Assembly: GCA_041476105.1 (NCBI GenBank)
Contig: JBGOSS010000001.1
Coordinates: 16,297-80,296 of the forward strand
Source of the DNA: Gemmatimonadota bacterium
GTDB taxonomy: Bacteria; Gemmatimonadota; Gemmatimonadetes; Gemmatimonadales; JACORV01
Length of the DNA stretch: 64,000 bases
Direction: 5' to 3'
Made by a program: the position numbers and the translations under genes. Each line of letters begins with the position of its first letter. The stretch's first letter is position 1. The notes under the pieces are model-generated. The model saw nothing but the letters and a program-made list of their open reading frames with translations. It was not told where the DNA came from and made no database searches. This document shows positions 1 to 64,000 of the stretch, in pieces.

Positions 1-142
1 CCGGCTTGTCGAGGTGGATGGGCGACGTCTCTGCTTCCGCGCCGCGATGGTGGGCGAAGGCATCGATCGCCGGCGCCGCGCCCCGCAGAGCCGCCGCCGC
101 CACCAGGAGCAGCGCCGCGAGGCGGCCCGGGAGGCGGCTCAT
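1..142 (-). CDS. 5' part of a secreted/membrane protein (runs off window)
   Basis: ATG at 140-142 overlaps the rpiB TGA (ATGA); reads MSRLPGRLAALLLVAAALRGAAPAIDAFAHHRGAE..., signal-peptide-like. Confidence 0.6.
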   Translation of the reverse strand, partial: MSRLPGRLAALLLVAAAALRGAAPAIDAFAHHRGAEAETSPIHLDKP

Positions 143-786
143 CGGTCGAGGGCGTTGATCTTGTCGACGCGGGGCTGGTGGCGTCCGCCGCCGAACGCCG
201 TGGTGAGGAAGGTCTTGACGATGTCGGTGGCGAGGCGCTGGCCGATCAGCGTGCCGCCCAGGGTCAGGACGTTGGCGTCGTTGTGCTCGCGGGCATTGGC
301 CGCGGTGGTGAGATCGTAGCACAGCGCGGCGCGCACGCCGGGAATCTTGTTGGCCGCCATCGCGCTGCCGATCCCGGCGCCGTCCACCATGATCCCGAGG
401 GAGGCCCGGCCCTCCGCGACGGCGCGCGCCACGGCGACCGCGAAGTCGGGATAGTCCACCGCCTCGGTGGAGTGCGTGCCCAGGTCGAGCACCTCGCAGC
501 CCAATTCACTCAGCAGCTTCCTGAGGGCTTCCTTCATCGGGAAGCCACCGTGGTCGGACCCGAGGGCAACGACGGTGCGTGGTGCGTGGTGCGTAGTGCG
601 TGGTACCTCGTGCGCCGGTGCCCCGGTCCCCCGGTGCCTCGGTGCCTCGGTCACCAGCGCCACCCCCAGCTGCTTCGCCAGGTCGCGCGCCGCCGGCGTC
701 ACCACGGCACCCCTGGGCAGCGCCACGCTCCGGCCGCTTCCGGCGGCGGCGCGGACATCGGCCTCCGTCACGGCGCGGTGCGTCAT
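139..786 (-). CDS. rpiB: Ribose-5-phosphate isomerase B with extra N-terminal domain
   Basis: GSDHGG, VDYPDFA, DGAGIGSAMAANK, AREHNDANVL, FGGGRH motifs of the RpiB/LacAB family. Confidence 0.92.
   Translation of the reverse strand: MTHRAVTEADVRAAAGSGRSVALPRGAVVTPAARDLAKQLGVALVTEAPRHRGTGAPAHEVPRTTHHAPRTVVALGSDHGGFPMKEALRKLLSELGCEVLDLGTHSTEAVDYPDFAVAVARAVAEGRASLGIMVDGAGIGSAMAANKIPGVRAALCYDLTTAANAREHNDANVLTLGGTLIGQRLATDIVKTFLTTAFGGGRHQPRVDKINALDR
574..651. repeat. Heptamer (GGTGCGT)x4 plus octamer (CGGTGCCY-like)x4 tandem arrays in frame in rpiB
   Basis: Units read directly at 574-601 and 616-647; they encode the linker TEAPRHRGTGAPAHEVPRTTHHAPRT. Confidence 0.85.
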
Positions 787-1448
787 CTCGGCTGCGGCAC
801 GATGACGATGTGCCCGAAGTGATACAGCTGCTGGATGGTGTAGCGGTCGTCGGTGCTCAGCACCCGTCGCCTCGGCCTCACGAACATGAGATCGACGGGG
901 TTGGGGCTATGGGAAAAGAGCCCGAGCGTGTGGCCGATTTCGTGGGCCGTGACGAAGTGGTAGCACCCGCTGACCGCGACCGTGTCGGGGTTCTGCGGCG
1001 CGACGTAGGCCCGCACCGGCCGCTCGAGCCGATTCAGGCTGTCGAGCGCGATGTCGGTGCGCCCGATGCACGCCCCGACCGAGTCGGCGAATACCACGGT
1101 ACTCCCCGTGGTGAGCGGCGGCAGCAGCGCCGGGTTGCGAATGATGACGTCGGCGGTCGTCGAGTCGGTCACCCGTTGCACCGACAGCTCCCCGCAGTGG
1201 AAGGCGTTCAGCCACAGCACCAGCCCGCTGTCCACGTTGGCCTGGAGCGCGCCGACCGGCTCGGCGTAGTAGCGCACCGGATAGTACGAGCCCGGCCAGC
1301 GGAAGATGACGGTGGAGTCTCCCGGAGCGGCCACTGGGTAGACAGCGCCACTGTCCTCGAAGCAGGCCGAGCTGCCCGCGTCGTGGCACGCGACGGCCGC
1401 GAGCACCGCCGCGCCGTAGAGGCCGATCGCCGTCAGCGCGCGACGCAT
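783..1448 (-). CDS. Matrixin/metzincin-family zinc metalloprotease, probable lipoprotein
   Basis: HEIGHTLGLFSHS zinc motif followed by Met-turn (DLMF); lipobox-like LAAVAC; start placed at ATG 1448. Confidence 0.8.
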   Translation of the reverse strand: MRRALTAIGLYGAAVLAAVACHDAGSSACFEDSGAVYPVAAPGDSTVIFRWPGSYYPVRYYAEPVGALQANVDSGLVLWLNAFHCGELSVQRVTDSTTADVIIRNPALLPPLTTGSTVVFADSVGACIGRTDIALDSLNRLERPVRAYVAPQNPDTVAVSGCYHFVTAHEIGHTLGLFSHSPNPVDLMFVRPRRRVLSTDDRYTIQQLYHFGHIVIVPQPR

Positions 1449-1479
1449 GAGCCAACGTAGCTCGGCCGGCAACGGTGTG

Positions 1480-2310
1480 TCAGGCCGCGGCCCGTTCCGG
1501 GATCAGCCGCCGGACGGCGCCCGCGGCCATCAGCACGACACCGTAGCTGCATACGATGGTCGGGCCGGTCGGCAGGTCGGAGCGGTACGAGACCACCAGT
1601 CCCAGCGCGGAGGCGAGCGCGCCGGTGCCGAACGCGATGAGCGTCAGCTTGCCCGGGCTGCGCGTGAAGAGGAACGCCGTCACGGCGGGCACGACCAGGA
1701 AGCTGAACACCAGCAGGACGCCGCCCAGCGGAACCGAGAAGGTGATGACGACGCCGAAGATGGTATAAAAGCAGAAGTCCCACAGCCGCAGGCGCCAGCC
1801 CAGTGCCGCCGCGGCCGCGGCGTTGAAGGAAATGGTTTGGAAGCGGTAGCGGAGGGCGAAGAGCGCGGCCCCCAGGACGGCGTAGGCGGCGGCCAGCTTG
1901 CCGATGGTCGGCCAGGTGACCCAGAGGATGGTGCCGACCAGCACGTCCTTGATCGCGTCGGCCCCGCGCGGCGCCTTGTCGGCGACCAGCAGCGCGGCGG
2001 CCGAAGCCACGACGTAGACGATGCCGATGATCGCTTCCTGCGGGACGCGGCCCTTCTCGTGGGTGCGGGTCGCGGCGAACAACGCGGCGCCGAGCACCAC
2101 GAAGCCCAGGGCGAAGAGCTGCGCGGTGCCGGAGCCCGGCGCCACGCCCACCAGCAGGCCGGTGGTCGTCCCCAGCGCGGCCATCTGCGCCAGCGACAGG
2201 TCGACGAAGATCACCTCGCGCGCGATGACGTGCAGGCCCAGGTAGGAGTGGATCGCCACCAGGATCATGCACGCCACGAAGGGCGGCAGCATCAGCTCCA
2301 GGCCGCTCAT
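1480..2310 (-). CDS. Metal (Zn/Mn) ABC transporter permease, ABC-3 family
   Basis: Polytopic; GLHVIAREVIFVDLSLAQMAALG and GVLLVFSFLVVPA motifs. Confidence 0.88.
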   Translation of the reverse strand: MSGLELMLPPFVACMILVAIHSYLGLHVIAREVIFVDLSLAQMAALGTTTGLLVGVAPGSGTAQLFALGFVVLGAALFAATRTHEKGRVPQEAIIGIVYVVASAAALLVADKAPRGADAIKDVLVGTILWVTWPTIGKLAAAYAVLGAALFALRYRFQTISFNAAAAAALGWRLRLWDFCFYTIFGVVITFSVPLGGVLLVFSFLVVPAVTAFLFTRSPGKLTLIAFGTGALASALGLVVSYRSDLPTGPTIVCSYGVVLMAAGAVRRLIPERAAA

Positions 2311-3335
2311 CGGCTGCTCGCTCCACCGAAGCCCTGCACCAGGCCGCTGATCCAGGTGTTCATGAGGTCGAAGTAGGTCTCGACGCCGGGCGCGCCGTGG
2401 GTGTTCTCGGGCACGATCACGGGGTTGGCGTTGGTCCGCGCGGCCACGTCGCGGATCTGGTTGTGATCGAAATAGTTCGAGGCGAAGAGCACCGGGATGT
2501 GCCGATCCCGCATCAGCGCGATCACCTCCTGCACGTGCCGGGGCGTCGGCGGAATGCCGGGCTTGGCCTCGATGTACTCCACGCAGCTGACGCCGTAGCG
2601 GTTACTGAAGTAGGCCCACTCCTTGTGGTAGCAGACCATCTCTTTGCCGCGGAACGGCAGCGCCTGCTGCATCCAGCCGCCGAGCCGCGTCAGGAGGGGG
2701 CGTCCCTGGTACGCGGTCTGGAGGAAGGTCATGATCCGGCCGCTCTTGGCCAGCTCGAAGATCTGCGCCGGGGTGATGATCCGGACCAGCTCCTCGCCGA
2801 ACGTCGCGTTCAGGACGCGCTGCTCGAAGTCCTGCTCCCGGCCGGCGAAGAAGTCGCCGTTGGCCGGCGAGACCCGGCGCAGCCCGGCCAGGATGTTCCG
2901 CGCGATGATGATCGCGTTGATCGGGTCGGTGTGGATGTGCGGATTGCCGTCGACGTGGATGTCGCCCTCCGCGCGCGAGAGCGACGTGGGAATCTCGAGG
3001 ATGTTGATGCCCCGGAACGCGGCGACGTAGCCCGGCCCGTTCTCGCGGATGCGCGCGTTGCCGGCGCGGTCGAGGAGCGTGGGCACCCACAGCTCCAGGT
3101 CCATCCCGGTGGTGACGAAGAGGTCCGCGTCACGCAGCAGCGGCACGAAACTCGGCCGCGGCTGCACGAAGTGCGGGTCCTCGTCGCCCTCGGCGATCGA
3201 GGTGACCGTGGCGCGGTCGCCGGTGATCTCCCGGGCGATCGCCGCGTAGGTCGTGAGCGAGGTGACGACCTTGACCGGGTCGGTCGGGCCGGCGAGCGCG
3301 CCGGCGAGGATCAGGGGTAGCAGCATCGGCGTCAT
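2307..3335 (-). CDS. Metal ABC transporter substrate-binding protein (ZnuA/TroA family)
   Basis: Signal peptide; DPHF, GNPHIHTDP, CYHKEWAYF, EAKPGIPPTPRH metal-binding motifs. Confidence 0.9.
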   Translation of the reverse strand: MTPMLLPLILAGALAGPTDPVKVVTSLTTYAAIAREITGDRATVTSIAEGDEDPHFVQPRPSFVPLLRDADLFVTTGMDLELWVPTLLDRAGNARIRENGPGYVAAFRGINILEIPTSLSRAEGDIHVDGNPHIHTDPINAIIIARNILAGLRRVSPANGDFFAGREQDFEQRVLNATFGEELVRIITPAQIFELAKSGRIMTFLQTAYQGRPLLTRLGGWMQQALPFRGKEMVCYHKEWAYFSNRYGVSCVEYIEAKPGIPPTPRHVQEVIALMRDRHIPVLFASNYFDHNQIRDVAARTNANPVIVPENTHGAPGVETYFDLMNTWISGLVQGFGGASSR

Positions 3336-4598
3336 TTAGAAGAGCTCGTGTTTGTGGGGGCCCATCGCGTAGACGACTTGGAGCGAGAGGCGGTCGGCGC
3401 TGGTGCCGAAGCGGTTCGCGTGCTCGTAGAGCCCGCGCAGGTAGACGAATTCACTCTGCCAGAAGGTGAGCGACGGTGTGATGGCCCACTCGTGGACCAG
3501 CGGCCCGGGGTCCGGTGATTGCACGTAGTCGCCGCGGATGCTCGCGATCCACCGCCGGTCCAGCTTCCACGTCGCATCGGCGTAGCCGCCCAGTCGCAGC
3601 GCGTTGAAGGCGGCCGGGGCCGCCAGGGCGAACTTCCGCCGGAGCGCCCACAGTTCGCCGCGCAGCGTCAGCTCGCGGCCCTGGCCCCGCTGGGGCGGCC
3701 GCCAGGTGTAGCGTGCCGCCAGGGCGCCGAGGGTGGTGGTGAGACTGCTGTCGGCGTTGGTGCCGTACAGGCCGCTGAGGCTGACCTGCGCGTAGGTGGC
3801 GCGCGTGAGCTGCCAGAAGCCCGCCAGCTGGGCGTTGAGGGCGGGGCGGCGGCCGCCGGCGAAGAGGACGTCGTTCTCGCCGGCCGTCGCCTGGATGGTC
3901 AGCTCGTACGCCCCGGCGCGGCCCGAGAAGGGCAGCGGCCAGTAGAGCGAGGCCCCGGGGCCGGCGATCCCGTCGCCGCCGCCGAAGCGGCGAACCACCA
4001 GCGGGTATTCGTCCTCGGGGAGCGCATGGAGGTGCCAGCGGTTGAGCTCGCCGACCTGTTGCCGGAACTGCCCGAGGTCCAGCCGCAGGTGGCCGGGGAG
4101 CGCGGTGAAGTACAGGTAGCCCTCCTCGATCCCGACCTGCCCATCCTCGATGGAGAGGATGATCTTCGCGGTGGAGAAGGGGTCGAGTGCCGATTGGAAG
4201 CCGATTTCGAACTCCCGCGCGACGAACGGTTCCGTCTGCGGGCCGGGATGATGCCAGTTGGCCCGGAAATCGCCGGTCACCGAGATCTCCGGATTCAGCG
4301 CGTTCTGGCCGAGTCGTGCCTGCTGCGGGCGGGAGGCGGAGGCCGAGTCGGCGCCGGCGGCCGCCGCGGCGGCTCGGAGCAGGGCGAGCTCGTCGCCGCC
4401 CGACGTGTCGCCGCCGGAGCGCGCGTGCACCAGGCTGTCGATGCGCACCTGGAGCGCCCGCAGGACGGCGGTCAGAGAATCGAGGGTGCGCTGCTGGCGC
4501 CGTGCGGTGGAGTCCGCGGACGCCTGCGCGGAGAGCGTCGCTCCCCAAAGGAGCAGGGCCGCGACGGTGGTCGCGGCGGTTCGTCGATGCAGAATCAT
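3336..4598 (-). CDS. Outer-membrane beta-barrel/porin-like protein of the metal-uptake operon
   Basis: Signal peptide, N-terminal coiled coil, NPEISV and LNRWHLH motifs, amphipathic beta strands, C-terminal GPHKHELF. Confidence 0.7.
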   Translation of the reverse strand: MILHRRTAATTVAALLLWGATLSAQASADSTARRQQRTLDSLTAVLRALQVRIDSLVHARSGGDTSGGDELALLRAAAAAAGADSASASRPQQARLGQNALNPEISVTGDFRANWHHPGPQTEPFVAREFEIGFQSALDPFSTAKIILSIEDGQVGIEEGYLYFTALPGHLRLDLGQFRQQVGELNRWHLHALPEDEYPLVVRRFGGGDGIAGPGASLYWPLPFSGRAGAYELTIQATAGENDVLFAGGRRPALNAQLAGFWQLTRATYAQVSLSGLYGTNADSSLTTTLGALAARYTWRPPQRGQGRELTLRGELWALRRKFALAAPAAFNALRLGGYADATWKLDRRWIASIRGDYVQSPDPGPLVHEWAITPSLTFWQSEFVYLRGLYEHANRFGTSADRLSLQVVYAMGPHKHELF

Positions 4599-4607
4599 GG
4601 GACTGAA

Positions 4608-4652
4608 AACCCTCGTCCAACGGGTTCTCCGGTGCGCACGGTGCGACCGGAG
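4608..4652 (-). promoter_or_regulatory. Two adjacent stem-loops between leader ORF and porin; one overlaps the putative SD
   Basis: CTCCGGT/ACCGGAG (4627-4633/4646-4652) and AACCC/GGGTT (4608-4612/4622-4626), the latter partly pairing GAGGG. Confidence 0.55.
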
Positions 4653-4656
4653 CCTG

Positions 4657-5007
4657 TCAGCCGAGGGTGAGGGGTGGTGCGCGGGAGAGGAACCGGAGGG
4701 GCGGCGCCCGGGGCGCGGCCGCCGACGCGACCAGATCCACCGACGCCGCCCGTTCGCTGCCGAAGGAAGGCAGCGATGTTCCGGCCGGGCACTGGGCGTT
4801 CATCGACAGCATCTGGCATGCCAGGCAGGTCGCCGGCTGGTGAATCGGCGCGCAGGCCTTGGAGTGGGCGGCCTCGATCGCCACCGGCCCCGGTGACCGC
4901 TCGCCCACCGCTTCCAGCGCCGGCGCGGCCGCGTACGCCAGCAGTTGGGCTGCGGCGAGCGACAGCGCGAGGCGCCGGAAAGCGATGCGGGAGCGGAGGG
5001 CTGGCAT
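4657..5007 (-). CDS. DUF2946/CruR/CutF-like leader peptide (signal, CxxC, C-terminal RAPP)
   Basis: MPALRSRIAFRRLALSLAAAQLL...HQPATCLAC...PRAPPLRFLSRAPPLTLG; directly upstream of metal-uptake genes; TACATT -10 six nt before ATG. Confidence 0.75.
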   Translation of the reverse strand: MPALRSRIAFRRLALSLAAAQLLAYAAAPALEAVGERSPGPVAIEAAHSKACAPIHQPATCLACQMLSMNAQCPAGTSLPSFGSERAASVDLVASAAAPRAPPLRFLSRAPPLTLG

Positions 5008-5024
5008 GTCCTTAATGTAGCCTA

Positions 5025-5960
5025 TTAGGCCGCAGGGCGACGTCTGTTCCCGGCCGCCGACCAGGCCCGCAGCCGTCGCAACATGCGGCGATCGTTGGTG
5101 ACCAGGTCCTCCCCCTTGGGCGTCTCGATGACCTTGATCACCCCCGCGAACCGGGGGTCGGTCATGATGCGGCGGAACGGCTCCCGGCCGATGTGCCCCT
5201 CGCCCAGGAGCTGATGGCGGTCCAGGTGGCTGCCCCGGACGGCTTTCGCGTCGTTGAGGTGGAGCACCGCGAGCCGATCCATGCCTAGGACCCCCTCGAA
5301 GTGACGCCAGACGCCATCGAAGTTGTCGACCAGGTCGTATCCCGCCACGTGGATGTGGCAGGTGTCGACGCACACCGCGACACGCCGCCGCGCGGCTCCG
5401 GGGAGCAAGTCGATCAGGCCGCGTAGCTCCTCGAAAGTCGAGCCGAGCGCGGTTCCGGCACCTGCCGTGGTTTCAACGGCTACGCGCACCCTGCCCGGCA
5501 CGCTGGCCAGGCAGCGCGCGTATGACTCGGCGTTGCGCGCGAGGCCGGCGGCCCGCTCGTCCATGTAGTTGCCCGGATGCGAGACGATCCACGGGATGCC
5601 AAGGGCGGTGCAGCGCTTGAGCTCGGCGGTGAAAGAGGCCTCGGAGCGTCGCCGCATGGCCGGATCGGGCGAGGCCAGGTTGATGAGGTACGAGTCGTGG
5701 CTGGTGATCGCGCGGATGCCGTGCGTCGCGACTTCGGCTTTGAAGCGGGCGGCGACGTCGGGCGTGATGACGGGCTCACGCCACTGATTGGGTGTCTTGG
5801 TGAACAGCTGGATGGCGCGGGCGCGGATCGCGGCGCCGCGCGCGGGGGCGGTGAATACGCCACCCTGTGTGGATACATGAGCGCCGACGAGGTCCGAAGG
5901 TGGAGATGCGCGGACGCGCGGGCGCGGGGTGCGCGCCGGACGCCGGGTGCGCCGCTTCAA
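5025..5960 (-). CDS. nfo: Endonuclease IV (AP endonuclease 2)
   Basis: GAHVS, HDSYLINLAS, HPG, ETTAG, DTCH, HLND, DRH, IETPK; TTG start overlapping upstream TGA. Confidence 0.92.
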   Translation of the reverse strand: MKRRTRRPARTPRPRVRASPPSDLVGAHVSTQGGVFTAPARGAAIRARAIQLFTKTPNQWREPVITPDVAARFKAEVATHGIRAITSHDSYLINLASPDPAMRRRSEASFTAELKRCTALGIPWIVSHPGNYMDERAAGLARNAESYARCLASVPGRVRVAVETTAGAGTALGSTFEELRGLIDLLPGAARRRVAVCVDTCHIHVAGYDLVDNFDGVWRHFEGVLGMDRLAVLHLNDAKAVRGSHLDRHQLLGEGHIGREPFRRIMTDPRFAGVIKVIETPKGEDLVTNDRRMLRRLRAWSAAGNRRRPAA

Positions 5961-6337
5961 ACCTGCGCGGCGGCGCTGAAGACGTCGGCCAGCGACCGTT
6001 CGGCGGCCCGAAGCTCGGCGCGGAGGCGGGCCATGAAGGTGTCGTAGTACTGGAGCTGGGAGAGGTCGCCTCCGTGCGCTTCGATCGCGCTTCGCAGCTC
6101 GGCGATGCGCGCCAGGTGGCGCTCCACGCCTGACGACAGCTGCTCGAGGGCGTGGGACAACTCGGCTGCGGACTCGCGGCGGCGCTCGCGGCGCCGGTGC
6201 AGGGAGGCCACGATCTCGCGCATGCCGATGGCGGGAATCCGTCCGCGCGGCAACGCCGCCGCGCGCGTCTCGACGACGGCCGCCGCCGCCGGCTCGTCCG
6301 TGGTCATCGGGGTGAGGGTCTTGCGGGTCGGGCTCAC
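5957..6337 (-). CDS. Hypothetical helical/coiled-coil protein
   Basis: Coupled by 4-nt overlaps at both ends; host-like codon usage. Confidence 0.65.
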   Translation of the reverse strand: MSPTRKTLTPMTTDEPAAAAVVETRAAALPRGRIPAIGMREIVASLHRRRERRRESAAELSHALEQLSSGVERHLARIAELRSAIEAHGGDLSQLQYYDTFMARLRAELRAAERSLADVFSAAAQV

Positions 6338-7317
6338 TGCTCGGGGTCGGAGCCCAGCAATCGCTTGAGCACCGACGGGCGCCGGCCCCGCCGGTCTTCC
6401 AGGGCCGCCTCGGCGTCCGCGGCGCGGTGCTCGAGCTGGAGCTTCGATTCGCGCAGTCGCTCGACCAGGGCCCGCTCGTTCTCGAGCTCGCTGCGCAACC
6501 GGTCGATATCCGCCCCGCCCGCGCTGTAGCGGGGCAGCGGATCGATCTCCAGGGCCGACGCATCGGCGCCTTCGTCGTGCGCCACCGCGTCGCTTCGCTC
6601 CGCGAAGGGCGGCGCGGCAACCGGCGGCGTGGAGAAGAACGACGAGGCAATGGAGTCGGTGTATTGGGGCGGCTGGGCCACCGGGCGATCCCCAGAGTCG
6701 GCGACCGGTGCCTGGGCGAGCGCGCGATCGGGCGGCTCGGGTTTCGCCGTGGAGGCGAAGGGGGTGCTGGGCGGCGCCGCGGCGATGGGGGTGCTGGGCG
6801 CCACCGGCGCTGGCGACTGCAATTGGGCCGGCGCGCGCTTTCCGGGCAGCTGCCCGCCGGACACCGCGACCCCGGCCTGCTCGGCGATTCCCTCCAGCAC
6901 TTTGTCCTGGCTCTCCAGGACCTCGGTCAGCCGCACGATCTCCTTGGCCATCTGCCAGAGCGCATCGCGCTGCTCTCGCTCGCCATCGAGGATCGCCGCC
7001 AGGAGATCCAGGTTGGTCACTTCCTCGATCGACACGGTACGCTGGGAGGTGTCGGCGCTGACGGTGACGGCCGGCGCGGAGGCGCCCTGCCGGGTGTGAA
7101 TGGTCGCGATGATCTCGGCGCGCGGGCGGCCCGTGGCGTAGGCCTTCGCGATCGAGCGCAATACCGCAACCGCCTGGGGCGGGTAGCGCCGGCGGCGACC
7201 GGTCCCGACCGACGGGATGTGGTCCAGATAGGCGTCGCGGTAGTACCGGACTGTGCTTTCGGGGAGCTTGAGCTCTTCAGCCAGCTGGCGGAGAGTGAGC
7301 AGCGATTCGTCGGACAT
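6334..7317 (-). CDS. MerR-type HTH protein with Pro/Ala linker, coiled coil and C-terminal amphipathic helix
   Basis: LTLRQLAEELKLPESTVRYY...GRRRRY HTH; C-terminal coiled coil; ends PSVLKRLLG. Confidence 0.8.
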   Translation of the reverse strand: MSDESLLTLRQLAEELKLPESTVRYYRDAYLDHIPSVGTGRRRRYPPQAVAVLRSIAKAYATGRPRAEIIATIHTRQGASAPAVTVSADTSQRTVSIEEVTNLDLLAAILDGEREQRDALWQMAKEIVRLTEVLESQDKVLEGIAEQAGVAVSGGQLPGKRAPAQLQSPAPVAPSTPIAAAPPSTPFASTAKPEPPDRALAQAPVADSGDRPVAQPPQYTDSIASSFFSTPPVAAPPFAERSDAVAHDEGADASALEIDPLPRYSAGGADIDRLRSELENERALVERLRESKLQLEHRAADAEAALEDRRGRRPSVLKRLLGSDPEQ

Positions 7318-7345
7318 GCCGGGAATCTTCCCACCGAAACGCGGA

Positions 7346-7375
7346 AGCGCAACCCCGGTGACCCGGGGTTGCGTT
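7346..7375 (-). terminator. GC-rich hairpin, probable terminator of the ftsEX-envC operon
   Basis: 11-bp stem CGCAACCCCGG/CCGGGGTTGCG with TGAC loop right after the TAA; weak U tract. Confidence 0.6.
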
Positions 7376-7590
7376 TACCCGCCGAGCGCGGCGCTGCGCC
7401 AGTCCCGGCCGCAGTTCGGGCAGTGCAGGCCGCCCTCCTCACCCTCGTCCAGGGCGTACTCCAGGTCGCGGCCGCAGGTGCAGGCGGCGGCCAGCGTGTC
7501 GTAGCCGCAGATGATGCAGTACTGGTCCGCGGCGTGGTACCGGCGGAAGCGGCCGCAGGTTTCGCAGACCTTCACGACCGGTTTGGTCAC
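7375..7590 (-). CDS. Small double zinc-ribbon protein (71 aa)
   Basis: CETC, CIIC, CTC, CPNC; GTG overlaps the envC TGA. Confidence 0.75.
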   Translation of the reverse strand: MTKPVVKVCETCGRFRRYHAADQYCIICGYDTLAAACTCGRDLEYALDEGEEGGLHCPNCGRDWRSAALGG

Positions 7591-8852
7591 CGGCGCCTGC
7601 GCAGCCACTGGACCGGGTCGAGGGACTGCCCTCCGTCGCCGCGGATCTCGAAATGGAGGTGGGGGCCCTCGTCGGAGTTGGCGCCGCCGGTGCGTCCGAC
7701 GATGGTGCCCCGCTCGATCTGCTGGTGCTCGCGGACGTCGGCGGACTGGAGCTGGCAGTAGAGGCTGTAGAAGCCGGCGTTGTGATCGACGATCACGCAC
7801 AGGCCGTAGGTGCCGGCCTGCGTGATCAGCTGGACCGTCCCCGCGGCGACCGCCTTCACCGGCGAGCCGACCGGCGCGGTAATGCCGATGCCGTTCCAGC
7901 GGATCGTGGTGCTTCCCGGCCCGGCCGCGCGGCCGAAACTGTAGACGATGTCGCCGTCCACCGGCCAGTCGAGCTGGCCCAGGTCGGCGGTCCGCAGGCG
8001 CGCCGCCGCGGCCGTCCCCGCCCGGCCGGGCGCCGCCCGCGCGGCGGCCGCTTCGGCCGCGCGCCGGCGACGCTCCAGTCCCGCGATGAGGTCGTTGAGC
8101 CGCGCCTCGTCGCGCGCCAGCTGCTGGAGGCGCTGCTCGACCCGCTGCTGCTCCCGCTGCGAGTCGCGCAGGCTCTGCTGGCGCTGGGTCTCGAGATCCT
8201 GGAGCCGCTGCGTTTCCTCGGCGCGCTCGTCGCGGCGGTTGGCCAGCGTGCTGCGCAGGTTGAGGAGGCCGTCGCGCCGGGACGCCACGGTGTCGCGCAG
8301 CGCCTCGACGTCGGCCAGGAGCTGCCGGTCCTGGCGGCTCAGCAAGTAGAGGTACTTGTAGCGCGACAGCAGGTCCCCGAACGACTCGGCGGCCAGCAGG
8401 ACCTGGAAGGTGTAGAGGGGGCCGCGCTTGGTGATCTCGGTCAGCCGGTGGTGGAGCTTGGCGCGCTGCTCCGCCAGGCCGTCTTCGGCGACGATGAGGT
8501 CGGTCGTGGTGGTGTCGATCCGCGAGCCCATCCGCGTCACCTGGAGGTCCAGCTCGCTCACGGCGCGCCCCGAGAGCTGCACCTGCCGCTCGATGTTGTT
8601 CAGCTCGCTCGAGAGGGAGTGCACCCGGCCGCGCAGCCGGTCCATGTCGTCCTGGAGCCGCTGCCGCTCGCGGCGGATCTCGGCGAGGCGTTCCTGGCTG
8701 CGGGAGAGGGCGGTGTCGGGCGTCTGCGCAAGCAGTGGGGCGGCGGGACCGGGGGACAGGGGGACGGACACGGCCAGGGCGCAGAAAGCTCGAAGGACGG
8801 TGGCCCTCACCGTCCCCCGGTCCCCCCGTCCCCCCGTCCCCCGCTCACACAT
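7587..8852 (-). CDS. envC: Murein hydrolase activator EnvC-like (coiled coil + M23 domain)
   Basis: Long coiled coil, WPVDG, WNGIGI, HLHFEIR; degenerate first M23 zinc motif; follows ftsEX. Confidence 0.85.
   Translation of the reverse strand: MCERGTGGRGDRGTVRATVLRAFCALAVSVPLSPGPAAPLLAQTPDTALSRSQERLAEIRRERQRLQDDMDRLRGRVHSLSSELNNIERQVQLSGRAVSELDLQVTRMGSRIDTTTTDLIVAEDGLAEQRAKLHHRLTEITKRGPLYTFQVLLAAESFGDLLSRYKYLYLLSRQDRQLLADVEALRDTVASRRDGLLNLRSTLANRRDERAEETQRLQDLETQRQQSLRDSQREQQRVEQRLQQLARDEARLNDLIAGLERRRRAAEAAAARAAPGRAGTAAAARLRTADLGQLDWPVDGDIVYSFGRAAGPGSTTIRWNGIGITAPVGSPVKAVAAGTVQLITQAGTYGLCVIVDHNAGFYSLYCQLQSADVREHQQIERGTIVGRTGGANSDEGPHLHFEIRGDGGQSLDPVQWLRRRR
8745..8843. repeat. Inverted pair of octamer arrays (GGGGGACN / NGTCCCCC) in the envC signal-peptide region
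   Basis: G-rich arm 8745-8767, C-rich arm 8811-8843. Confidence 0.8.
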
Positions 8853-9708
8853 TCCGCAGGTGCCGTCCCACGCTGACCATGCTGCCGAGGAACCCGATCA
8901 CGCCGCCGGCGGCGATGCCGAAGAGCGCCTGGCCGGAGGTGAAGAAGGTCGCGCGGAACTCGAGGTTCGTTTCGACCAGCGCATAGGCGCCCCAGGCGAG
9001 CGCCAGCGCCGCGATGCCGCCGATCACGCCCTTGAGCAACCCCTCGAGCAGGAACGGCAGGCGGATGAAGCCGTCGGTCGCGCCGACCAGCCGCATGATG
9101 GCGATCTCGTTGCTGCGCTGAAGGACGGCCATCCGGATAGTGGTGCCGATGATGATCACGGCGACCAGGGCGAACGCGGCACCGATGACGAAGCCCACCG
9201 CCCCCGCGATGTTGCGCAGGCGATCCAGCTTTTCGACCCAGTCGCGGCCGAACCGGACGTCGTCCACGAAGGGAAAGCCCTTGTGCAGCATCTCGGCGAC
9301 CGTCGCCGCGCTCTCGGCGTTGCGGTACGCCGGCTTGAGCCGGATCTCCAGCGAGGCGGGAAGCGGATTGGCCTCGAGATCCTGGAAGATGTCCTGGAAC
9401 TCGCGCAGCTCGCGGCGGGCGCGGGCCAGCGCCTGGGCCTCGGTGACGTGCTCGACCGTGGCGACCTGGGGAATCGCCTCGATGTCGGCCATCGCCATCG
9501 TCAGCGTCTCCAGGCTGGTGCCGCGCTTCAGGTAGGCGACGATCTCCACCCGCTCGGCGACGTCGCCCATGGTGCGCTGGAGGTTGATGGCCACCAGGCC
9601 GAAGAGCCCGAAGACGAACAGCGAGAACGCGATAGTCGTGATCGACAGCGCCGAAAGGAGCGGCGCGCGCCGGAAGGCGTTGAGCGTCTCGCGCAGAACC
9701 AGGCTCAT
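8845..9708 (-). CDS. ftsX: Cell division permease FtsX
   Basis: 4 TM helices, NPLPASLEI, EIAIMRLVGATDGFIRLPFLLEG. Confidence 0.95.
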   Translation of the reverse strand: MSLVLRETLNAFRRAPLLSALSITTIAFSLFVFGLFGLVAINLQRTMGDVAERVEIVAYLKRGTSLETLTMAMADIEAIPQVATVEHVTEAQALARARRELREFQDIFQDLEANPLPASLEIRLKPAYRNAESAATVAEMLHKGFPFVDDVRFGRDWVEKLDRLRNIAGAVGFVIGAAFALVAVIIIGTTIRMAVLQRSNEIAIMRLVGATDGFIRLPFLLEGLLKGVIGGIAALALAWGAYALVETNLEFRATFFTSGQALFGIAAGGVIGFLGSMVSVGRHLRNV

Positions 9709-10403
9709 GACGCGGCGTGCTCCGCGCCGTCCGCCTCGTCGGCCGAATCGAAGACCACGCGGCCGTGCTGGAGCTCGATGAGGTGCGCGCCGGCGAGACT
9801 CTTCACCAGGTCCAGGTCGTGCGTCGCCATCAGGACCGCCGTGCCCGAGGCGTTGATGTCGCGCAGCAGCTGGAAGACGCCGCGGGTGGCCCGCTCGTCG
9901 AGGTTGCCGGTGGGCTCGTCCGCCAGCAGCACCAGCGGATCGTTGACCAGGGCCCGGGCGATCGCGACTCGCTGCTGCTCGCCGCCCGAGAGCTCGCGCG
10001 GGTACTGCGCGGCCTTCCCCGCGAGCCCCACCTGCGTGAGCACCCGGCTCACCCGGGGGCCGATCGTCGAGCGGCGCGTGCCGGTCACCTCGAGGGCGAA
10101 GGCGACGTTCTCCTCGGCGGTGCGGTCCTCCAGCAACCGGAAATCCTGGAAGATGATGCCCAGGCGGCGGCGCAGGAGCGGCACCTCGCGGCCGGTGACC
10201 CGCGAGGCGGAGAAGCCCGATACGCGGACCTCCCCGGTGGTGGGCCGGTCGGCGAGATAGGTCATCCTGAGGGCGGTGGACTTGCCGGCGCCGCTGTGGC
10301 CGGTGAGGAAGGCGAACTCGCCTTTCCGGACGTGGAACGAGACGCTCTGGAGTGCCGCGCCGGTCTTGGGGTAGTCCTTCGTGACGTCGGTGAACTTGAT
10401 CAC
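9705..10403 (-). CDS. ftsE: Cell division ATP-binding protein FtsE
   Basis: GHSGAGKST, IFQDFRLL, LSGGEQQRV, LADEPTGNLD; upstream of ftsX. Confidence 0.95.
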   Translation of the reverse strand: MIKFTDVTKDYPKTGAALQSVSFHVRKGEFAFLTGHSGAGKSTALRMTYLADRPTTGEVRVSGFSASRVTGREVPLLRRRLGIIFQDFRLLEDRTAEENVAFALEVTGTRRSTIGPRVSRVLTQVGLAGKAAQYPRELSGGEQQRVAIARALVNDPLVLLADEPTGNLDERATRGVFQLLRDINASGTAVLMATHDLDLVKSLAGAHLIELQHGRVVFDSADEADGAEHAAS

Positions 10404-10413
10404 GAGGGTGAAT

Positions 10414-11574
10414 CTAGGACGCCGCCAAGCCCCGCGCCAAATCGGCGATGAGGTCCTCGGGATCCTCGAGCCCGAGCGACAGGCGGAGGAATCCGTCGGG
10501 GATCCCGGCCGCGGCGCGCTGCTCGGCGGTCATCGCGGCGTGCGAGGTGTACCGCGGCTCCGAGACCAGACTCTCGACGCCGCCCAGGCTGGGCGCGTGG
10601 CTGATCAGGCGCAGGGCCTTGAGGCAACGCTCCGCGGCGCGCGGGCCGCCGGCCAGCTCCATGCCGACCATGCCCCCGAAGCCGTCGAGCGTGCGCGCGG
10701 CGAGCGCGTGGTCGGGGTGCGAATCCAGCCCGGGGTACTGCACCCGCTTGACCTTGGGCTGGGTCTCGAGCCAGCGCGCCACCGTGTCCCCGGTCCGGTT
10801 GTGGCGCTCGATGCGCACCGCCAGCGTCTTCATGCCCCGCTCGATCAGCCAGGCGCAGTGGGGGTCGAGCGCCTGGCCCCAGATCCGCATCCGGTTGCGG
10901 ACCTCGTCGACGAAGACGCCGGTCCCCGCGACCGCCCCCGCGATCACGTCGCTGTGGCCGTTCAGATACTTGGTGACCGAGTGGATCACCACGTCGGCGC
11001 CGTGCTCGAGGGGCCGGTAGTTGATCGGCGACGCGAAGGTGCTGTCTACCAGGAGCGGGATCCCGCGCTCCTTGGTGAGCACGCTGAGCCAGTCGAGGTC
11101 GAGAACCCGCATCACCGGGTTGGTGGGCGACTCGACGAAGATCGCGCGGGTGTTCTTGCGCAGCTTGGAGCGCCAGTCGCGCCGCCGGTCGGGGTTGATG
11201 AACGACACCTCGATGCCGAGCTGGTTGAAGTCCTCGGTGAACAGCTTCCGGGTGCCGCCGTAGATCCATTCGCTGGCCAGCAGGTGGTCGCCGGGGCGCA
11301 GCACGGCGAGGTGCGCCAGCGCCGTGGCCCCCATGCCGCTCGCGACGAAGATCGCCGCTTCGGCCCCCTCGAGCCGCGACAGGCGCTCGGCGAGGCGCAG
11401 CTGGTTGGGGTTGTTGCCGTAGCGGGTGTAGAGCACGTCCTCGTCGCCGGGACCCGGGGCGCGGACGAAGGTGCTGCTCTGGTGGATCGGCGGGGCGATG
11501 CCGTCGCCGGGGTTGTGCGAAGGGCCGTCGCCGTGGATCGCGGCGGTCGAAGGTCCGAAGTGCTTCCTGCGCAT
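10414..11574 (-). CDS. PLP-dependent trans-sulfuration enzyme (cystathionine/methionine gamma-lyase family)
   Basis: YTRYGNNP, ASGMGA, ESPTNP, DSTFASP, HSVTKYLNGHSD, SLGGVESL. Confidence 0.9.
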   Translation of the reverse strand: MRRKHFGPSTAAIHGDGPSHNPGDGIAPPIHQSSTFVRAPGPGDEDVLYTRYGNNPNQLRLAERLSRLEGAEAAIFVASGMGATALAHLAVLRPGDHLLASEWIYGGTRKLFTEDFNQLGIEVSFINPDRRRDWRSKLRKNTRAIFVESPTNPVMRVLDLDWLSVLTKERGIPLLVDSTFASPINYRPLEHGADVVIHSVTKYLNGHSDVIAGAVAGTGVFVDEVRNRMRIWGQALDPHCAWLIERGMKTLAVRIERHNRTGDTVARWLETQPKVKRVQYPGLDSHPDHALAARTLDGFGGMVGMELAGGPRAAERCLKALRLISHAPSLGGVESLVSEPRYTSHAAMTAEQRAAAGIPDGFLRLSLGLEDPEDLIADLARGLAAS

Positions 11575-11586
11575 GGAGGAGTTTCG

Positions 11587-12135
11587 CTAGGCCGCGGTGT
11601 GGGGCGCCAGGTAGAGGCCGTCGTCGTGCATCACCAGGCGCCGTCCGGCGAGGTCGTCAAGCACGGTGCGCGCCACCTCCACCGTCCAGGCCAGGGCGTC
11701 GGCCAGCTCGCGGGCGTCGGTGCGTCCCCGCGCCGCCAGCAAGCCGAACGCGGCGCGCGCATCGTCGGCCACCTCGCCCACCAGCCTCAGCCGCCCCGCC
11801 GTCTCGGCCACCAGCGCGAGGCGCTGGGGGCGCAGCACATGGTCGATGTCGTTGATCTGGTCGTCGTCGAGGCCGCGGATCAGGAAGAACGCGTCGAGCT
11901 GGAGCTCGGAGCCGAAGGAGGCCTGCACCAGCTTGGCGACGATCTCGTCGGCGCAGGAGCAGTCGATGATGCGGACGTCGGAGAAATCGAGGACCACCAC
12001 GGTGCGGCCGGAGAGGCGGCCCAGCTCCAGCTCGATCGAAGTGCGGACGGCGCGCCCCGTGGGTCGGGTGACGAGGTCCGGGCGGCCGTGGCCGAGCTGG
12101 ACGAGCACTTCCCGGACGTCGATTTGCGTGATCAC
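11587..12135 (-). CDS. STAS-like (DUF4325-type) domain fused to a winged HTH
   Basis: LVTRPTGRAVR, VLDFSDVRIIDCSCADEIV; C-terminal DARELADALAWTVEVARTVLDDLAGRRLV; GTG overlaps upstream TGA. Confidence 0.7.
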   Translation of the reverse strand: MITQIDVREVLVQLGHGRPDLVTRPTGRAVRTSIELELGRLSGRTVVVLDFSDVRIIDCSCADEIVAKLVQASFGSELQLDAFFLIRGLDDDQINDIDHVLRPQRLALVAETAGRLRLVGEVADDARAAFGLLAARGRTDARELADALAWTVEVARTVLDDLAGRRLVMHDDGLYLAPHTAA

Positions 12136-13028
12136 TTCGCTTGCTCTGCCTCCGCTGGTATCACGAGCTGGACCTGGGCGCCGGGAAAGGGCGCCAGGTT
12201 TTCGACCAAGGGCGTGTCGTCGTCCCACGGCGGCACGATCGCGATGCGGGCGGTGCCGCTGCGGATGCTCAGCTTGCCCTGCCAGCGCCCCAGGTAGCGG
12301 CGGATCCCCGCCAGGCCCTGGCCGCGCCCCGGATCGCGGAACCGGCTCACGCTCTGGAGCAGCGCCGCCTCGAGCGCGGCCCCGTCACCCCATCGCTCGC
12401 CGAAGCGTTTGGCCTGGGTCGGCTCGAGCGTATGGCGGAACCCGACGCCGGCGTCCGCCACCGCGATCACCACGACACGCTTTCCGAGTTTGCGCCAGTT
12501 GTAGGAATGCACAGCCACCCAGCCGCCGGTTCCGGCGTGCTCCACAATATTCTGACACGCTTCGGAAAGCGCCATACCGAAACCCATTGTCGCCTTCGGG
12601 TCGAGGCCCAGTTCGCTGGTCAGGATCTCCGCGGACTTGTCCTGAATGTGATGCACGACACTATGGACGTCCTCGGCCTGCCGGACTGGCGTGACTTCGA
12701 GCAGCACCTTCGACTCGCCCGCCTTCACGCGTGGCACCGAGCCGTGCAGCTCGAAGATCTCGGCCGCGTGCGTGAAGAACCCCATGCGGGCCCAGAAGTG
12801 CGCCACGTTGCGGTCGCCCGGGACGGTGAAGAGGGCCGGGTGCCCGTCGCGTTCCCGGAGGGCCTGGCCGGCGGCGAGGAGGGTGGTGAGGCCGTAGGGC
12901 GAGATCCACTCGGTGGCGTGCGCGTCCACGATCACCTTCGCCGCGCCGGCGCTCGCCGCGTAGCCGGCGGCGACCAGGTCGAAGCTGCTCTCGTCCAGCC
13001 GCTGGGGGACTTCGATGATGGCGCTCAC
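12132..13028 (-). CDS. STAS-like domain + GHKL (HATPase_c, RsbW-like) ATPase/kinase
   Basis: N-box LSEACQNIVEHA, G1 AVADAGVGF, G2 GRGQGL, G3 FPGAQVQL; start GTG 13028 or TTG 13034. Confidence 0.8.
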   Translation of the reverse strand: MSAIIEVPQRLDESSFDLVAAGYAASAGAAKVIVDAHATEWISPYGLTTLLAAGQALRERDGHPALFTVPGDRNVAHFWARMGFFTHAAEIFELHGSVPRVKAGESKVLLEVTPVRQAEDVHSVVHHIQDKSAEILTSELGLDPKATMGFGMALSEACQNIVEHAGTGGWVAVHSYNWRKLGKRVVVIAVADAGVGFRHTLEPTQAKRFGERWGDGAALEAALLQSVSRFRDPGRGQGLAGIRRYLGRWQGKLSIRSGTARIAIVPPWDDDTPLVENLAPFPGAQVQLVIPAEAEQAK

Positions 13029-13035
13029 GCGCAAC

Positions 13036-13122
13036 CTGTCGACTGGCGGCCGTCGACTGTCAACTGTCGACTGTCGACTGTCAACTGTCGACTGTCAACT
13101 GTCGACGGTCGACAGTCGACAG
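13036..13122. repeat. About 12 tandem heptamers, consensus CTGTCRA (self-complementary GTCGAC core)
   Basis: Units counted directly; the PfkB C-terminus and stop lie inside the array. Confidence 0.92.
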
Positions 13123-14076
13123 CTGCCCGCGCAGGTGCCGCTGGAGCCCGCTGGCACCGCGATAACTCACATTCCGGCGCGCCATGTGGTTGGCCGCGGC
13201 GATGGCCGGCTCGAGCGCGATGCCGCCCAGGAGCGACGCGACCAGCGTGGCGCCGAAGACGTCGCCGCATCCGGTCGGGTCGCCCTCCACGCTCCCTCCT
13301 TCGGGCGCGATCAGGGCCGTTCTCACGATGGCCGCGCCGGCGCCGCGCTCCGGCCTCGGGCCCCCGGCCCACGACAGGTCGCTGAAGTCACCCGCCGATA
13401 CGTAGACCGCGCCGCGCGGCCCCAGCGTGACGCAGACCACGCTGGTGCCGTTGATAAGCGCGCGGGCGGCGAGGCCGAGCGGTTCCGGGCCGAGCTGGTT
13501 CATCTCGTCCTCGTTGACCTGGGCCACGTCGAAGGCGGTGAGCCAGCCGAGCGCTTCGTCGACGGGCCGGTAGTAGCGGGTGCCGTCGGCGTGGCGGCCC
13601 AGCGCCAGGGAGTGGATGTCGCCGTAAACCGGTCCGGGGAAGGCGTGCCGGAGCGCGCGCATCGTCGCCAGGTCGGTCTCGAATCCGGTGATGAAGTTGG
13701 CGTACACCGCGTCGAGTCCGAGGACCATCGGGCCCAGTTCTTCCCAGGTCCAGGGCGGCACGCCGCCGCTCAGGCCCTCGCAGCGGCGCCCGTCCTCGCC
13801 GTAGAAGAGGCGCACGCGGGGATTGGGTTCCGGCACCTCGATGAAGCGGCCGCCCGGCACGATGCACGACAGGTCCCGGAGAAACTCCGCGGCCCGGGGC
13901 GCGAAATCCCGCCCCACCTTGACGAGCGGCACCACGCGCCAGTCCGGGCTCAGCGCGGCGTCGAGCGCCGCCAGGGAGTAGCCCACGCCGCCCCACTCCT
14001 CGTCGGTCCGCTGGAGCGCGTCACGGTTTTCGATCGTGTCCCAGATCATGGTGCCCAGGACGCCCAGCTGTTTCAG
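13081..14076 (-). CDS. PfkB-family carbohydrate kinase
   Basis: LGVLGTMIWD, WGGVGY, QVNEDE, VTLGPRGA, DPTGCGDVFGA; probable CTG start overlapping the ROK stop. Confidence 0.82.
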   Translation of the reverse strand: MKQLGVLGTMIWDTIENRDALQRTDEEWGGVGYSLAALDAALSPDWRVVPLVKVGRDFAPRAAEFLRDLSCIVPGGRFIEVPEPNPRVRLFYGEDGRRCEGLSGGVPPWTWEELGPMVLGLDAVYANFITGFETDLATMRALRHAFPGPVYGDIHSLALGRHADGTRYYRPVDEALGWLTAFDVAQVNEDEMNQLGPEPLGLAARALINGTSVVCVTLGPRGAVYVSAGDFSDLSWAGGPRPERGAGAAIVRTALIAPEGGSVEGDPTGCGDVFGATLVASLLGGIALEPAIAAANHMARRNVSYRGASGLQRHLRGQLSTVDRRQLTVDS

Positions 14077-15056
14077 GCCGGCCCCCAGGTCTGCGCGCGG
14101 AAGGTGGCCGCGGCCCCCACCACGCCCGCGGTCCCGGGAAGCTCGCCGGGCAGGATGCGGCACCGCTCCACCGCCGGCTTGAAGGCCCGGCGGCTGACTT
14201 CGGCGCGTAGCGGCGTGAACAGCCGGTCGCCGGCCAGCGTGACGCCGCCGAGGATGACGACGGTGTCGGGGTTGAAGATGTTGATCAGGTTCGCGACCCC
14301 CGCGCCCAGGAACTTCGCGGTCTCGCGCACCACCTCGTTGGCGTAGTCGTCGCCGTCGTGCGCGGCTTCGTAGACCGTTTGCGCGGTGATCCGCGTGAGG
14401 TCGCCGCCGGTGTAGGTGGGCAGCTTCGACTCGGCGCCCGCCTCGATGCCCTCGACGGCGCGGGCGGCGATCGCCGGTCCCGACGCGTACGCCTCGATGC
14501 AGCCGTAGTTGCCGCACTTGCAGCGGCGCCCGGTGGAGTCGATGGTGGTGTGGCCGATCTCGCCGGCGGCGTCGCTCGCGCCATGGTAGATGCGCCCGTC
14601 GATCACGATCCCGCCGCCGATTCCCGTGCCGATGGTGAGGCCGACCAGGTAGCGCGACCCGCGGCCGGCGCCCATCCACCACTCGCCGAAGACGGCGCAG
14701 TTGGCGTCGTTGTCGAGCGTCGCCGGCAGGCCGAGGGCGTCGCTCACGCGCTGGCGCAGCGGGAAGTTGCGCCAGCCGAGGTTGGGCGTGATGAGGACCA
14801 GGCCCTTCTCCCGGTCGAGGGGACCCGGCGACCCGATGCCGACGCCGGCGATGGCGCCCTGCGCCACGGCGCCGGAAGCCTCCGCTTCGGCCATCGACTC
14901 GCGGCACAGCTGGGCGATGCGCGCGACCACGGCGTCGGCGCCCTCTTCGGGGCGGGTGGCGTCGCTGCGCACGCCGAGGACCTGCGAGGCATTCTCGGCG
15001 ACCGTCCCCACCACGATGTTGGTGCCGCCCAGGTCCACGCCCAGGATGTATCGCAT
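14073..15056 (-). CDS. ROK-family sugar kinase (glucokinase-like)
   Basis: GVDLGGT, GSPGP, DNDANCA, TIGTGIGGG, GEIGH, CKCGNYGCIEAYAS. Confidence 0.92.
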   Translation of the reverse strand: MRYILGVDLGGTNIVVGTVAENASQVLGVRSDATRPEEGADAVVARIAQLCRESMAEAEASGAVAQGAIAGVGIGSPGPLDREKGLVLITPNLGWRNFPLRQRVSDALGLPATLDNDANCAVFGEWWMGAGRGSRYLVGLTIGTGIGGGIVIDGRIYHGASDAAGEIGHTTIDSTGRRCKCGNYGCIEAYASGPAIAARAVEGIEAGAESKLPTYTGGDLTRITAQTVYEAAHDGDDYANEVVRETAKFLGAGVANLINIFNPDTVVILGGVTLAGDRLFTPLRAEVSRRAFKPAVERCRILPGELPGTAGVVGAAATFRAQTWGPA

Positions 15057-16243
15057 CAGCCCCGCCGCGCGCGCACGCGCACAATCTGGAGAATGGTCCG
15101 TACCTCGGCCAGCACACTCGCGATGGGCGTGTCCCGCATGCACTTGTGATGGATCAGCGGGCACACCACCGGCCCGTGATGCGAGCAGGGTCGGCACGCC
15201 AGCGGCTCGGGCTCCACGATGCGCGAGAGCTCGGGACGCGCGGCGAAGCCGAACTGCGGCACCGTCGGGCCGTAGATCTCCACCACCGGTGTGCCGACCG
15301 CGCTGGCCAGGTGCACCGGCGCGGAATCGTTGGACACCAGCAACTTGGCGCGGCGGATCAGCTCGCCGCTCTGGAGCAGCGTCAGGCGGGCGGTGCCGTC
15401 GGCGATGACCGCGTGGCCCAGCGTGGTGCGGATGGCGCGCGCGTCGGCCCGGTCGCCCGGGCCCCCGACGATCGCCAGGGGCGTATCGGCGGCGAGGGCG
15501 CGCGCCAGCTCGGGGTAGTACGGCCAGCGCTTCGTCGCCCAGGCGGAACCGGGCGCCAGCGCGATGAAGTCGCCGGTGATGCCGGACTCGCGCAGCAGCG
15601 CGTCCACCGCGTCGCGATCGCCCGCCGAAGGAAAAATCTCCGGCTCCCGCCGCTCCGGCGCGCCGTCGGCCAGCTTGAGGAGCCGCTCGATCTGGTGCGG
15701 CTCGCCGGCGTCCATGACGGCGTGGGTGTAGAGCCGGTGGCCAGCCGCGCCGCGGAACCCGATGCGGCGCGGACTCCCGGCGAGCCAGGCGAGCAGGGCG
15801 GAGCGCAGGCTGCCCTGGGCGAGGTAGACGGTGCCGTAGCGGCGGGCGCGCAGCTTCTTCGCCATCCTCCAGAAGCGGCCGATGCCCGCGTCGGCGCCCT
15901 GCTTGTCGAAAACGATGACCTCGCGGATGTGCGGGTTGTTGCGCAGGACGTTGGCTGCCGCGGGAATCACGACGACGTCCACCGGCGCGCCGAGACGCTC
16001 GGCGGCCCGGCGGATCAGGGGCGTGCTGAGGATCACGTCGCCGGGAAACGCGGTCTGGATGACGAGCCCGCGGTGCTGCGTCCGCGCCTGGCTGGCGCGC
16101 ACGGCGCGGGTGGCCGCCTCGATCTCGTCCTCGGGCGCGCTCACCGTGGCCACCGCGATGCTGCGCCGCGGCGGCGGCGCCGCCACGCCGCTGGGCCGCT
16201 TCGGGCTGCCGGGATCGCTCACTCGACCTTCAACAGCGTCCAT
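15056..16243 (-). CDS. GT9 LPS heptosyltransferase (WaaF-like)
   Basis: IQTAFPGDVILSTP, APGSAWATKRWP, NDSAPVHLASA, YGPT, CRPCSHHG; alternative GTG at 16222. Confidence 0.88.
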   Translation of the reverse strand: MDAVEGRVSDPGSPKRPSGVAAPPPRRSIAVATVSAPEDEIEAATRAVRASQARTQHRGLVIQTAFPGDVILSTPLIRRAAERLGAPVDVVVIPAAANVLRNNPHIREVIVFDKQGADAGIGRFWRMAKKLRARRYGTVYLAQGSLRSALLAWLAGSPRRIGFRGAAGHRLYTHAVMDAGEPHQIERLLKLADGAPERREPEIFPSAGDRDAVDALLRESGITGDFIALAPGSAWATKRWPYYPELARALAADTPLAIVGGPGDRADARAIRTTLGHAVIADGTARLTLLQSGELIRRAKLLVSNDSAPVHLASAVGTPVVEIYGPTVPQFGFAARPELSRIVEPEPLACRPCSHHGPVVCPLIHHKCMRDTPIASVLAEVRTILQIVRVRARRG

Positions 16244-16258
16244 CGCGCGGGGAATATA
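16220..16258 (-). pseudogene. Collapsed lepA remnant: -10 box + first 3 codons + last codons of lepA, fused in frame to the GT9 gene
   Basis: TATATT-N9-ATGGACGCT matches the lepA start (30403-30426); the following TGAAGGTCGAGT matches the lepA 3' end (28617-28628). Confidence 0.7.
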
Positions 16259-16281
16259 GCCGGTCCCGCGCTACCGGCCCC

Positions 16282-18768
16282 TCACGATTCCGGTTCCGGC
16301 GGACTGACGGGTGCGTCGAGCGCGGCGCGCACCGCCCGGGTGAGCGATTCGATGGTGAAGGGTTTCTGGAGCAGGGATGCCCCCAGCCCTAGCGCGGAGC
16401 GCCCTTCGAGCGATTCGCCGGTATAGCCGGACACGCACAGCACACGAATCGAGGGCCACTGCTTGCGCAGGCGCCGGGCCAGGTCGACGCCGCTCATCCC
16501 CGGCATGATCATGTCGGTCAGCAAGAGGTGGATCGGCCCGTCGCGAGTCTCCGCGATCCGCAGCGCTTCATCCCCGGACGCAGCGGCGACGACCGTGTAC
16601 CCCCGGTCCGCGAGAATCCGGCTGACCGCGCGGCGGACGGTGGCCTCATCCTCGGCGAGCAGCACGGTCTCGGTGCCGCCAAGGCCACCAACCGGTTGCG
16701 GTGCCGCCCGCTCCACCGGGCTCTGCGCCGCGACGCGCGGCAGGTACACCTTGACCGTGGTGCCGCGGCCGAGCTCGCTGTACACCCAGATGTGGCCGCC
16801 GTTCTGCTTCGCGATACTGTAGACAGTCGCCAGTCCGAGGCCCGTGCCCTTGCCCGGTTGCTTGGTGGTGAAGAAGGGTTCGAAGAGGTGCGCCTGCGTC
16901 TCGGCGTCCATGCCGGTCCCGCTGTCGCTGATCGCCAGCATGATGTGAGGCCCCGGCTCGACTGGCACCCCTCGCCCGACGTAGAGCGCATCCAGGTCCA
17001 CTTCGGACGTCTCGATCGTCAGCTGCCCCCCCTCCGGCATCGCGTCACTGGCGTTGATGACGAGGTTCGTAATGACCTGTTCCAGCTGGCCGAGATCCGC
17101 GCGGACGATGCACGGACCCTCCGCCAGCACGGTGCGCAGGGCGACGTCTTCGCGAATCACGCGCCGGAGCAGCCGGTCCATGCCGCCTACGACGATGTTC
17201 ATGTCCAGCACCTTCGGCTGGGTCACCTGCTTTCGGCCGAGCGTCAGGAGCTGCCGCGTCAGACTGGCGGCATCCAGGGCGGCGCGCCGGATCATGTCGG
17301 CGTCAGGTTGCACCGGGTGGCCCTCGCCCAGCTGCTCTGCGATGGCCTCAGCGGACGCGAGTATGACGGTGAGCAGGTTGTTGAAGTCGTGCGCGAGGCC
17401 TCCGGCAAGCTGGCCGACGACTTCCATTTTCTGCGCGCGCAGGAGCTGGCCTTCCAGGCTCTTGCGCTCGGTAATGTCGATCCATGCGCCCACGACTTCG
17501 CGTGGCGCGCCCCGTTCGTCGAGGAGGAGCCGTTGCTCGTTGAGAACCCAGCGATAGCCGCCGTCCTTCCGGCGGAGCCGGTACTCGCTCGTCAGCGAGC
17601 CCCGCGCCAGCAGCCGTTTCGTGTCGGCGATGGCCGCTTCCCGGTCGTCGGCGTGCACGCACTCGGACCACCAGGTGGGTGCGAGGGCTTCTTCCACCTG
17701 GTAGCCCAGAAGACGCGTGATGTTGTCGTTGACCCACGCGGGCCTGAGGTCCTGGCCGTCCACTTTCAGGACATAGATCACGGCCGGCGTCGCGGCGACC
17801 ACCTGCTGGAGTCGCGACTCGGCGGCCCGTAACGCTTCCTCGACGCGCTTGCGGTCGGTGATGTCCCGTGCGATGCCGTCGATTCGTGGCGCGCCGTTCC
17901 CGGCGGGAATGAGATTCTGGAGGATCCACCGTTCCTCGCGCGCCCGTGGCAGAAACCGGTACTCGATCTCCTGGGGGTTGCGGGACTGGACCGCGCGCTG
18001 GAGAGAGTCCCATGCCGCGGGGCGGTCCTCGGGGTGGACGTGGTCCCGCCAATAGTCCAGGCTGAACGCCTCCGGGGCGCACCCGAAGACGAACTGGGCT
18101 GCCTGCGAGACGTACCTGACGTCGCGTCCATCGGCGCTGACGCTGAACAGCACGTCAGGGACCGAACTGAGAATCGTCTCGATGCGCGCCTCGAGCGAGC
18201 GGGCGTACCGCGCGATCTGGGTCTGCGCCTCGGTCAGTTCCTCCTCGCGGCGCCGGAGTTGGCGATTCTGGCGGACCGCCTCCTCGAAGGTCGTCACCAG
18301 GAGATCGAGAATCTGCTCGCGCTCCGAGGAGATGCTGAACTCCCTGCCCATGAAGACAATCTGGACGCCGGTCTGCACCCGGTGACGCTTCCTGGCCCGC
18401 CGCGTCGCCAGCAGCACATCGAGTCGCTCGATGAGGTGCTCCGGGTCGTAGGGCTTGGTCACAAAATTGTCGGCCCCGCACTCGAGTCCGCGGATGATGT
18501 CCATCGGATCGGTGAGGCTCGTGAGCAGCATCACCGGAGTGTCCCGGTGCCCGCCGGCCTTGATCTGATGGCACAGCTCGTATCCGTCCACCGCGCCCGG
18601 CATCACGACATCGCTGATCACCACGTTGGGATGCTCGCGCTCGAGCCTCGCCAGGCCGTCCTCACCGTTGACGGCATGGGTGACCGCATAGCCGGCGGCC
18701 TCGAGTACACTGCGCAGCGCCTCCGCCTGGGTCGGGCTGTCCTCGACGATCAGGACGCGTGTCGTCAT
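16282..18768 (-). CDS. Hybrid histidine kinase REC-PAS-PAS-HisKA-HATPase-REC
   Basis: ISDVVMP, two PAS (VHPED/VHADD, DITERK), [34 protein letters not shown]. Confidence 0.93.
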
Positions 18769-19814
18769 GCGGTACCGCCCTTGGCCAGAGTCGTGAGCCT
18801 CGGCGCAACATCGTCCAGCGGCAGGATCTCGTCGGCTACGCCGGCCGCGGCCGCCTCACGGGGCATCCCGAACACGATCGAGGTTGCCTCATCCTGCGCC
18901 AGGACGTGTCCACCATTCGCGTTCACGGTCTTGAGCCCGTCCACCCCGTCGCGGCCCATGCCGGTGAGGATCAAGGCGACGACGGCCCGACCATGGGCGC
19001 GGGCCGCTGATTCGAACAGATAGGTGCCCGAAGGCCGGTGACCACCGAGCGGGGCCGCGTCGTCCAGTTTGGCGTGGCCGTCGAGAGTCACACCGAGGTG
19101 TCGGTCATCGGGCGCGAGGTAAACCGTGCGCGGGCTGAGTGCCTCGCCGTGCTCCGCCACTTTCACACGCAGGCCGCTGCCGGCATTCAGCCAGTCCGCC
19201 AGCGCCGCCACGAACCCCACGGCGATGTGCTGGACCACCAGGATCGGCACGTCGTAGGTTGCCGGCAGCTGTGCCAGGATGCGATGCAGCGCCGCCGGGC
19301 CTCCGGTCGACGCCGCGATGGCGACGACGCGCGGGATCACGCCGGGCGCCGGCCTGCGTGAGGTGCCGGGTGCCGGTGCGGGCCCCTGCCCCCGTTCGGG
19401 CCACCTCCGCACCACCTTCACCCCGGCCATCGCCTTCGCCATGCGCAGCAGCTCGTTGCGCCGGCCGTCGAAGCCGGGCGCGGCGGGGTTGTCCGGCTTG
19501 GGAAGCACCATGAGCGCACCGGCTCGCATCGCGTCGAAGGTGAGGCTCGTCTCAGCGCGGCTGGCACTGGAGGTGACGAGAACGATCGGCGTGGGTGCCC
19601 GCATCATGATCTCTTTCGTTGCCTCCAGGCCGTCCATCTGCGGCATGTGAATGTCCATCGCCACGAGATCCGGTTTCAGACTGCAGGTGAGCTCGACGGC
19701 TTCGGCGCCGGTGCGCGCCTGGCCCACGACCTCGGTTTCCGGATCGCTCGTGAACAACGCCACCAGCAACTCCCGGACGGTGGGCGAGTCCTCGGCGACG
19801 ACGACGCGGAGCAC
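18765..19814 (-). CDS. cheB: Chemotaxis methylesterase with REC domain
   Basis: MDIHMP; ASTGG, QHI, GMGRDG catalytic motifs. Confidence 0.93.
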   Translation of the reverse strand: MLRVVVAEDSPTVRELLVALFTSDPETEVVGQARTGAEAVELTCSLKPDLVAMDIHMPQMDGLEATKEIMMRAPTPIVLVTSSASRAETSLTFDAMRAGALMVLPKPDNPAAPGFDGRRNELLRMAKAMAGVKVVRRWPERGQGPAPAPGTSRRPAPGVIPRVVAIAASTGGPAALHRILAQLPATYDVPILVVQHIAVGFVAALADWLNAGSGLRVKVAEHGEALSPRTVYLAPDDRHLGVTLDGHAKLDDAAPLGGHRPSGTYLFESAARAHGRAVVALILTGMGRDGVDGLKTVNANGGHVLAQDEATSIVFGMPREAAAAGVADEILPLDDVAPRLTTLAKGGTA

Positions 19815-19822
19815 CGGCGCGC

Positions 19823-21997
19823 CTAGTCGAGGAGCTGCCGGATCGCGTCCAGCAGACCCTGTTGGTCGAAGCTCGACTTGCCGATGTAGGCGTCCGCACC
19901 GGCCTCCAGCCCGCGGGCGCGATGCGCCGGCGTCTCGAGTGCCGAGACGAGCACCACGGGAAGCTCCTTGAAGCGCTTGGACCCGCGGATTGCTTCACAG
20001 AGGGCGAAGCCGTCCATTCGGGGCATCTCCACATCGGCCACCACCAGGTCGCTGCCCTGCTCCTGGAGGATCTTCCAGGCATCCGCGCCATCCACCGCTG
20101 TCCGTACGTCGTAGCCGGCGGCCTCGAGAATGCTCTGCTCCAACGCGCGCGTGGTGATCGAGTCATCCACGACCACGATCCGTCGCCTGGCCGGGCCGTG
20201 CGTCTCGGTCTCGGCGGGGGCGATCCGGCCGTCGGCTGCCGATTCGAGCCCGCTGGCGATGAGGGCAGGCGTATTGAGCGCCAGTGCCACGGCGCCGCTG
20301 GCGAGCAGCACGCCTCCGCTCAGGTGGGGGAGCCGGCGGCCTCCGGACTCGAGCGGCTGGACCAGGACCTCCTGCTCGGTGATCAGCTCGTCCACGGCCA
20401 CCGCCAGGCGGCGCTCCCCGGCCGAAAGGACGACGACGGGGAACGGGTCGAGCAGCGACTTCTCAGGCAGCGGAGGGAGCAATCGCGCGAGTGGTATCAG
20501 CGGTACGGTGTCGCCAGCTGTCACGATGACGGCCCGGCCCTCGGCATGCTTGACGTCCCCCAGGCGCACGCGGATCAGGCGTTCGACGTGAGCGGTTGGC
20601 ATTGCCAGGACTTGCGGACCCACTGCGACCAGGAGGGCGTGAACGGTCGCGAGACTCAGCGGGCACTCGACGGTAAACGTCGTGCCGCGGCCGGGTGTCC
20701 ACGTCACGTCGACAGTTCCACCCATCCGGTCGATCGCGGCGCGCACCAGGTCGAGACCGACTCCGCGGCCCGAGATCGCGGTCGGCTGCGCGCGGGTCGT
20801 GAGTCCGCCCTGGAAGAGCAGGCGGGCGACCTCCCGGTCGCTCGCGGGAACGCGGGCCGCACGCCGCTCCAGCAGCGATCGGATTCCCGCGACGTTGATT
20901 CCGGCACCGTCGTCGGCGACCACGATGACCAGGCCGTCGCCGCGGAGCGTGGCCGCCACCCGTACCGTGCCCCGGCGCGGCTTGCCGGCTGCTTCCCGCG
21001 CCCCGGGGTGCTCGAGGCCGTGGTCCACCGCGTTGCGCACCAGGTGCAAGAGTGCCTCCCTGAGCATGTCGAGCACGCCGCGGTCGGCTTCCACCGCTCC
21101 GCCCTCGAGCATGAGCTGCGCCTCCTTGCCGGCGGCCGTGGCGAGGTCGCGCACCGCGCGGGGCAGGGCTTCGCAGGCGTCCGCGAACGGCCGCATCCGC
21201 AGCCGTCGTGTGCGATCGATCACTTCGTCGGTCGTCTGGGCCAGGGCGCGGGCATCTTCGGTCGCGACGCCCATCATGCGGCCGGTTTCTCGGGCGACCT
21301 GCCAGAGGCTCTGCTCCATCTCCGTCACGGACTGGGCCGCCGCGGGAGAGGCAGCCGCCCGCTCGAGGGCCAGGCGCACGCGCCGGCCGGCGCGGCTGTA
21401 TTCGACGGCCCGGCGCCGGCTGACCTCGTGCAGGGCCGCAAGCTCGTCCTTGCGGGCCGCGGCGCGCGCGGAAGCGGCGAGCAGGAGGCTCGCGGAAGCA
21501 AGCAGCGCGTCCAGCTTCTCGACCTCGACCCGCACCTGGCCGTCGGTGCGCTCCGCCGGTGCGAGGGCGGCGACGCCCGGCCCGGGGGCGGGCGGCGCCG
21601 TCTTCGGCGAGTCGGCCCCGCGCAACGAGGACAGCAGCGCCTCGAGCGGAGCGCCGAGGGGATCCTGGCCGGCCCCGAGGCGCTGGCCGGCGTCGGCCAG
21701 CGCATCGACCGCCGCGAAGAGCAGCGAGAACGCGTCCTTTCCCAGCGTCCGGTTGCCGTCGCGCGCCTCGGCAAGCACCGTTTCCAGCGCGTGGCACGCC
21801 TGCTCGATGGGCGGGACGCCGGCGGCCCGCGCGGCGCCCTTGAGGGTGTGGGCCACACGGAAAACCGACTTGAGCCGATCGGCGTCCCGCGGTGCCGCTT
21901 CGAGCGCGAGCAGGTCGGTGTTCATCACCCGCAACTGCTCCTCGAGTTCGCCGAGGAAGGTGGTGAGCAGCCGGGCGGCGAGCCGGTCCCGGTTCAT
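19823..21997 (-). CDS. cheA: CheA-like kinase with C-terminal REC (WspE/ACF type)
   Basis: HPt [24 protein letters not shown], CheW domain, [12 protein letters not shown]. Confidence 0.93.
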
Positions 21998-23421
21998 CCG
22001 TGCGCCAGCCGCGAGCCCTCGTGCCGGTTCCCGCCGACGAGCTCGAGGAGTCTGCTGCCCAGGTCGTTCAGGTCCCGGGCCGCGCGCTCGGCCTGCTTGG
22101 TCGAGGCCAGGTTCTGCTGTGTCGCCTCGTGGATGCTCGCGATCGCCTGGCGGATCTGCGCCATCCCTGCCGCCTGCTGGCCCGCTGAAGCCACGATCTG
22201 CGCAGCCGCCTGTGCTGCGCCGCCCACGACTTCGGTCACCTGCTTCGTCGCGGCCGAGACGTGCTTCGTGCCTTGCTCGGTGGTCATCACCGCCGCGGTG
22301 GTGGCCCGCTGGATCTCGCCCAGAATCCGCCGCACCTCGATCGTCGCCTTCTTCGACTGCTCGGCGAGGTTCTTCACTTCCCCCGCCACCACCGCGAACC
22401 CGCGACCCTGCTCTCCGGCGCGCGCCGCCTCCACGGCGGCATTCAGCGCCAGGAGATTGGTCTGCTCCGCGATGTCGTTCACGGTGGCGATCATCTCCCC
22501 GATCGCCTGCGCCTGCTCGGCCAGCGCCAGGATGCTCTCGGCCACCGACTCCACCTGCTCCTTGACCTCGTTCATCGCCGCGACCGACGCCTCGAGCGCC
22601 CCACGGCTCGAGCGCTCGATCTCCTTCGCTCGCTGGGCCGCCTGCTCGGCCGTCTGCGCCACCTCGTCCGCCGTCGCCACCGTCTCCGCCACGGCCGCTG
22701 AGGTCGCGCTCGCGCCGGACGCCTGCTGAGTGGTGGCGGCGAGGATCTCCGCCGCGCTCGACGCCAGCACGCCCGTGGTTTCCCGAAGCGGGGTGCTCAC
22801 GGCACGGTTCAGGAGTGTGGCCACGATGCCGCCGAGCGCCAACGCCAGGAAGCCGGCCATGAGGAGCGCACGCTGAGCCCCAATGGCCGTGGCTTGGCTC
22901 GCGCGCGTGGCGTCGTCCGTAGCCTCCTGTGCTTCCCTGATGCCGCGCTCGATCGCCAGGCGCAAACTGTCCCGGGCCGGCGCGACCCGAGCGTCGCGGA
23001 TGCGTATCGCATCGCTTTGCCTGCCAGCCCGTGCCACCGCCATTGATGCCCGCGAGGCATCATCCCAGGCCGAGAGCAGCGCGAGAGTTGCCGCCCAAAC
23101 ACTGCGGCGCTCGACCGTCCGGGTGGAGTCGCGTAGTCCTTCCAGCAGGCCCCGAGTGACGGCCAACACGCTGTCGCGACTGCGCGCGTACTGCTGCTTG
23201 TTGGGCTCGAGCAGGACCCACAAGTAGTCGATCATGGCCCGGCGCGCTTCGGCATGCGCCTCGAAGGCCGGCACCAGCGTCCGGCGCTCCTGATCGAGAG
23301 CAGTCTGGTATGCCCTTGAGGAGCTCCGAAGGGCGAGCCCCGCGACCGCCACGACCGCAACGACCAGACCCAGGGCGAGCGCGAATCCCGCCGCGATCCG
23401 GCGACTCACCGTCCAGAGCAT
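21994..23421 (-). CDS. Methyl-accepting chemoreceptor (periplasmic helical sensor)
   Basis: 2 TM helices; [30 protein letters not shown] tip. Confidence 0.92.
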
Positions 23422-23494
23422 GAGGCACGTCCCTCCCGAGAACGACGGGTATCCTCACCGCCCAGCGGCGCCTGCGCGACCGACGGCCCGGTGT

Positions 23495-24991
23495 TCACGA
23501 CCGCGACCGACCCGGCGGCGGTGCCGACTGGTGCCCATCCCCTCCGACGAGCGCGACCAACCCCGCCCCCAGGGCGCTCAGATCCTGAGCCGCACGCTCG
23601 GTCTGCTTGGTGGACGCGAGATTCTGCTGGGTGGCGTCGTGAATGGACCGCATCGCCTGACGAACCTGGGCCATGCCGGCGGCTTGCTGCCCGGCCGATG
23701 CCACGATCTGCGCCGCGGCCTGGGCGGCCTCCCCGATGGCATCCGTCAGCGCGCGGATCGTCTCGCCCGCTTCCGTCACCTGCTTCGCCGTTGCCGTCGC
23801 CTGCTTGGTGCCCTGCTCGGTGGTCATCACCGCGGCGCTGGTCGCCCGCTGGATCTCTCCCAGGATGCGCCGCACCTCGACCGTCGACTTCTTCGACTGC
23901 TCGGCGAGGCTCTTGACCTCCCCCGCGACCACCGCGAAGCCGCGCCCCTGCTCGCCGGCGCGCGCCGCCTCGACGGCGGCGTTGAGCGCCAGCAGGTTGG
24001 TCTGCTCGGCGATGTCGTTGACCGTCGCGATGATCTCCCCGATCGCCTGCGCCTGCTCCGCCAGGGAGAGGATGCTCTCGGCGATCGCCTCCACCTGCTC
24101 CTTCACGTCCGCCATCGCCGCCGTCGATGCCTCGACGGCCGCGCGGCCGGCCTTGCCGATCTCCGCGGCGCGCTGGGCTGACTGCTCCACCGCCTTCGCC
24201 CGCTGGGTCGCCTGTTCCGCCGTTTGCGACACCTCGTCCACGGTGGTGACGGTCTGCGCCACGGCCGCCGACGTCTCGCTCGCCCCCGCGGCCTGTTGGG
24301 TGCTCGCGGCCAGGATCTCCGCCGCGCTCGAAGCGAGCACCGCGGAGGTCTGCTGGAGCGGCCGGCTCACGGCACGCGTCAGCAGCACCGACGCCGTCAC
24401 CACCACGGCCAACGAGAGCGCGGTTCCCAGGAGGAGCATGAGTGCCGTGGTGCGCGCGGTCGCATCGGCATCAGCCGCGCGCTGTTGCAGCAGCCCCAGT
24501 TCATCGGCCTCCATCTGGCGCACCAGCTCGCGGATGTCGTCCATGATCCGCTTGCCCCGCCCGCTCTGCACCAGTGCGGCGGCCGCCTGAAATCCGCCGC
24601 GCCGGCGCGCGTCGACCACGCCCCGCAGCTCGTCCGCCTTGTTCCCGATGAGCGGCCGCATGGCTTCGAGACGCCGCTGCTGTGCCGCGTTGTCCGCCGT
24701 CAGCCGGCGCAGCTCCTCGAACTCGGCGTTCACCCGCTGTGCGCCGGTCGTGTAGGGTTCGAGGAAGTCATCCCGGCCGGTGATGGTGTAGCCGCGTTGC
24801 CCGGTTTCCATGTCCTTGATGGTGGACAGGACCCGCTCCAGCTGGCGCAATACCTCGTTACTGTGCGTCACCTGCTGGCTGGTGCGCAGCAGCAAGCGGT
24901 CGCTGCGGTAGGCGATCGCGCCGAGGGCCAGCACCAGCACCAGAGAGACGCTGAACCCGGCCGTGGTCTTGCCGCCAATGGACCATCTCAT
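23495..24991 (-). CDS. Methyl-accepting chemoreceptor with CHASE3 sensor
   Basis: [18 protein letters not shown] (CHASE3); MCP hairpin tip. Confidence 0.92.
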
Positions 24992-25569
24992 CGTCCACCC
25001 CCCGGGTGATGGTCGAGACCGTCAGGCTCCGGCCCTGGTGTTGGCCCCGCGATGCGCAGCAGCCGCTGCCCGTCGAGCACCAGGACCGCCTGCCCCGTCA
25101 CGCCTCGCAGGTACTCCCGCTTCACGGCGACACCGTCCGGCGGCGTGCGAATTGCACTGCCGGGGACCGTCACGAGTTCGTGTACCGCGTCCGCCAGGAT
25201 GCCGAAGGCCGGCCGGTGGCCTCCCAGCACGACGACGCGGCTCAGATCGTCGAGCGCGGCGATCGAGACCCCGAGCGCCTGCCGCAGGTCCACGATCGTC
25301 AGCAGGCCGCCCCGCCACGCGGTGACACCGAACACCGGAGCCTCGGCTCCGGGGAGCGGCGAGAGCCCGGCCAGGCGGAACACCTGGAGGACATAGCGCG
25401 CCTCGATGGCGTAGGTCTCGTTGCCCAGCGCAAAGGTGACCAACTCCAGTGTGTCGCGAGGCGCCTGTGCGGACGCCGGCCGGGCGAGTGCGCGCGCCCG
25501 TTCCGCGAGCGCGCGGCGGATCGGCTCGGTCTCGTCCGCTCGGCCGAGGGTCGAGGGCGGTGACGTCAT
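24988..25569 (-). CDS. cheW: CheW-like adaptor
   Basis: [39 protein letters not shown]. Confidence 0.85.
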
Positions 25570-27053
25570 CAGGCCGCCTCGTCGGCCAGAAGGCTCAGGC
25601 CCGCCCGAGCCATCTGGAGCAGCCGGTCCGCCCGCTCGCCGTCCGAACAGGGCACTAGCGCTTGTGGCGGCAGGGCCTCCAGCAGGTCCGCGGCGTTGCG
25701 GAAGGCGCGCCGCGCCCCTCGCCGCTCACCCGAACGCGCCAGCGCGGTGCCGAGAGAGAAGTGCGCGACGACGAGGCCGCGGTCGAGGTACAGCGCCGCC
25801 CGCGCCGCAACGATGGCCTCCGCCGTGTGGCCTCCTTCGGCCAGGAGGATCCCGTGCAGATAGGCCAGCTCCGCCGAGATCCGGTGCCGATCCAGCGCCG
25901 AAGCGCACGCTAGGCCGGCCTCGTTCAGGCGTCCGGCATTGGCGAGCGCGCGCACCAGCAGCACCCACGCCTCGGTGGTGTCGGACCGCCCAGCCGCCGC
26001 CTTAGCGAGCTCCGCGGCGCGGGCGTAGTCCTGCTCGCCGTAGCACCGTACCGCGTCGGCCAGCAGTGTCGCCTCAGTCGGTTCCGCGGTCCGGCTCGGC
26101 TCGCCGCCCGCCACGCCGATCACCGAGTCCACCTCTGCCGGCGTGTCCGGCGGCGGAGCCGGCCGCGGCTCGATCGCTGGTACCGGTCGGTGCGGTCGAT
26201 CGGGGCCGCGACGCTCGAGGAGGGACGGTGCGGCCGCGGCCGCGCGCCGGTACGCGAGCCCCGCGGGCGTGACGACCGCCTCGCAGCCGGCCAGCCCGGA
26301 AATCGACGGATCGGACGGGCCGAGCACGAGCCACCCGTCGTCCCCGAGGCTGGCGATCAGGCGGCGCGCCACGTGCGCGACCGTCTCCGCGTCGAGGTAG
26401 ATCAGCACATTGCGGCACACGATGAGGTCCATCCCCCACACGCCGGCCGCGAGCGACGGATAGGTGTCCTCGGCCAGGTTCAGGTAGCGGAACTCCACGT
26501 TGTTTCGAACGGCGGGCACCAGGTCGAAGTGGTCGCCGGTGCACCGGAAGTAGGCCGCTACGACGTCGTCAGGTACACCGCGGAGCGACCAGCGCGTATA
26601 GCTGGCACGCCGCGCCTTGGCGAGCGACCCGCGCGACAGGTCGGTCGCGAGGATGTGCGCCAGAGCGGTGAGGCCGCGCTGGTGCAGGAGGATGGCGAGG
26701 GTGTACGCCTCTTCTCCCGCGGCGCACCCGGCACTCCACAACCGGAGCGGGCGGTCGCGAGGAGTGCGAGCGCCCAGGACCGCGCTCGCGATCAGGTCGA
26801 ACTGCTCGGGCGAGCGGAAGAAGTAGCTCTCGCCGACGGTGAGATCACCCGTGAGATCGTCGAGCAGGTCCTGGTCGGAAGCGAGGCGCGCGAGGTAGTC
26901 CGCGAGGTCCCGGGTGCGGGCGCGCTCCATCGCCTTCCGCACCGCGGTCTCGAGTGCGCCGCGTCGCGACGCGGGGAACGTCAGCCCGGTCAGCCGGCGC
27001 ACGGCATCGGCCGCCGCGTCGAGCCCTGCCGGTTCGGTGAGACCGCGGCTCAC
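25569..27053 (-). CDS. cheR: CheR methyltransferase with C-terminal TPRs
   Basis: TVGESYFFR, WSAGCAAGEEAY, DLIVCRNVLIY; TPRs with RAALYLD. Confidence 0.92.
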   Translation of the reverse strand: MSRGLTEPAGLDAAADAVRRLTGLTFPASRRGALETAVRKAMERARTRDLADYLARLASDQDLLDDLTGDLTVGESYFFRSPEQFDLIASAVLGARTPRDRPLRLWSAGCAAGEEAYTLAILLHQRGLTALAHILATDLSRGSLAKARRASYTRWSLRGVPDDVVAAYFRCTGDHFDLVPAVRNNVEFRYLNLAEDTYPSLAAGVWGMDLIVCRNVLIYLDAETVAHVARRLIASLGDDGWLVLGPSDPSISGLAGCEAVVTPAGLAYRRAAAAAPSLLERRGPDRPHRPVPAIEPRPAPPPDTPAEVDSVIGVAGGEPSRTAEPTEATLLADAVRCYGEQDYARAAELAKAAAGRSDTTEAWVLLVRALANAGRLNEAGLACASALDRHRISAELAYLHGILLAEGGHTAEAIVAARAALYLDRGLVVAHFSLGTALARSGERRGARRAFRNAADLLEALPPQALVPCSDGERADRLLQMARAGLSLLADEAA

Positions 27054-27502
27054 GGCGTTTCCCCCGCCAGCGCCCCGTCGAGCCCCGCGGACTCGTCGAG
27101 CGCCAGGAACCGGTCCAGGTCGTGGATCACCAGCAGACCGTCGGGGAGCTTGGCGATGCCCGAGACGTACTCCGCCGCTGGTGTCGAAAGGGACGCCGAC
27201 TCGATGGCGTCCGCGTCGATGTGGACCACGTCCGTCGCGCGGTCGACTCGCAATCCCACCATCCGCCGTCCGGCCCGCGCGATGATGAAGTGCTGGTCGA
27301 GAGAGAGAGAAGCCGGCGGAACCCCGAAACGCCGGCGCACGTCGAGCATGGGCACGATGGTTCCCGCGACGTTGACAACGCCTTCGACGATTGCTGGGGC
27401 CTTGGGTAGGGCCGCAATCGCCACGGCACGTACGATCCGCTGCACGGCATCGGCCCGCAGCGCGAACCGTTCGTGCCCCAGCGTGAAGACCAGCACGGTC
27501 AC
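27050..27502 (-). CDS. cheW: CheW-like adaptor
   Basis: LVFTLGHERFAL, LPKAPAIVEGVVNVAGTIVPMLD. Confidence 0.88.
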   Translation of the reverse strand: MTVLVFTLGHERFALRADAVQRIVRAVAIAALPKAPAIVEGVVNVAGTIVPMLDVRRRFGVPPASLSLDQHFIIARAGRRMVGLRVDRATDVVHIDADAIESASLSTPAAEYVSGIAKLPDGLLVIHDLDRFLALDESAGLDGALAGETP

Positions 27503-27896
27503 TGGCGTCGCTGCGGCGGTTAACAGGGTCGGCGGTCGTTCATGTGGTCCTCATGAATGGCGGGCCTTGACTGGTCGTGGAGAACACTGTGGATAAACGG
27601 CGGGCGCCGCTACTGGGGATAGCCCTAGCTCTGCCCAATCGCTCCGGCAGCCGTCTCGCAAGTCGCGCAGTCGCATGGGTTTGCGGTGCATGGTGCCTGG
27701 TGGGACCAAGGCCGCTTTGGTCGTCGCCTGTCGGGAACTGGTCGACGTCACAATGTTCAACGCCAGCCTCCGTTTCATGGTCCGAAGGTGGCTCAGACGC
27801 ATTGCTCATCACTGCTACTCGATGATATGCTTTACTTGCCTGAAGCGTGTCAAGTCGATCATGAAGGCGACCAAGGCGTGGAAAACTGGGAGGGGA

Positions 27897-28586
27897 ATGG
27901 GCGCGCGCGAGCTACTCGACATCAAGCAGGCAGCCCGGTTTCTGAAAGTCAGCGAAACATCATTGCGGCGTTGGACCAATGCCGGTCGGCTGGCGTGTCT
28001 TCGCGTCGGCGGTAGGCGAGAGCGCAGGTTCAGGCGCGCCGACTTGCTGGCGATGATGGAAGAGCAGCCGGCGGTGGCTCACGCGGGCCACCTGTGCGGT
28101 CTCTACGCGGACCATCGTGGCCGGGTGAGCCAGGCCGCCGGTTTCCTCGCGGACGGCCTCCATCCCGGCAGCGTGTGCTTCCTGGTGGCGGCGCCCGAGG
28201 TCCGCGACGCCGTGGTCGAGCAACTGAAGCAGCGACGTCCTTCGCTCTCGTCGGACATCGACGCCGGACGCCTCGTGCTGTCTGAATACGCCGCATCGGC
28301 GGACGCCCAGAACGCGTACTGGGAATCCCGCTTCCTCGGGGCCGTGCGCGCCGGCGCGCACTCCCTGCGCGTGGTCGGCGACGTGTCGGGGGGGCGAATC
28401 GCGCAACGCGCTGCATTCGACGCAGTGCTCGACTACGAGGTCGGCTACGACCGGCGCTTCCGGCGCTTCCCCCTGGTCACGCTGTGCCAGTACGACGCGC
28501 GGACGCTTTCCGGCCTCGACACCGTGCGTCTCCTCAAGTGCCACGAGGATGTCTTCCGATACCCCGCTGATCGCCTGCTGACCTGA
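27897..28586 (+). CDS. DcmR-like regulator: excisionase/MerR-type HTH + MEDS domain
   Basis: LLDIKQAARFLKVSETSLRRW; HLCGLY, LRVVGD, LCQYD, KCH MEDS motifs; SD GGGAGG. Confidence 0.85.
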   Translation: MGARELLDIKQAARFLKVSETSLRRWTNAGRLACLRVGGRRERRFRRADLLAMMEEQPAVAHAGHLCGLYADHRGRVSQAAGFLADGLHPGSVCFLVAAPEVRDAVVEQLKQRRPSLSSDIDAGRLVLSEYAASADAQNAYWESRFLGAVRAGAHSLRVVGDVSGGRIAQRAAFDAVLDYEVGYDRRFRRFPLVTLCQYDARTLSGLDTVRLLKCHEDVFRYPADRLLT

Positions 28587-28614
28587 CGCGTCAGGCTGCC
28601 GGCCGGGAAGGGAG

Positions 28615-30411
28615 CTACTCGACCTTCAGCACCGCGAGGAACGCCTCCTGCGGGATCTCGACGCTGCCGACCTGCTTCATGCGCTTCTTGCCTTCCTTCT
28701 GCTTCTCCAGGAGCTTGCGCTTCCGCGTCACGTCGCCGCCGTAGCACTTGGCCAGGACGTCCTTCCGAAGCGCCGAGACGGTTTCGCGGGCGATGATCTT
28801 GGTCCCGATGGCGGCCTGGATCGCGACCGCGAACAGCTGACGCGGAATCAGCTCGCGCAGCTTGGACGCGAGCTTGCGGCCCCACTCGTACGCCTTGGCT
28901 TCGTGGATGATCACGCTGAAGGCGTCCACCGCATCACCGTTGATCAGCATGTCGAGCTTCACGAGGTCGCTCGCCCGGTACTCGATCATCTCGTAGTCGA
29001 GCGACGCGTAGCCGCGCGAGATGGTCTTCAGCTTGTCGTAGAAGTCGAGGATGATCTCGGCCAGCGGAAACTCCCAGTCCAGCTCGACGCGCGTGGTATC
29101 CAGATACTTCATGCCGAGGTAGACGCCGCGCCGCTCCTGGCAGAGCTTCATGAGGCCGCCGATATAGTCGGCGGGGCTGAGGATGCGGGCCTTCACGAAC
29201 GGCTCTTCGATGCGGTCCACCGCGGAGCCGGTCGGCATCTTCGAGGGGTTCTCGACGATCACCTTGGTGCCGTCGGTGAGGTACACGTCGTACTCGACGT
29301 TGGGCACCGTGGTCACGAGGTTGATGTCGAACTCGCGCGTCAGCCGCTCCTGGACGATCTCCATGTGGAGCAGGCCCAGGAAGCCGGTGCGGAAGCCGAA
29401 GCCCAGCGCGACCGACGTCTCGGGCTCGTAGTGCAGTGATGCGTCGTTGAGCTTCAGCTTGGCGAGGGCGTCGCGCAGGCCCTCGTACTGCTCGGTCTGG
29501 GTCGGGTAGAGGCCCGCGAAGACCATCGACTTGGCGTCGCGGTAGCCGGGCAGGCTCTCGGGCGCCCGGTTGTCGGCGTCGAGGATGGTGTCACCCGAAC
29601 GGGTGTCGGCGACGTCGCGGAAGTTGGCGATGAGGTAGCCCACCTCGCCCGCGGTCAGCCGCTCGCCCGGCTGATGGCCGAGCTGGAGGGTGCCGACTTC
29701 GGCGACCTCGTAGGTCCCCTCGTGCGACCCCATCGCGATCTTCATGCCGGGACGCACTTCGCCGTCCACCACCCTGATGGACGGGATCGCGCCGCGGTAG
29801 CGGTCGTAGTAGCTGTCGAAGATCAGCGCGCGCAGCGGCGCGGCGGGGTTCCCGCGGGGCGCCGGGACCCGCGCGATGATGGCTTCCAGCAGCTCCGGGA
29901 TGCCGCGGCCCTCCTTGGCCGACACCAGCAGGATGTCGTCGGGGTCGGCGCCGACGAGGTCGTGGATCTCGGCTTTGCGCTTCTCGGGCTCGGCGCTGGG
30001 CAGGTCGATCTTGTTGAGGACGGGGATGATCTCGAGCCCGGCGTCGAGCGCGAGGAAGAGATTCGAGAGTGTCTGCGCCTGGATCCCCTGCGAGGCGTCC
30101 ACCACCAGGATCGCGCCCTCGCACGCCGCGAGCGAGCGGCTGACCTCGTAGGTGAAGTCCACGTGGCCCGGCGTATCGATCAGGTTCAGCTCGTATTCCT
30201 GCCCGTCGGCGGCCTCGTACTTCATGCGCACGGCGTTGAGCTTGATGGTGATGCCGCGCTCCCGCTCCAGGTCCATGGTGTCGAGGACCTGCTCGCGCAT
30301 CTCCCGGCGGGTGAGCGTCCCCGTCGCCTCGATGAGGCGGTCGGCGAGGGTGCTCTTCCCGTGGTCGATGTGGGCCACGATGCAGAAGTTGCGGATGCGG
30401 GAAGCGTCCAT
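28615..30411 (-). CDS. lepA: Elongation factor 4
   Basis: [60 protein letters not shown]. Confidence 0.98.
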
Positions 30412-30420
30412 GCGGCGGGA

Positions 30421-30428
30421 AATATACA
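30421..30428 (-). promoter_or_regulatory. -10 box TATATT of a near-leaderless lepA promoter
   Basis: TATATT 9 nt upstream of ATG, no SD. Confidence 0.6.
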
Positions 30429-30488
30429 GTCGCCGGCGGCCCGGCAGTCACGCGGTCTCCGCGGGCGCACGGCGTGGCGGCGTGGTGC

Positions 30489-31508
30489 CTAGGTCGCGCC
30501 CGCCTCAGGCCCGTCGGGGATTCCCGGGAACATCTTGGGGAAACACTCCGGGCACACCCCGTGGCTGAATCGGACGTCGGTGTGGGCCGTCACGTAGGAC
30601 TCCACACCTTCCCAGTAGCCCTCGTCGTCGCGGATCTTCTTGCACATCGAGCAAATCGGCAGGAGGCCGGTGAGCGTCTTGACGCTCTCCAGGGCCTCGT
30701 GCAAGTCGGCGACGACCACCTCGAGCTCCTGCTGCGCACGCCACAGCTGGGTGATGTCGGTGACGATGGTCCGCGTCATGATGAACCGGCCCTCGCGGTC
30801 GCGCACCGCCGACGCCGACATCAGCGCCGGCAACGGCGTGCCGTCCTTGCGCCGGTATTCCACGCGCACGTCCCGCGTCTCGTCGGTCGTCTCGAGCTGC
30901 GCCAGCCGTTCCCGGGTCGCTTCGATGCTCGACGGCATGACCAGCTCCATCACGTGCATCCGCCCCACGACGTCGGTCCGCGCGTAGCCCAGCCAGTCCA
31001 GCTCGGTGCGGTTCATCCGGACGACGACGCCGTCGGCGTCGACGGAGTGGTAGCCGCAGGGCGCATTCTCGTACAGATCGCTCAGCTCGTCGTAGGCCTC
31101 CCGCAGCAGCGCGCTGTTGCCCGCCAGCTCGCGCCTGGCCACCTCCCGGGCGCCGATCTCGCGCACGATGCCGGCCGCCAGGAGCGCACCGGCGAGCAGG
31201 GCGAGGGCCACCGTCACCGCCGCGGCCCCCCGCGCGCGTCGCGCCGACCGTTCGAGCTCGACGTTGCGGGCCGACAGCTCCCGGCCTTCGGCTTCCTGTC
31301 TGGCGACCAGCCGCGCCATCCGGCCGGGCTCGTGGGTTCGGGTGAGGAGGGCGTTCACCATCGCCAGGTTTCGCTGCGATTGGGCCGCTTCGACCAGATG
31401 TGCGATCGTGGCGCTCGACCCGCGCCAAGCCTCGACGCCGACGCCCGCGAGCACCGCCAGCGGCAGCCCGAAGGCCAGGAGTGTGCGCGTGCGCAGGCCG
31501 ATTTTCAT
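30489..31508 (-). CDS. Membrane PAS sensor with C-terminal Cys/His zinc-binding domain (no kinase)
   Basis: 2 TM helices, PAS (YENAPCGYHS...DIT), LLPICSMCKKIRD...FSHGVCPEC. Confidence 0.85.
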   Translation of the reverse strand: MKIGLRTRTLLAFGLPLAVLAGVGVEAWRGSSATIAHLVEAAQSQRNLAMVNALLTRTHEPGRMARLVARQEAEGRELSARNVELERSARRARGAAAVTVALALLAGALLAAGIVREIGAREVARRELAGNSALLREAYDELSDLYENAPCGYHSVDADGVVVRMNRTELDWLGYARTDVVGRMHVMELVMPSSIEATRERLAQLETTDETRDVRVEYRRKDGTPLPALMSASAVRDREGRFIMTRTIVTDITQLWRAQQELEVVVADLHEALESVKTLTGLLPICSMCKKIRDDEGYWEGVESYVTAHTDVRFSHGVCPECFPKMFPGIPDGPEAGAT

Positions 31509-31605
31509 TCACCCAAGATCGGGTCGGACGGGAGCGCCCGGGATCGGGACCGGCCGTGGTGCGGTGTGCGGAAAGCCCTACAGAAGCGGGCTCCAGGCCC
31601 GCGCC

Positions 31606-34512
<2,907 letters not shown>

Positions 34513-34727
34513 CGACGGCCTTCATGAACATGGAAAGGAAAGCGGCGCGCTCCGCGTAGCGCGCCGCTCGAATCGAGGCGGCAGAGGATGGTGTGGACGA
34601 TCGGACCAGCGCGGCGGCCAGCCATCGCGCCTCCGTGGGTTAGTCCCAACTATACCACTCTTCACCTCGCACCCGACACTGGGACATCTACTAGTGTGCA
34701 ATTTTCTGCATGACGGCTGGCGAACCC

Positions 34728-35618
34728 CTAACTGTCGGGCTCGCACCAGGGTTCGAGGACCTCCCGGTAGGTCTCGAAGAGGGTAGGCGGCGCCTTCACT
34801 TTCGTCCCGCTCAGCATGGCCCGGATCATCAGCGCGTTGGCCGGTCCCTTGCCCTCGAAGTGGTTGTTGCTGATGACGTAGATCTCCCGCATCCCGACCG
34901 CCCCGGCGACCTTCCGGATCCGTTCGACCCACGGCTCCAGCTCGGCCGCGGAATAGAGGTAGTCGTAGCGCCGAGCGGCGTCCTCGTTCTGCTCGAACCA
35001 GGTGTCGTAGCGCCGGCCGTGCAGCCGCACATATCCCACGTCGCTGGTGACCCCCGCCGTCGGGCCGAGGGATTCGCCGATCACCGGCTGATCGATGTTG
35101 CAGAAGCCCAGACCGAGGCGCTCGAGGAGCAGCGCATGCTCGTGCTTCGCCCACGCGCCGTGACGCAGTTCGACGACGACCGGCCAGCCCTGGAAGTCCT
35201 CCGAAAGGCGGGCTAAAAGCTGAAGGCTGAAAGCTGAAGGCCGAAAAGACCATGGGAACTGCGCGAGAATGGCGCCGAGGAGGTTCGCCTCGCGCAGGAC
35301 CGCATACCCTTCCGCGACGCTCTTCACGTCGTCTGCGCTCCAGGCATCATTCAGCCTTGAGCCTTCAGCTTTCGGCCCGTGGGTGAACTTCTGCCACAGC
35401 TTGGCGGTGAACTTGAAGCGCGGGTTGTGCGCCACCCGCCGTACCCACGAGGCGTAGTTCCTCGGCGGCTGCGGCGCGTAGAAGGAGGCGTTGATCTCGA
35501 TGGTGTCGAAGTAGGAGGCCGTGAAAGCCAGGACGTCGAAGCCCTTCGGCGCGCCGGCCGGGTACACGTGTCCCGGAGAATCGGGATACGTCCACCCGGC
35601 GGGCCCGACGCGAATCAG
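34728..35618 (-). CDS. DUF72 (YecE/YunF) family protein
   Basis: IRVGPAGW, FDTIEINASFY, KLWQKFTH, QFPWSF, YVRLHGR, YDYLYS, NNHFEG; start uncertain (CTG 35618 or GTG 35663). Confidence 0.88.
   Translation of the reverse strand: MIRVGPAGWTYPDSPGHVYPAGAPKGFDVLAFTASYFDTIEINASFYAPQPPRNYASWVRRVAHNPRFKFTAKLWQKFTHGPKAEGSRLNDAWSADDVKSVAEGYAVLREANLLGAILAQFPWSFRPSAFSLQLLARLSEDFQGWPVVVELRHGAWAKHEHALLLERLGLGFCNIDQPVIGESLGPTAGVTSDVGYVRLHGRRYDTWFEQNEDAARRYDYLYSAAELEPWVERIRKVAGAVGMREIYVISNNHFEGKGPANALMIRAMLSGTKVKAPPTLFETYREVLEPWCEPDS
35211..35377. repeat. Inverted pair of heptamer arrays (RGCTGAA x5 / TTCAGCY x4) inside the DUF72 CDS
   Basis: Arms at 35211-35245 and 35350-35377. Confidence 0.8.
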
Positions 35619-37195
35619 TTCGTGGCGGGCGCCACGATCCGCGCGCGGCTCTCGGGATTCCACTGGGGCCGCTCGGTGGTGTTGGCGACGTCGAGACCGA
35701 GGTAGTAGACCATCTGCACGATGCGCGCGGCCTTCTCGGCGTCGATCTTGTCCACCGAGTCGGAGGGCCGGTGATAGTCGGGGTGCGTCCCGTTGAAGAA
35801 GAAGAGGATCGGCACGCCCTTCTTCGCGAAGTTGTAGTGGTCGGAGCGGCTGTAGAAGTTCTGGCTCGGCCAGATGTCGTCAACCAGCTGCATGTGCAGC
35901 TCGGGATGCTCGGCCGTGATCCGGTTCGCGCTCGCGCCGAGGCTGCTGTGCTCCTTGCCGATCACGCTGATGGTGTCGCGCCAGCCCGGCTGGTTCTGGT
36001 TGTAGCGGCCGATCATGTCCATGTTGAGATCGGCGACGGTGTTGGCCAGCGGCACCACCGGGTGCTCGGAGTAGTACTCGGAGCCCCAGAGGCCGCGCTC
36101 CTCGCCCGAGACCGTCATGAAGACGAGGGTGCGGCGGGGCCGCGGGTTCATCTGGCTGAAGGCCTGCGCCAGCATCACCACGCCGGTGGTTCCCGACGCG
36201 TCGTCGTCGGCGCCATTGCAGATCGAGTCCGCACCGACCGCCGTGCAGCCATTGCCCATTCCGGCGACGCCGATGTGGTCCATGTGACCGGTGAAGAAAA
36301 CGTACTCGTTCTTGAGGACCGGATCGCTGCCCTCGAGAATGCCGATGACGTTCGGCGCACTGGCCTCGTCCAGCGCGGTCTGGTGCGCGCTGACGGCGCC
36401 GGTGAAGCCCTGGAGGACGCGGGCCCCCGACACGTTGGGGGCGCGCAGGTCGGCCAGATTCTCGCCGGCCGCCTGGAGCACCCCGAGTGCCGAGTAGTCA
36501 CGCACCAGGAAGACGGGAACCGGCGCCAGCGACCGGCCCCTGCCGCCGATGAGCTGGAGCTGCGGTGTCCGGGCAGCCCGCATCCGCTGGGCCCACATCG
36601 GCGCGGGCATGTCGGCCACCAGGACCCAGGCGCGCGCGCCGCCGGCCGCCGCTTTCCGGATCAGGGGGAGCAGGGTGCTCACCCGCACCAGCGGGCCCAC
36701 CTGCATGACGATGGCGCCCTGGAGCGGCGTGTCGCCGAAGGGGTGCGCGGTGTCGGCGGGGGTGCCGTACACCAGGACCAGCGGGCCCGACATGTTCGAG
36801 TCGGGGAGGTCGCCGGCCAGCAGGCTGGCGTCGCGGCTCAGCAGCCAGTGGCCGTGCGCGCCGCGCCCCATCGCCATGACGAAGGAGGCCGTGTCGACCA
36901 GGGTGCGCCGGATCCGGTAGCGCTGGAGCCAGGTGCCGTTGTCGCCGCCCGGCCGGAGACCGAAACGCTGGAACTCGCCGGCAATGTAGTTGGCGACCTC
37001 CTCGAGCTCGGGGCTCGGCGTCCCGCGGCCGCGCATCGAGTCGTCCGCGATGACGGCGATGCGGCGCCGGTAGTCGGCCTCGGTGATGGTCGCGACGGCC
37101 GCGGCGGCGTTGCGGCCGGAGTCGCGGCGGCCCTGGGCCAGAAGGGGCGTCGCGGACGCGACGATCAAAACGAGTGTGGTCGGGAATCTCATCAT
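35615..37195 (-). CDS. Secreted M28-family metallopeptidase
   Basis: Signal peptide; GHMDH, NGADDDASG, GEERGLWGS, NMDMIGR, RSDH, DYH. Confidence 0.9.
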   Translation of the reverse strand: MMRFPTTLVLIVASATPLLAQGRRDSGRNAAAAVATITEADYRRRIAVIADDSMRGRGTPSPELEEVANYIAGEFQRFGLRPGGDNGTWLQRYRIRRTLVDTASFVMAMGRGAHGHWLLSRDASLLAGDLPDSNMSGPLVLVYGTPADTAHPFGDTPLQGAIVMQVGPLVRVSTLLPLIRKAAAGGARAWVLVADMPAPMWAQRMRAARTPQLQLIGGRGRSLAPVPVFLVRDYSALGVLQAAGENLADLRAPNVSGARVLQGFTGAVSAHQTALDEASAPNVIGILEGSDPVLKNEYVFFTGHMDHIGVAGMGNGCTAVGADSICNGADDDASGTTGVVMLAQAFSQMNPRPRRTLVFMTVSGEERGLWGSEYYSEHPVVPLANTVADLNMDMIGRYNQNQPGWRDTISVIGKEHSSLGASANRITAEHPELHMQLVDDIWPSQNFYSRSDHYNFAKKGVPILFFFNGTHPDYHRPSDSVDKIDAEKAARIVQMVYYLGLDVANTTERPQWNPESRARIVAPATN

Positions 37196-37240
37196 CCTGC
37201 CTGTGTTGGAGGTGAACCGAAGCCGGAAATCAAGCGCCTC

Positions 37241-37288
37241 GTCGGCCAATCGCCAAGTCGCCCAGTCTCGCGTTGAAGCTGGGCGACT
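37241..37288. repeat. Degenerate octamer array plus 10-bp hairpin between DUF4384 and M28 genes
   Basis: AGTCGCCCAG (37256-37265) / CTGGGCGACT (37279-37288). Confidence 0.5.
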
Positions 37289-37331
37289 GAACGCTGAAGG
37301 AATACGTCGGAACCGGAAGAGAAGTTGACGC

Positions 37332-39026
37332 TCAGGGGTTGCCACGCCTCCGCACCAGCCCGGGACTCCGGGCCGGTGGGTTGGACTTGGGCGGACTCGC
37401 TTGGGGCCTGGACTCGGGAGCGCGGGGCTGCGCCTGGGGCCGGCTTTCCGGGCGGCTTTCCGGTGCGCGCTCCGGCCGGCTTTCCGGTGTCCGTTCCGGG
37501 GGGCGGCTCTCGGGCCGCCGGTCTGGCTGAGCGGCCGGCTTGGGCGACTCCTCCGGCTTGCGTTGCGGCTCGGGCCGCGCCTGGGGCTGGTCCGCGTTGG
37601 GCCGGCGCACGTCGATTGGACCCGGCCGGACCACGCCGTCGGGGCGTGGGGGCCGCGGCTCGTCGCCCTGCCGGTTGGGCTCGGCCGGACGCAGGACCGG
37701 GGGCTCGGGCGTCGGCACCGCGGTGAACGGCTCGCCGGGCGTGCGGCGCGTGCCGCCCTCTCCCTCGGGCCTCGCGCGTCGTGGATCCTGCGGCCGCGCG
37801 GGCTGCGAACCATCCTGGGGCCTGGCGGGCTGCGCGGCATCGGGCTGCGGACGCTCGGGGCGGGGGACGATCTCGATCCCCGGCCGAGCGTCGCCGCGCC
37901 GCCGTCCGCCCGCATCCGAAGGCACCGGAGTCGGCGCCTGGGGCGCCTCGGGGCCCGCATCGACACGGCGGCGGCCTTCGTTCACGCCTCCGCCGAGCGC
38001 ACCCGGCGCCGCTCCGTCGCCCGAGCGGGGATCACGCGGTTGATCGGCGCCGCCGACGCCACCGCTGCCGGTGACCGGTCCGATGCGACGGTTCGGGGTT
38101 CGGGGTGCGGGCACGCTGCCCACGCCACCGATGTCGGTGCCACGCACGTTGCCGTCGTCCACGCGCCGGCCGCCGGTGTTCACGGTTGCGGCCGTGCTGC
38201 GCCGATCGCGATAGTCGATGCCCGGCGCCGCGTTGTCGCGGTTCTTGAAGACGTAGCGCGAGCCGCCCGGCGAGGTGTAGACCACCCGGGTCCCGCCATA
38301 GTACCGCGTCGGGTACCAGTAGCTCGGGTAGTAGTAGTAGGGGTCGTTCCACACCACCAGCGTGTAGCGACGGCACCAGGCCAGGTACGGATCCCAGTAG
38401 GTGTAGGGAACGTACGAGTGGCAGTCGTAGCAGACGAAGCGCGGATAGCTGTAGCGCTGCTCGACGTAGTAGGGCAGCAGGTGGGTGTCGTAGTCGCCGA
38501 AGCTCTCCGGGAGCAGCCGGCCCGACAGCTCCTCGAGCGACGTCAGCGGATCGCCGTGGATGCGGCCGTCGCCGATGGCGTGCAGGTCCCAGTGCCCCTG
38601 GTCGTAGATCGCGTCATAGTTGAAGGGCGCGGTCGAGGCGATGCCGAAGATGTAGCCCACGCCGGCGTAGTCGTCGACGTAGAATGCGGTGCCGTTGCCC
38701 GCCGACGAAACGGTGTAGGTCGCGCCGCCGTATCCGTAGTTCTCTTCGTCGGGGGTGCGCGGGAAGAGCAGCCGCACATGGCCGTCGGTGTCCACGCGGA
38801 AGATGGTGACGTAGGCATCGCGCTCGGTGCGGTAAAAGACGCGCACGCGCTCGCCACGGCGCACCAGGTCGCTGCCGCTGGTCCAGACGCGGATTCCCGG
38901 CGTGCGAAAATCGCCATGCCCCATGTGGGCGAGAATTGCGCGTGCCGCGGGCCGGGGCGGTTCGGTGCCCCGGGCGGGGGCGCCGGCGACGGCGAGCAGG
39001 GACAGAACAGCGATCGGGCGAAGCAT
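37332..39026 (-). CDS. Secreted DUF4384-like protein with Tyr-rich region, CxxCH and Pro/Arg-rich tail
   Basis: AYVTIFRVDTDGHVRLLFP, CYDCH, PESRP repeats. Confidence 0.75.
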   Translation of the reverse strand: MLRPIAVLSLLAVAGAPARGTEPPRPAARAILAHMGHGDFRTPGIRVWTSGSDLVRRGERVRVFYRTERDAYVTIFRVDTDGHVRLLFPRTPDEENYGYGGATYTVSSAGNGTAFYVDDYAGVGYIFGIASTAPFNYDAIYDQGHWDLHAIGDGRIHGDPLTSLEELSGRLLPESFGDYDTHLLPYYVEQRYSYPRFVCYDCHSYVPYTYWDPYLAWCRRYTLVVWNDPYYYYPSYWYPTRYYGGTRVVYTSPGGSRYVFKNRDNAAPGIDYRDRRSTAATVNTGGRRVDDGNVRGTDIGGVGSVPAPRTPNRRIGPVTGSGGVGGADQPRDPRSGDGAAPGALGGGVNEGRRRVDAGPEAPQAPTPVPSDAGGRRRGDARPGIEIVPRPERPQPDAAQPARPQDGSQPARPQDPRRARPEGEGGTRRTPGEPFTAVPTPEPPVLRPAEPNRQGDEPRPPRPDGVVRPGPIDVRRPNADQPQARPEPQRKPEESPKPAAQPDRRPESRPPERTPESRPERAPESRPESRPQAQPRAPESRPQASPPKSNPPARSPGLVRRRGNP

Positions 39027-39064
39027 ATTGCCTCCGGGTCACAGCTTCTCGTCCTACCTGTAAG

Positions 39065-39120
39065 GCAGGGAGCGTGCCAGTCGCCTCAGCTGTTCCAAAT
39101 AGCGGAATATCAAGGACTTG
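39065..39120 (-). promoter_or_regulatory. Sigma-54 (-24/-12) promoter with adjacent IHF site
   Basis: TGGCACG-CTCC-CTGC on minus strand (39065-39079); TATCAAGGACTTG matches WATCAANNNNTTR (39108-39120). Confidence 0.65.
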
Positions 39121-39164
39121 GCTTCAGTCCCGTGGTCCGTCTAACTTTCCCTTGTCCTCCTTGG

Positions 39165-40088
39165 GTGACAACGTTGGCCTCTGCCCGGTCCGGTCGTCTC
39201 GATCTGCTCGATCCCCGCGAGGTCGCCAGCCTCGGCGGGATCGAGGTCGTGGCGCGCGGGGTGGTCGAAGGGTTTCTCGCCGGACTGCATCGCTCCCCCT
39301 TCCGCGGCTTCTCCGTCGAGTTCGCCGAGCACCGGCCCTATCAGCCCGGCGACGAGCCCCGCTATCTCGACTGGAAGGTGCTCGGCAAGCGGGACCGGCT
39401 CTACGTGAAGCAGTACGAGGAAGAGACCAACTTGCGCGCCACCGTCGTGCTCGACGTGTCGGCCTCGATGGGATGGGTGGGCGACGCCGAGCGGACGCTC
39501 ACCAAGTTCGACTACGCCGCGCGCCTGGCGGCGGCGATCGCGTTGATCCTGGTGCGGCAGCGCGATGCCACCGGGCTCATCGCCTACGACGAGACCATCC
39601 GGGCTCTGGTGCCGCCGCGCGCGCGCGCCGGCCAGTGGCCGCTGCTGGTTCGCACCCTCGGCGAACTCACGCCGGCGGGGCGCACCGCGGCCGAGCGCGC
39701 GCTCCCCCGCGTCATCGAGCTGCTGAAGCGGCGCGGCATGGTCATCCTCATCTCGGACTTGCTGGTGGACCGCGAGCGCTCGCTCCAGGCGATGCGCTAC
39801 CTGCGTCACCGCGGGCACCAGGTCTCGGTCTACCACGTGATGGACCCCGCCGAGCAGGAGCTCCAGGGCCCGGCCGAGGCGCGCTACGTGGACCCGGAGA
39901 CCGGCGACAGCGTCGTCGCCAGCGCAGCCGACCTGCGGCGCGCCTACCGTGCCACCGTGTCGGGCGTGGTTGCGGCCTGGCGCCGCGCCTGCCGGACCAG
40001 CGGGATCAGCTACCACCACATCCTGACGGATATGCCGTTCGGCACCGCGCTGCGGCGCTCGGCCGATGCGCGTGCGCGCGCCGGCTGA
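39165..40088 (+). CDS. DUF58 (vWA-related) protein
   Basis: GLHRSPFRGFSVEFAEHRPY, DWKV, YEEETN, LDVSASM, ISD. Confidence 0.9.
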   Translation: MTTLASARSGRLDLLDPREVASLGGIEVVARGVVEGFLAGLHRSPFRGFSVEFAEHRPYQPGDEPRYLDWKVLGKRDRLYVKQYEEETNLRATVVLDVSASMGWVGDAERTLTKFDYAARLAAAIALILVRQRDATGLIAYDETIRALVPPRARAGQWPLLVRTLGELTPAGRTAAERALPRVIELLKRRGMVILISDLLVDRERSLQAMRYLRHRGHQVSVYHVMDPAEQELQGPAEARYVDPETGDSVVASAADLRRAYRATVSGVVAAWRRACRTSGISYHHILTDMPFGTALRRSADARARAG

Positions 40089-42007
40089 TGGTCTTTCTCT
40101 CCCCCCTCGCGCTCTTCGGCCTCGGCGCGGCGGTGGTGCCGCCGCTACTCCACTTCTTCCAGCGTCGCGAGCCGCCGGTCGTCGCATTCCCGGCCGTGCG
40201 CTACCTCCAGGAGACCAAGCGCGACGCGCAGCGCACCGTGCAGCTCCAGCATCTCCTGCTGATGCTGTTGCGGATCCTCGCGGTGGTGCTGATCGTCCTC
40301 GCGGCGGCCCGGCCGGTGGTCACCGGCGGCGTGGGCGCGCATCACGAGCCGACGGCGCTGGTGATCGTCTTCGACCACTCGCTCAGCAGCGGGGCGGTGC
40401 AGGCGGGGACCCGCGTCCTCGACGACCTGGCCGCGCGGGCCCGTGAGACGCTGCGCGAGGCGCAGGACGGCGACGCCGTCTGGCTGATCGGCGCCGACGG
40501 CATCGCCCGCCGCGGGACGCCCGCCGACCTGCTGGTCGAGGTGAGCCGCCTGGCCCCCGACGCGCGGCGGCTCGATCTCGACGCGGCGGTGCGGCAGGGC
40601 GCACGCCTGATCGCGACGTCGGGGTATGCGCGGGGGGAGATACATGTGTTGTCTGACCTCCAGCGCAGTGCGTTACAGTCGACAGGCAACAGTCAACAGT
40701 CGACAACCGGCGAAAGGTGCGCCCCACCCGGTGTCGACTGTCGACTGTCGGCTGTCGACTCGTCTTTGGGGGGCCTCCCCATCCTCGTCTACCACCCTCG
40801 CGGCGACCCGCCGCCCAACCGGGGCGCCGTGCTCGCGCGGCCCACGCCGTCGCTGTGGCTGCCCGGCGGCGGGAGCGTGCGCGTCGGCGTGGGCGGCGGG
40901 CCCGCGGGTGCGGCCGCGCGCACCACGGTGACGCTGGCGATCGACGCGCGGTCGCTCGCGCGGGCGCTGGTCACCGGCGGCGGCGAAGTGGAGCTGAACG
41001 CGCCCGCGCTGGCGCCCGGCTGGCACGCGGGCACCGTGTCGCTCGATGCCGACGAGCTGCGCGCCGACGACCGGCGCGCCTTCGCCGTGCGCGTCGTGGT
41101 GCCCGCGGCCGTCAGCTTTGGCAGCGCGGCGGAGATCGGCTCTTTCGCGCAGGAAGCGCTGGGTGTGCTCGCGGCGGCGGGTCGGGTGCGCCTCGGCGCC
41201 GGCGACGTGCGCATCGGGACCAGTCCGGCCGGCGGCGGGGCGGTGGTGGTGGTGCCGCCGGCTGATCCCTCGGTCTTCGGCGCCACCAACCGCGCCCTCG
41301 AGGCCGCGGGGGTCCCCTGGCGCTTCGGAGCGCGGCGTGAGCGCGAAGACACCCTCGACGCGCCGGCGGTGCCCGAGCTCGCCGGGGTGCGCGTGCGCCT
41401 GCGCTGGCAGCTCGAGCCGGTGGGCGGCGCCGAGCGTCCGGGCGACGTCCTGGCCCGCGCCGGGGGCGACGCCTGGCTGGTGCGCTCGGGCCGCGTGGTC
41501 CTGCTCGGCAGCCGCCTGGTGCCTGACGAGACGACCCTGCCGCTCACCGGCGCCTTCCTGCCGTTCGTCGGCGCGCTGGTGAACCGGATCGCCCGCGGCG
41601 AGAGCGGCGTCATCGAGGCGATGCCCGGCGATCCGGTCGCGCTGGGGGACCGGGTCACGGCGATCGCCTCGGCCGACTCGGTGATGAGCGTGCGGCCCGG
41701 GGCGGTGGTGACGGCGCCCGCGGCCCCGGGCGTCTACGCGCTGCGCGCCGGCGGCGACACCATCGGGATGCTCGTGGTCGGCGCCGACCCGCGCGAGTCG
41801 GACCTGGCGCGCGCCGCCGATGCCGAGGTCGCCGCGCTCTGGCGCGGCGCCCGCGTGTCGGTGACCGACAACGCCAACGCCTACACCGCGCGCCGCTTCC
41901 GCGGCGCCGGCCGCAGCGAGCTGACGGGGCCGCTGCTCCTGGTGGCGCTCGTGGTGCTGATTGCCGAAGCGTTTCTCGCTGCGGGAGGACGGTTGAAGAG
42001 AACCTAG
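40088..42007 (+). CDS. BatA-domain / vWA membrane protein
   Basis: FLSPLALFGL...PPLLHF...FPAVRYL, DHSLSS MIDAS-like motif, SDLQ, RESDL, C-terminal TM. Confidence 0.85.
   Translation: MVFLSPLALFGLGAAVVPPLLHFFQRREPPVVAFPAVRYLQETKRDAQRTVQLQHLLLMLLRILAVVLIVLAAARPVVTGGVGAHHEPTALVIVFDHSLSSGAVQAGTRVLDDLAARARETLREAQDGDAVWLIGADGIARRGTPADLLVEVSRLAPDARRLDLDAAVRQGARLIATSGYARGEIHVLSDLQRSALQSTGNSQQSTTGERCAPPGVDCRLSAVDSSLGGLPILVYHPRGDPPPNRGAVLARPTPSLWLPGGGSVRVGVGGGPAGAAARTTVTLAIDARSLARALVTGGGEVELNAPALAPGWHAGTVSLDADELRADDRRAFAVRVVVPAAVSFGSAAEIGSFAQEALGVLAAAGRVRLGAGDVRIGTSPAGGGAVVVVPPADPSVFGATNRALEAAGVPWRFGARREREDTLDAPAVPELAGVRVRLRWQLEPVGGAERPGDVLARAGGDAWLVRSGRVVLLGSRLVPDETTLPLTGAFLPFVGALVNRIARGESGVIEAMPGDPVALGDRVTAIASADSVMSVRPGAVVTAPAAPGVYALRAGGDTIGMLVVGADPRESDLARAADAEVAALWRGARVSVTDNANAYTARRFRGAGRSELTGPLLLVALVVLIAEAFLAAGGRLKRT
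40675..40760. repeat. Inverted pair of heptamer arrays (ACAGTCR x4 / TGTCGAC x4) in frame in the BatA gene
   Basis: Arms 40675-40705 and 40732-40760; same unit family as 13036-13122. Confidence 0.88.
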
Positions 42008-42025
42008 GTTTCAGGTTCTCCTCCT

Positions 42026-45000
42026 ATGCCTCTCCCCCAGCTCGTCCGCGCCTTCCGCGCCCTGCCCGAGTTCACCGAGCTCGAGGCCGCGCTGCGCGCG
42101 CCCGGCGCCCAGGCGGGCGTGGCGCTGCCGCCGGGCTCGGCCGGTGCCGCGCTGGTCGCGGCGCTCGCCGACGCGCAGCCGACGCAGCGCTTCGTCGTGA
42201 TCGCGCCCGGACCGGTGGAGGCGGAACGCTGGCTCGCCGACCTCGCGAACCTGCTCCCCGACGAGCGGGTCGCGCTGTATCCCCAGCGCGAGGGGCTGGG
42301 CGAGGACGAGCCGCACGTCGAGATCGCGGGCGAGCGTACCGAGACGCTCGAGGCGCTGGCGCGCGGCGCCGTCCAGATCACCGTCACCACCGGCCGCGCC
42401 ACCATGGAGCGCACGCTCATGCCGGCCGCGCTCACCGCCGCGCGCCTGGAAATCACCAAGGGCGTGCCGTTCCGCGACGTCGTCGCGCGGCTCCAGCAGA
42501 TGGGCTACGAGCGCGTGCCGCAGGTGACCGACGTCGCGCAGTTCGCGGTGCGCGGCGGCATCGTGGACGTCTACGGCTTCGGCATGGCGCTGCCCGCGCG
42601 CGCCGAGTACTGGGGCGACGAGCTGGCTGCGCTGCGCGCCTTCGACCTCGCGACCCAGCGCGGCGCGGGCACCATCGAGCGCGTGACGGTGCTGCCGGTC
42701 AATCCGCAGCTGGCGCTCGCGGATGGAGGGATGGCGGGACAGTCCCTCCGTACCACGCTTCTCGACCTCATGCCCGCCGGCGCGCTGCTGATCGAGGAGG
42801 ACGCGAAGGCGTTCGAGGGCGACGCCGCACGGGCCTGGAAGGAAGCCGACCACCACGCCGATCTTGCCCGCCGCATGGGCGAAGCCGTGCCGGCGCGCGG
42901 CGAGCTCTTCCTCTCCCCCGAGGCGTGGCGCGCGCTGCGGGCCCGTTTCGCGCGGCTCTCCATCGACGGCACCGCGGCGACCCACCGCCTGCCGGTTGGC
43001 CCGCCGCCCGAGATCGCCCGCGACCTCTCGCGCCTCGCGCCGCCCTCCGGCGGCACCACCCTGGTGCTCTGCGACAACGAGGGCCAGCTGGAGCGTCTCG
43101 ACGAGCTGCTGCACGAGGGGCGCCGCGCGTCACCGGCCGGCATCGTCCTCGCGATCGGCGCGCTCGACGGCGGCTTCGTGCTGCCCGGCCTCGCCGTGCT
43201 CACCGACCACCAGATCTTCCGGCGGGCCCGCCGGCTGCGGCGCCCGCGGCGCTACCGCCAGAGCCCGCCGGCGTCGCTGGGCGGCGCGCTCCAGCCCGGC
43301 GACCTGGTCGTGCACCTGGAGCACGGCATCGGCATCTACCGCGGCATCAAGACCATCACCGTGCAGGATGCGACCATCGAGGTCGCCGCGATCGAGTACG
43401 AGGGCGGCGATCTCCTCCACGTGCCGCTGTACCGCATCGACCAGCTCGAGCGTTTCCGCAGCGCCGAGATGGAGGACGGCGAGCGCCCCCCGCCGAAGCT
43501 GCACAAGCTGGGGGGCGGCAAGTGGACCAAGCTGCGCGCCGCCGCCGAGCAGGAAGTGCGGCGCATGGCCGCCGAGCTGCTCGACCTCTACGCGCGCCGC
43601 CAGCTGACCACCGGCTATGCCTTCCCGCCCGACACCCGCTGGCAGCGGGAGCTGGAGTCGTCGTTCCTCTACGAGGACACCCCCGACCAGCGCAAGGCGA
43701 CCGCCGAGGTGAAGGCCGACATGGAGAAGCCGCGCCCGATGGACCGCCTGGTCGTGGGCGACGTCGGCTACGGCAAGACCGAGATCGCGGTGCGCGCCGC
43801 CTTCAAGGCGGTGCAGGCGGGCAAGCAGGTCGTGGTGCTCGCGCCGACCACGATTCTCGTGGAGCAGCACCTGCGCACCTTCAGCGAGCGCTTCGCCGAG
43901 TACCCGGTGCGCCTCGCCGCGCTCTCGCGCCTGCACACCCGGAAGGAAACCACCGCGACCCTGGCCCAGGTCGCCGCCGGCACCATCGACGTGCTGATCG
44001 GCACCCACCGGCTCCTCTCCCCCGACGTCGTGTTCCACGATCTCGGCCTGGTGGTCGTGGACGAGGAGCACCGCTTCGGCGTGGACCACAAGGAGCGGCT
44101 CAAGAAGCTGCGCCTCGCGGTGGACGTCCTGACGATGACCGCGACGCCGATCCCGCGCACCCTCCAGCTCAGCCTCGCCGGGCTGCGGGACCTGACGCTG
44201 ATCGAGACGCCGCCGCGCGACCGCTCGCCGGTGCTCACCAGCGTCGAGCCGTGGGACGATGCGCTGATCGAGGAGGCGATGGCCCGCGAGCTGGACCGCG
44301 GCGGACAGGTCTACGTGGTCCACAACCGCATCGAGACCCTGGAGACCATCGTCGAACGGATCCGCCAGCTCGCCCCGCGCGCCCGGGTGGCGCACGCGCA
44401 CGGACAGATGCAGGCGCGCAAACTCGACGACGTGATGCGCCGCTTCGTGGACGGCACGGTGGACATCCTCATCACCACCATGATCGTCGAGTCGGGGCTC
44501 GACGTCCCCAACGCCAATACCATGATCGTGCACCACGCCGAGTTCTTCGGCCTCGCCCAGCTCTACCAGCTGCGCGGCCGCGTGGGACGCAGCCACCGGC
44601 GGGCGCACTGCTACCTCATCGTCCCCGACGTGATCGATCGGCAGGCCGAGGCCCGGCTGATGACCCTGGCGCACCACACCGAGCTGGGCGCCGGCTACCG
44701 GATCGCCCTCAAGGACCTCGAGCTGCGAGGCGCGGGTAACATCCTCGGCGTCGAGCAATCCGGCTTCGCGATGACGGTCGGGGTGGACATGTACCTCCGG
44801 TTGCTGGAGGAAACGGTCCGGGCCCTGCGCGGGGAGGCCGCCGGCACCGCCTGGCCGCCGCCCGAGGTGTTGCTGGAGCGTTCGGCCTACCTGCCCGACA
44901 CCTACGTCACCGACGACGCCGCCAAGCTCGACCTGTACCGGCGGCTGGCGCGGAGCCAGTCGCCCGGCGACATTCAAGGGTTGCGCGAGGAACTGGCCGA

Positions 45001-45301
45001 CCGGTTCGGCCGGCTCCCGCCCGAGGCCGAGGCGCTCGTCGCGCTCACCCAGCTCCGGGTGATAGGCGCGCGTCTCGGCCTCGAGACGGTCGTGGCCCGG
45101 GGCGACGACGCCCGGCTGGTGTTCCGGGCGGGTGCGGCCCCGCGGCTCGCGCGGCTGACGGTCGCGATGGACGAAGTACAATTCGCCGCCGAGGTGCGCC
45201 GGACGCAGCCGTTGGTGCTGCGCCTCGAGCGCCTGGGTGGCATAGACCTGCTCGCGGGACTGGTACGCGCACTGTCGCGTGCCGCGGCAGACCCTTCCTA
45301 G
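42026..45301 (+). CDS. mfd: Transcription-repair coupling factor
   Basis: RGGIVD, HGIGIY, ETPDQ-like motif, GDVGYGKTE, DEEHRFG, GLAQLYQLRGRVGRS, DLELRGAGN. Confidence 0.97.
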   Translation: MPLPQLVRAFRALPEFTELEAALRAPGAQAGVALPPGSAGAALVAALADAQPTQRFVVIAPGPVEAERWLADLANLLPDERVALYPQREGLGEDEPHVEIAGERTETLEALARGAVQITVTTGRATMERTLMPAALTAARLEITKGVPFRDVVARLQQMGYERVPQVTDVAQFAVRGGIVDVYGFGMALPARAEYWGDELAALRAFDLATQRGAGTIERVTVLPVNPQLALADGGMAGQSLRTTLLDLMPAGALLIEEDAKAFEGDAARAWKEADHHADLARRMGEAVPARGELFLSPEAWRALRARFARLSIDGTAATHRLPVGPPPEIARDLSRLAPPSGGTTLVLCDNEGQLERLDELLHEGRRASPAGIVLAIGALDGGFVLPGLAVLTDHQIFRRARRLRRPRRYRQSPPASLGGALQPGDLVVHLEHGIGIYRGIKTITVQDATIEVAAIEYEGGDLLHVPLYRIDQLERFRSAEMEDGERPPPKLHKLGGGKWTKLRAAAEQEVRRMAAELLDLYARRQLTTGYAFPPDTRWQRELESSFLYEDTPDQRKATAEVKADMEKPRPMDRLVVGDVGYGKTEIAVRAAFKAVQAGKQVVVLAPTTILVEQHLRTFSERFAEYPVRLAALSRLHTRKETTATLAQVAAGTIDVLIGTHRLLSPDVVFHDLGLVVVDEEHRFGVDHKERLKKLRLAVDVLTMTATPIPRTLQLSLAGLRDLTLIETPPRDRSPVLTSVEPWDDALIEEAMARELDRGGQVYVVHNRIETLETIVERIRQLAPRARVAHAHGQMQARKLDDVMRRFVDGTVDILITTMIVESGLDVPNANTMIVHHAEFFGLAQLYQLRGRVGRSHRRAHCYLIVPDVIDRQAEARLMTLAHHTELGAGYRIALKDLELRGAGNILGVEQSGFAMTVGVDMYLRLLEETVRALRGEAAGTAWPPPEVLLERSAYLPDTYVTDDAAKLDLYRRLARSQSPGDIQGLREELADRFGRLPPEAEALVALTQLRVIGARLGLETVVARGDDARLVFRAGAAPRLARLTVAMDEVQFAAEVRRTQPLVLRLERLGGIDLLAGLVRALSRAAADPS

Positions 45302-45316
45302 AGGACAGGAGTCGGC

Positions 45317-46792
45317 ATGGTTCGGCGGTATGTGGCGGTGGCGGCGCTGGTGCTGGTCTCGGCGTGCTCCCTCAGGGACGCGTTCTCGGGCCACCAGGAC
45401 GTCGTGGCGACGGCGGCGGGGCAGGAGCTGACGGTCGAGCGCGTGGCGACGATGATCGCCCCGGCGAAATCGGTGCCGCTGCGGCGCGAGATCGTGGACA
45501 AGGTGGCCGACCTGTGGGTCGACTACCAGCTCCTCGCGCAGGCCGTGGCGCAGGGCGACAGCCTGACCGACAGCGCCACCGCCCTGGCGGCGAGCTGGCC
45601 CGTCGTGATGCAGGCGCTCGCCACCGGCTACCACGACTCCGTCGTCGCGCGGGCGCACCCCTCGCCGGCCCAGGTCGACAGCGCCTACAACGGCAACGAC
45701 TTCCGCTACGTCTCGCACATCCTGGTGATGGCGCGGCAGGACACCACCGCCGCGGTCAAGGCGGCGAAGCGTCGCTTGGCGCAGGGCTTCCTCGACCAGG
45801 TGCATCACGGCGCCGACTTCGCGCAGCTCGCGAGCCGCGTCTCCGAGGACCCCGGGTCCAAGGCCAACGGCGGCAACCTCGGCCTGGTGGGCCGCGGCGT
45901 GATGGTGAAGCCGTTCGAGGACGCGGCCTTCGCGCTGCGGCCCGGCGAGATGTCGGCGACGCTGGTCGAGACCGCCTTCGGCTATCACATCCTCTATCGT
46001 CCCAACCTGGCGCAGATCCGCGATAGCTTCACCACGCTGCTCACCGATGTCTTCGCCGGCCGCGCCGACTCCCTCTTCCTCGATTCCCTGACCAACAAGA
46101 CCGGCATCGCGGTGCGCAGCCGCGCGCCCCAGATCGCGCGCGCCGCGGCGCAGAACCTCCGCGCCGCCAAGACCCGCTCGCGCACCCTCGCCACCTGGCG
46201 CGGCGGCGAGCTGACCGAGAAACAGTTCGCGACCTGGCTCCAGGCGCATCCGCCCCAGACCGCCGGCCTCGTGGCCCAGGCGCCGGACTCGACGCTCAAC
46301 GACTTCGTGAAGAGCATCGCGCGCAACGAGATGATCGTGGACGCGGCGCGCCGCCGGCACATCAGCCTCACGCCGACCCAGCGCGACTCGATCCGGGGGC
46401 GCTACCGCACCGAGCTCGAGGCGATGCTCACCGGCATGGGGATCGCGCCCGAGTCCCTGGCGGCCGACTCCACCATCCGCGGCGCCGCGAAGACCGCCGT
46501 CGCCGCCCGGCACGTCGACGCCTACTTCACGTCGATCACCAACAACCCGGGCCAGCGGCAGTACTTCGCCGTGCCGCCCTTCCTGGCCGACGTCCTCCGC
46601 TCGCGCGCCGCGTGGAAGGTCAACGCGGCGGGCGTCGACCGGGCCCTCGAGCGCGCCAAGGTGCTGCGCGGACCCGAGGCGCCCGACCGCGGCGGCCCCG
46701 GGATGACGCCCGCGCCCGGGATGCAGCGCGCCCCCGGCGGACCGCCGGTGGGCGGGCGGGCGCCCGCGCCCACGCCGCGGCGCCCGAACTGA
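45317..46792 (+). CDS. Parvulin-type peptidyl-prolyl isomerase lipoprotein
   Basis: Lipobox LVSAC; SHIL, SEDPGS..GGNLG, MVKPFE, FGYHI. Confidence 0.88.
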   Translation: MVRRYVAVAALVLVSACSLRDAFSGHQDVVATAAGQELTVERVATMIAPAKSVPLRREIVDKVADLWVDYQLLAQAVAQGDSLTDSATALAASWPVVMQALATGYHDSVVARAHPSPAQVDSAYNGNDFRYVSHILVMARQDTTAAVKAAKRRLAQGFLDQVHHGADFAQLASRVSEDPGSKANGGNLGLVGRGVMVKPFEDAAFALRPGEMSATLVETAFGYHILYRPNLAQIRDSFTTLLTDVFAGRADSLFLDSLTNKTGIAVRSRAPQIARAAAQNLRAAKTRSRTLATWRGGELTEKQFATWLQAHPPQTAGLVAQAPDSTLNDFVKSIARNEMIVDAARRRHISLTPTQRDSIRGRYRTELEAMLTGMGIAPESLAADSTIRGAAKTAVAARHVDAYFTSITNNPGQRQYFAVPPFLADVLRSRAAWKVNAAGVDRALERAKVLRGPEAPDRGGPGMTPAPGMQRAPGGPPVGGRAPAPTPRRPN

Positions 46793-46802
46793 GGGTCCGC
46801 CC

Positions 46803-48155
46803 ATGACGGCGGTAAGACTGCTCCGGCGGGCCGGCATGGCCACGCTGGTGGCGGGCTTCCTCATCGCGTCGCCCTCCCGCCGCCTTGCCGCCCAGGAGCC
46901 CGCGCCGCGGCCCGAGCTCATCGACCGCATCGTCGCCGTGGTCGGGGACCAGGCGATCCTGCTCTCCGAGGTGAACGAGCGGATCCAGCAGTCGCGCAAC
47001 TCCGGACTCCAGATCCCCGACGACAGCGTCCAGTTCCTCGCGCTTCAGCGGCAGGTCCTCGGCGCCATCATCGACGACGAGCTCCTCTACCAGCGGGCCC
47101 GGCGCGATACCTCCATCACCGTCACCGACGCCGAAGTGCAGACCGCGGTGGAGCAGCAGTACCGCAGCGTCCGCGGGCAGTTCCGCTCCGATGCCGAGTT
47201 TCTCACCGCCATCCAGGCCGCCGGGTGGGGGTCGATCGAGGAGTACCGCCGCTACCTGAGCGAGCAGTCGCGCCGCTCGGCCTTCGCCGAGCGCTTCGTG
47301 GACAAGCAGCGCCGCGACGGCAAGCTCCGCTCCGGCACGGTGAGCGAGGCCGAAATGCGCGACCTCTTCGCCCAGGCCCAGCGCGCCGGCCAGCTCGACA
47401 GCCTCCCGCCGACCATCACCTTCCGCCAGATCGTCGTCGCCCCCAAGCCGAGCGATGCGGCCCGCGCCGCGGCGGCGCGGCTCGCCGATTCGGTACACAC
47501 CGCGCTCGAGCGGGGCGCCGACTTCACCGAAGCGGCGCGACGCTTCAGCGACGACCCCGGCTCGAAGGACAGCGGCGGCGCCCTCGGCTTTTTCCGCCGC
47601 GGCACCATGGTCCGGCCCTTCGAGGAAGTGGCGTTCAGCCTGCGCCCCGGCGTCATCTCGCCGGTGGTCCGCACCGAGTACGGCTACCACATCATCATCG
47701 TGGACCGGGTGCAGCCCGGCGAGATCAAGGCGCGGCACATCCTCTTCGCGCCCGTGATCACCGCCGTCGAGCAGGCGGCGGCGCGGCGCATCGCCGATTC
47801 GGCGGCCACGCTGCTGCGCGCGGGCGCCAACTCCGACTCGCTGGCGCGGGTCTTCGGTGACTCGGCCGAGCCCCACTCCATCGGCCCGACCGACCGCACC
47901 CACCTGCCGCAGGGATACGCCGCGGCCCTGGCCGAAGTGGAGCCGGGCCAGCTCGTGGGTCCCGTCGCGCTGAGTCCCGAAGCGCCGGAGCGCACCCGCT
48001 GGCTGGTGGCGCAAGTGGCCGAGGTGCGGCCCAAGCGGGTGCCGACGTTCGAGGACGTGCGCGAGCAGGTCCGCGCCCGCCTGGTGGACCAGAAGGGCTA
48101 CCGGAACCTGATCGAAGACCTGAAGCGGCAGATGTATGTCGATGTGAGATTGTAA
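46803..48155 (+). CDS. surA: SurA-like periplasmic chaperone/PPIase
   Basis: IDRIVAVVG SurA N-terminus, parvulin domain, MYVDVRL end; precedes pdxA. Confidence 0.85.
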   Translation: MTAVRLLRRAGMATLVAGFLIASPSRRLAAQEPAPRPELIDRIVAVVGDQAILLSEVNERIQQSRNSGLQIPDDSVQFLALQRQVLGAIIDDELLYQRARRDTSITVTDAEVQTAVEQQYRSVRGQFRSDAEFLTAIQAAGWGSIEEYRRYLSEQSRRSAFAERFVDKQRRDGKLRSGTVSEAEMRDLFAQAQRAGQLDSLPPTITFRQIVVAPKPSDAARAAAARLADSVHTALERGADFTEAARRFSDDPGSKDSGGALGFFRRGTMVRPFEEVAFSLRPGVISPVVRTEYGYHIIIVDRVQPGEIKARHILFAPVITAVEQAAARRIADSAATLLRAGANSDSLARVFGDSAEPHSIGPTDRTHLPQGYAAALAEVEPGQLVGPVALSPEAPERTRWLVAQVAEVRPKRVPTFEDVREQVRARLVDQKGYRNLIEDLKRQMYVDVRL

Positions 48156-48174
48156 GAGCACCCTTCGAGGCATC

Positions 48175-49077
48175 ATTCTCCCACGACTCGCGATAACCCT
48201 TGGCGACCCCCGCGGCATCGGCCCCGAGATCGCGCGCGCCGTGCTGCCCGCCGATGGGATCCAGGCCTGCGTCGTCGGGCCCGATGAGATGCTCGCGGGT
48301 TTTCCCGCCGGCGTCGAGACGGTCGGAATCGGTGCCTGGGAGGGCGGCGGGAGCGAGCCGCTGGAGCGCGCCGGCCTCCTGACGGGCCGGGCCGTCGAGG
48401 CGGCGGTCGGGCTCTGGAAGGAAGGCCGGATCGACGCCATCGTGACCGCCCCGGGCGACAAGCGCGCGCTCAACGCCGCGGGATACCACGTCCCCGGCCA
48501 CACCGAGCTGCTCAAGAATCTCACCGGCGCCCCGCGCGTCGCGATGATGCTGGCCTCCGACAAGCTCCGCGTCGTCCTCGTCACCACCCACCTGGCGCTG
48601 CGTGACGCCCTCGCGATCCTCACCCCCGAACGCATCGCCCTGGCCGCCGAGGTCACGCGCGCCGGCCTGCGCGACTGGTTCGGCATCGCCGAGCCGCGGC
48701 TGGCGCTGTGCGCCGTGAACCCGCATGCCGGCGAAGGCGGACTCTTCGGCCACGAGGAAGCGATGGTGCTGACGCCGGCGGCCAGGGCCAACCGGCTCAC
48801 CGGGCCGCTGCCCGCCGACACCGTCTTCGTGCGCGCGATGCGGGGCGAGTTCGACGCCGTCTTGGCGCCTTATCACGACGTCGGGATGACGGCGATCAAG
48901 GTGGCGAGCTTCGGGCACGGCGTGAACGTCACCCTCGGCCTCCCCGTCCCACGCACCGCACCCGACCACGGCACCGCGGTGGACATCGCGGGGCAGGGGA
49001 AAGCCGATCCGTCGTCGATGCGGGAGGCGGTGCGGGTTGCGGGAGAGATCGTCACTCGAGTGAGGAGCAAGCGATGA
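48175..49077 (+). CDS. pdxA: 4-hydroxythreonine-4-phosphate dehydrogenase (PdxA family)
   Basis: PRLAITLGDPRGIGPEI (48181-), GHTE, NPHAGE, PADT, YHD, RTAPDHGTA; start codon apparently non-canonical. Confidence 0.9.
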   Translation: MLPRLAITLGDPRGIGPEIARAVLPADGIQACVVGPDEMLAGFPAGVETVGIGAWEGGGSEPLERAGLLTGRAVEAAVGLWKEGRIDAIVTAPGDKRALNAAGYHVPGHTELLKNLTGAPRVAMMLASDKLRVVLVTTHLALRDALAILTPERIALAAEVTRAGLRDWFGIAEPRLALCAVNPHAGEGGLFGHEEAMVLTPAARANRLTGPLPADTVFVRAMRGEFDAVLAPYHDVGMTAIKVASFGHGVNVTLGLPVPRTAPDHGTAVDIAGQGKADPSSMREAVRVAGEIVTRVRSKR

Positions 49078-49949
49078 AATCCGCATTCGGAATCAACGCC
49101 ATGCTCGCCGACATGGAGCCGCTGCTGCGGCGGGTGACCAGCGCCGGCATCGACGTAGCCTACCAGCAATCGGCCGGCCTGTGGCGCGTCGAGCTGCCGA
49201 TCGGCAAGCTGGAGGAAGTGCTGCTCGCGATCGCCATCGATGCCTGCCACGCGATGGGGGCTCACGGCGCGCTGCGCGTCAGCACCGCGAACGTCAAGGA
49301 TCCCGAGGGCCTGCCGCCCGGCGGCTACGTGCGGCTCTCGGTGAGCGACACCGCGCGGAACATGAGCGCCGCGCTGGCCTCGGCGGTGCGCGGCCGAGGG
49401 ACTCGGGAAGGCCTGGGCATCCGGTTAGGCATCGAGATCGCCGAGACGGCGGGAGGGCGCCTCGACCTGGCCCCCAACCCGGGCGGCGGGCTCACCGTCC
49501 ACATCGTGCTGCCGCGAGCCCCGGGCACCGAGCCCGAGGAGGCGCCCGAGGGCGCGCCCGCGGCCACGACGCCCACCACCGTCCTGGTCGTCGAGGACGA
49601 CAAGCTGGTCATGAGCGCCGCCGGCCAGCTGCTCACCCGGCTCGGCTACAGCATCCTGCTGGCCCCCAGCGCCGAGGCGGCGCTGCGGCAGCTCGAGCAG
49701 CACCAGGGACCGGTGCATCTGCTGCTCACCGACATCTCGCTGCCCGGCATGGACGGCCTGCGCCTCGCCCGCGAGGTGCGCGCGCGCCATCCGGAGACCC
49801 GGGTGCTGTACATGAGCGGCTACTCGGAGGAGGCGCTGCGGATGAAAGACACCGCGGACCAGGGCGTCCAGCTGCTCGAGAAACCGTTCACCTTCAAGGG
49901 GCTGGCTACCGCCGTGAAGCAGGCGCTGTCTCCTGGCCCTTCTTCGTGA
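49074..49949 (+). CDS. Degenerate HATPase domain + receiver domain (no HisKA or sensor)
   Basis: Eroded N and G1 boxes (IAIDACHAM, SDTARNM); intact REC (VEDD, LTDISLP, SGY, KPF). Confidence 0.78.
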   Translation: MKSAFGINAMLADMEPLLRRVTSAGIDVAYQQSAGLWRVELPIGKLEEVLLAIAIDACHAMGAHGALRVSTANVKDPEGLPPGGYVRLSVSDTARNMSAALASAVRGRGTREGLGIRLGIEIAETAGGRLDLAPNPGGGLTVHIVLPRAPGTEPEEAPEGAPAATTPTTVLVVEDDKLVMSAAGQLLTRLGYSILLAPSAEAALRQLEQHQGPVHLLLTDISLPGMDGLRLAREVRARHPETRVLYMSGYSEEALRMKDTADQGVQLLEKPFTFKGLATAVKQALSPGPSS

Positions 49950-51246
49950 ACCGCGCCTCCCCGACCCGCTTGCCCTCCATCGCCGTCACCTCGAAGACGC
50001 CGCCCGGCACGTCGACGCGATCGCCGGTCCGGGGCAGCCGTCCCAGTGCGCCGAAGAGGTAGCCGCCCAGCGTGGTGTAGTCGTCGGTGTCGATCCGCAG
50101 CCCGCACTTCTCGTTGACCTCGGCCAGCTCGGTGCCGCCGGCGAAGAGCGTCGCCCCGGGGGCGAGCGACGCGCCCGACTGGCGGGGCGGCCGGTCGTAC
50201 TCATCCTCGATCTGCCCCACGATCTCCTCCAGCAGGTCCTCCATCGTCACCAGCCCCGCGGTGCCGCCGAACTCGTCGAGCACGATCACCATGTGCGCCT
50301 TGCGGAGCTTCATGTCGGCGAGGACGTCTTCCACCTCGCGCGAGCCGGGGACGAAGTGCGCGGGCCGGAGCAGGGCCGCGAGGGTGGAGGGCGGCCCGCC
50401 GGCCCGCAGCGCCGCCAGGACGTCCTTGGCGTGCACGATGCCGGTGATGTCGTCGAGCGACTCGCGGTAGACGGGATAGCGGGATCGGCCCGCGGCGGCG
50501 ATGCGGTCCGCGGCGCCTTCGATGGAGTCGGCCTCGTGAAGCGCGATCATCTGGGTGCGCGGCGTCATCACTTCGCGCGCGTTCTTCTCGCTGAACTCGA
50601 AGACGCCGGCCAGGAGCCGGGCGTCGCCCTTCTCGATCGTCCCGGCGCTGCGGCTCTGCTCGACCAGCATCCGTAACTCCTCGGCCGAGTGCAGGCGATC
50701 CAGCTCGCTGGGGGCGCGGGTGCCGAAGAGACGCAGCACCAGGTTGGCGCTGTGGTTCAACACCCAGATGAAGGGGTTGGTGGCGTAGGCGAAGACGATC
50801 AGCGGACCCGCGGCCCAGCCGGCGATCGTCTCGGGGAAGACCAGGCCCAGGGCCTTGGGAGTCAGCTCGCCGAGGACGATATGGAGGAAGGTGATGGCCA
50901 GGAACGCGACGGCGGTGGCGGCGCCGTGCGTGGCGACCCGGTCGAGCGGGGCCGGCAATCCCTGGAAGGCCGAGTGGATCACGCTCGCCACCGCCGGCTC
51001 GCCGATCCACCCCAGCCCGAGGCTCGCCAGGGTGATCCCCAGCTGGGTGCCGGAGATCATCCGGGAGATGGAGAGGATGGCCCGCCGGGCGAGCTTGGCT
51101 TTCGCGTTCCCGCGGCGTATCATCGCCTCGATACGGGTGCGCCGCGACGCCACCAGGCTGAATTCGGCGGCGACGAAAAAAGCGTTGGCGAGCACCAGCA
51201 GCAGGACGCTGCCGAGACGGAGCAACAGGGAGCCGGATTCGGACAT
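49906..51246 (-). CDS. HlyC/CorC (CNNM, DUF21-CBS-CorC) family transporter
   Basis: NAFFVAAEFSLV, QLGITLASLGLGW, GELTPK, VMTPR, DEFGGTAG, EDLLEEIVG. Confidence 0.93.
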   Translation of the reverse strand: MSESGSLLLRLGSVLLLVLANAFFVAAEFSLVASRRTRIEAMIRRGNAKAKLARRAILSISRMISGTQLGITLASLGLGWIGEPAVASVIHSAFQGLPAPLDRVATHGAATAVAFLAITFLHIVLGELTPKALGLVFPETIAGWAAGPLIVFAYATNPFIWVLNHSANLVLRLFGTRAPSELDRLHSAEELRMLVEQSRSAGTIEKGDARLLAGVFEFSEKNAREVMTPRTQMIALHEADSIEGAADRIAAAGRSRYPVYRESLDDITGIVHAKDVLAALRAGGPPSTLAALLRPAHFVPGSREVEDVLADMKLRKAHMVIVLDEFGGTAGLVTMEDLLEEIVGQIEDEYDRPPRQSGASLAPGATLFAGGTELAEVNEKCGLRIDTDDYTTLGGYLFGALGRLPRTGDRVDVPGGVFEVTAMEGKRVGEARFTKKGQETAPASRR

Positions 51247-52168
51247 GGCGGTACAGGCAAGCTATCACGATGGGCACGAGGGCCACAGCCACGGCGGGAG
51301 CGTCCGCGCCCTGTCGTGGGCCCTGGGCGTCACCCTGGTGTTCATGGCGGTCGAGGCGGTGGGGGGGCTGGTCTCGGGGTCGCTGGCCCTGCTGGCCGAC
51401 GCCGCCCACATGCTCATGGACGCCGCGGCCCTCGCTCTCGCGCTCTTCGCGGCGTGGATCGTCCGCCGCCCGCGGGCTGGGGCCCGCACCTACGGGTGGT
51501 ACCGGGTCGAAATCCTCGCGGCGCTGGTCAACGGCGCGCTGCTCCTCGCGGTCACGGCGGGGATCGTCGTCGAGGCGGCTCATCGGCTGATGGCGCCCGT
51601 GACCATCCGGACCGACGTCATGCTGGTGGTGGCATCGCTGGGGACGCTGGCCAACATCGCCGCCGCGGCGATCCTCCACGGCTCGCGGGACGAGAACCTC
51701 AACCTGCGCGGCGCCTACCTGCATGTCCTCAGCGACCTCCTCGGCTCCCTCGCCGCGATCGCGGCGGCGCTGGTGATCCGGCTCACCGGCTGGGTGGCCG
51801 CCGACCCGCTGCTTTCCATGGCGCTCTCGGTCCTGCTGCTCGTCTCCAGCGTACGGCTGCTGTGGCAGGCGGTGGACGTGCTCCTCGAGGCGGCGCCGCG
51901 GCACGTGGACATGGGGGCACTCCAGGAGGCGGTCGCCGGGGTGCCGGGCGTCGAGCGGGTGCACGACGTGCACGTGTGGACGGTGGCGAGCGGGCTGGTC
52001 GCCATGAGCGGGCACGCGGTGGTCACCGACCTCGCCCGGCAACAGCCCGCCCTCGAGGAAATCACGCGCCGGGTCAGGGGTTTCGGCATCGGCCATGTAA
52101 CCGTGCAGCTCGAAAAAGAGGGGGATTGTGTGGGCTGCGACACTCCCACTACCTTCCCGCTCGCGTAA
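51245..52168 (+). CDS. Cation diffusion facilitator (CzcD/ZitB-like)
   Basis: His-rich N-terminus, LADAAHMLMD, TYGWYRVEIL, HVLSDLLGS, HDVHVW, HVTVQLE. Confidence 0.92.
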   Translation: MAVQASYHDGHEGHSHGGSVRALSWALGVTLVFMAVEAVGGLVSGSLALLADAAHMLMDAAALALALFAAWIVRRPRAGARTYGWYRVEILAALVNGALLLAVTAGIVVEAAHRLMAPVTIRTDVMLVVASLGTLANIAAAAILHGSRDENLNLRGAYLHVLSDLLGSLAAIAAALVIRLTGWVAADPLLSMALSVLLLVSSVRLLWQAVDVLLEAAPRHVDMGALQEAVAGVPGVERVHDVHVWTVASGLVAMSGHAVVTDLARQQPALEEITRRVRGFGIGHVTVQLEKEGDCVGCDTPTTFPLA

Positions 52169-52214
52169 GCCGACCATGAACCGCAGTCAGGGGCCCCTGA
52201 AGCAGGTCTGAGCA

Positions 52215-54089
52215 GTGTCCATCCGCAACGTCGCCATCATCGCGCACGTCGATCACGGGAAAACCACTCTCGTGGATCAGATGCTCCGGCAGGCCGGCGT
52301 TTTTCGCGCGGGCCAGCAGGTCCAGGAGCGCGTCATGGATTCCAACCCGCTGGAACGCGAGCGGGGGATCACCATCCTGGCGAAGAACACCTCGGTGCGC
52401 TGGCACGACGTGAAGATCAACATCGTCGACACGCCGGGGCACGCCGACTTCGGCGGCGAGGTGGAGCGGATCCTGCGGATGGTGGACGGCGTGCTGATCC
52501 TGGTGGATGCCGCCGAAGGGCCGATGCCGCAGACCCGGTTCGTGACCCGCAAGGCGCTGGCCCTCGGGCTGAAGCCGATCGTGGTCATCAACAAGATCGA
52601 CCGGCAGGACGCCGAGCCGCTGCGGGTGCACGACGAGGTCCTCGAGCTGTTCATGGACCTCGAGGCGACCCACCAGCAGCTCGACGCCCCTTTCCTCTAT
52701 AGCGTAAGCCGCCACGGGCTGGCCTGGGTGGAGCTGCCCAAGCTCACCCCCGCCGAGGTGATCCACGCCCAGGCCGACCTGACGCCGCTCTTCGAGGCGA
52801 TCGTGCGCTACGTCCCGCCGCCGAGCACGGCGGAGGGCCCCTTCCAGATGCTGGTCTCGACCCTCGACCATTCGCCCTACACCGGCCGGATCGCGATCGG
52901 GCGGATCGAGCGCGGCACCGTCCGGGTCGGCGACACCATCGCCGTGCTGCCCAACGGCGAGCAGGGGATGGTGGACGAGAGCCTCTTCACGAAACAGAAG
53001 GTGCTCCAGATCCACTCCTTCGAGGGGCTCACGCGGGTGGACCTCCCCGAGGCGACCGCCGGCGACATCGTCGCGCTGAGCGGGATCGAGGGCGTCGAGA
53101 TCGGGCAGACGCTGACCGACCCCGCGATGCCCGAGCGGATGACCGGCATCGCGGTGGAGGAGCCCACCATCTCGGTGGACTTCATCGTCAACAACGGGCC
53201 CTTCGCGGGGCGCGACGGGAAGTACGTCACCACGCGGCAGGTGCGGGACCGGCTGTACAAGGAGACCGAGAAGAACGTCGCGCTCAGAGTGGAAGACACC
53301 GAGAGCCCCGACACCTACAAGGTCTCGGGACGCGGCGAGCTGCACCTCTCGATCCTGATGGAGACGATGCGGCGCGAGGGATTCGAGTTCCTGGTGAGCC
53401 GGCCGCGGGTGATCACCCACGAGGGGGCCAACGGCGAGCTGCTGGAGCCCTATGAGGAGTTGACGGTAGACGTCCCGGAGCAGTATGTGGGGGTGGTACA
53501 CGAGAAGCTCGGCCCCCGGCGGGCCGAGATGCTGGACATGCGCAACCCGGGCATGGGCACGGTACGGATGATGTTCCGGATTCCGGCGCGCGGGCTCTTC
53601 GGCTACCGGAGCGACTTCCTGACCGACACCCGTGGCAACGGGATGCTGAACCACCGGTTTCTCGAGTACGGGCCGTGGGCCGGCCCGATCAGCGGGCGCT
53701 CGCGGGGCGTGATGATCAGCATGGTGCAGGGTGAAGCGGTGGCCTTCGCGCTGTTCAATCTCCAGGATCGCGGCGTGTTGTTCCTGGGCCCGGGCGAGGC
53801 GTTGTACGAAGGGATGATCGTCGGCGAGAACTGCCGCACCGGGGATCTCGACGTCAATCCCAGCAAGGGCAAGAAGCTCACCAACATGCGGGCGTCGGGG
53901 TCGGATGACGCCGTCTTGCTCGAACCGCCGCGGGCGATTACCCTGGAACTTGCGCTCGAATACATCGAGGACGACGAGTTGATCGAGGTGACCCCCAAGG
54001 CGGTACGGCTGCGCAAGCGCGCCCTCGGGATGCAGGACCGAGAGAAGCTGCGGCGCGCGGGAAAACGCGCGGCCGCGGAGATGATGTAG
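52215..54089 (+). CDS. typA: Ribosome-associated GTPase TypA/BipA
   Basis: [55 protein letters not shown]. Confidence 0.97.
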
Positions 54090-54142
54090 ATGGCGGAGAC
54101 CGGGCCGTTCACTCGTTCACGTCTATCCTGGTGGAGGAACCA

Positions 54143-54403
54143 ATGAAGGGCTGGGGGTCGTCGGCGCCCGAGTCGCGAGGACGCCGCATCGACGACGACG
54201 AGACCGAGAACGTCGGGGGTCTGGACGACTTCGAGGAAGACGAGGAGTTCGAGGACGGCGAGCTGGACGACGAGGAAGGCGAAGAAGAGGCCGTAGACGA
54301 AGAAGAGGAAGAGGGGTACGACGACTTCGACGAGGAATTCGACGACGACGGCGAGCCGCGGCGCGGCGGCGGCGGCCGGCCGAAGCGGGATTGGTCGGAA
54401 TAA
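54143..54403 (+). CDS. Small, extremely acidic disordered protein
   Basis: GGAGG SD, GC3-biased D/E codons, followed by a terminator. Confidence 0.72.
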   Translation: MKGWGSSAPESRGRRIDDDETENVGGLDDFEEDEEFEDGELDDEEGEEEAVDEEEEEGYDDFDEEFDDDGEPRRGGGGRPKRDWSE

Positions 54404-54407
54404 GAAC

Positions 54408-54509
54408 GCTGGTAGCTGGTAGCTAATGGCTGATGGCAAACAAAGCCCCGGTTCCCCGGGGCCTTTGTTTTGCTCGCTACCAGCCACCAGCCACCAGCTA
54501 CCTGCCATC
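54408..54509. repeat. Inverted heptamer arms (GCTGGTA / TACCAGC-like) enclosing a terminator
   Basis: Left arm 54408-54437, right arm 54476-54509. Confidence 0.8.
54438..54472 (+). terminator. Intrinsic, possibly bidirectional, terminator
   Basis: AAACAAAGCCCCGG-TTCC-CCGGGGCCTTTGTTTT. Confidence 0.82.
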
Positions 54510-54523
54510 GTCTATATTGGGCC

Positions 54524-55522
54524 GTGCCCCATCACGAAACCAACCGCCAGATGGCGGGCCTGCTCATCCTGCTGCTCGGCGCGTCGCTGGTCATCGCGTT
54601 GGCGCCGCTCGCCACCGGCCTGATCGGCATCCCGGTGCTGTACGTCATCCTGGCGCCGGTGCACCAGCGCCTCGCTCCCCGGATCGGCCCGCGCATCTCG
54701 GCGGTGGTGGTGGTGGGGCTCGCACTGCTGCTGCTGGTGGTGCCGGGCGTGGCGTTCTTCGGGATCCTGCTCAGCCAGGCGCAGTCCATCGCGGCCGGCA
54801 TCGCGGAGAGCCCGGTGCTGGCGCGACTGGGCACGCTGCATGTCGGCCGCATCGCGATCGGGCCCTCCCTCGCGGACCTCGGCTCGAAGGCCGTGACCTG
54901 GCTCGGCGGCTCGGCGCTGGGGCTCATCGGCACCGCCACGCGGCAGGTGCTGAACCTGATCGTGGCCCTCTTCGGCCTCTACTACTTGCTGCTGCGTCCC
55001 GACGAGACCTGGAAGGCGGTGAGCGCCTACCTGCCGTTCTCGGATGCGACCACCGAGGAGCTGCGGGCGCGGTTCCGCAGCGTGACCGTCTCGATGGTCA
55101 TCGGTACCGGCGTGGCGGCGCTGATCCAGGGCGCGCTGACGGGCCTGGCGTTCTGGATCGTGGGCCTGCCCAACGCGGTGTTCTGGACCATGGTGACGGT
55201 GGTCCTGGGAATTCTCCCGGTGGTGGGGAGCGGGATGGTGTGGGGCCCGGCGGCGATCGCCCTGTTCGTGGACCAGCGAGCCGGGGCCGGGCTGCTCATG
55301 CTGCTCTGGGGCCTGCTGGTGGTAGGGAACGTGGACTACGTCATCCAGCCGCTGGTGTTCCGGCGCTGGGCGCACATTCACCCGGTGACGACGCTGGTGG
55401 GGGCGTTCGCGGGGGTGCCGTACTTCGGGATCCTCGGGCTGCTGATCGGACCGCTGGCACTGAGCTACTTCTTCGAGCTGGCCGCCTTGTATCGGGAGGA
55501 GTACCGGCCGAAACAAGGTTGA
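54524..55522 (+). CDS. AI-2E family transporter
   Basis: Polytopic; QGALTG, LPVVGSGMVWGP, VGNVDYVIQP, GLLIGPL; TATATT 5 nt before GTG. Confidence 0.88.
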   Translation: MPHHETNRQMAGLLILLLGASLVIALAPLATGLIGIPVLYVILAPVHQRLAPRIGPRISAVVVVGLALLLLVVPGVAFFGILLSQAQSIAAGIAESPVLARLGTLHVGRIAIGPSLADLGSKAVTWLGGSALGLIGTATRQVLNLIVALFGLYYLLLRPDETWKAVSAYLPFSDATTEELRARFRSVTVSMVIGTGVAALIQGALTGLAFWIVGLPNAVFWTMVTVVLGILPVVGSGMVWGPAAIALFVDQRAGAGLLMLLWGLLVVGNVDYVIQPLVFRRWAHIHPVTTLVGAFAGVPYFGILGLLIGPLALSYFFELAALYREEYRPKQG

Positions 55523-55573
55523 CCTGTTGCAGACTGCTGTCCCGAAAGAGTCAGACCGGGTGATGCCGGCGCG

Positions 55574-56323
55574 CTAGGGCAGGGGTCGCCCGATATCGCG
55601 CAAGCGGCCCCTCGCCTCCGTGTTGGCCGGGTCGCGTCTCACCGCCTCCCGGAAGGCGTCCGCCGCCGCCGTGGTGTCGCCCCGCATCAGGTTGATGTTG
55701 CCCCGAAAGACATACATGCCCGAGGAACCGGCAAACAGCTCTTCGTTGAAGCGGAGCAGCGCGATCGCGTCATCGAAGCGCCCGGCGCGGCCCAGCCGGA
55801 AGGCAGCGATGTTCAGCGAACTTTCGCTGAAGTCGTAGGTGTCGCGGCCGTAGTACTGCTCGCGCAACGCCCGGTAGGCGCGGATCGCCGAATCGGATCC
55901 CGCCGCCGTCGCCGCGTCGATCATCAGGGTCTGGAGCGGGGTCGGGCGGCTCGCCCCGTGGTGGCAGGTGCGGCAAGTGACCTGGAGCCCCGTCGGGGTG
56001 CGGCCCGGAATCGTGTCCAGCCTCCGGTTGATCTCCTGCACCATGCGCAGCATCTGGCGGGCGACGAGCTTGGTGCGTTTCTGGTCGCTCGGGAAATCGA
56101 AGCGTTCCAGCGGCATGCCCTCCTCGCCGACGTGACAGAACTGGCAGCGTACGCCCAGGCCGCCGGCGATGTCGCGCATGGCACCCACCACCTGGATGAC
56201 GGGCGTGGTCCGGGGAATCACCTGCGTGTTGACGAGTGAGTCGGGTGGCCAGTGGCCGGACGCCTGAGCGCGGAGTGCGAGGGGCAGGGCGAGCATGCCT
56301 AGGCTGACGACAACAAATCGCAC
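55574..56323 (-). CDS. Di-haem c-type cytochrome with C-terminal TPR
   Basis: Signal peptide; LGVRCQFCHV and VTCRTCHHG; TPR-like tail; SD GGAGG before GTG. Confidence 0.85.
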   Translation of the reverse strand: MRFVVVSLGMLALPLALRAQASGHWPPDSLVNTQVIPRTTPVIQVVGAMRDIAGGLGVRCQFCHVGEEGMPLERFDFPSDQKRTKLVARQMLRMVQEINRRLDTIPGRTPTGLQVTCRTCHHGASRPTPLQTLMIDAATAAGSDSAIRAYRALREQYYGRDTYDFSESSLNIAAFRLGRAGRFDDAIALLRFNEELFAGSSGMYVFRGNINLMRGDTTAAADAFREAVRRDPANTEARGRLRDIGRPLP

Positions 56324-56438
56324 GAAGTCCTCCGGGTTGAAACGCGACGAGGTCATGCTGCGCTTCAACCCTACGGACCGCGCCGCCGGTTGCCAGCCGG
56401 CGGCCGCAATCCTCACGGATTCCGGACAAACCGCCGGT

Positions 56439-57617
56439 TCAGTGCACCGTGAACGGCACGCTGAACTCGACGTCGTCCCAGCTCAGCCGCAGCAGCCCAT
56501 CCGACGCGCCGCCGGGCAGGATCGCGATCGTGAAGACCTCCACCGGCGCGCCGGCGACGCGCGAGCGGCGCAGCGGCACCCGGAAGACGTCGCGCGAGCG
56601 GTCGTACTGGGTGCCCCACTGGCCCGACTGCGCGTTCACCACCAGCTCCGCGGTGGCGCCGTCGATGTGGGTCCAGAGCGAGTAGATGCCGGCCGGCAGC
56701 GTGGTGCCGCCCAGCACCAGGTCCCGGTCGGTGCGCAGCTGGGTCGCGGCGTTGGCGCCGGTGCGCCACAGCGTATCGCCCAGGACGCCGTGCTCGAAGA
56801 CGTTGCGGCCGCGCTTGGAGGGGCGACCGTAGTCCACCCAGAGCTGCGCCCCGCCCAGGGTGGCGCGCACCGTGTCGCGCCGGGAAATGAACGGCCCGGT
56901 CACGCCCTGCGACGAATCCCGCGCCGTGAAGCTGGCGAAGGCCTGGTCGAGATCTACGCCGGGCACCCGCTCGGCGGTGTACTTCAGCGTGGTCCAGCTG
57001 CCGTCGAGCCCAAGCAGGCGGCCCTGCGCGTCGGTCCGCATCCGCATCTCCCCGCCGATGATCTGGAGAAACGCGCTGTCCCGCGCGATCCGGACCAGCA
57101 CCCGTCCCTGCGGGCCGCCGAGGGGAGCGACCACCGTCACCGTGCCGGTGTCGGCGCCGGCCCGGCGCAGCCACGAGAACCACAACTCGCACAAACCGAA
57201 GGTCTCGGGCAGGAGCGGGAAGCCGTTGACGGCGGCGATGCGGCGGTGGGCCACGGTGTCGCGCTCGATGGCGAGGGTGGCGCTGTCGGGCTCGAAGCTG
57301 ATCGTCAGGCGGCGAACCCTGAAGGTCGCGGCGGGGTTGCCGCGCACTGGCGTCAGCTCGACGCGCGAGGGGAGCCCGCGGGCGTCGAGGTCCGCGACGT
57401 AATGCCACTGGGCCGCCGCGGGGAGCCGCCTCACCACGTCGCCCTCCATCCGTGTTGCGGTGCGGGTGAAGCGCTCGACGCTCAGGGTGTCGGTGCCCAG
57501 GCGCACCACGATGGCGCCGGTCTGTGCGTGCAGGGCCACGACCCGGGTCATGACCAGCAGGGTCACGGCCAGCGGCCGAAGGGACACGCCAAGCCTGCGA
57601 ACCAATGAACGAGCCAT
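56439..57617 (-). CDS. Secreted DUF2911-domain protein
   Basis: VDYGRPSKRGR, WRTGANAAT, LPAGIYSL, QWGTQYD, LSWD. Confidence 0.85.
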   Translation of the reverse strand: MARSLVRRLGVSLRPLAVTLLVMTRVVALHAQTGAIVVRLGTDTLSVERFTRTATRMEGDVVRRLPAAAQWHYVADLDARGLPSRVELTPVRGNPAATFRVRRLTISFEPDSATLAIERDTVAHRRIAAVNGFPLLPETFGLCELWFSWLRRAGADTGTVTVVAPLGGPQGRVLVRIARDSAFLQIIGGEMRMRTDAQGRLLGLDGSWTTLKYTAERVPGVDLDQAFASFTARDSSQGVTGPFISRRDTVRATLGGAQLWVDYGRPSKRGRNVFEHGVLGDTLWRTGANAATQLRTDRDLVLGGTTLPAGIYSLWTHIDGATAELVVNAQSGQWGTQYDRSRDVFRVPLRRSRVAGAPVEVFTIAILPGGASDGLLRLSWDDVEFSVPFTVH

Positions 57618-57703
57618 GCGCCGTCTCCAGAGGGTGGGGAGGACCCACCCTACCCGATGCGGGACGCCGCGTCGAGACGTGGATTCGGATTGAAATGCGG
57701 GGC

Positions 57704-57786
57704 CTTGTTTGCCTTCAGCCTTCGGCCTTCAGCCTTCAGCCATTTGACAACCCTCCCTCCGCGCCCGTAGCGTGCCAACCATGACG
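57704..57786 (+). repeat. 83-bp direct repeat, left copy (heptamer array + TTGACA/TAGCGT promoter + ATGACG)
   Basis: 79/83 identical to 60794-60876 by direct comparison. Confidence 0.95.
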
Positions 57787-58072
57787 CGATGCAGCGATCA
57801 CCTCCATCGTGCTGCGCGATGAACGGCAGATGGAGTTCCACATGCTGCTACTGGCGTCACCGTCAGACGAGTTGGCGATACGGCCTTACGGGCGCACCTC
57901 TTCTCAGGGCCCTCAGTGAACCACCTTCTTGTGAATCAAACCTAGGGGAAGCCCTAGCCCCCTAATTGAGAGCCCTGTGGCGGTCTTGCGTTAGGCAGGG
58001 TGATGGACAATACTGGGGAACGGTCGTAATAGAGAGCCGAACAATTCCTTGTCAACCGCGAGGAGGATGCAC

Positions 58073-58732
58073 ATGCGAGCGCCGCGCCGCCTAACTCGCA
58101 GTTCACTCGTACTAGTTGCGGCTGGCATTCTTCTGGGAGAAACTGCGAGGGTCGCACTTGCGGAGGAGCCCGACCAGTGTCCGGTTCCCATTTCGCCGTC
58201 GGGGGATTTTCTCGGGGAGACCTTCTATAAAGTACCGATGACGCTTGAACACAACCCGGCTGGGGGAAACGTAGGCTACTATGTGAATGACCTTCCCAAT
58301 CCGATCTCCATCCCGGACAACTCTCGGATGAGGTGGGAGTGGCAGTATGGCGCCGGGACGTTCACTTGCTGGAAGCAGAATCTCGGTGTCATAACGATTC
58401 ACTGGCAGCAATTGATCCCCCCAGCCGATGGCTCTTTGGTGCCCTGGGGGACTGAAGAAGACTGTGGCGGCGACTCGGAGCAGACACAGCGGGTGGCTCC
58501 CGGCGCGGGCAGCGGGTTCCAGGCATTCGGTGGCCCCATTGCATTCGATTGCGTGGGCGGCGGCGGTGGTGGCGGTACCGGCGGCGGTAGTGGCGACGGA
58601 GACACCGGATCGTGCTGGGATGACTACGGCGACGTTTGGATCAGCTACGACGGCGGGGACACCTGGGACCTGCTGTACGAGGGGTGGTATACGGAATGCG
58701 ATGATGGCAGCATCTACCTAGCGTACACTTGA
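58073..58732 (+). CDS. Secreted hypothetical protein with Gly-rich linker and Cys-bounded Asp-box hairpin
   Basis: AGGAGG SD, signal peptide ending ALA, six Cys, C-terminal CWDDYGDVWISYDGGDTWDLLYEGWYTEC. Confidence 0.75.
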   Translation: MRAPRRLTRSSLVLVAAGILLGETARVALAEEPDQCPVPISPSGDFLGETFYKVPMTLEHNPAGGNVGYYVNDLPNPISIPDNSRMRWEWQYGAGTFTCWKQNLGVITIHWQQLIPPADGSLVPWGTEEDCGGDSEQTQRVAPGAGSGFQAFGGPIAFDCVGGGGGGGTGGGSGDGDTGSCWDDYGDVWISYDGGDTWDLLYEGWYTECDDGSIYLAYT

Positions 58733-58788
58733 CAACTCCGCCACCACGTGCGCGACACGTCCAAGGACTTTCAATCTGGGGAGGTCGT

Positions 58789-59499
58789 GTGAGATACGCG
58801 ATCGTCGTGCCGATGCTGGCCGTTGCATCGCTGCTCGCCGCGTGTTCCGGGGACAGCGTTACGCCGCAACCGATCACTCGGGCCGGTTCTGCTCCTTCCT
58901 TAAGGGGGATACTCGCGACAAGTACGGGCCGCCTGCGGCCCGAGGTCGACTCGGTTGCTTTGCAGCGCCTGCTTGATTCGGTACCACCCGAGACGCGGTC
59001 CTACGTTCGCGCAGCGTTCGAGGGTCATCAGGGGACCAGCATGCAGCTTACCGCGGCGGATCCTCGCATGCAGACCCTAATAGACGCCGTAACGCCGGGC
59101 CGCATGTCGATGTCGGCAGCTCAAAGCGAAATCGGTCGAGGGGCTTGGACCGCTCCTGTCACGCTGGCCCTTGTGTCAGGCGAGGGAGACTCGGCGGTCG
59201 GATTCCAGCGGGGCGCGGGCGCTAACGGTCGGGACGTAATTGTACTCCATGACGGAGATCTCGAAGCGCGGAAACTTAGCGCGGCGCTGCGCGGTCTCGC
59301 GCTGTTGCGGCGGAAAGACGGGGTTGTGGCCAATAGGAACTACACGGCTAGAGTAAGAGTAAGTCAGGGTCGGTCGGAGTCCGCCTCGTGGATCGCGTAC
59401 CTAGACCAGAAGATCGGCGAACTGCGTGCGGCACCCCAACGCAGCGTTCCTGGCATCGGGCAAGCTCGGGTGCTCGTGATACAGTCGGTTGGCAAGTGA
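58789..59499 (+). CDS. Hypothetical lipoprotein
   Basis: GGAGG SD, GTG start, lipobox LLAAC. Confidence 0.78.
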   Translation: MRYAIVVPMLAVASLLAACSGDSVTPQPITRAGSAPSLRGILATSTGRLRPEVDSVALQRLLDSVPPETRSYVRAAFEGHQGTSMQLTAADPRMQTLIDAVTPGRMSMSAAQSEIGRGAWTAPVTLALVSGEGDSAVGFQRGAGANGRDVIVLHDGDLEARKLSAALRGLALLRRKDGVVANRNYTARVRVSQGRSESASWIAYLDQKIGELRAAPQRSVPGIGQARVLVIQSVGK

Positions 59500-59635
59500 A
59501 GATGTGTGGCGCGGCCGCGTGCCGAGCAGCCGATGAGCTTGCAGCCATGCCATTGGGCGCACGCCTACAGGAGCCCTACGAGCCCTGAAAGGCCCGGTCG
59601 CGTTGACGCCGTGGAGAGGGAGGCCCTGGCCGTCC

Positions 59636-60367
59636 TCACGAGGAAGCAAGTGCGTCGTCATTGCTCCGCCCAAGCGACAGGACGACCGATCGCACGTACC
59701 CAAAGGGCGGTAGATGGCTGGTGTTGGCTCGGCGCAACCCGTCGAGCGCTGCAAGCAGGTGCGCACGCCATGACGGAGGAATCTTCTCAGCACCTGCCGA
59801 CAGAATCACTTCATAGAGACCCGCTCTGTAGGGCACCAATCCTGAACTCTGACGTACCGCCAAGACTCGCACAACAGCCTGATGGAGTTGCTCTGGGCTG
59901 ATTGTCTTGCTGGGCAAGAGTACGGTGTCATACGGATGGCTCGTCGGGTGCCGGAATAGCGTGGCCCGCATCTCCGACACCGGTGCGTCTGTCGCCCGAT
60001 CTCGAACCGCCAGTAGCATTGGAAGCCTCTCTAGAGATGGGCTCCTGCTGCGCGACTGAAGGTCGGCAGTTACAGAGTCGCTTCTGCCGTACAGACGTGC
60101 AATGGCCGCCGCGACGACCATGTCTGAAGAGTCAAGGTGTGCGGCAATTGCCGCATCCATCGTCGGCCCGGGGCCCTGAGCCGGAAGTGGCCCTTCCAAA
60201 GCGCGAAGCACGATGTCCTTCGCGCTCGGGGGCAGCAGGGCTAGGATTTCCACTAACGCGGACCGATCAAGGCCATCCGGAATCCGCGCTTCCCGGCCAT
60301 CGGAGAGACGAAACACATGCTGGGGGTCATAGCCAGATTCGCCGGGCTCAGGGGAGGGCGGCCTCAA
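59636..60367 (-). CDS. Hypothetical protein, apparent paralog of 58789-59499 (no signal peptide, possibly 5'-eroded)
   Basis: Colinear similarity blocks to the lipoprotein visible by eye. Confidence 0.6.
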   Translation of the reverse strand: MRPPSPEPGESGYDPQHVFRLSDGREARIPDGLDRSALVEILALLPPSAKDIVLRALEGPLPAQGPGPTMDAAIAAHLDSSDMVVAAAIARLYGRSDSVTADLQSRSRSPSLERLPMLLAVRDRATDAPVSEMRATLFRHPTSHPYDTVLLPSKTISPEQLHQAVVRVLAVRQSSGLVPYRAGLYEVILSAGAEKIPPSWRAHLLAALDGLRRANTSHLPPFGYVRSVVLSLGRSNDDALASS

Positions 60368-60564
60368 CGCGCGTGCGAGCGCAGGTCAGCATGCGCCTTC
60401 ATTTCAGCCTGCGCAGTGGCCGATAGGACCCGTCCTCGGCGGTTCACCGCCTGGCGGTACGAACGGGTGAGGGTCTGTACCGAGTCCAGCAGTCTCATTC
60501 TGACATTCACCATAGCGTACTGTCGAAAACCAGACAACCGTGGCAAATGCCTAGCCGTCGCTCG

Positions 60565-60797
60565 GACCCCACCGCGCACTTCCGGCCCCAGGTGGACGGC
60601 GACCTGGTCGAGGACGGCGTCTGCGCCGTGCTCATCGCCGAGAAGCTCGGCCTGAGCCAGCCGACCCTCAGCGAGCACATGCGGGTCTTCACCCAGGCGG
60701 GGCTGGTGCGGGGCAAGAAGATCAAGCAGTGGACCTCCACAAGCGCGACGAAAAGCGCATCCGGGAGGTCAAGCGGGCCATCGCCGGGCAGGTCTTG
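60565..60797 (+). pseudogene. 5'-truncated, frameshifted ArsR/SmtB-family regulator
   Basis: DPTAHF...GVCAVLIAEKLGLSQPTLSEHMRV...GLV...KQWT, then a 1-nt shift into HKRDEKRIRE. Confidence 0.75.
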
Positions 60798-60870
60798 TTT
60801 GCCTTCAGCCTTCGGCCTTCAGCCTTCAGCCATTTGACAATCCTCCCCGCCCGCCCGTAGCGTGCCAACC

Positions 60871-60876
<6 letters not shown>
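60794..60876 (+). repeat. 83-bp direct repeat, right copy; promoter and start of the kinase gene
   Basis: TTGACA 60834-60839, TAGCGT 60858-60863, ATG 60871. Confidence 0.95.
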
Positions 60877-62877
<2,001 letters not shown>

Positions 62878-62892
62878 GCCGGCGCGCCGACA

Positions 62893-64000
62893 CTACCTGA
62901 CCGCGGGTTGACCGCTCTCCATTCCGGCAATCAAGTCGAGCAACCCCGCCGCTTCCCACGATTGATTGCGCCGCATTGCCGACAGCGGAATCAGCACTCC
63001 AGCGTTCTTCAGCTGCTCGATTGCCTCATATACCGCTGCTTTCGCGCGCCCGGTGGCTGCCGTGGCCAGCGGCGCGGTGATCATGGGGTGCGCCGGTAAC
63101 ACGTCGATCAGCGCCCAGGCGGCGGCGCCGGCTCTGGGTGCGGTGGGGGAGGCGGAGAGTTGATTTCGCCATGTTGTCGTCAGTGCCTCGATGGCGTTCA
63201 GGTACGCCTTGGCCAGATGCGCCGCTCGAGCCGACGCATCCGCGAAGTACTCGATCCACTTTCCGACTTCAGTTCCCCGGAAACTGGTGAGCCCCTCGAT
63301 GTAGCGCGTCTTCGCCGCGGCGAGGGCGACGCTGATGGGAGGCACGTAGCGAGGTGCGATTCCTCTGCGACGCAGCACGACGTGGATGAGTGCGCGCCCC
63401 GTGCGTCCATTGCCGTCCTCGAACGGATGGATGGTTTCGAATTGCGCGTGCACCAGTGCCGCCTGCACCAGTGGCGGGAGCCGGTCGTCGTTGATTGCCT
63501 CGCACAAGTCGGACAGCAGCTCGTCAACATCTTCGGGTGGGGGCGGGACAAAGTCTGCGCCGCACGGGTTGTGATCGTTTCCGCCGATCCAGTCTTGTCG
63601 GGTTCGGGTTTGACCTGCGATGCGTTTGTTCTCGGCTCGCTCCAGCAGCCGCCGGTGGATGGCCGTGATCTGGGAAACGTCGAACCTCCCGGCGAGTGCC
63701 GCTCTGTCGACCGCGAGGACCATCGCATCGATATTCGCGAGAACGTCCATCGCTGTGGCGCCGGCGTGGTGTCCCGATTCCACTCGCGCCTCAGCGCGTG
63801 CGAGTTCGCGAACACCCAGCTGCATGCCCTCGACCTTCGATGAGGCAATCGATTCGGTTCGCAGCAGCAGGCGCGCCAGGGGGGCGAGCGGTGGCCCGGC
63901 ACTCTCGTTCAAGGCGCGAATGGCGTGCTCCGCCTCCGACACGATTCCTGCGATGGTTGCGTCAAGATTGAGCGACATGTCCATGAGCTTGTCGGGTACG
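62893..64000 (-). CDS. Fic-family protein (5' end probably outside the window)
   Basis: HPFEDGNGRTGR Fic motif, ESIASSKVEG; frame open to the window edge. Confidence 0.9.
   Translation of the reverse strand, partial: VPDKLMDMSLNLDATIAGIVSEAEHAIRALNESAGPPLAPLARLLLRTESIASSKVEGMQLGVRELARAEARVESGHHAGATAMDVLANIDAMVLAVDRAALAGRFDVSQITAIHRRLLERAENKRIAGQTRTRQDWIGGNDHNPCGADFVPPPPEDVDELLSDLCEAINDDRLPPLVQAALVHAQFETIHPFEDGNGRTGRALIHVVLRRRGIAPRYVPPISVALAAAKTRYIEGLTSFRGTEVGKWIEYFADASARAAHLAKAYLNAIEALTTTWRNQLSASPTAPRAGAAAWALIDVLPAHPMITAPLATAATGRAKAAVYEAIEQLKNAGVLIPLSAMRRNQSWEAAGLLDLIAGMESGQPAVR

Follow-up and report, generated by a model that had tools for sequence, protein, structure and literature searches.

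A fused remnant of lepA ahead of a glycosyltransferase gene at the border of a chemosensory block in the Gemmatimonadota

Insertion with long target duplication, reportedly described by Nobusato et al. in 2000, is the kind of event that the locus discussed here most readily calls to mind. As set out by Furuta, Abe and Kobayashi (2010; PMC2853133), it concerns genes that are not accompanied by a mobility gene and that have a direct repeat on either side; genomes free of the insert have one copy, with which both repeats can be aligned, and in many cases the repeats extend over the 3′ end of a neighboring gene; in the portion of that account on which we draw, the repeats are contiguous, measure 46–423 bp against a criterion of more than 30 bp, and flank restriction-modification genes. 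The locus that we describe lies in a 64,000-nucleotide stretch of Gemmatimonadota DNA (the window, to which all positions refer), where a chemosensory gene block separates lepA from a glycosyltransferase gene of the GT9 family. Compared with the cases in that portion of the account, it is similar in that a mobility gene is absent, the insert is missing from relatives and the repeats at its ends match the single target copy that those relatives carry. It differs from them in that the putative duplication would have taken in a whole 1.8-kb gene and its promoter, since cut down to two fused short end-pieces; in the genome that carries the window (G000) the right-hand copy consists of pieces of 24 and 15–17 nt, and in a genome of a different genus with a comparable arrangement (G011) the pieces measure about 47 and 71 nt. 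The cargo also differs from restriction-modification genes, being a chemosensory operon here and a group of secreted-protein and sigma/anti-sigma genes in G011.

It is also worth considering Campbell-type integration, in which a single crossover of a gene-bearing circle, in the style of an F-prime or a suicide plasmid, produces the order gene, insert, gene. The left copy in such a product retains what natively lies upstream of the gene, and the right copy what natively lies downstream; direct repeats of such length are unstable, and losing one copy stabilizes the insert. The present locus is alike in that the lepA on the left has its native upstream context and the remnant on the right its native downstream context, the process being read from the scar alone. 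However, neither a circle nor plasmid genes nor another long copy is seen, and the lepA trees are without a foreign segment. Likewise, insertion of the SXT element, which would otherwise separate a housekeeping gene from its expression signals, provides that gene at the element border with another promoter and other first codons, although SXT does so with its own tyrosine integrase and its own sequence, whereas here there is no integrase and the signals are recycled from the upstream neighbor. Of the features that define integrase-type islands, a recombinase gene at the border is lacking (in the block and among the 13 scanned G011 cargo ORFs), and attL/attR-like repeats of the target 3′ end (28617–28628 and 16221–16232) are found beside an intact target, lepA being full length. 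A literature search on lepA as an island site, on lepA and leaderless expression, and on integrase-less islands that restore a promoter found nothing relevant, which does not prove absence.

The remnant and its surroundings

The full-length lepA gene of the window (28615–30411, minus strand; GTP_EFTU and LepA_C domains by Pfam) encodes 598 amino acids and ends in TAG. A −10-like hexamer, TATATT (30421–30426, minus strand), lies 9 nt before its ATG and is predicted to be a leaderless-type promoter; the start region thus reads TATATT, a 9-nt spacer and ATGGACGCT. At the other end, the last lepA codons and the first base of the stop form the left copy of a 12-nt direct repeat, TGAAGGTCGAGT (28617–28628, minus strand), and the AG that follows completes the stop codon. 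The start arrangement is a family trait, as a hexamer of the form TAT[AC]T[TA] is found 8–10 nt before the lepA ATG in all 24 other family sequences (15/15 relatives and 9/9 metagenome loci). Within G000, such hexamers are enriched 5–10 nt before starts across the genome: TATATT occurs 42 times, 11 of them with an ATG or GTG 7–10 nt downstream that opens an ORF of at least 100 codons, and TATCTT occurs 154 times, 47 of them with a start at 5–9 nt that opens such an ORF.

Directly 5′ of the GT9 gene, the window sequence contains a 40-nt element (16219–16258, minus strand) in which two end-pieces of lepA are joined. Its 5′ module (16235–16258), identical to the lepA promoter–start at 20 of 24 positions, consists of TATATT (16253–16258), a 9-nt spacer and the codons ATG GAC GCT, that is, ATGGACGCT (16235–16243). 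One base separates this from the 3′ module, TTGAAGGTCGAGTGA (16219–16233), which holds the last lepA codons (LKVE) and the ancestral TGA, takes in the right-hand 12-nt repeat (16221–16232) and overlaps the GT9 GTG with its TGA. The right-hand pieces are therefore 24 and 15–17 nt long and come from opposite ends of lepA. On both strands of the 4.03-Mb G000 assembly, the 24-nt lepA promoter–start string has two matches at up to four mismatches, lepA and the remnant, and the 12-mer TGAAGGTCGAGT has two exact copies, at the lepA end and in the remnant. In addition, the genome has 63 sites at which TATATT or TATCTT stands 5–11 nt before a start codon opening at least 100 codons, and GACGC follows the start codon at only two of these, again lepA and the remnant. 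Because both halves are unique genome-wide and GACGC is so restricted, the match goes beyond chance; the remnant is homologous to lepA. A separate scan of 116 leaderless-type sites in G000 for promoter–start duplicates gave two weak, chance-like 24-nt matches, at a mismatch limit too strict to recover even the pair formed by lepA and the remnant.

Read from the lepA-derived ATG at 16243, the GT9 gene (heptosyltransferase family; Pfam Glyco_transf_9) extends over 15056–16243 on the minus strand. The ancestral GTG start (16220–16222) is still present, overlapping the TGA of the remnant. Behind GT9, also on the minus strand, come a 678-aa ORF with a PfkB-like C-terminus, which is the next gene after GT9 in relatives as well, a HATPase-like ORF, a 213-aa ORF, a Cys/Met PLP enzyme, FtsE, FtsX and an M23 peptidase (7587–15117; Pfam). 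The initial annotation of this DNA had described the element as the lepA promoter and first three codons fused to the last lepA codons, with the lepA ATG in frame with GT9, a resulting MDAVEGR extension, and a co-directional run from GT9 to ftsEX. This description stands: the strings that it quoted for the lepA start and end and for the two halves of the remnant are all present on the minus strand of the window, each half being unique in the genome to lepA and this site, translation places MDAVEGR ahead of the GTG, and the Pfam assignments and strands agree with the run.

Both lepA and the remnant have a −10 element a few bases 5′ of the start, as in leaderless units, and on this basis the remnant hexamer would be expected to fire as a promoter for GT9. 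A simple sigma-70 scan requiring a −35 box, which found no promoter in 15900–16600, counts against this reading. A search of the same interval, including the gap between the last gene of the block and the remnant, found no terminator-like site, so GT9 may also be fed by read-through from the che operon.

The block between the lepA stop and the remnant spans 12,356 nt (16259–28614), and all ten of its ORFs belong to chemosensory or regulatory families by Pfam. The gene nearest to lepA, and convergent with it, encodes an HTH/MEDS-domain regulator (27675–28586, plus strand). The chemosensory genes together occupy 18765–27502 on the minus strand, in the order CheW (27050–27502), CheR (25569–27053), a second CheW (24988–25569), a CHASE3-MCP (23495–24991), a 4HB-MCP (21994–23421), CheA-REC (19823–21997) and CheB (18765–19814). 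The last gene of the block, on the same strand, encodes a hybrid histidine kinase with the architecture REC-PAS-PAS-HisKA-HATPase-REC (16282–18768). No recombinase was found by Pfam in any of the ten ORFs and no unassigned space is big enough for an integrase, bearing out the earlier remark that none is visible. The GC3 of the block, 0.80–0.90 against a genome median of 0.874, is within range and gives no compositional sign of import. The same chemosensory gene order is present in G006 between lepA and GT9 and in G014, G017 and G015 at other sites, and only part of the che cluster was recovered from G004 and G016; in all, five other family genomes have the cluster elsewhere than between lepA and GT9.

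The lepA–GT9 junction in related genomes

It is informative to examine this arrangement in light of the same junction in relatives. The lepA gene lies directly 5′ of GT9 in 22 of the 25 informative family genomes, the che cluster being absent from the site in all 22, and it abuts GT9 in 73 of the 76 metagenome loci with upstream sequence; adjacency of the two genes is the ancestral state. Sixteen junctions were read in relatives. Every one closes lepA with codons for LKVE, which vary synonymously, and then with a TGA that shares bases with the GT9 start to form GTGA or ATGA, and this overlap of stop and start points to translational coupling of the two genes. The initial annotation had held that lepA and GT9 were once coupled and had proposed looking for relatives in which lepA runs straight into GT9 with such an overlap and without a che cluster, which is what these genomes contain. 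The two findings that it had named as contrary, genes never adjacent in relatives and an MDAVEGR N-terminus conserved among GT9 orthologs, were not encountered; in all 16 junctions GT9 starts at the GTG or ATG that overlaps the lepA stop. Where the two genes are adjacent, lepA stops with TGA (12/12 genomes); in the insertion genomes its stop is TAG (G000), TAA (G006) and TAA (G011).

The che block occupies the lepA–GT9 site in G000 and G006 only. In G006, as in G000, the order is lepA, che block, remnant and GT9, and the remnant consists of TATATT, a 9-nt spacer and ATGGACGCC, reading in frame into GT9. Here GT9 has no usable start other than the ATG derived from lepA, as no further in-frame start precedes the conserved GT9 core, and this supports the earlier view of the remnant as the start of GT9. 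The hybrid kinase genes of G000 and G006, which hold equivalent positions, share 76% identity. The MEDS regulator present in G000 was not found between lepA and CheW in G006 (a tblastn search with the genes of G000 had no MEDS match on L021), and the G006 block contains no recombinase. A suspicion that the two che blocks are not orthologous arose from CheA, which in G000 is 63–65% identical to that of G014 versus 54–56% to that of G006. The CheA tree is ambiguous; non-orthology was rejected on the CheB and CheR trees, which pair G000 with G006 (support 100/98 and 97/94), with G006 on long branches, and this pairing fits one shared insertion event. Trees of both lepA halves recover a clade of G000, G006 and G001, an island-free genome whose position relative to the other two they leave ambiguous, and it may be that the island was lost in G001 instead of being gained in G000 and G006 only. 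A foreign donor, or a crossover within lepA, was rejected on sliding-window identity and the trees of both halves, which reveal a weak mosaic only (G000 is closer to G001 at nt 451–900 and slightly closer to G006 at nt 1051–1650) and no usable breakpoint.

A second event of the same kind is found in G011. In this genome 9.7 kb of unrelated cargo, encoded on the opposite strand, follows lepA, and a 38-codon ORF and then GT9 come next; G007, its sister, has plain lepA–GT9 adjacency. The cargo includes M6-peptidase-like, Kelch/Ig, CHAT, TPR, zf-HC2 and ECF-sigma ORFs, and the 13 ORFs scanned include no recombinase. The 38-codon ORF is made up of the two ends of lepA and its stop overlaps the GT9 start as ATGA. 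For its 5′ part the best alignment is with lepA nt −16 to about +30 (a piece of about 47 nt) and for its 3′ part with nt 1727 to about 1800 (about 71 nt), with scores reached by none of 500 shuffles for either part. With larger end-pieces of lepA joined in this way, the G011 remnant lends independent support to the collapse of a whole lepA copy that the initial annotation had proposed.

A third insertion at the junction, at metagenome locus L047, has a mazEF pair as cargo. Before GT9 it has TATATT, 8 nt of spacer with T as the first base, and an ATG that reads into GT9 in frame. No lepA codons are recognizable there, hence a lepA scar cannot be proved for every insertion at this junction. In two genomes of other families, the interval between lepA and GT9 measures 2.2 kb (G028) and 4.4 kb (G030); with neither a TATATT/TATCTT hexamer nor a lepA-end motif, they were rejected as further instances of a lepA remnant. 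The gap in G028 holds a co-directional S9-peptidase gene. Two more candidates, L095 and L118, have longer intergenic spacers only and were set aside as insertions.

Origin of the remnant

We consider it likely that the whole of lepA was duplicated around the block, that the right copy then underwent an internal deletion and that what was left has since served GT9. The starting point would be the ground state of the family, in which lepA and GT9 form one unit behind the leaderless-type lepA promoter. In the lineage of G000 and G006, the che block would have been placed between the two genes in an event that left lepA on both sides of it. The left copy would have been kept whole in its native upstream context, and its stop, released from the overlap, may later have changed from TGA to TAG or TAA. 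The internal deletion would have reduced the right copy to the 40-nt module, comprising the −10 hexamer, the spacer, the ATG and two codons, the last four to five codons and the old TGA. At the G000 junction this would put the lepA ATG in frame with GT9, giving a leaderless or near-leaderless transcript and seven extra residues, such that GT9 and the genes downstream would be served by the remnant as an adaptor that supplies promoter and start. We infer from the scar that a complete copy of lepA used to occupy the right border, and likewise the route by which it was duplicated, for which the lepA-bearing circle of the initial annotation would be one of several possibilities. The duplication need not have extended past lepA; similarity beyond the stop reaches a score attained by 145 of 1000 shuffles, and an extension into GT9 was rejected. 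Counted against the duplication are the shortness of the present G000 repeats and the lack of an intermediate, as one lepA match at E ≤ 1e-150 was found in 390 of the 401 genomes of the order and two long copies in 0/401.

These same two observations, and the end of left/right junction similarity at the lepA stop, would suit a history without any whole-gene duplication, in which the block was inserted at the lepA stop with a target duplication of 12–17 nt and a patch carrying the lepA promoter and start was later copied in front of GT9, by template switching or gene conversion, and kept for restoring expression. We regard this as unlikely. It needs two separate rare events that happened to land side by side, and it must have recurred, since G011 has the same architecture of 5′ and 3′ pieces joined at other breakpoints, its lepA 3′ sequence amounting to about 71 nt. 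A single internal deletion of a duplicated gene is the simpler account, as it explains G000 and G011 alike.

A direct repeat of the 3′ end of a target gene, with the gene itself restored, is also the classic signature of site-specific integration. The block might then be what remains of an integrative element at the lepA 3′ end, the 12-nt repeat its att core, and the TATATT–ATG an outward promoter of the element that resembles lepA by convergence; leaderless-type promoters are common in this genome, and L047 has one without lepA codons. However, an integrase or recombinase is absent from the 12.4-kb block, the G006 block and the scanned G011 cargo, the cargoes of G000 and G011 are unrelated, and five further genomes of the family carry the che cluster elsewhere. 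Convergence also fits poorly with the GACGCT shared by the 5′ module and lepA, at only two of 63 comparable sites, and with the roughly 30 nt over which G011 resembles the lepA 5′ coding region, and we hold this explanation to be very improbable. That the feature is an artifact, either a fortuitous likeness between GC-rich sequences or a chimera made in assembling a metagenome-derived genome, is scarcely credible: the G000 assembly is in 115 contigs and 84% complete, but both remnant halves are genome-unique, the separate genome G006 has the same elements in like order, and the 2-kb stretch at 15300–17300, from kinase gene through remnant to GT9, is represented by at least half of its sampled words in five sediment DNA runs, the best of which may be the source sample. 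No RNA run is listed among those that match this stretch.

The history of duplication and deletion invites a broader and doubtful speculation, namely that the lepA/GT9 junction is a recurrent, recombinase-free landing site. A collapsed lepA copy would there provide an expression adaptor (promoter, start and overlap) that spares the downstream envelope and division genes under unrelated, even opposite-strand, cargo. Cargo and remnant could conceivably leave as a circle by way of the lepA-end repeats and enter another lepA by homology, as a minimal RecA-dependent mobile unit.

The locus offers a clean, dated example of a large insertion that splits an operon, presumably without loss of distal-gene expression, in which the duplicated upstream gene would have been whittled down to a −10 box, a start codon and a stop/start overlap. 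What is new here is the dependence of the G006 GT9 start on a lepA-derived ATG, and the unrelated cargo and larger remnant of G011 at the identical junction. For annotators, a wrong GT9 start or a missed remnant is likely in such cases, and comparing the two ends of a neighboring gene reveals such scars. Two lineages with unrelated cargo have arrived at one solution, as an in-frame fusion in G000 and G006 versus a 38-codon coupling ORF in G011, and together they amount to a test, set up by nature, of leaderless initiation against translational coupling. The scars of insertions that have no integrase may also be functional parts of a present gene.

The lepA remnant in front of GT9

The two ends of lepA occur twice in the window of genome G000. 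The full-length gene (598 aa; 28615–30411, minus strand; Pfam domains GTP_EFTU and LepA_C) is preceded by a −10-like hexamer, TATATT (30421–30426, minus strand), a 9-nt spacer and ATGGACGCT, and its 3′ end is the 12-mer TGAAGGTCGAGT plus AG, the last two bases of a TAG stop. On the same strand, ahead of the glycosyltransferase gene GT9, the hexamer TATATT (16253–16258) is again followed by a 9-nt spacer and the codons ATGGACGCT (16235–16243), after which a single G leads directly into TTGAAGGTCGAGTGA (16219–16233). The GT9 reading frame that opens at the ATG of this remnant begins MDAVEGR and continues through a GTG (16220–16222) that overlaps the remnant TGA. The sequence statements of the initial annotation are all correct in the window.

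Between lepA and the remnant lie ten ORFs assigned by Pfam. An HTH/MEDS regulator convergent with lepA (27675–28586, plus strand) is followed by CheW, CheR, CheW, a CHASE3 MCP, a four-helix-bundle MCP, CheA with a receiver domain, CheB and, as the last gene of this chemosensory (che) block, a hybrid histidine kinase (16282–18768, minus strand) whose stop is twenty-three bases from the remnant TATATT. As first noted, no integrase is visible: Pfam finds no recombinase among the ten ORFs. The GC3 of the block (0.80–0.90) is inside the genome range (median 0.874), che clusters are found at other loci in five other genomes of the family, and the source of the block was probably within the family. 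A second hybrid kinase of similar architecture with an additional GAF domain (31606–34512) lies upstream of lepA, such that the two kinases bracket the region; we count it as conserved context because G006, a genome of the same genus, has a C-terminal fragment of a homologue upstream of its lepA. Elsewhere in G000, on contig C47, the orthologue of a gene flanking the che cluster of G014 gives two separate matches, some 6 kb from each other (at about 979–1269 and 7433–8830), which may be another insertion inside a gene.

The GT9 to ftsEX run is also as originally described, with a 678-aa ORF, two small ORFs, a Cys/Met PLP enzyme, FtsE, FtsX and an M23 peptidase following GT9 co-directionally. 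The 678-aa ORF (13081–15117, minus strand) has a GC3 of only 0.73, compared with 0.86–0.96 in its neighbours, and a family match (PfkB) at its C-terminus only; possible explanations are a wrongly called start or frame, or two genes taken for one. A search of 15900–16600, which spans the gap between kinase and remnant, gave no terminator-like site, so GT9 may also be fed by read-through.

Chance resemblance to lepA was considered and rejected. In the 4.03-Mb, 70% G+C genome, searched on both strands, the 24-nt promoter-start string of lepA has two matches at up to 4 mismatches, namely lepA itself and the remnant (20/24), and the 12-mer of the lepA end has two exact copies, again lepA and the remnant. 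Of 63 leaderless-type sites, defined as TATATT or TATCTT 5–11 nt before a start codon opening at least 100 codons, only these two carry GACGC after the start. That both ends of lepA have a unique match, one base apart and exactly where lepA formerly ended, is therefore no coincidence.

The type of promoter involved can be judged from lepA in general. The motif TAT[AC]T[TA] stands 8–10 nt before ATGGA in the lepA of 15/15 relatives and in 9/9 full-length metagenome copies. In other high-GC bacteria, leaderless or near-leaderless genes have a hexamer a few nucleotides before the start codon, and the lepA hexamer is a predicted promoter of this kind. Such genes seem to be common in the G000 organism, where TATATT and TATCTT are strongly enriched 5–10 nt before start codons: of only 42 TATATT sites genome-wide, 11 have an ATG or GTG 7–10 nt downstream that opens an ORF of at least 100 codons, and 47 of 154 TATCTT sites have such a start 5–9 nt downstream.

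The lepA–GT9 junction in relatives

GT9 orthologues were searched in 40 relatives and their upstream sequences inspected. Among 19 fetched loci, 16 have lepA directly before GT9, and at every one of these junctions the LKVE codons of lepA are followed by a TGA that shares its TG with the last two bases of the GTG or ATG of GT9. Coordinates place the genes side by side in four further genomes (G004, G013, G015 and G022), and two more, G024 and G073, came from an additional small search; in both, lepA is fragmented by apparent frameshifts. The family tally is thus 22 genomes with adjacency and 3 with an insertion (G000, G006 and G011); two more lie outside the informative tally (G016, with no orthologue found, and G078, with the gene at a contig start). 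Both low-completeness, few-contig genomes from the small search have lepA and GT9 broken into several frames (loci L126 and L123, respectively), probably through sequencing-indel error and not as real pseudogenes. In metagenomes, the last lepA codon is within 200 nt of the GT9 core in 73 of the 76 loci, out of 80, that have usable upstream sequence, and the two genes are also neighbours in the order's other two families (e.g., G026, G027, G029 and G040). The former coupling of lepA and GT9 proposed in the initial annotation is thus borne out in relatives, and MDAVEGR is not a conserved N-terminus, the orthologues at the 16 junctions starting at the overlapping GTG or ATG.

G006 (lepA 92% and GT9 84% identical to G000) carries, on one contig, lepA, CheW, CheR, CheW, one MCP, CheA, CheB, a kinase 76% identical to that of G000, and GT9; tblastn finds no match to the MEDS gene at this locus. 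GT9 is preceded by TATATT, a 9-nt spacer and ATGGACGCC, which continue in frame into its conserved core, and the LKVE remnant is absent. Because no other ATG, GTG or TTG lies between this start and the core, GT9 can plausibly start only at the lepA-derived ATG. At lepA itself, the two genomes have the same 24-nt promoter-start string; their remnants differ at four positions, with hexamer and ATG kept in both. The che proteins are only 51–65% identical, no closer than to the clusters at other loci in G014, G015, G017 and G004, which raised the suspicion of separate acquisitions. This was rejected on the basis of the CheB and CheR trees, which pair the two genomes (100/98 and 97/94) and show long branches for G006; the CheA tree gives them no resolved placement. 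We take the che block to have entered once, in the common ancestor of the two genomes, and to have diverged fast since then.

G011 belongs to another genus, and G007, its sister in the lepA trees, has plain adjacency. Its lepA is followed by about 9.7 kb of cargo, all on the opposite strand (locus L022, 9672–19700: M6-peptidase-like, Kelch/Ig, CHAT, TPR, zf-HC2 anti-sigma and ECF sigma), and the 13 ORFs scanned include no recombinase. A second mini-lepA precedes GT9 (L008, 1446–1580): it consists of TATATT and, beyond a spacer of 11 nt, a 38-codon ORF that combines the two ends of lepA and whose TGA overlaps the GT9 ATG. The best alignment of its 5′ part anywhere in lepA is to nt −16 to +30 (score 15, shuffle maximum 14) and that of its 3′ part is to nt 1727–1800 (score 29, shuffle maximum 19), scores reached by 0/500 shuffles in each case. 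Codons 4–5 encode Arg-His, as in the lepA of G011 and G007 and unlike that of the G000 genus. G011 differs in cargo and breakpoints, and its remnant derives from a local lepA; as judged from sequence, it is the same architecture arisen independently. Since both ends are in the lepA frame, its remnant is a candidate short coupling ORF, with coupling predicted, and not an in-frame extension.

Other loci also have sequence between lepA and GT9. In metagenome locus L047 a mazE/mazF pair identified by Pfam (1561–2410) occupies a gap of about 0.85 kb, and GT9, which has an unusual acidic N-terminus, is preceded by TATATT, an 8-nt spacer beginning with T, and an in-frame ATG. No recognisable lepA codons precede GT9 here, on a contig that lacks the 5′ end of that genome's lepA; the locus fits the insertion pattern, and its candidate promoter may or may not derive from lepA. 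In another family of the order, 2.2 kb (G028, L036; a co-directional S9-peptidase gene) and 4.4 kb (G030, L037) separate lepA from GT9, with no lepA remnant in either gap.

Origin and significance of the remnant

The core of the initial annotation's reading, that lepA was duplicated around the block and the second copy collapsed, is supported by the remnants in G000, G006 and G011 and by the ancestral adjacency. Whole lepA, with its promoter, would have been copied so as to flank the incoming DNA on either side, after which the right copy would have lost its interior and kept those parts that serve GT9: the −10 box, the start codon and, where retained, the stop/start overlap. The remnant hexamer is a putative promoter. 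Deletion of one copy would also stabilise the insert, because long direct repeats would tend to excise it. The stop of full-length lepA is TGA in 12/12 adjacency genomes and TAG, TAA and TAA in G000, G006 and G011, a change that is expected because overlap with the GT9 start no longer constrains it. Past the stop codon, the left and right junctions are no longer similar.

Two long lepA copies occur in 0/401 genomes of the order (a count that includes the unpublished G202, G077, G357, G089 and G257), and 390 have exactly one match at E ≤ 1e-150. Trees of lepA nt 1–900 and 901–1797 both place G000, G006 and the island-less G001 in one clade (100/99), and therefore no foreign segment is visible in either half; the branching order of G001 relative to the other two is left without resolution. 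Within nt 451–900, G000 is 75–79% identical to G006 versus 85–89% to G001, and within nt 1051–1650 it is slightly closer to G006, a pattern that hints at recombination among related lineages.

The duplication may have arisen by a single crossover with a circle carrying lepA, as first proposed, by a tandem lepA duplication followed by insertion, or by insertion with long target duplication, as described for restriction-modification genes (PMC2853133). The scar is of the same known kind as other integrase-less insertions flanked by duplicated target sequence, and it may belong to the long-target-duplication class, although the repeat flanking the G000 block is discontiguous. With no recombinase present, the block does not belong with integrase-made islands. 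There is a further likeness to SXT, the insertion of which at prfC, in work by Hochhut and Waldor from 1999, reportedly gives a new promoter and N-terminus; the gene behind the insertion in G000 is likewise predicted to gain a new promoter and new first codons. Among the matches listed in literature searches, none was relevant to lepA as an island site, to leaderless lepA or to integrase-less islands restoring a promoter. What appears new is the reuse of a collapsed, two-ended remnant of a protein gene as the start of the next gene, and the recurrence of such remnants at one junction, that of lepA and GT9.
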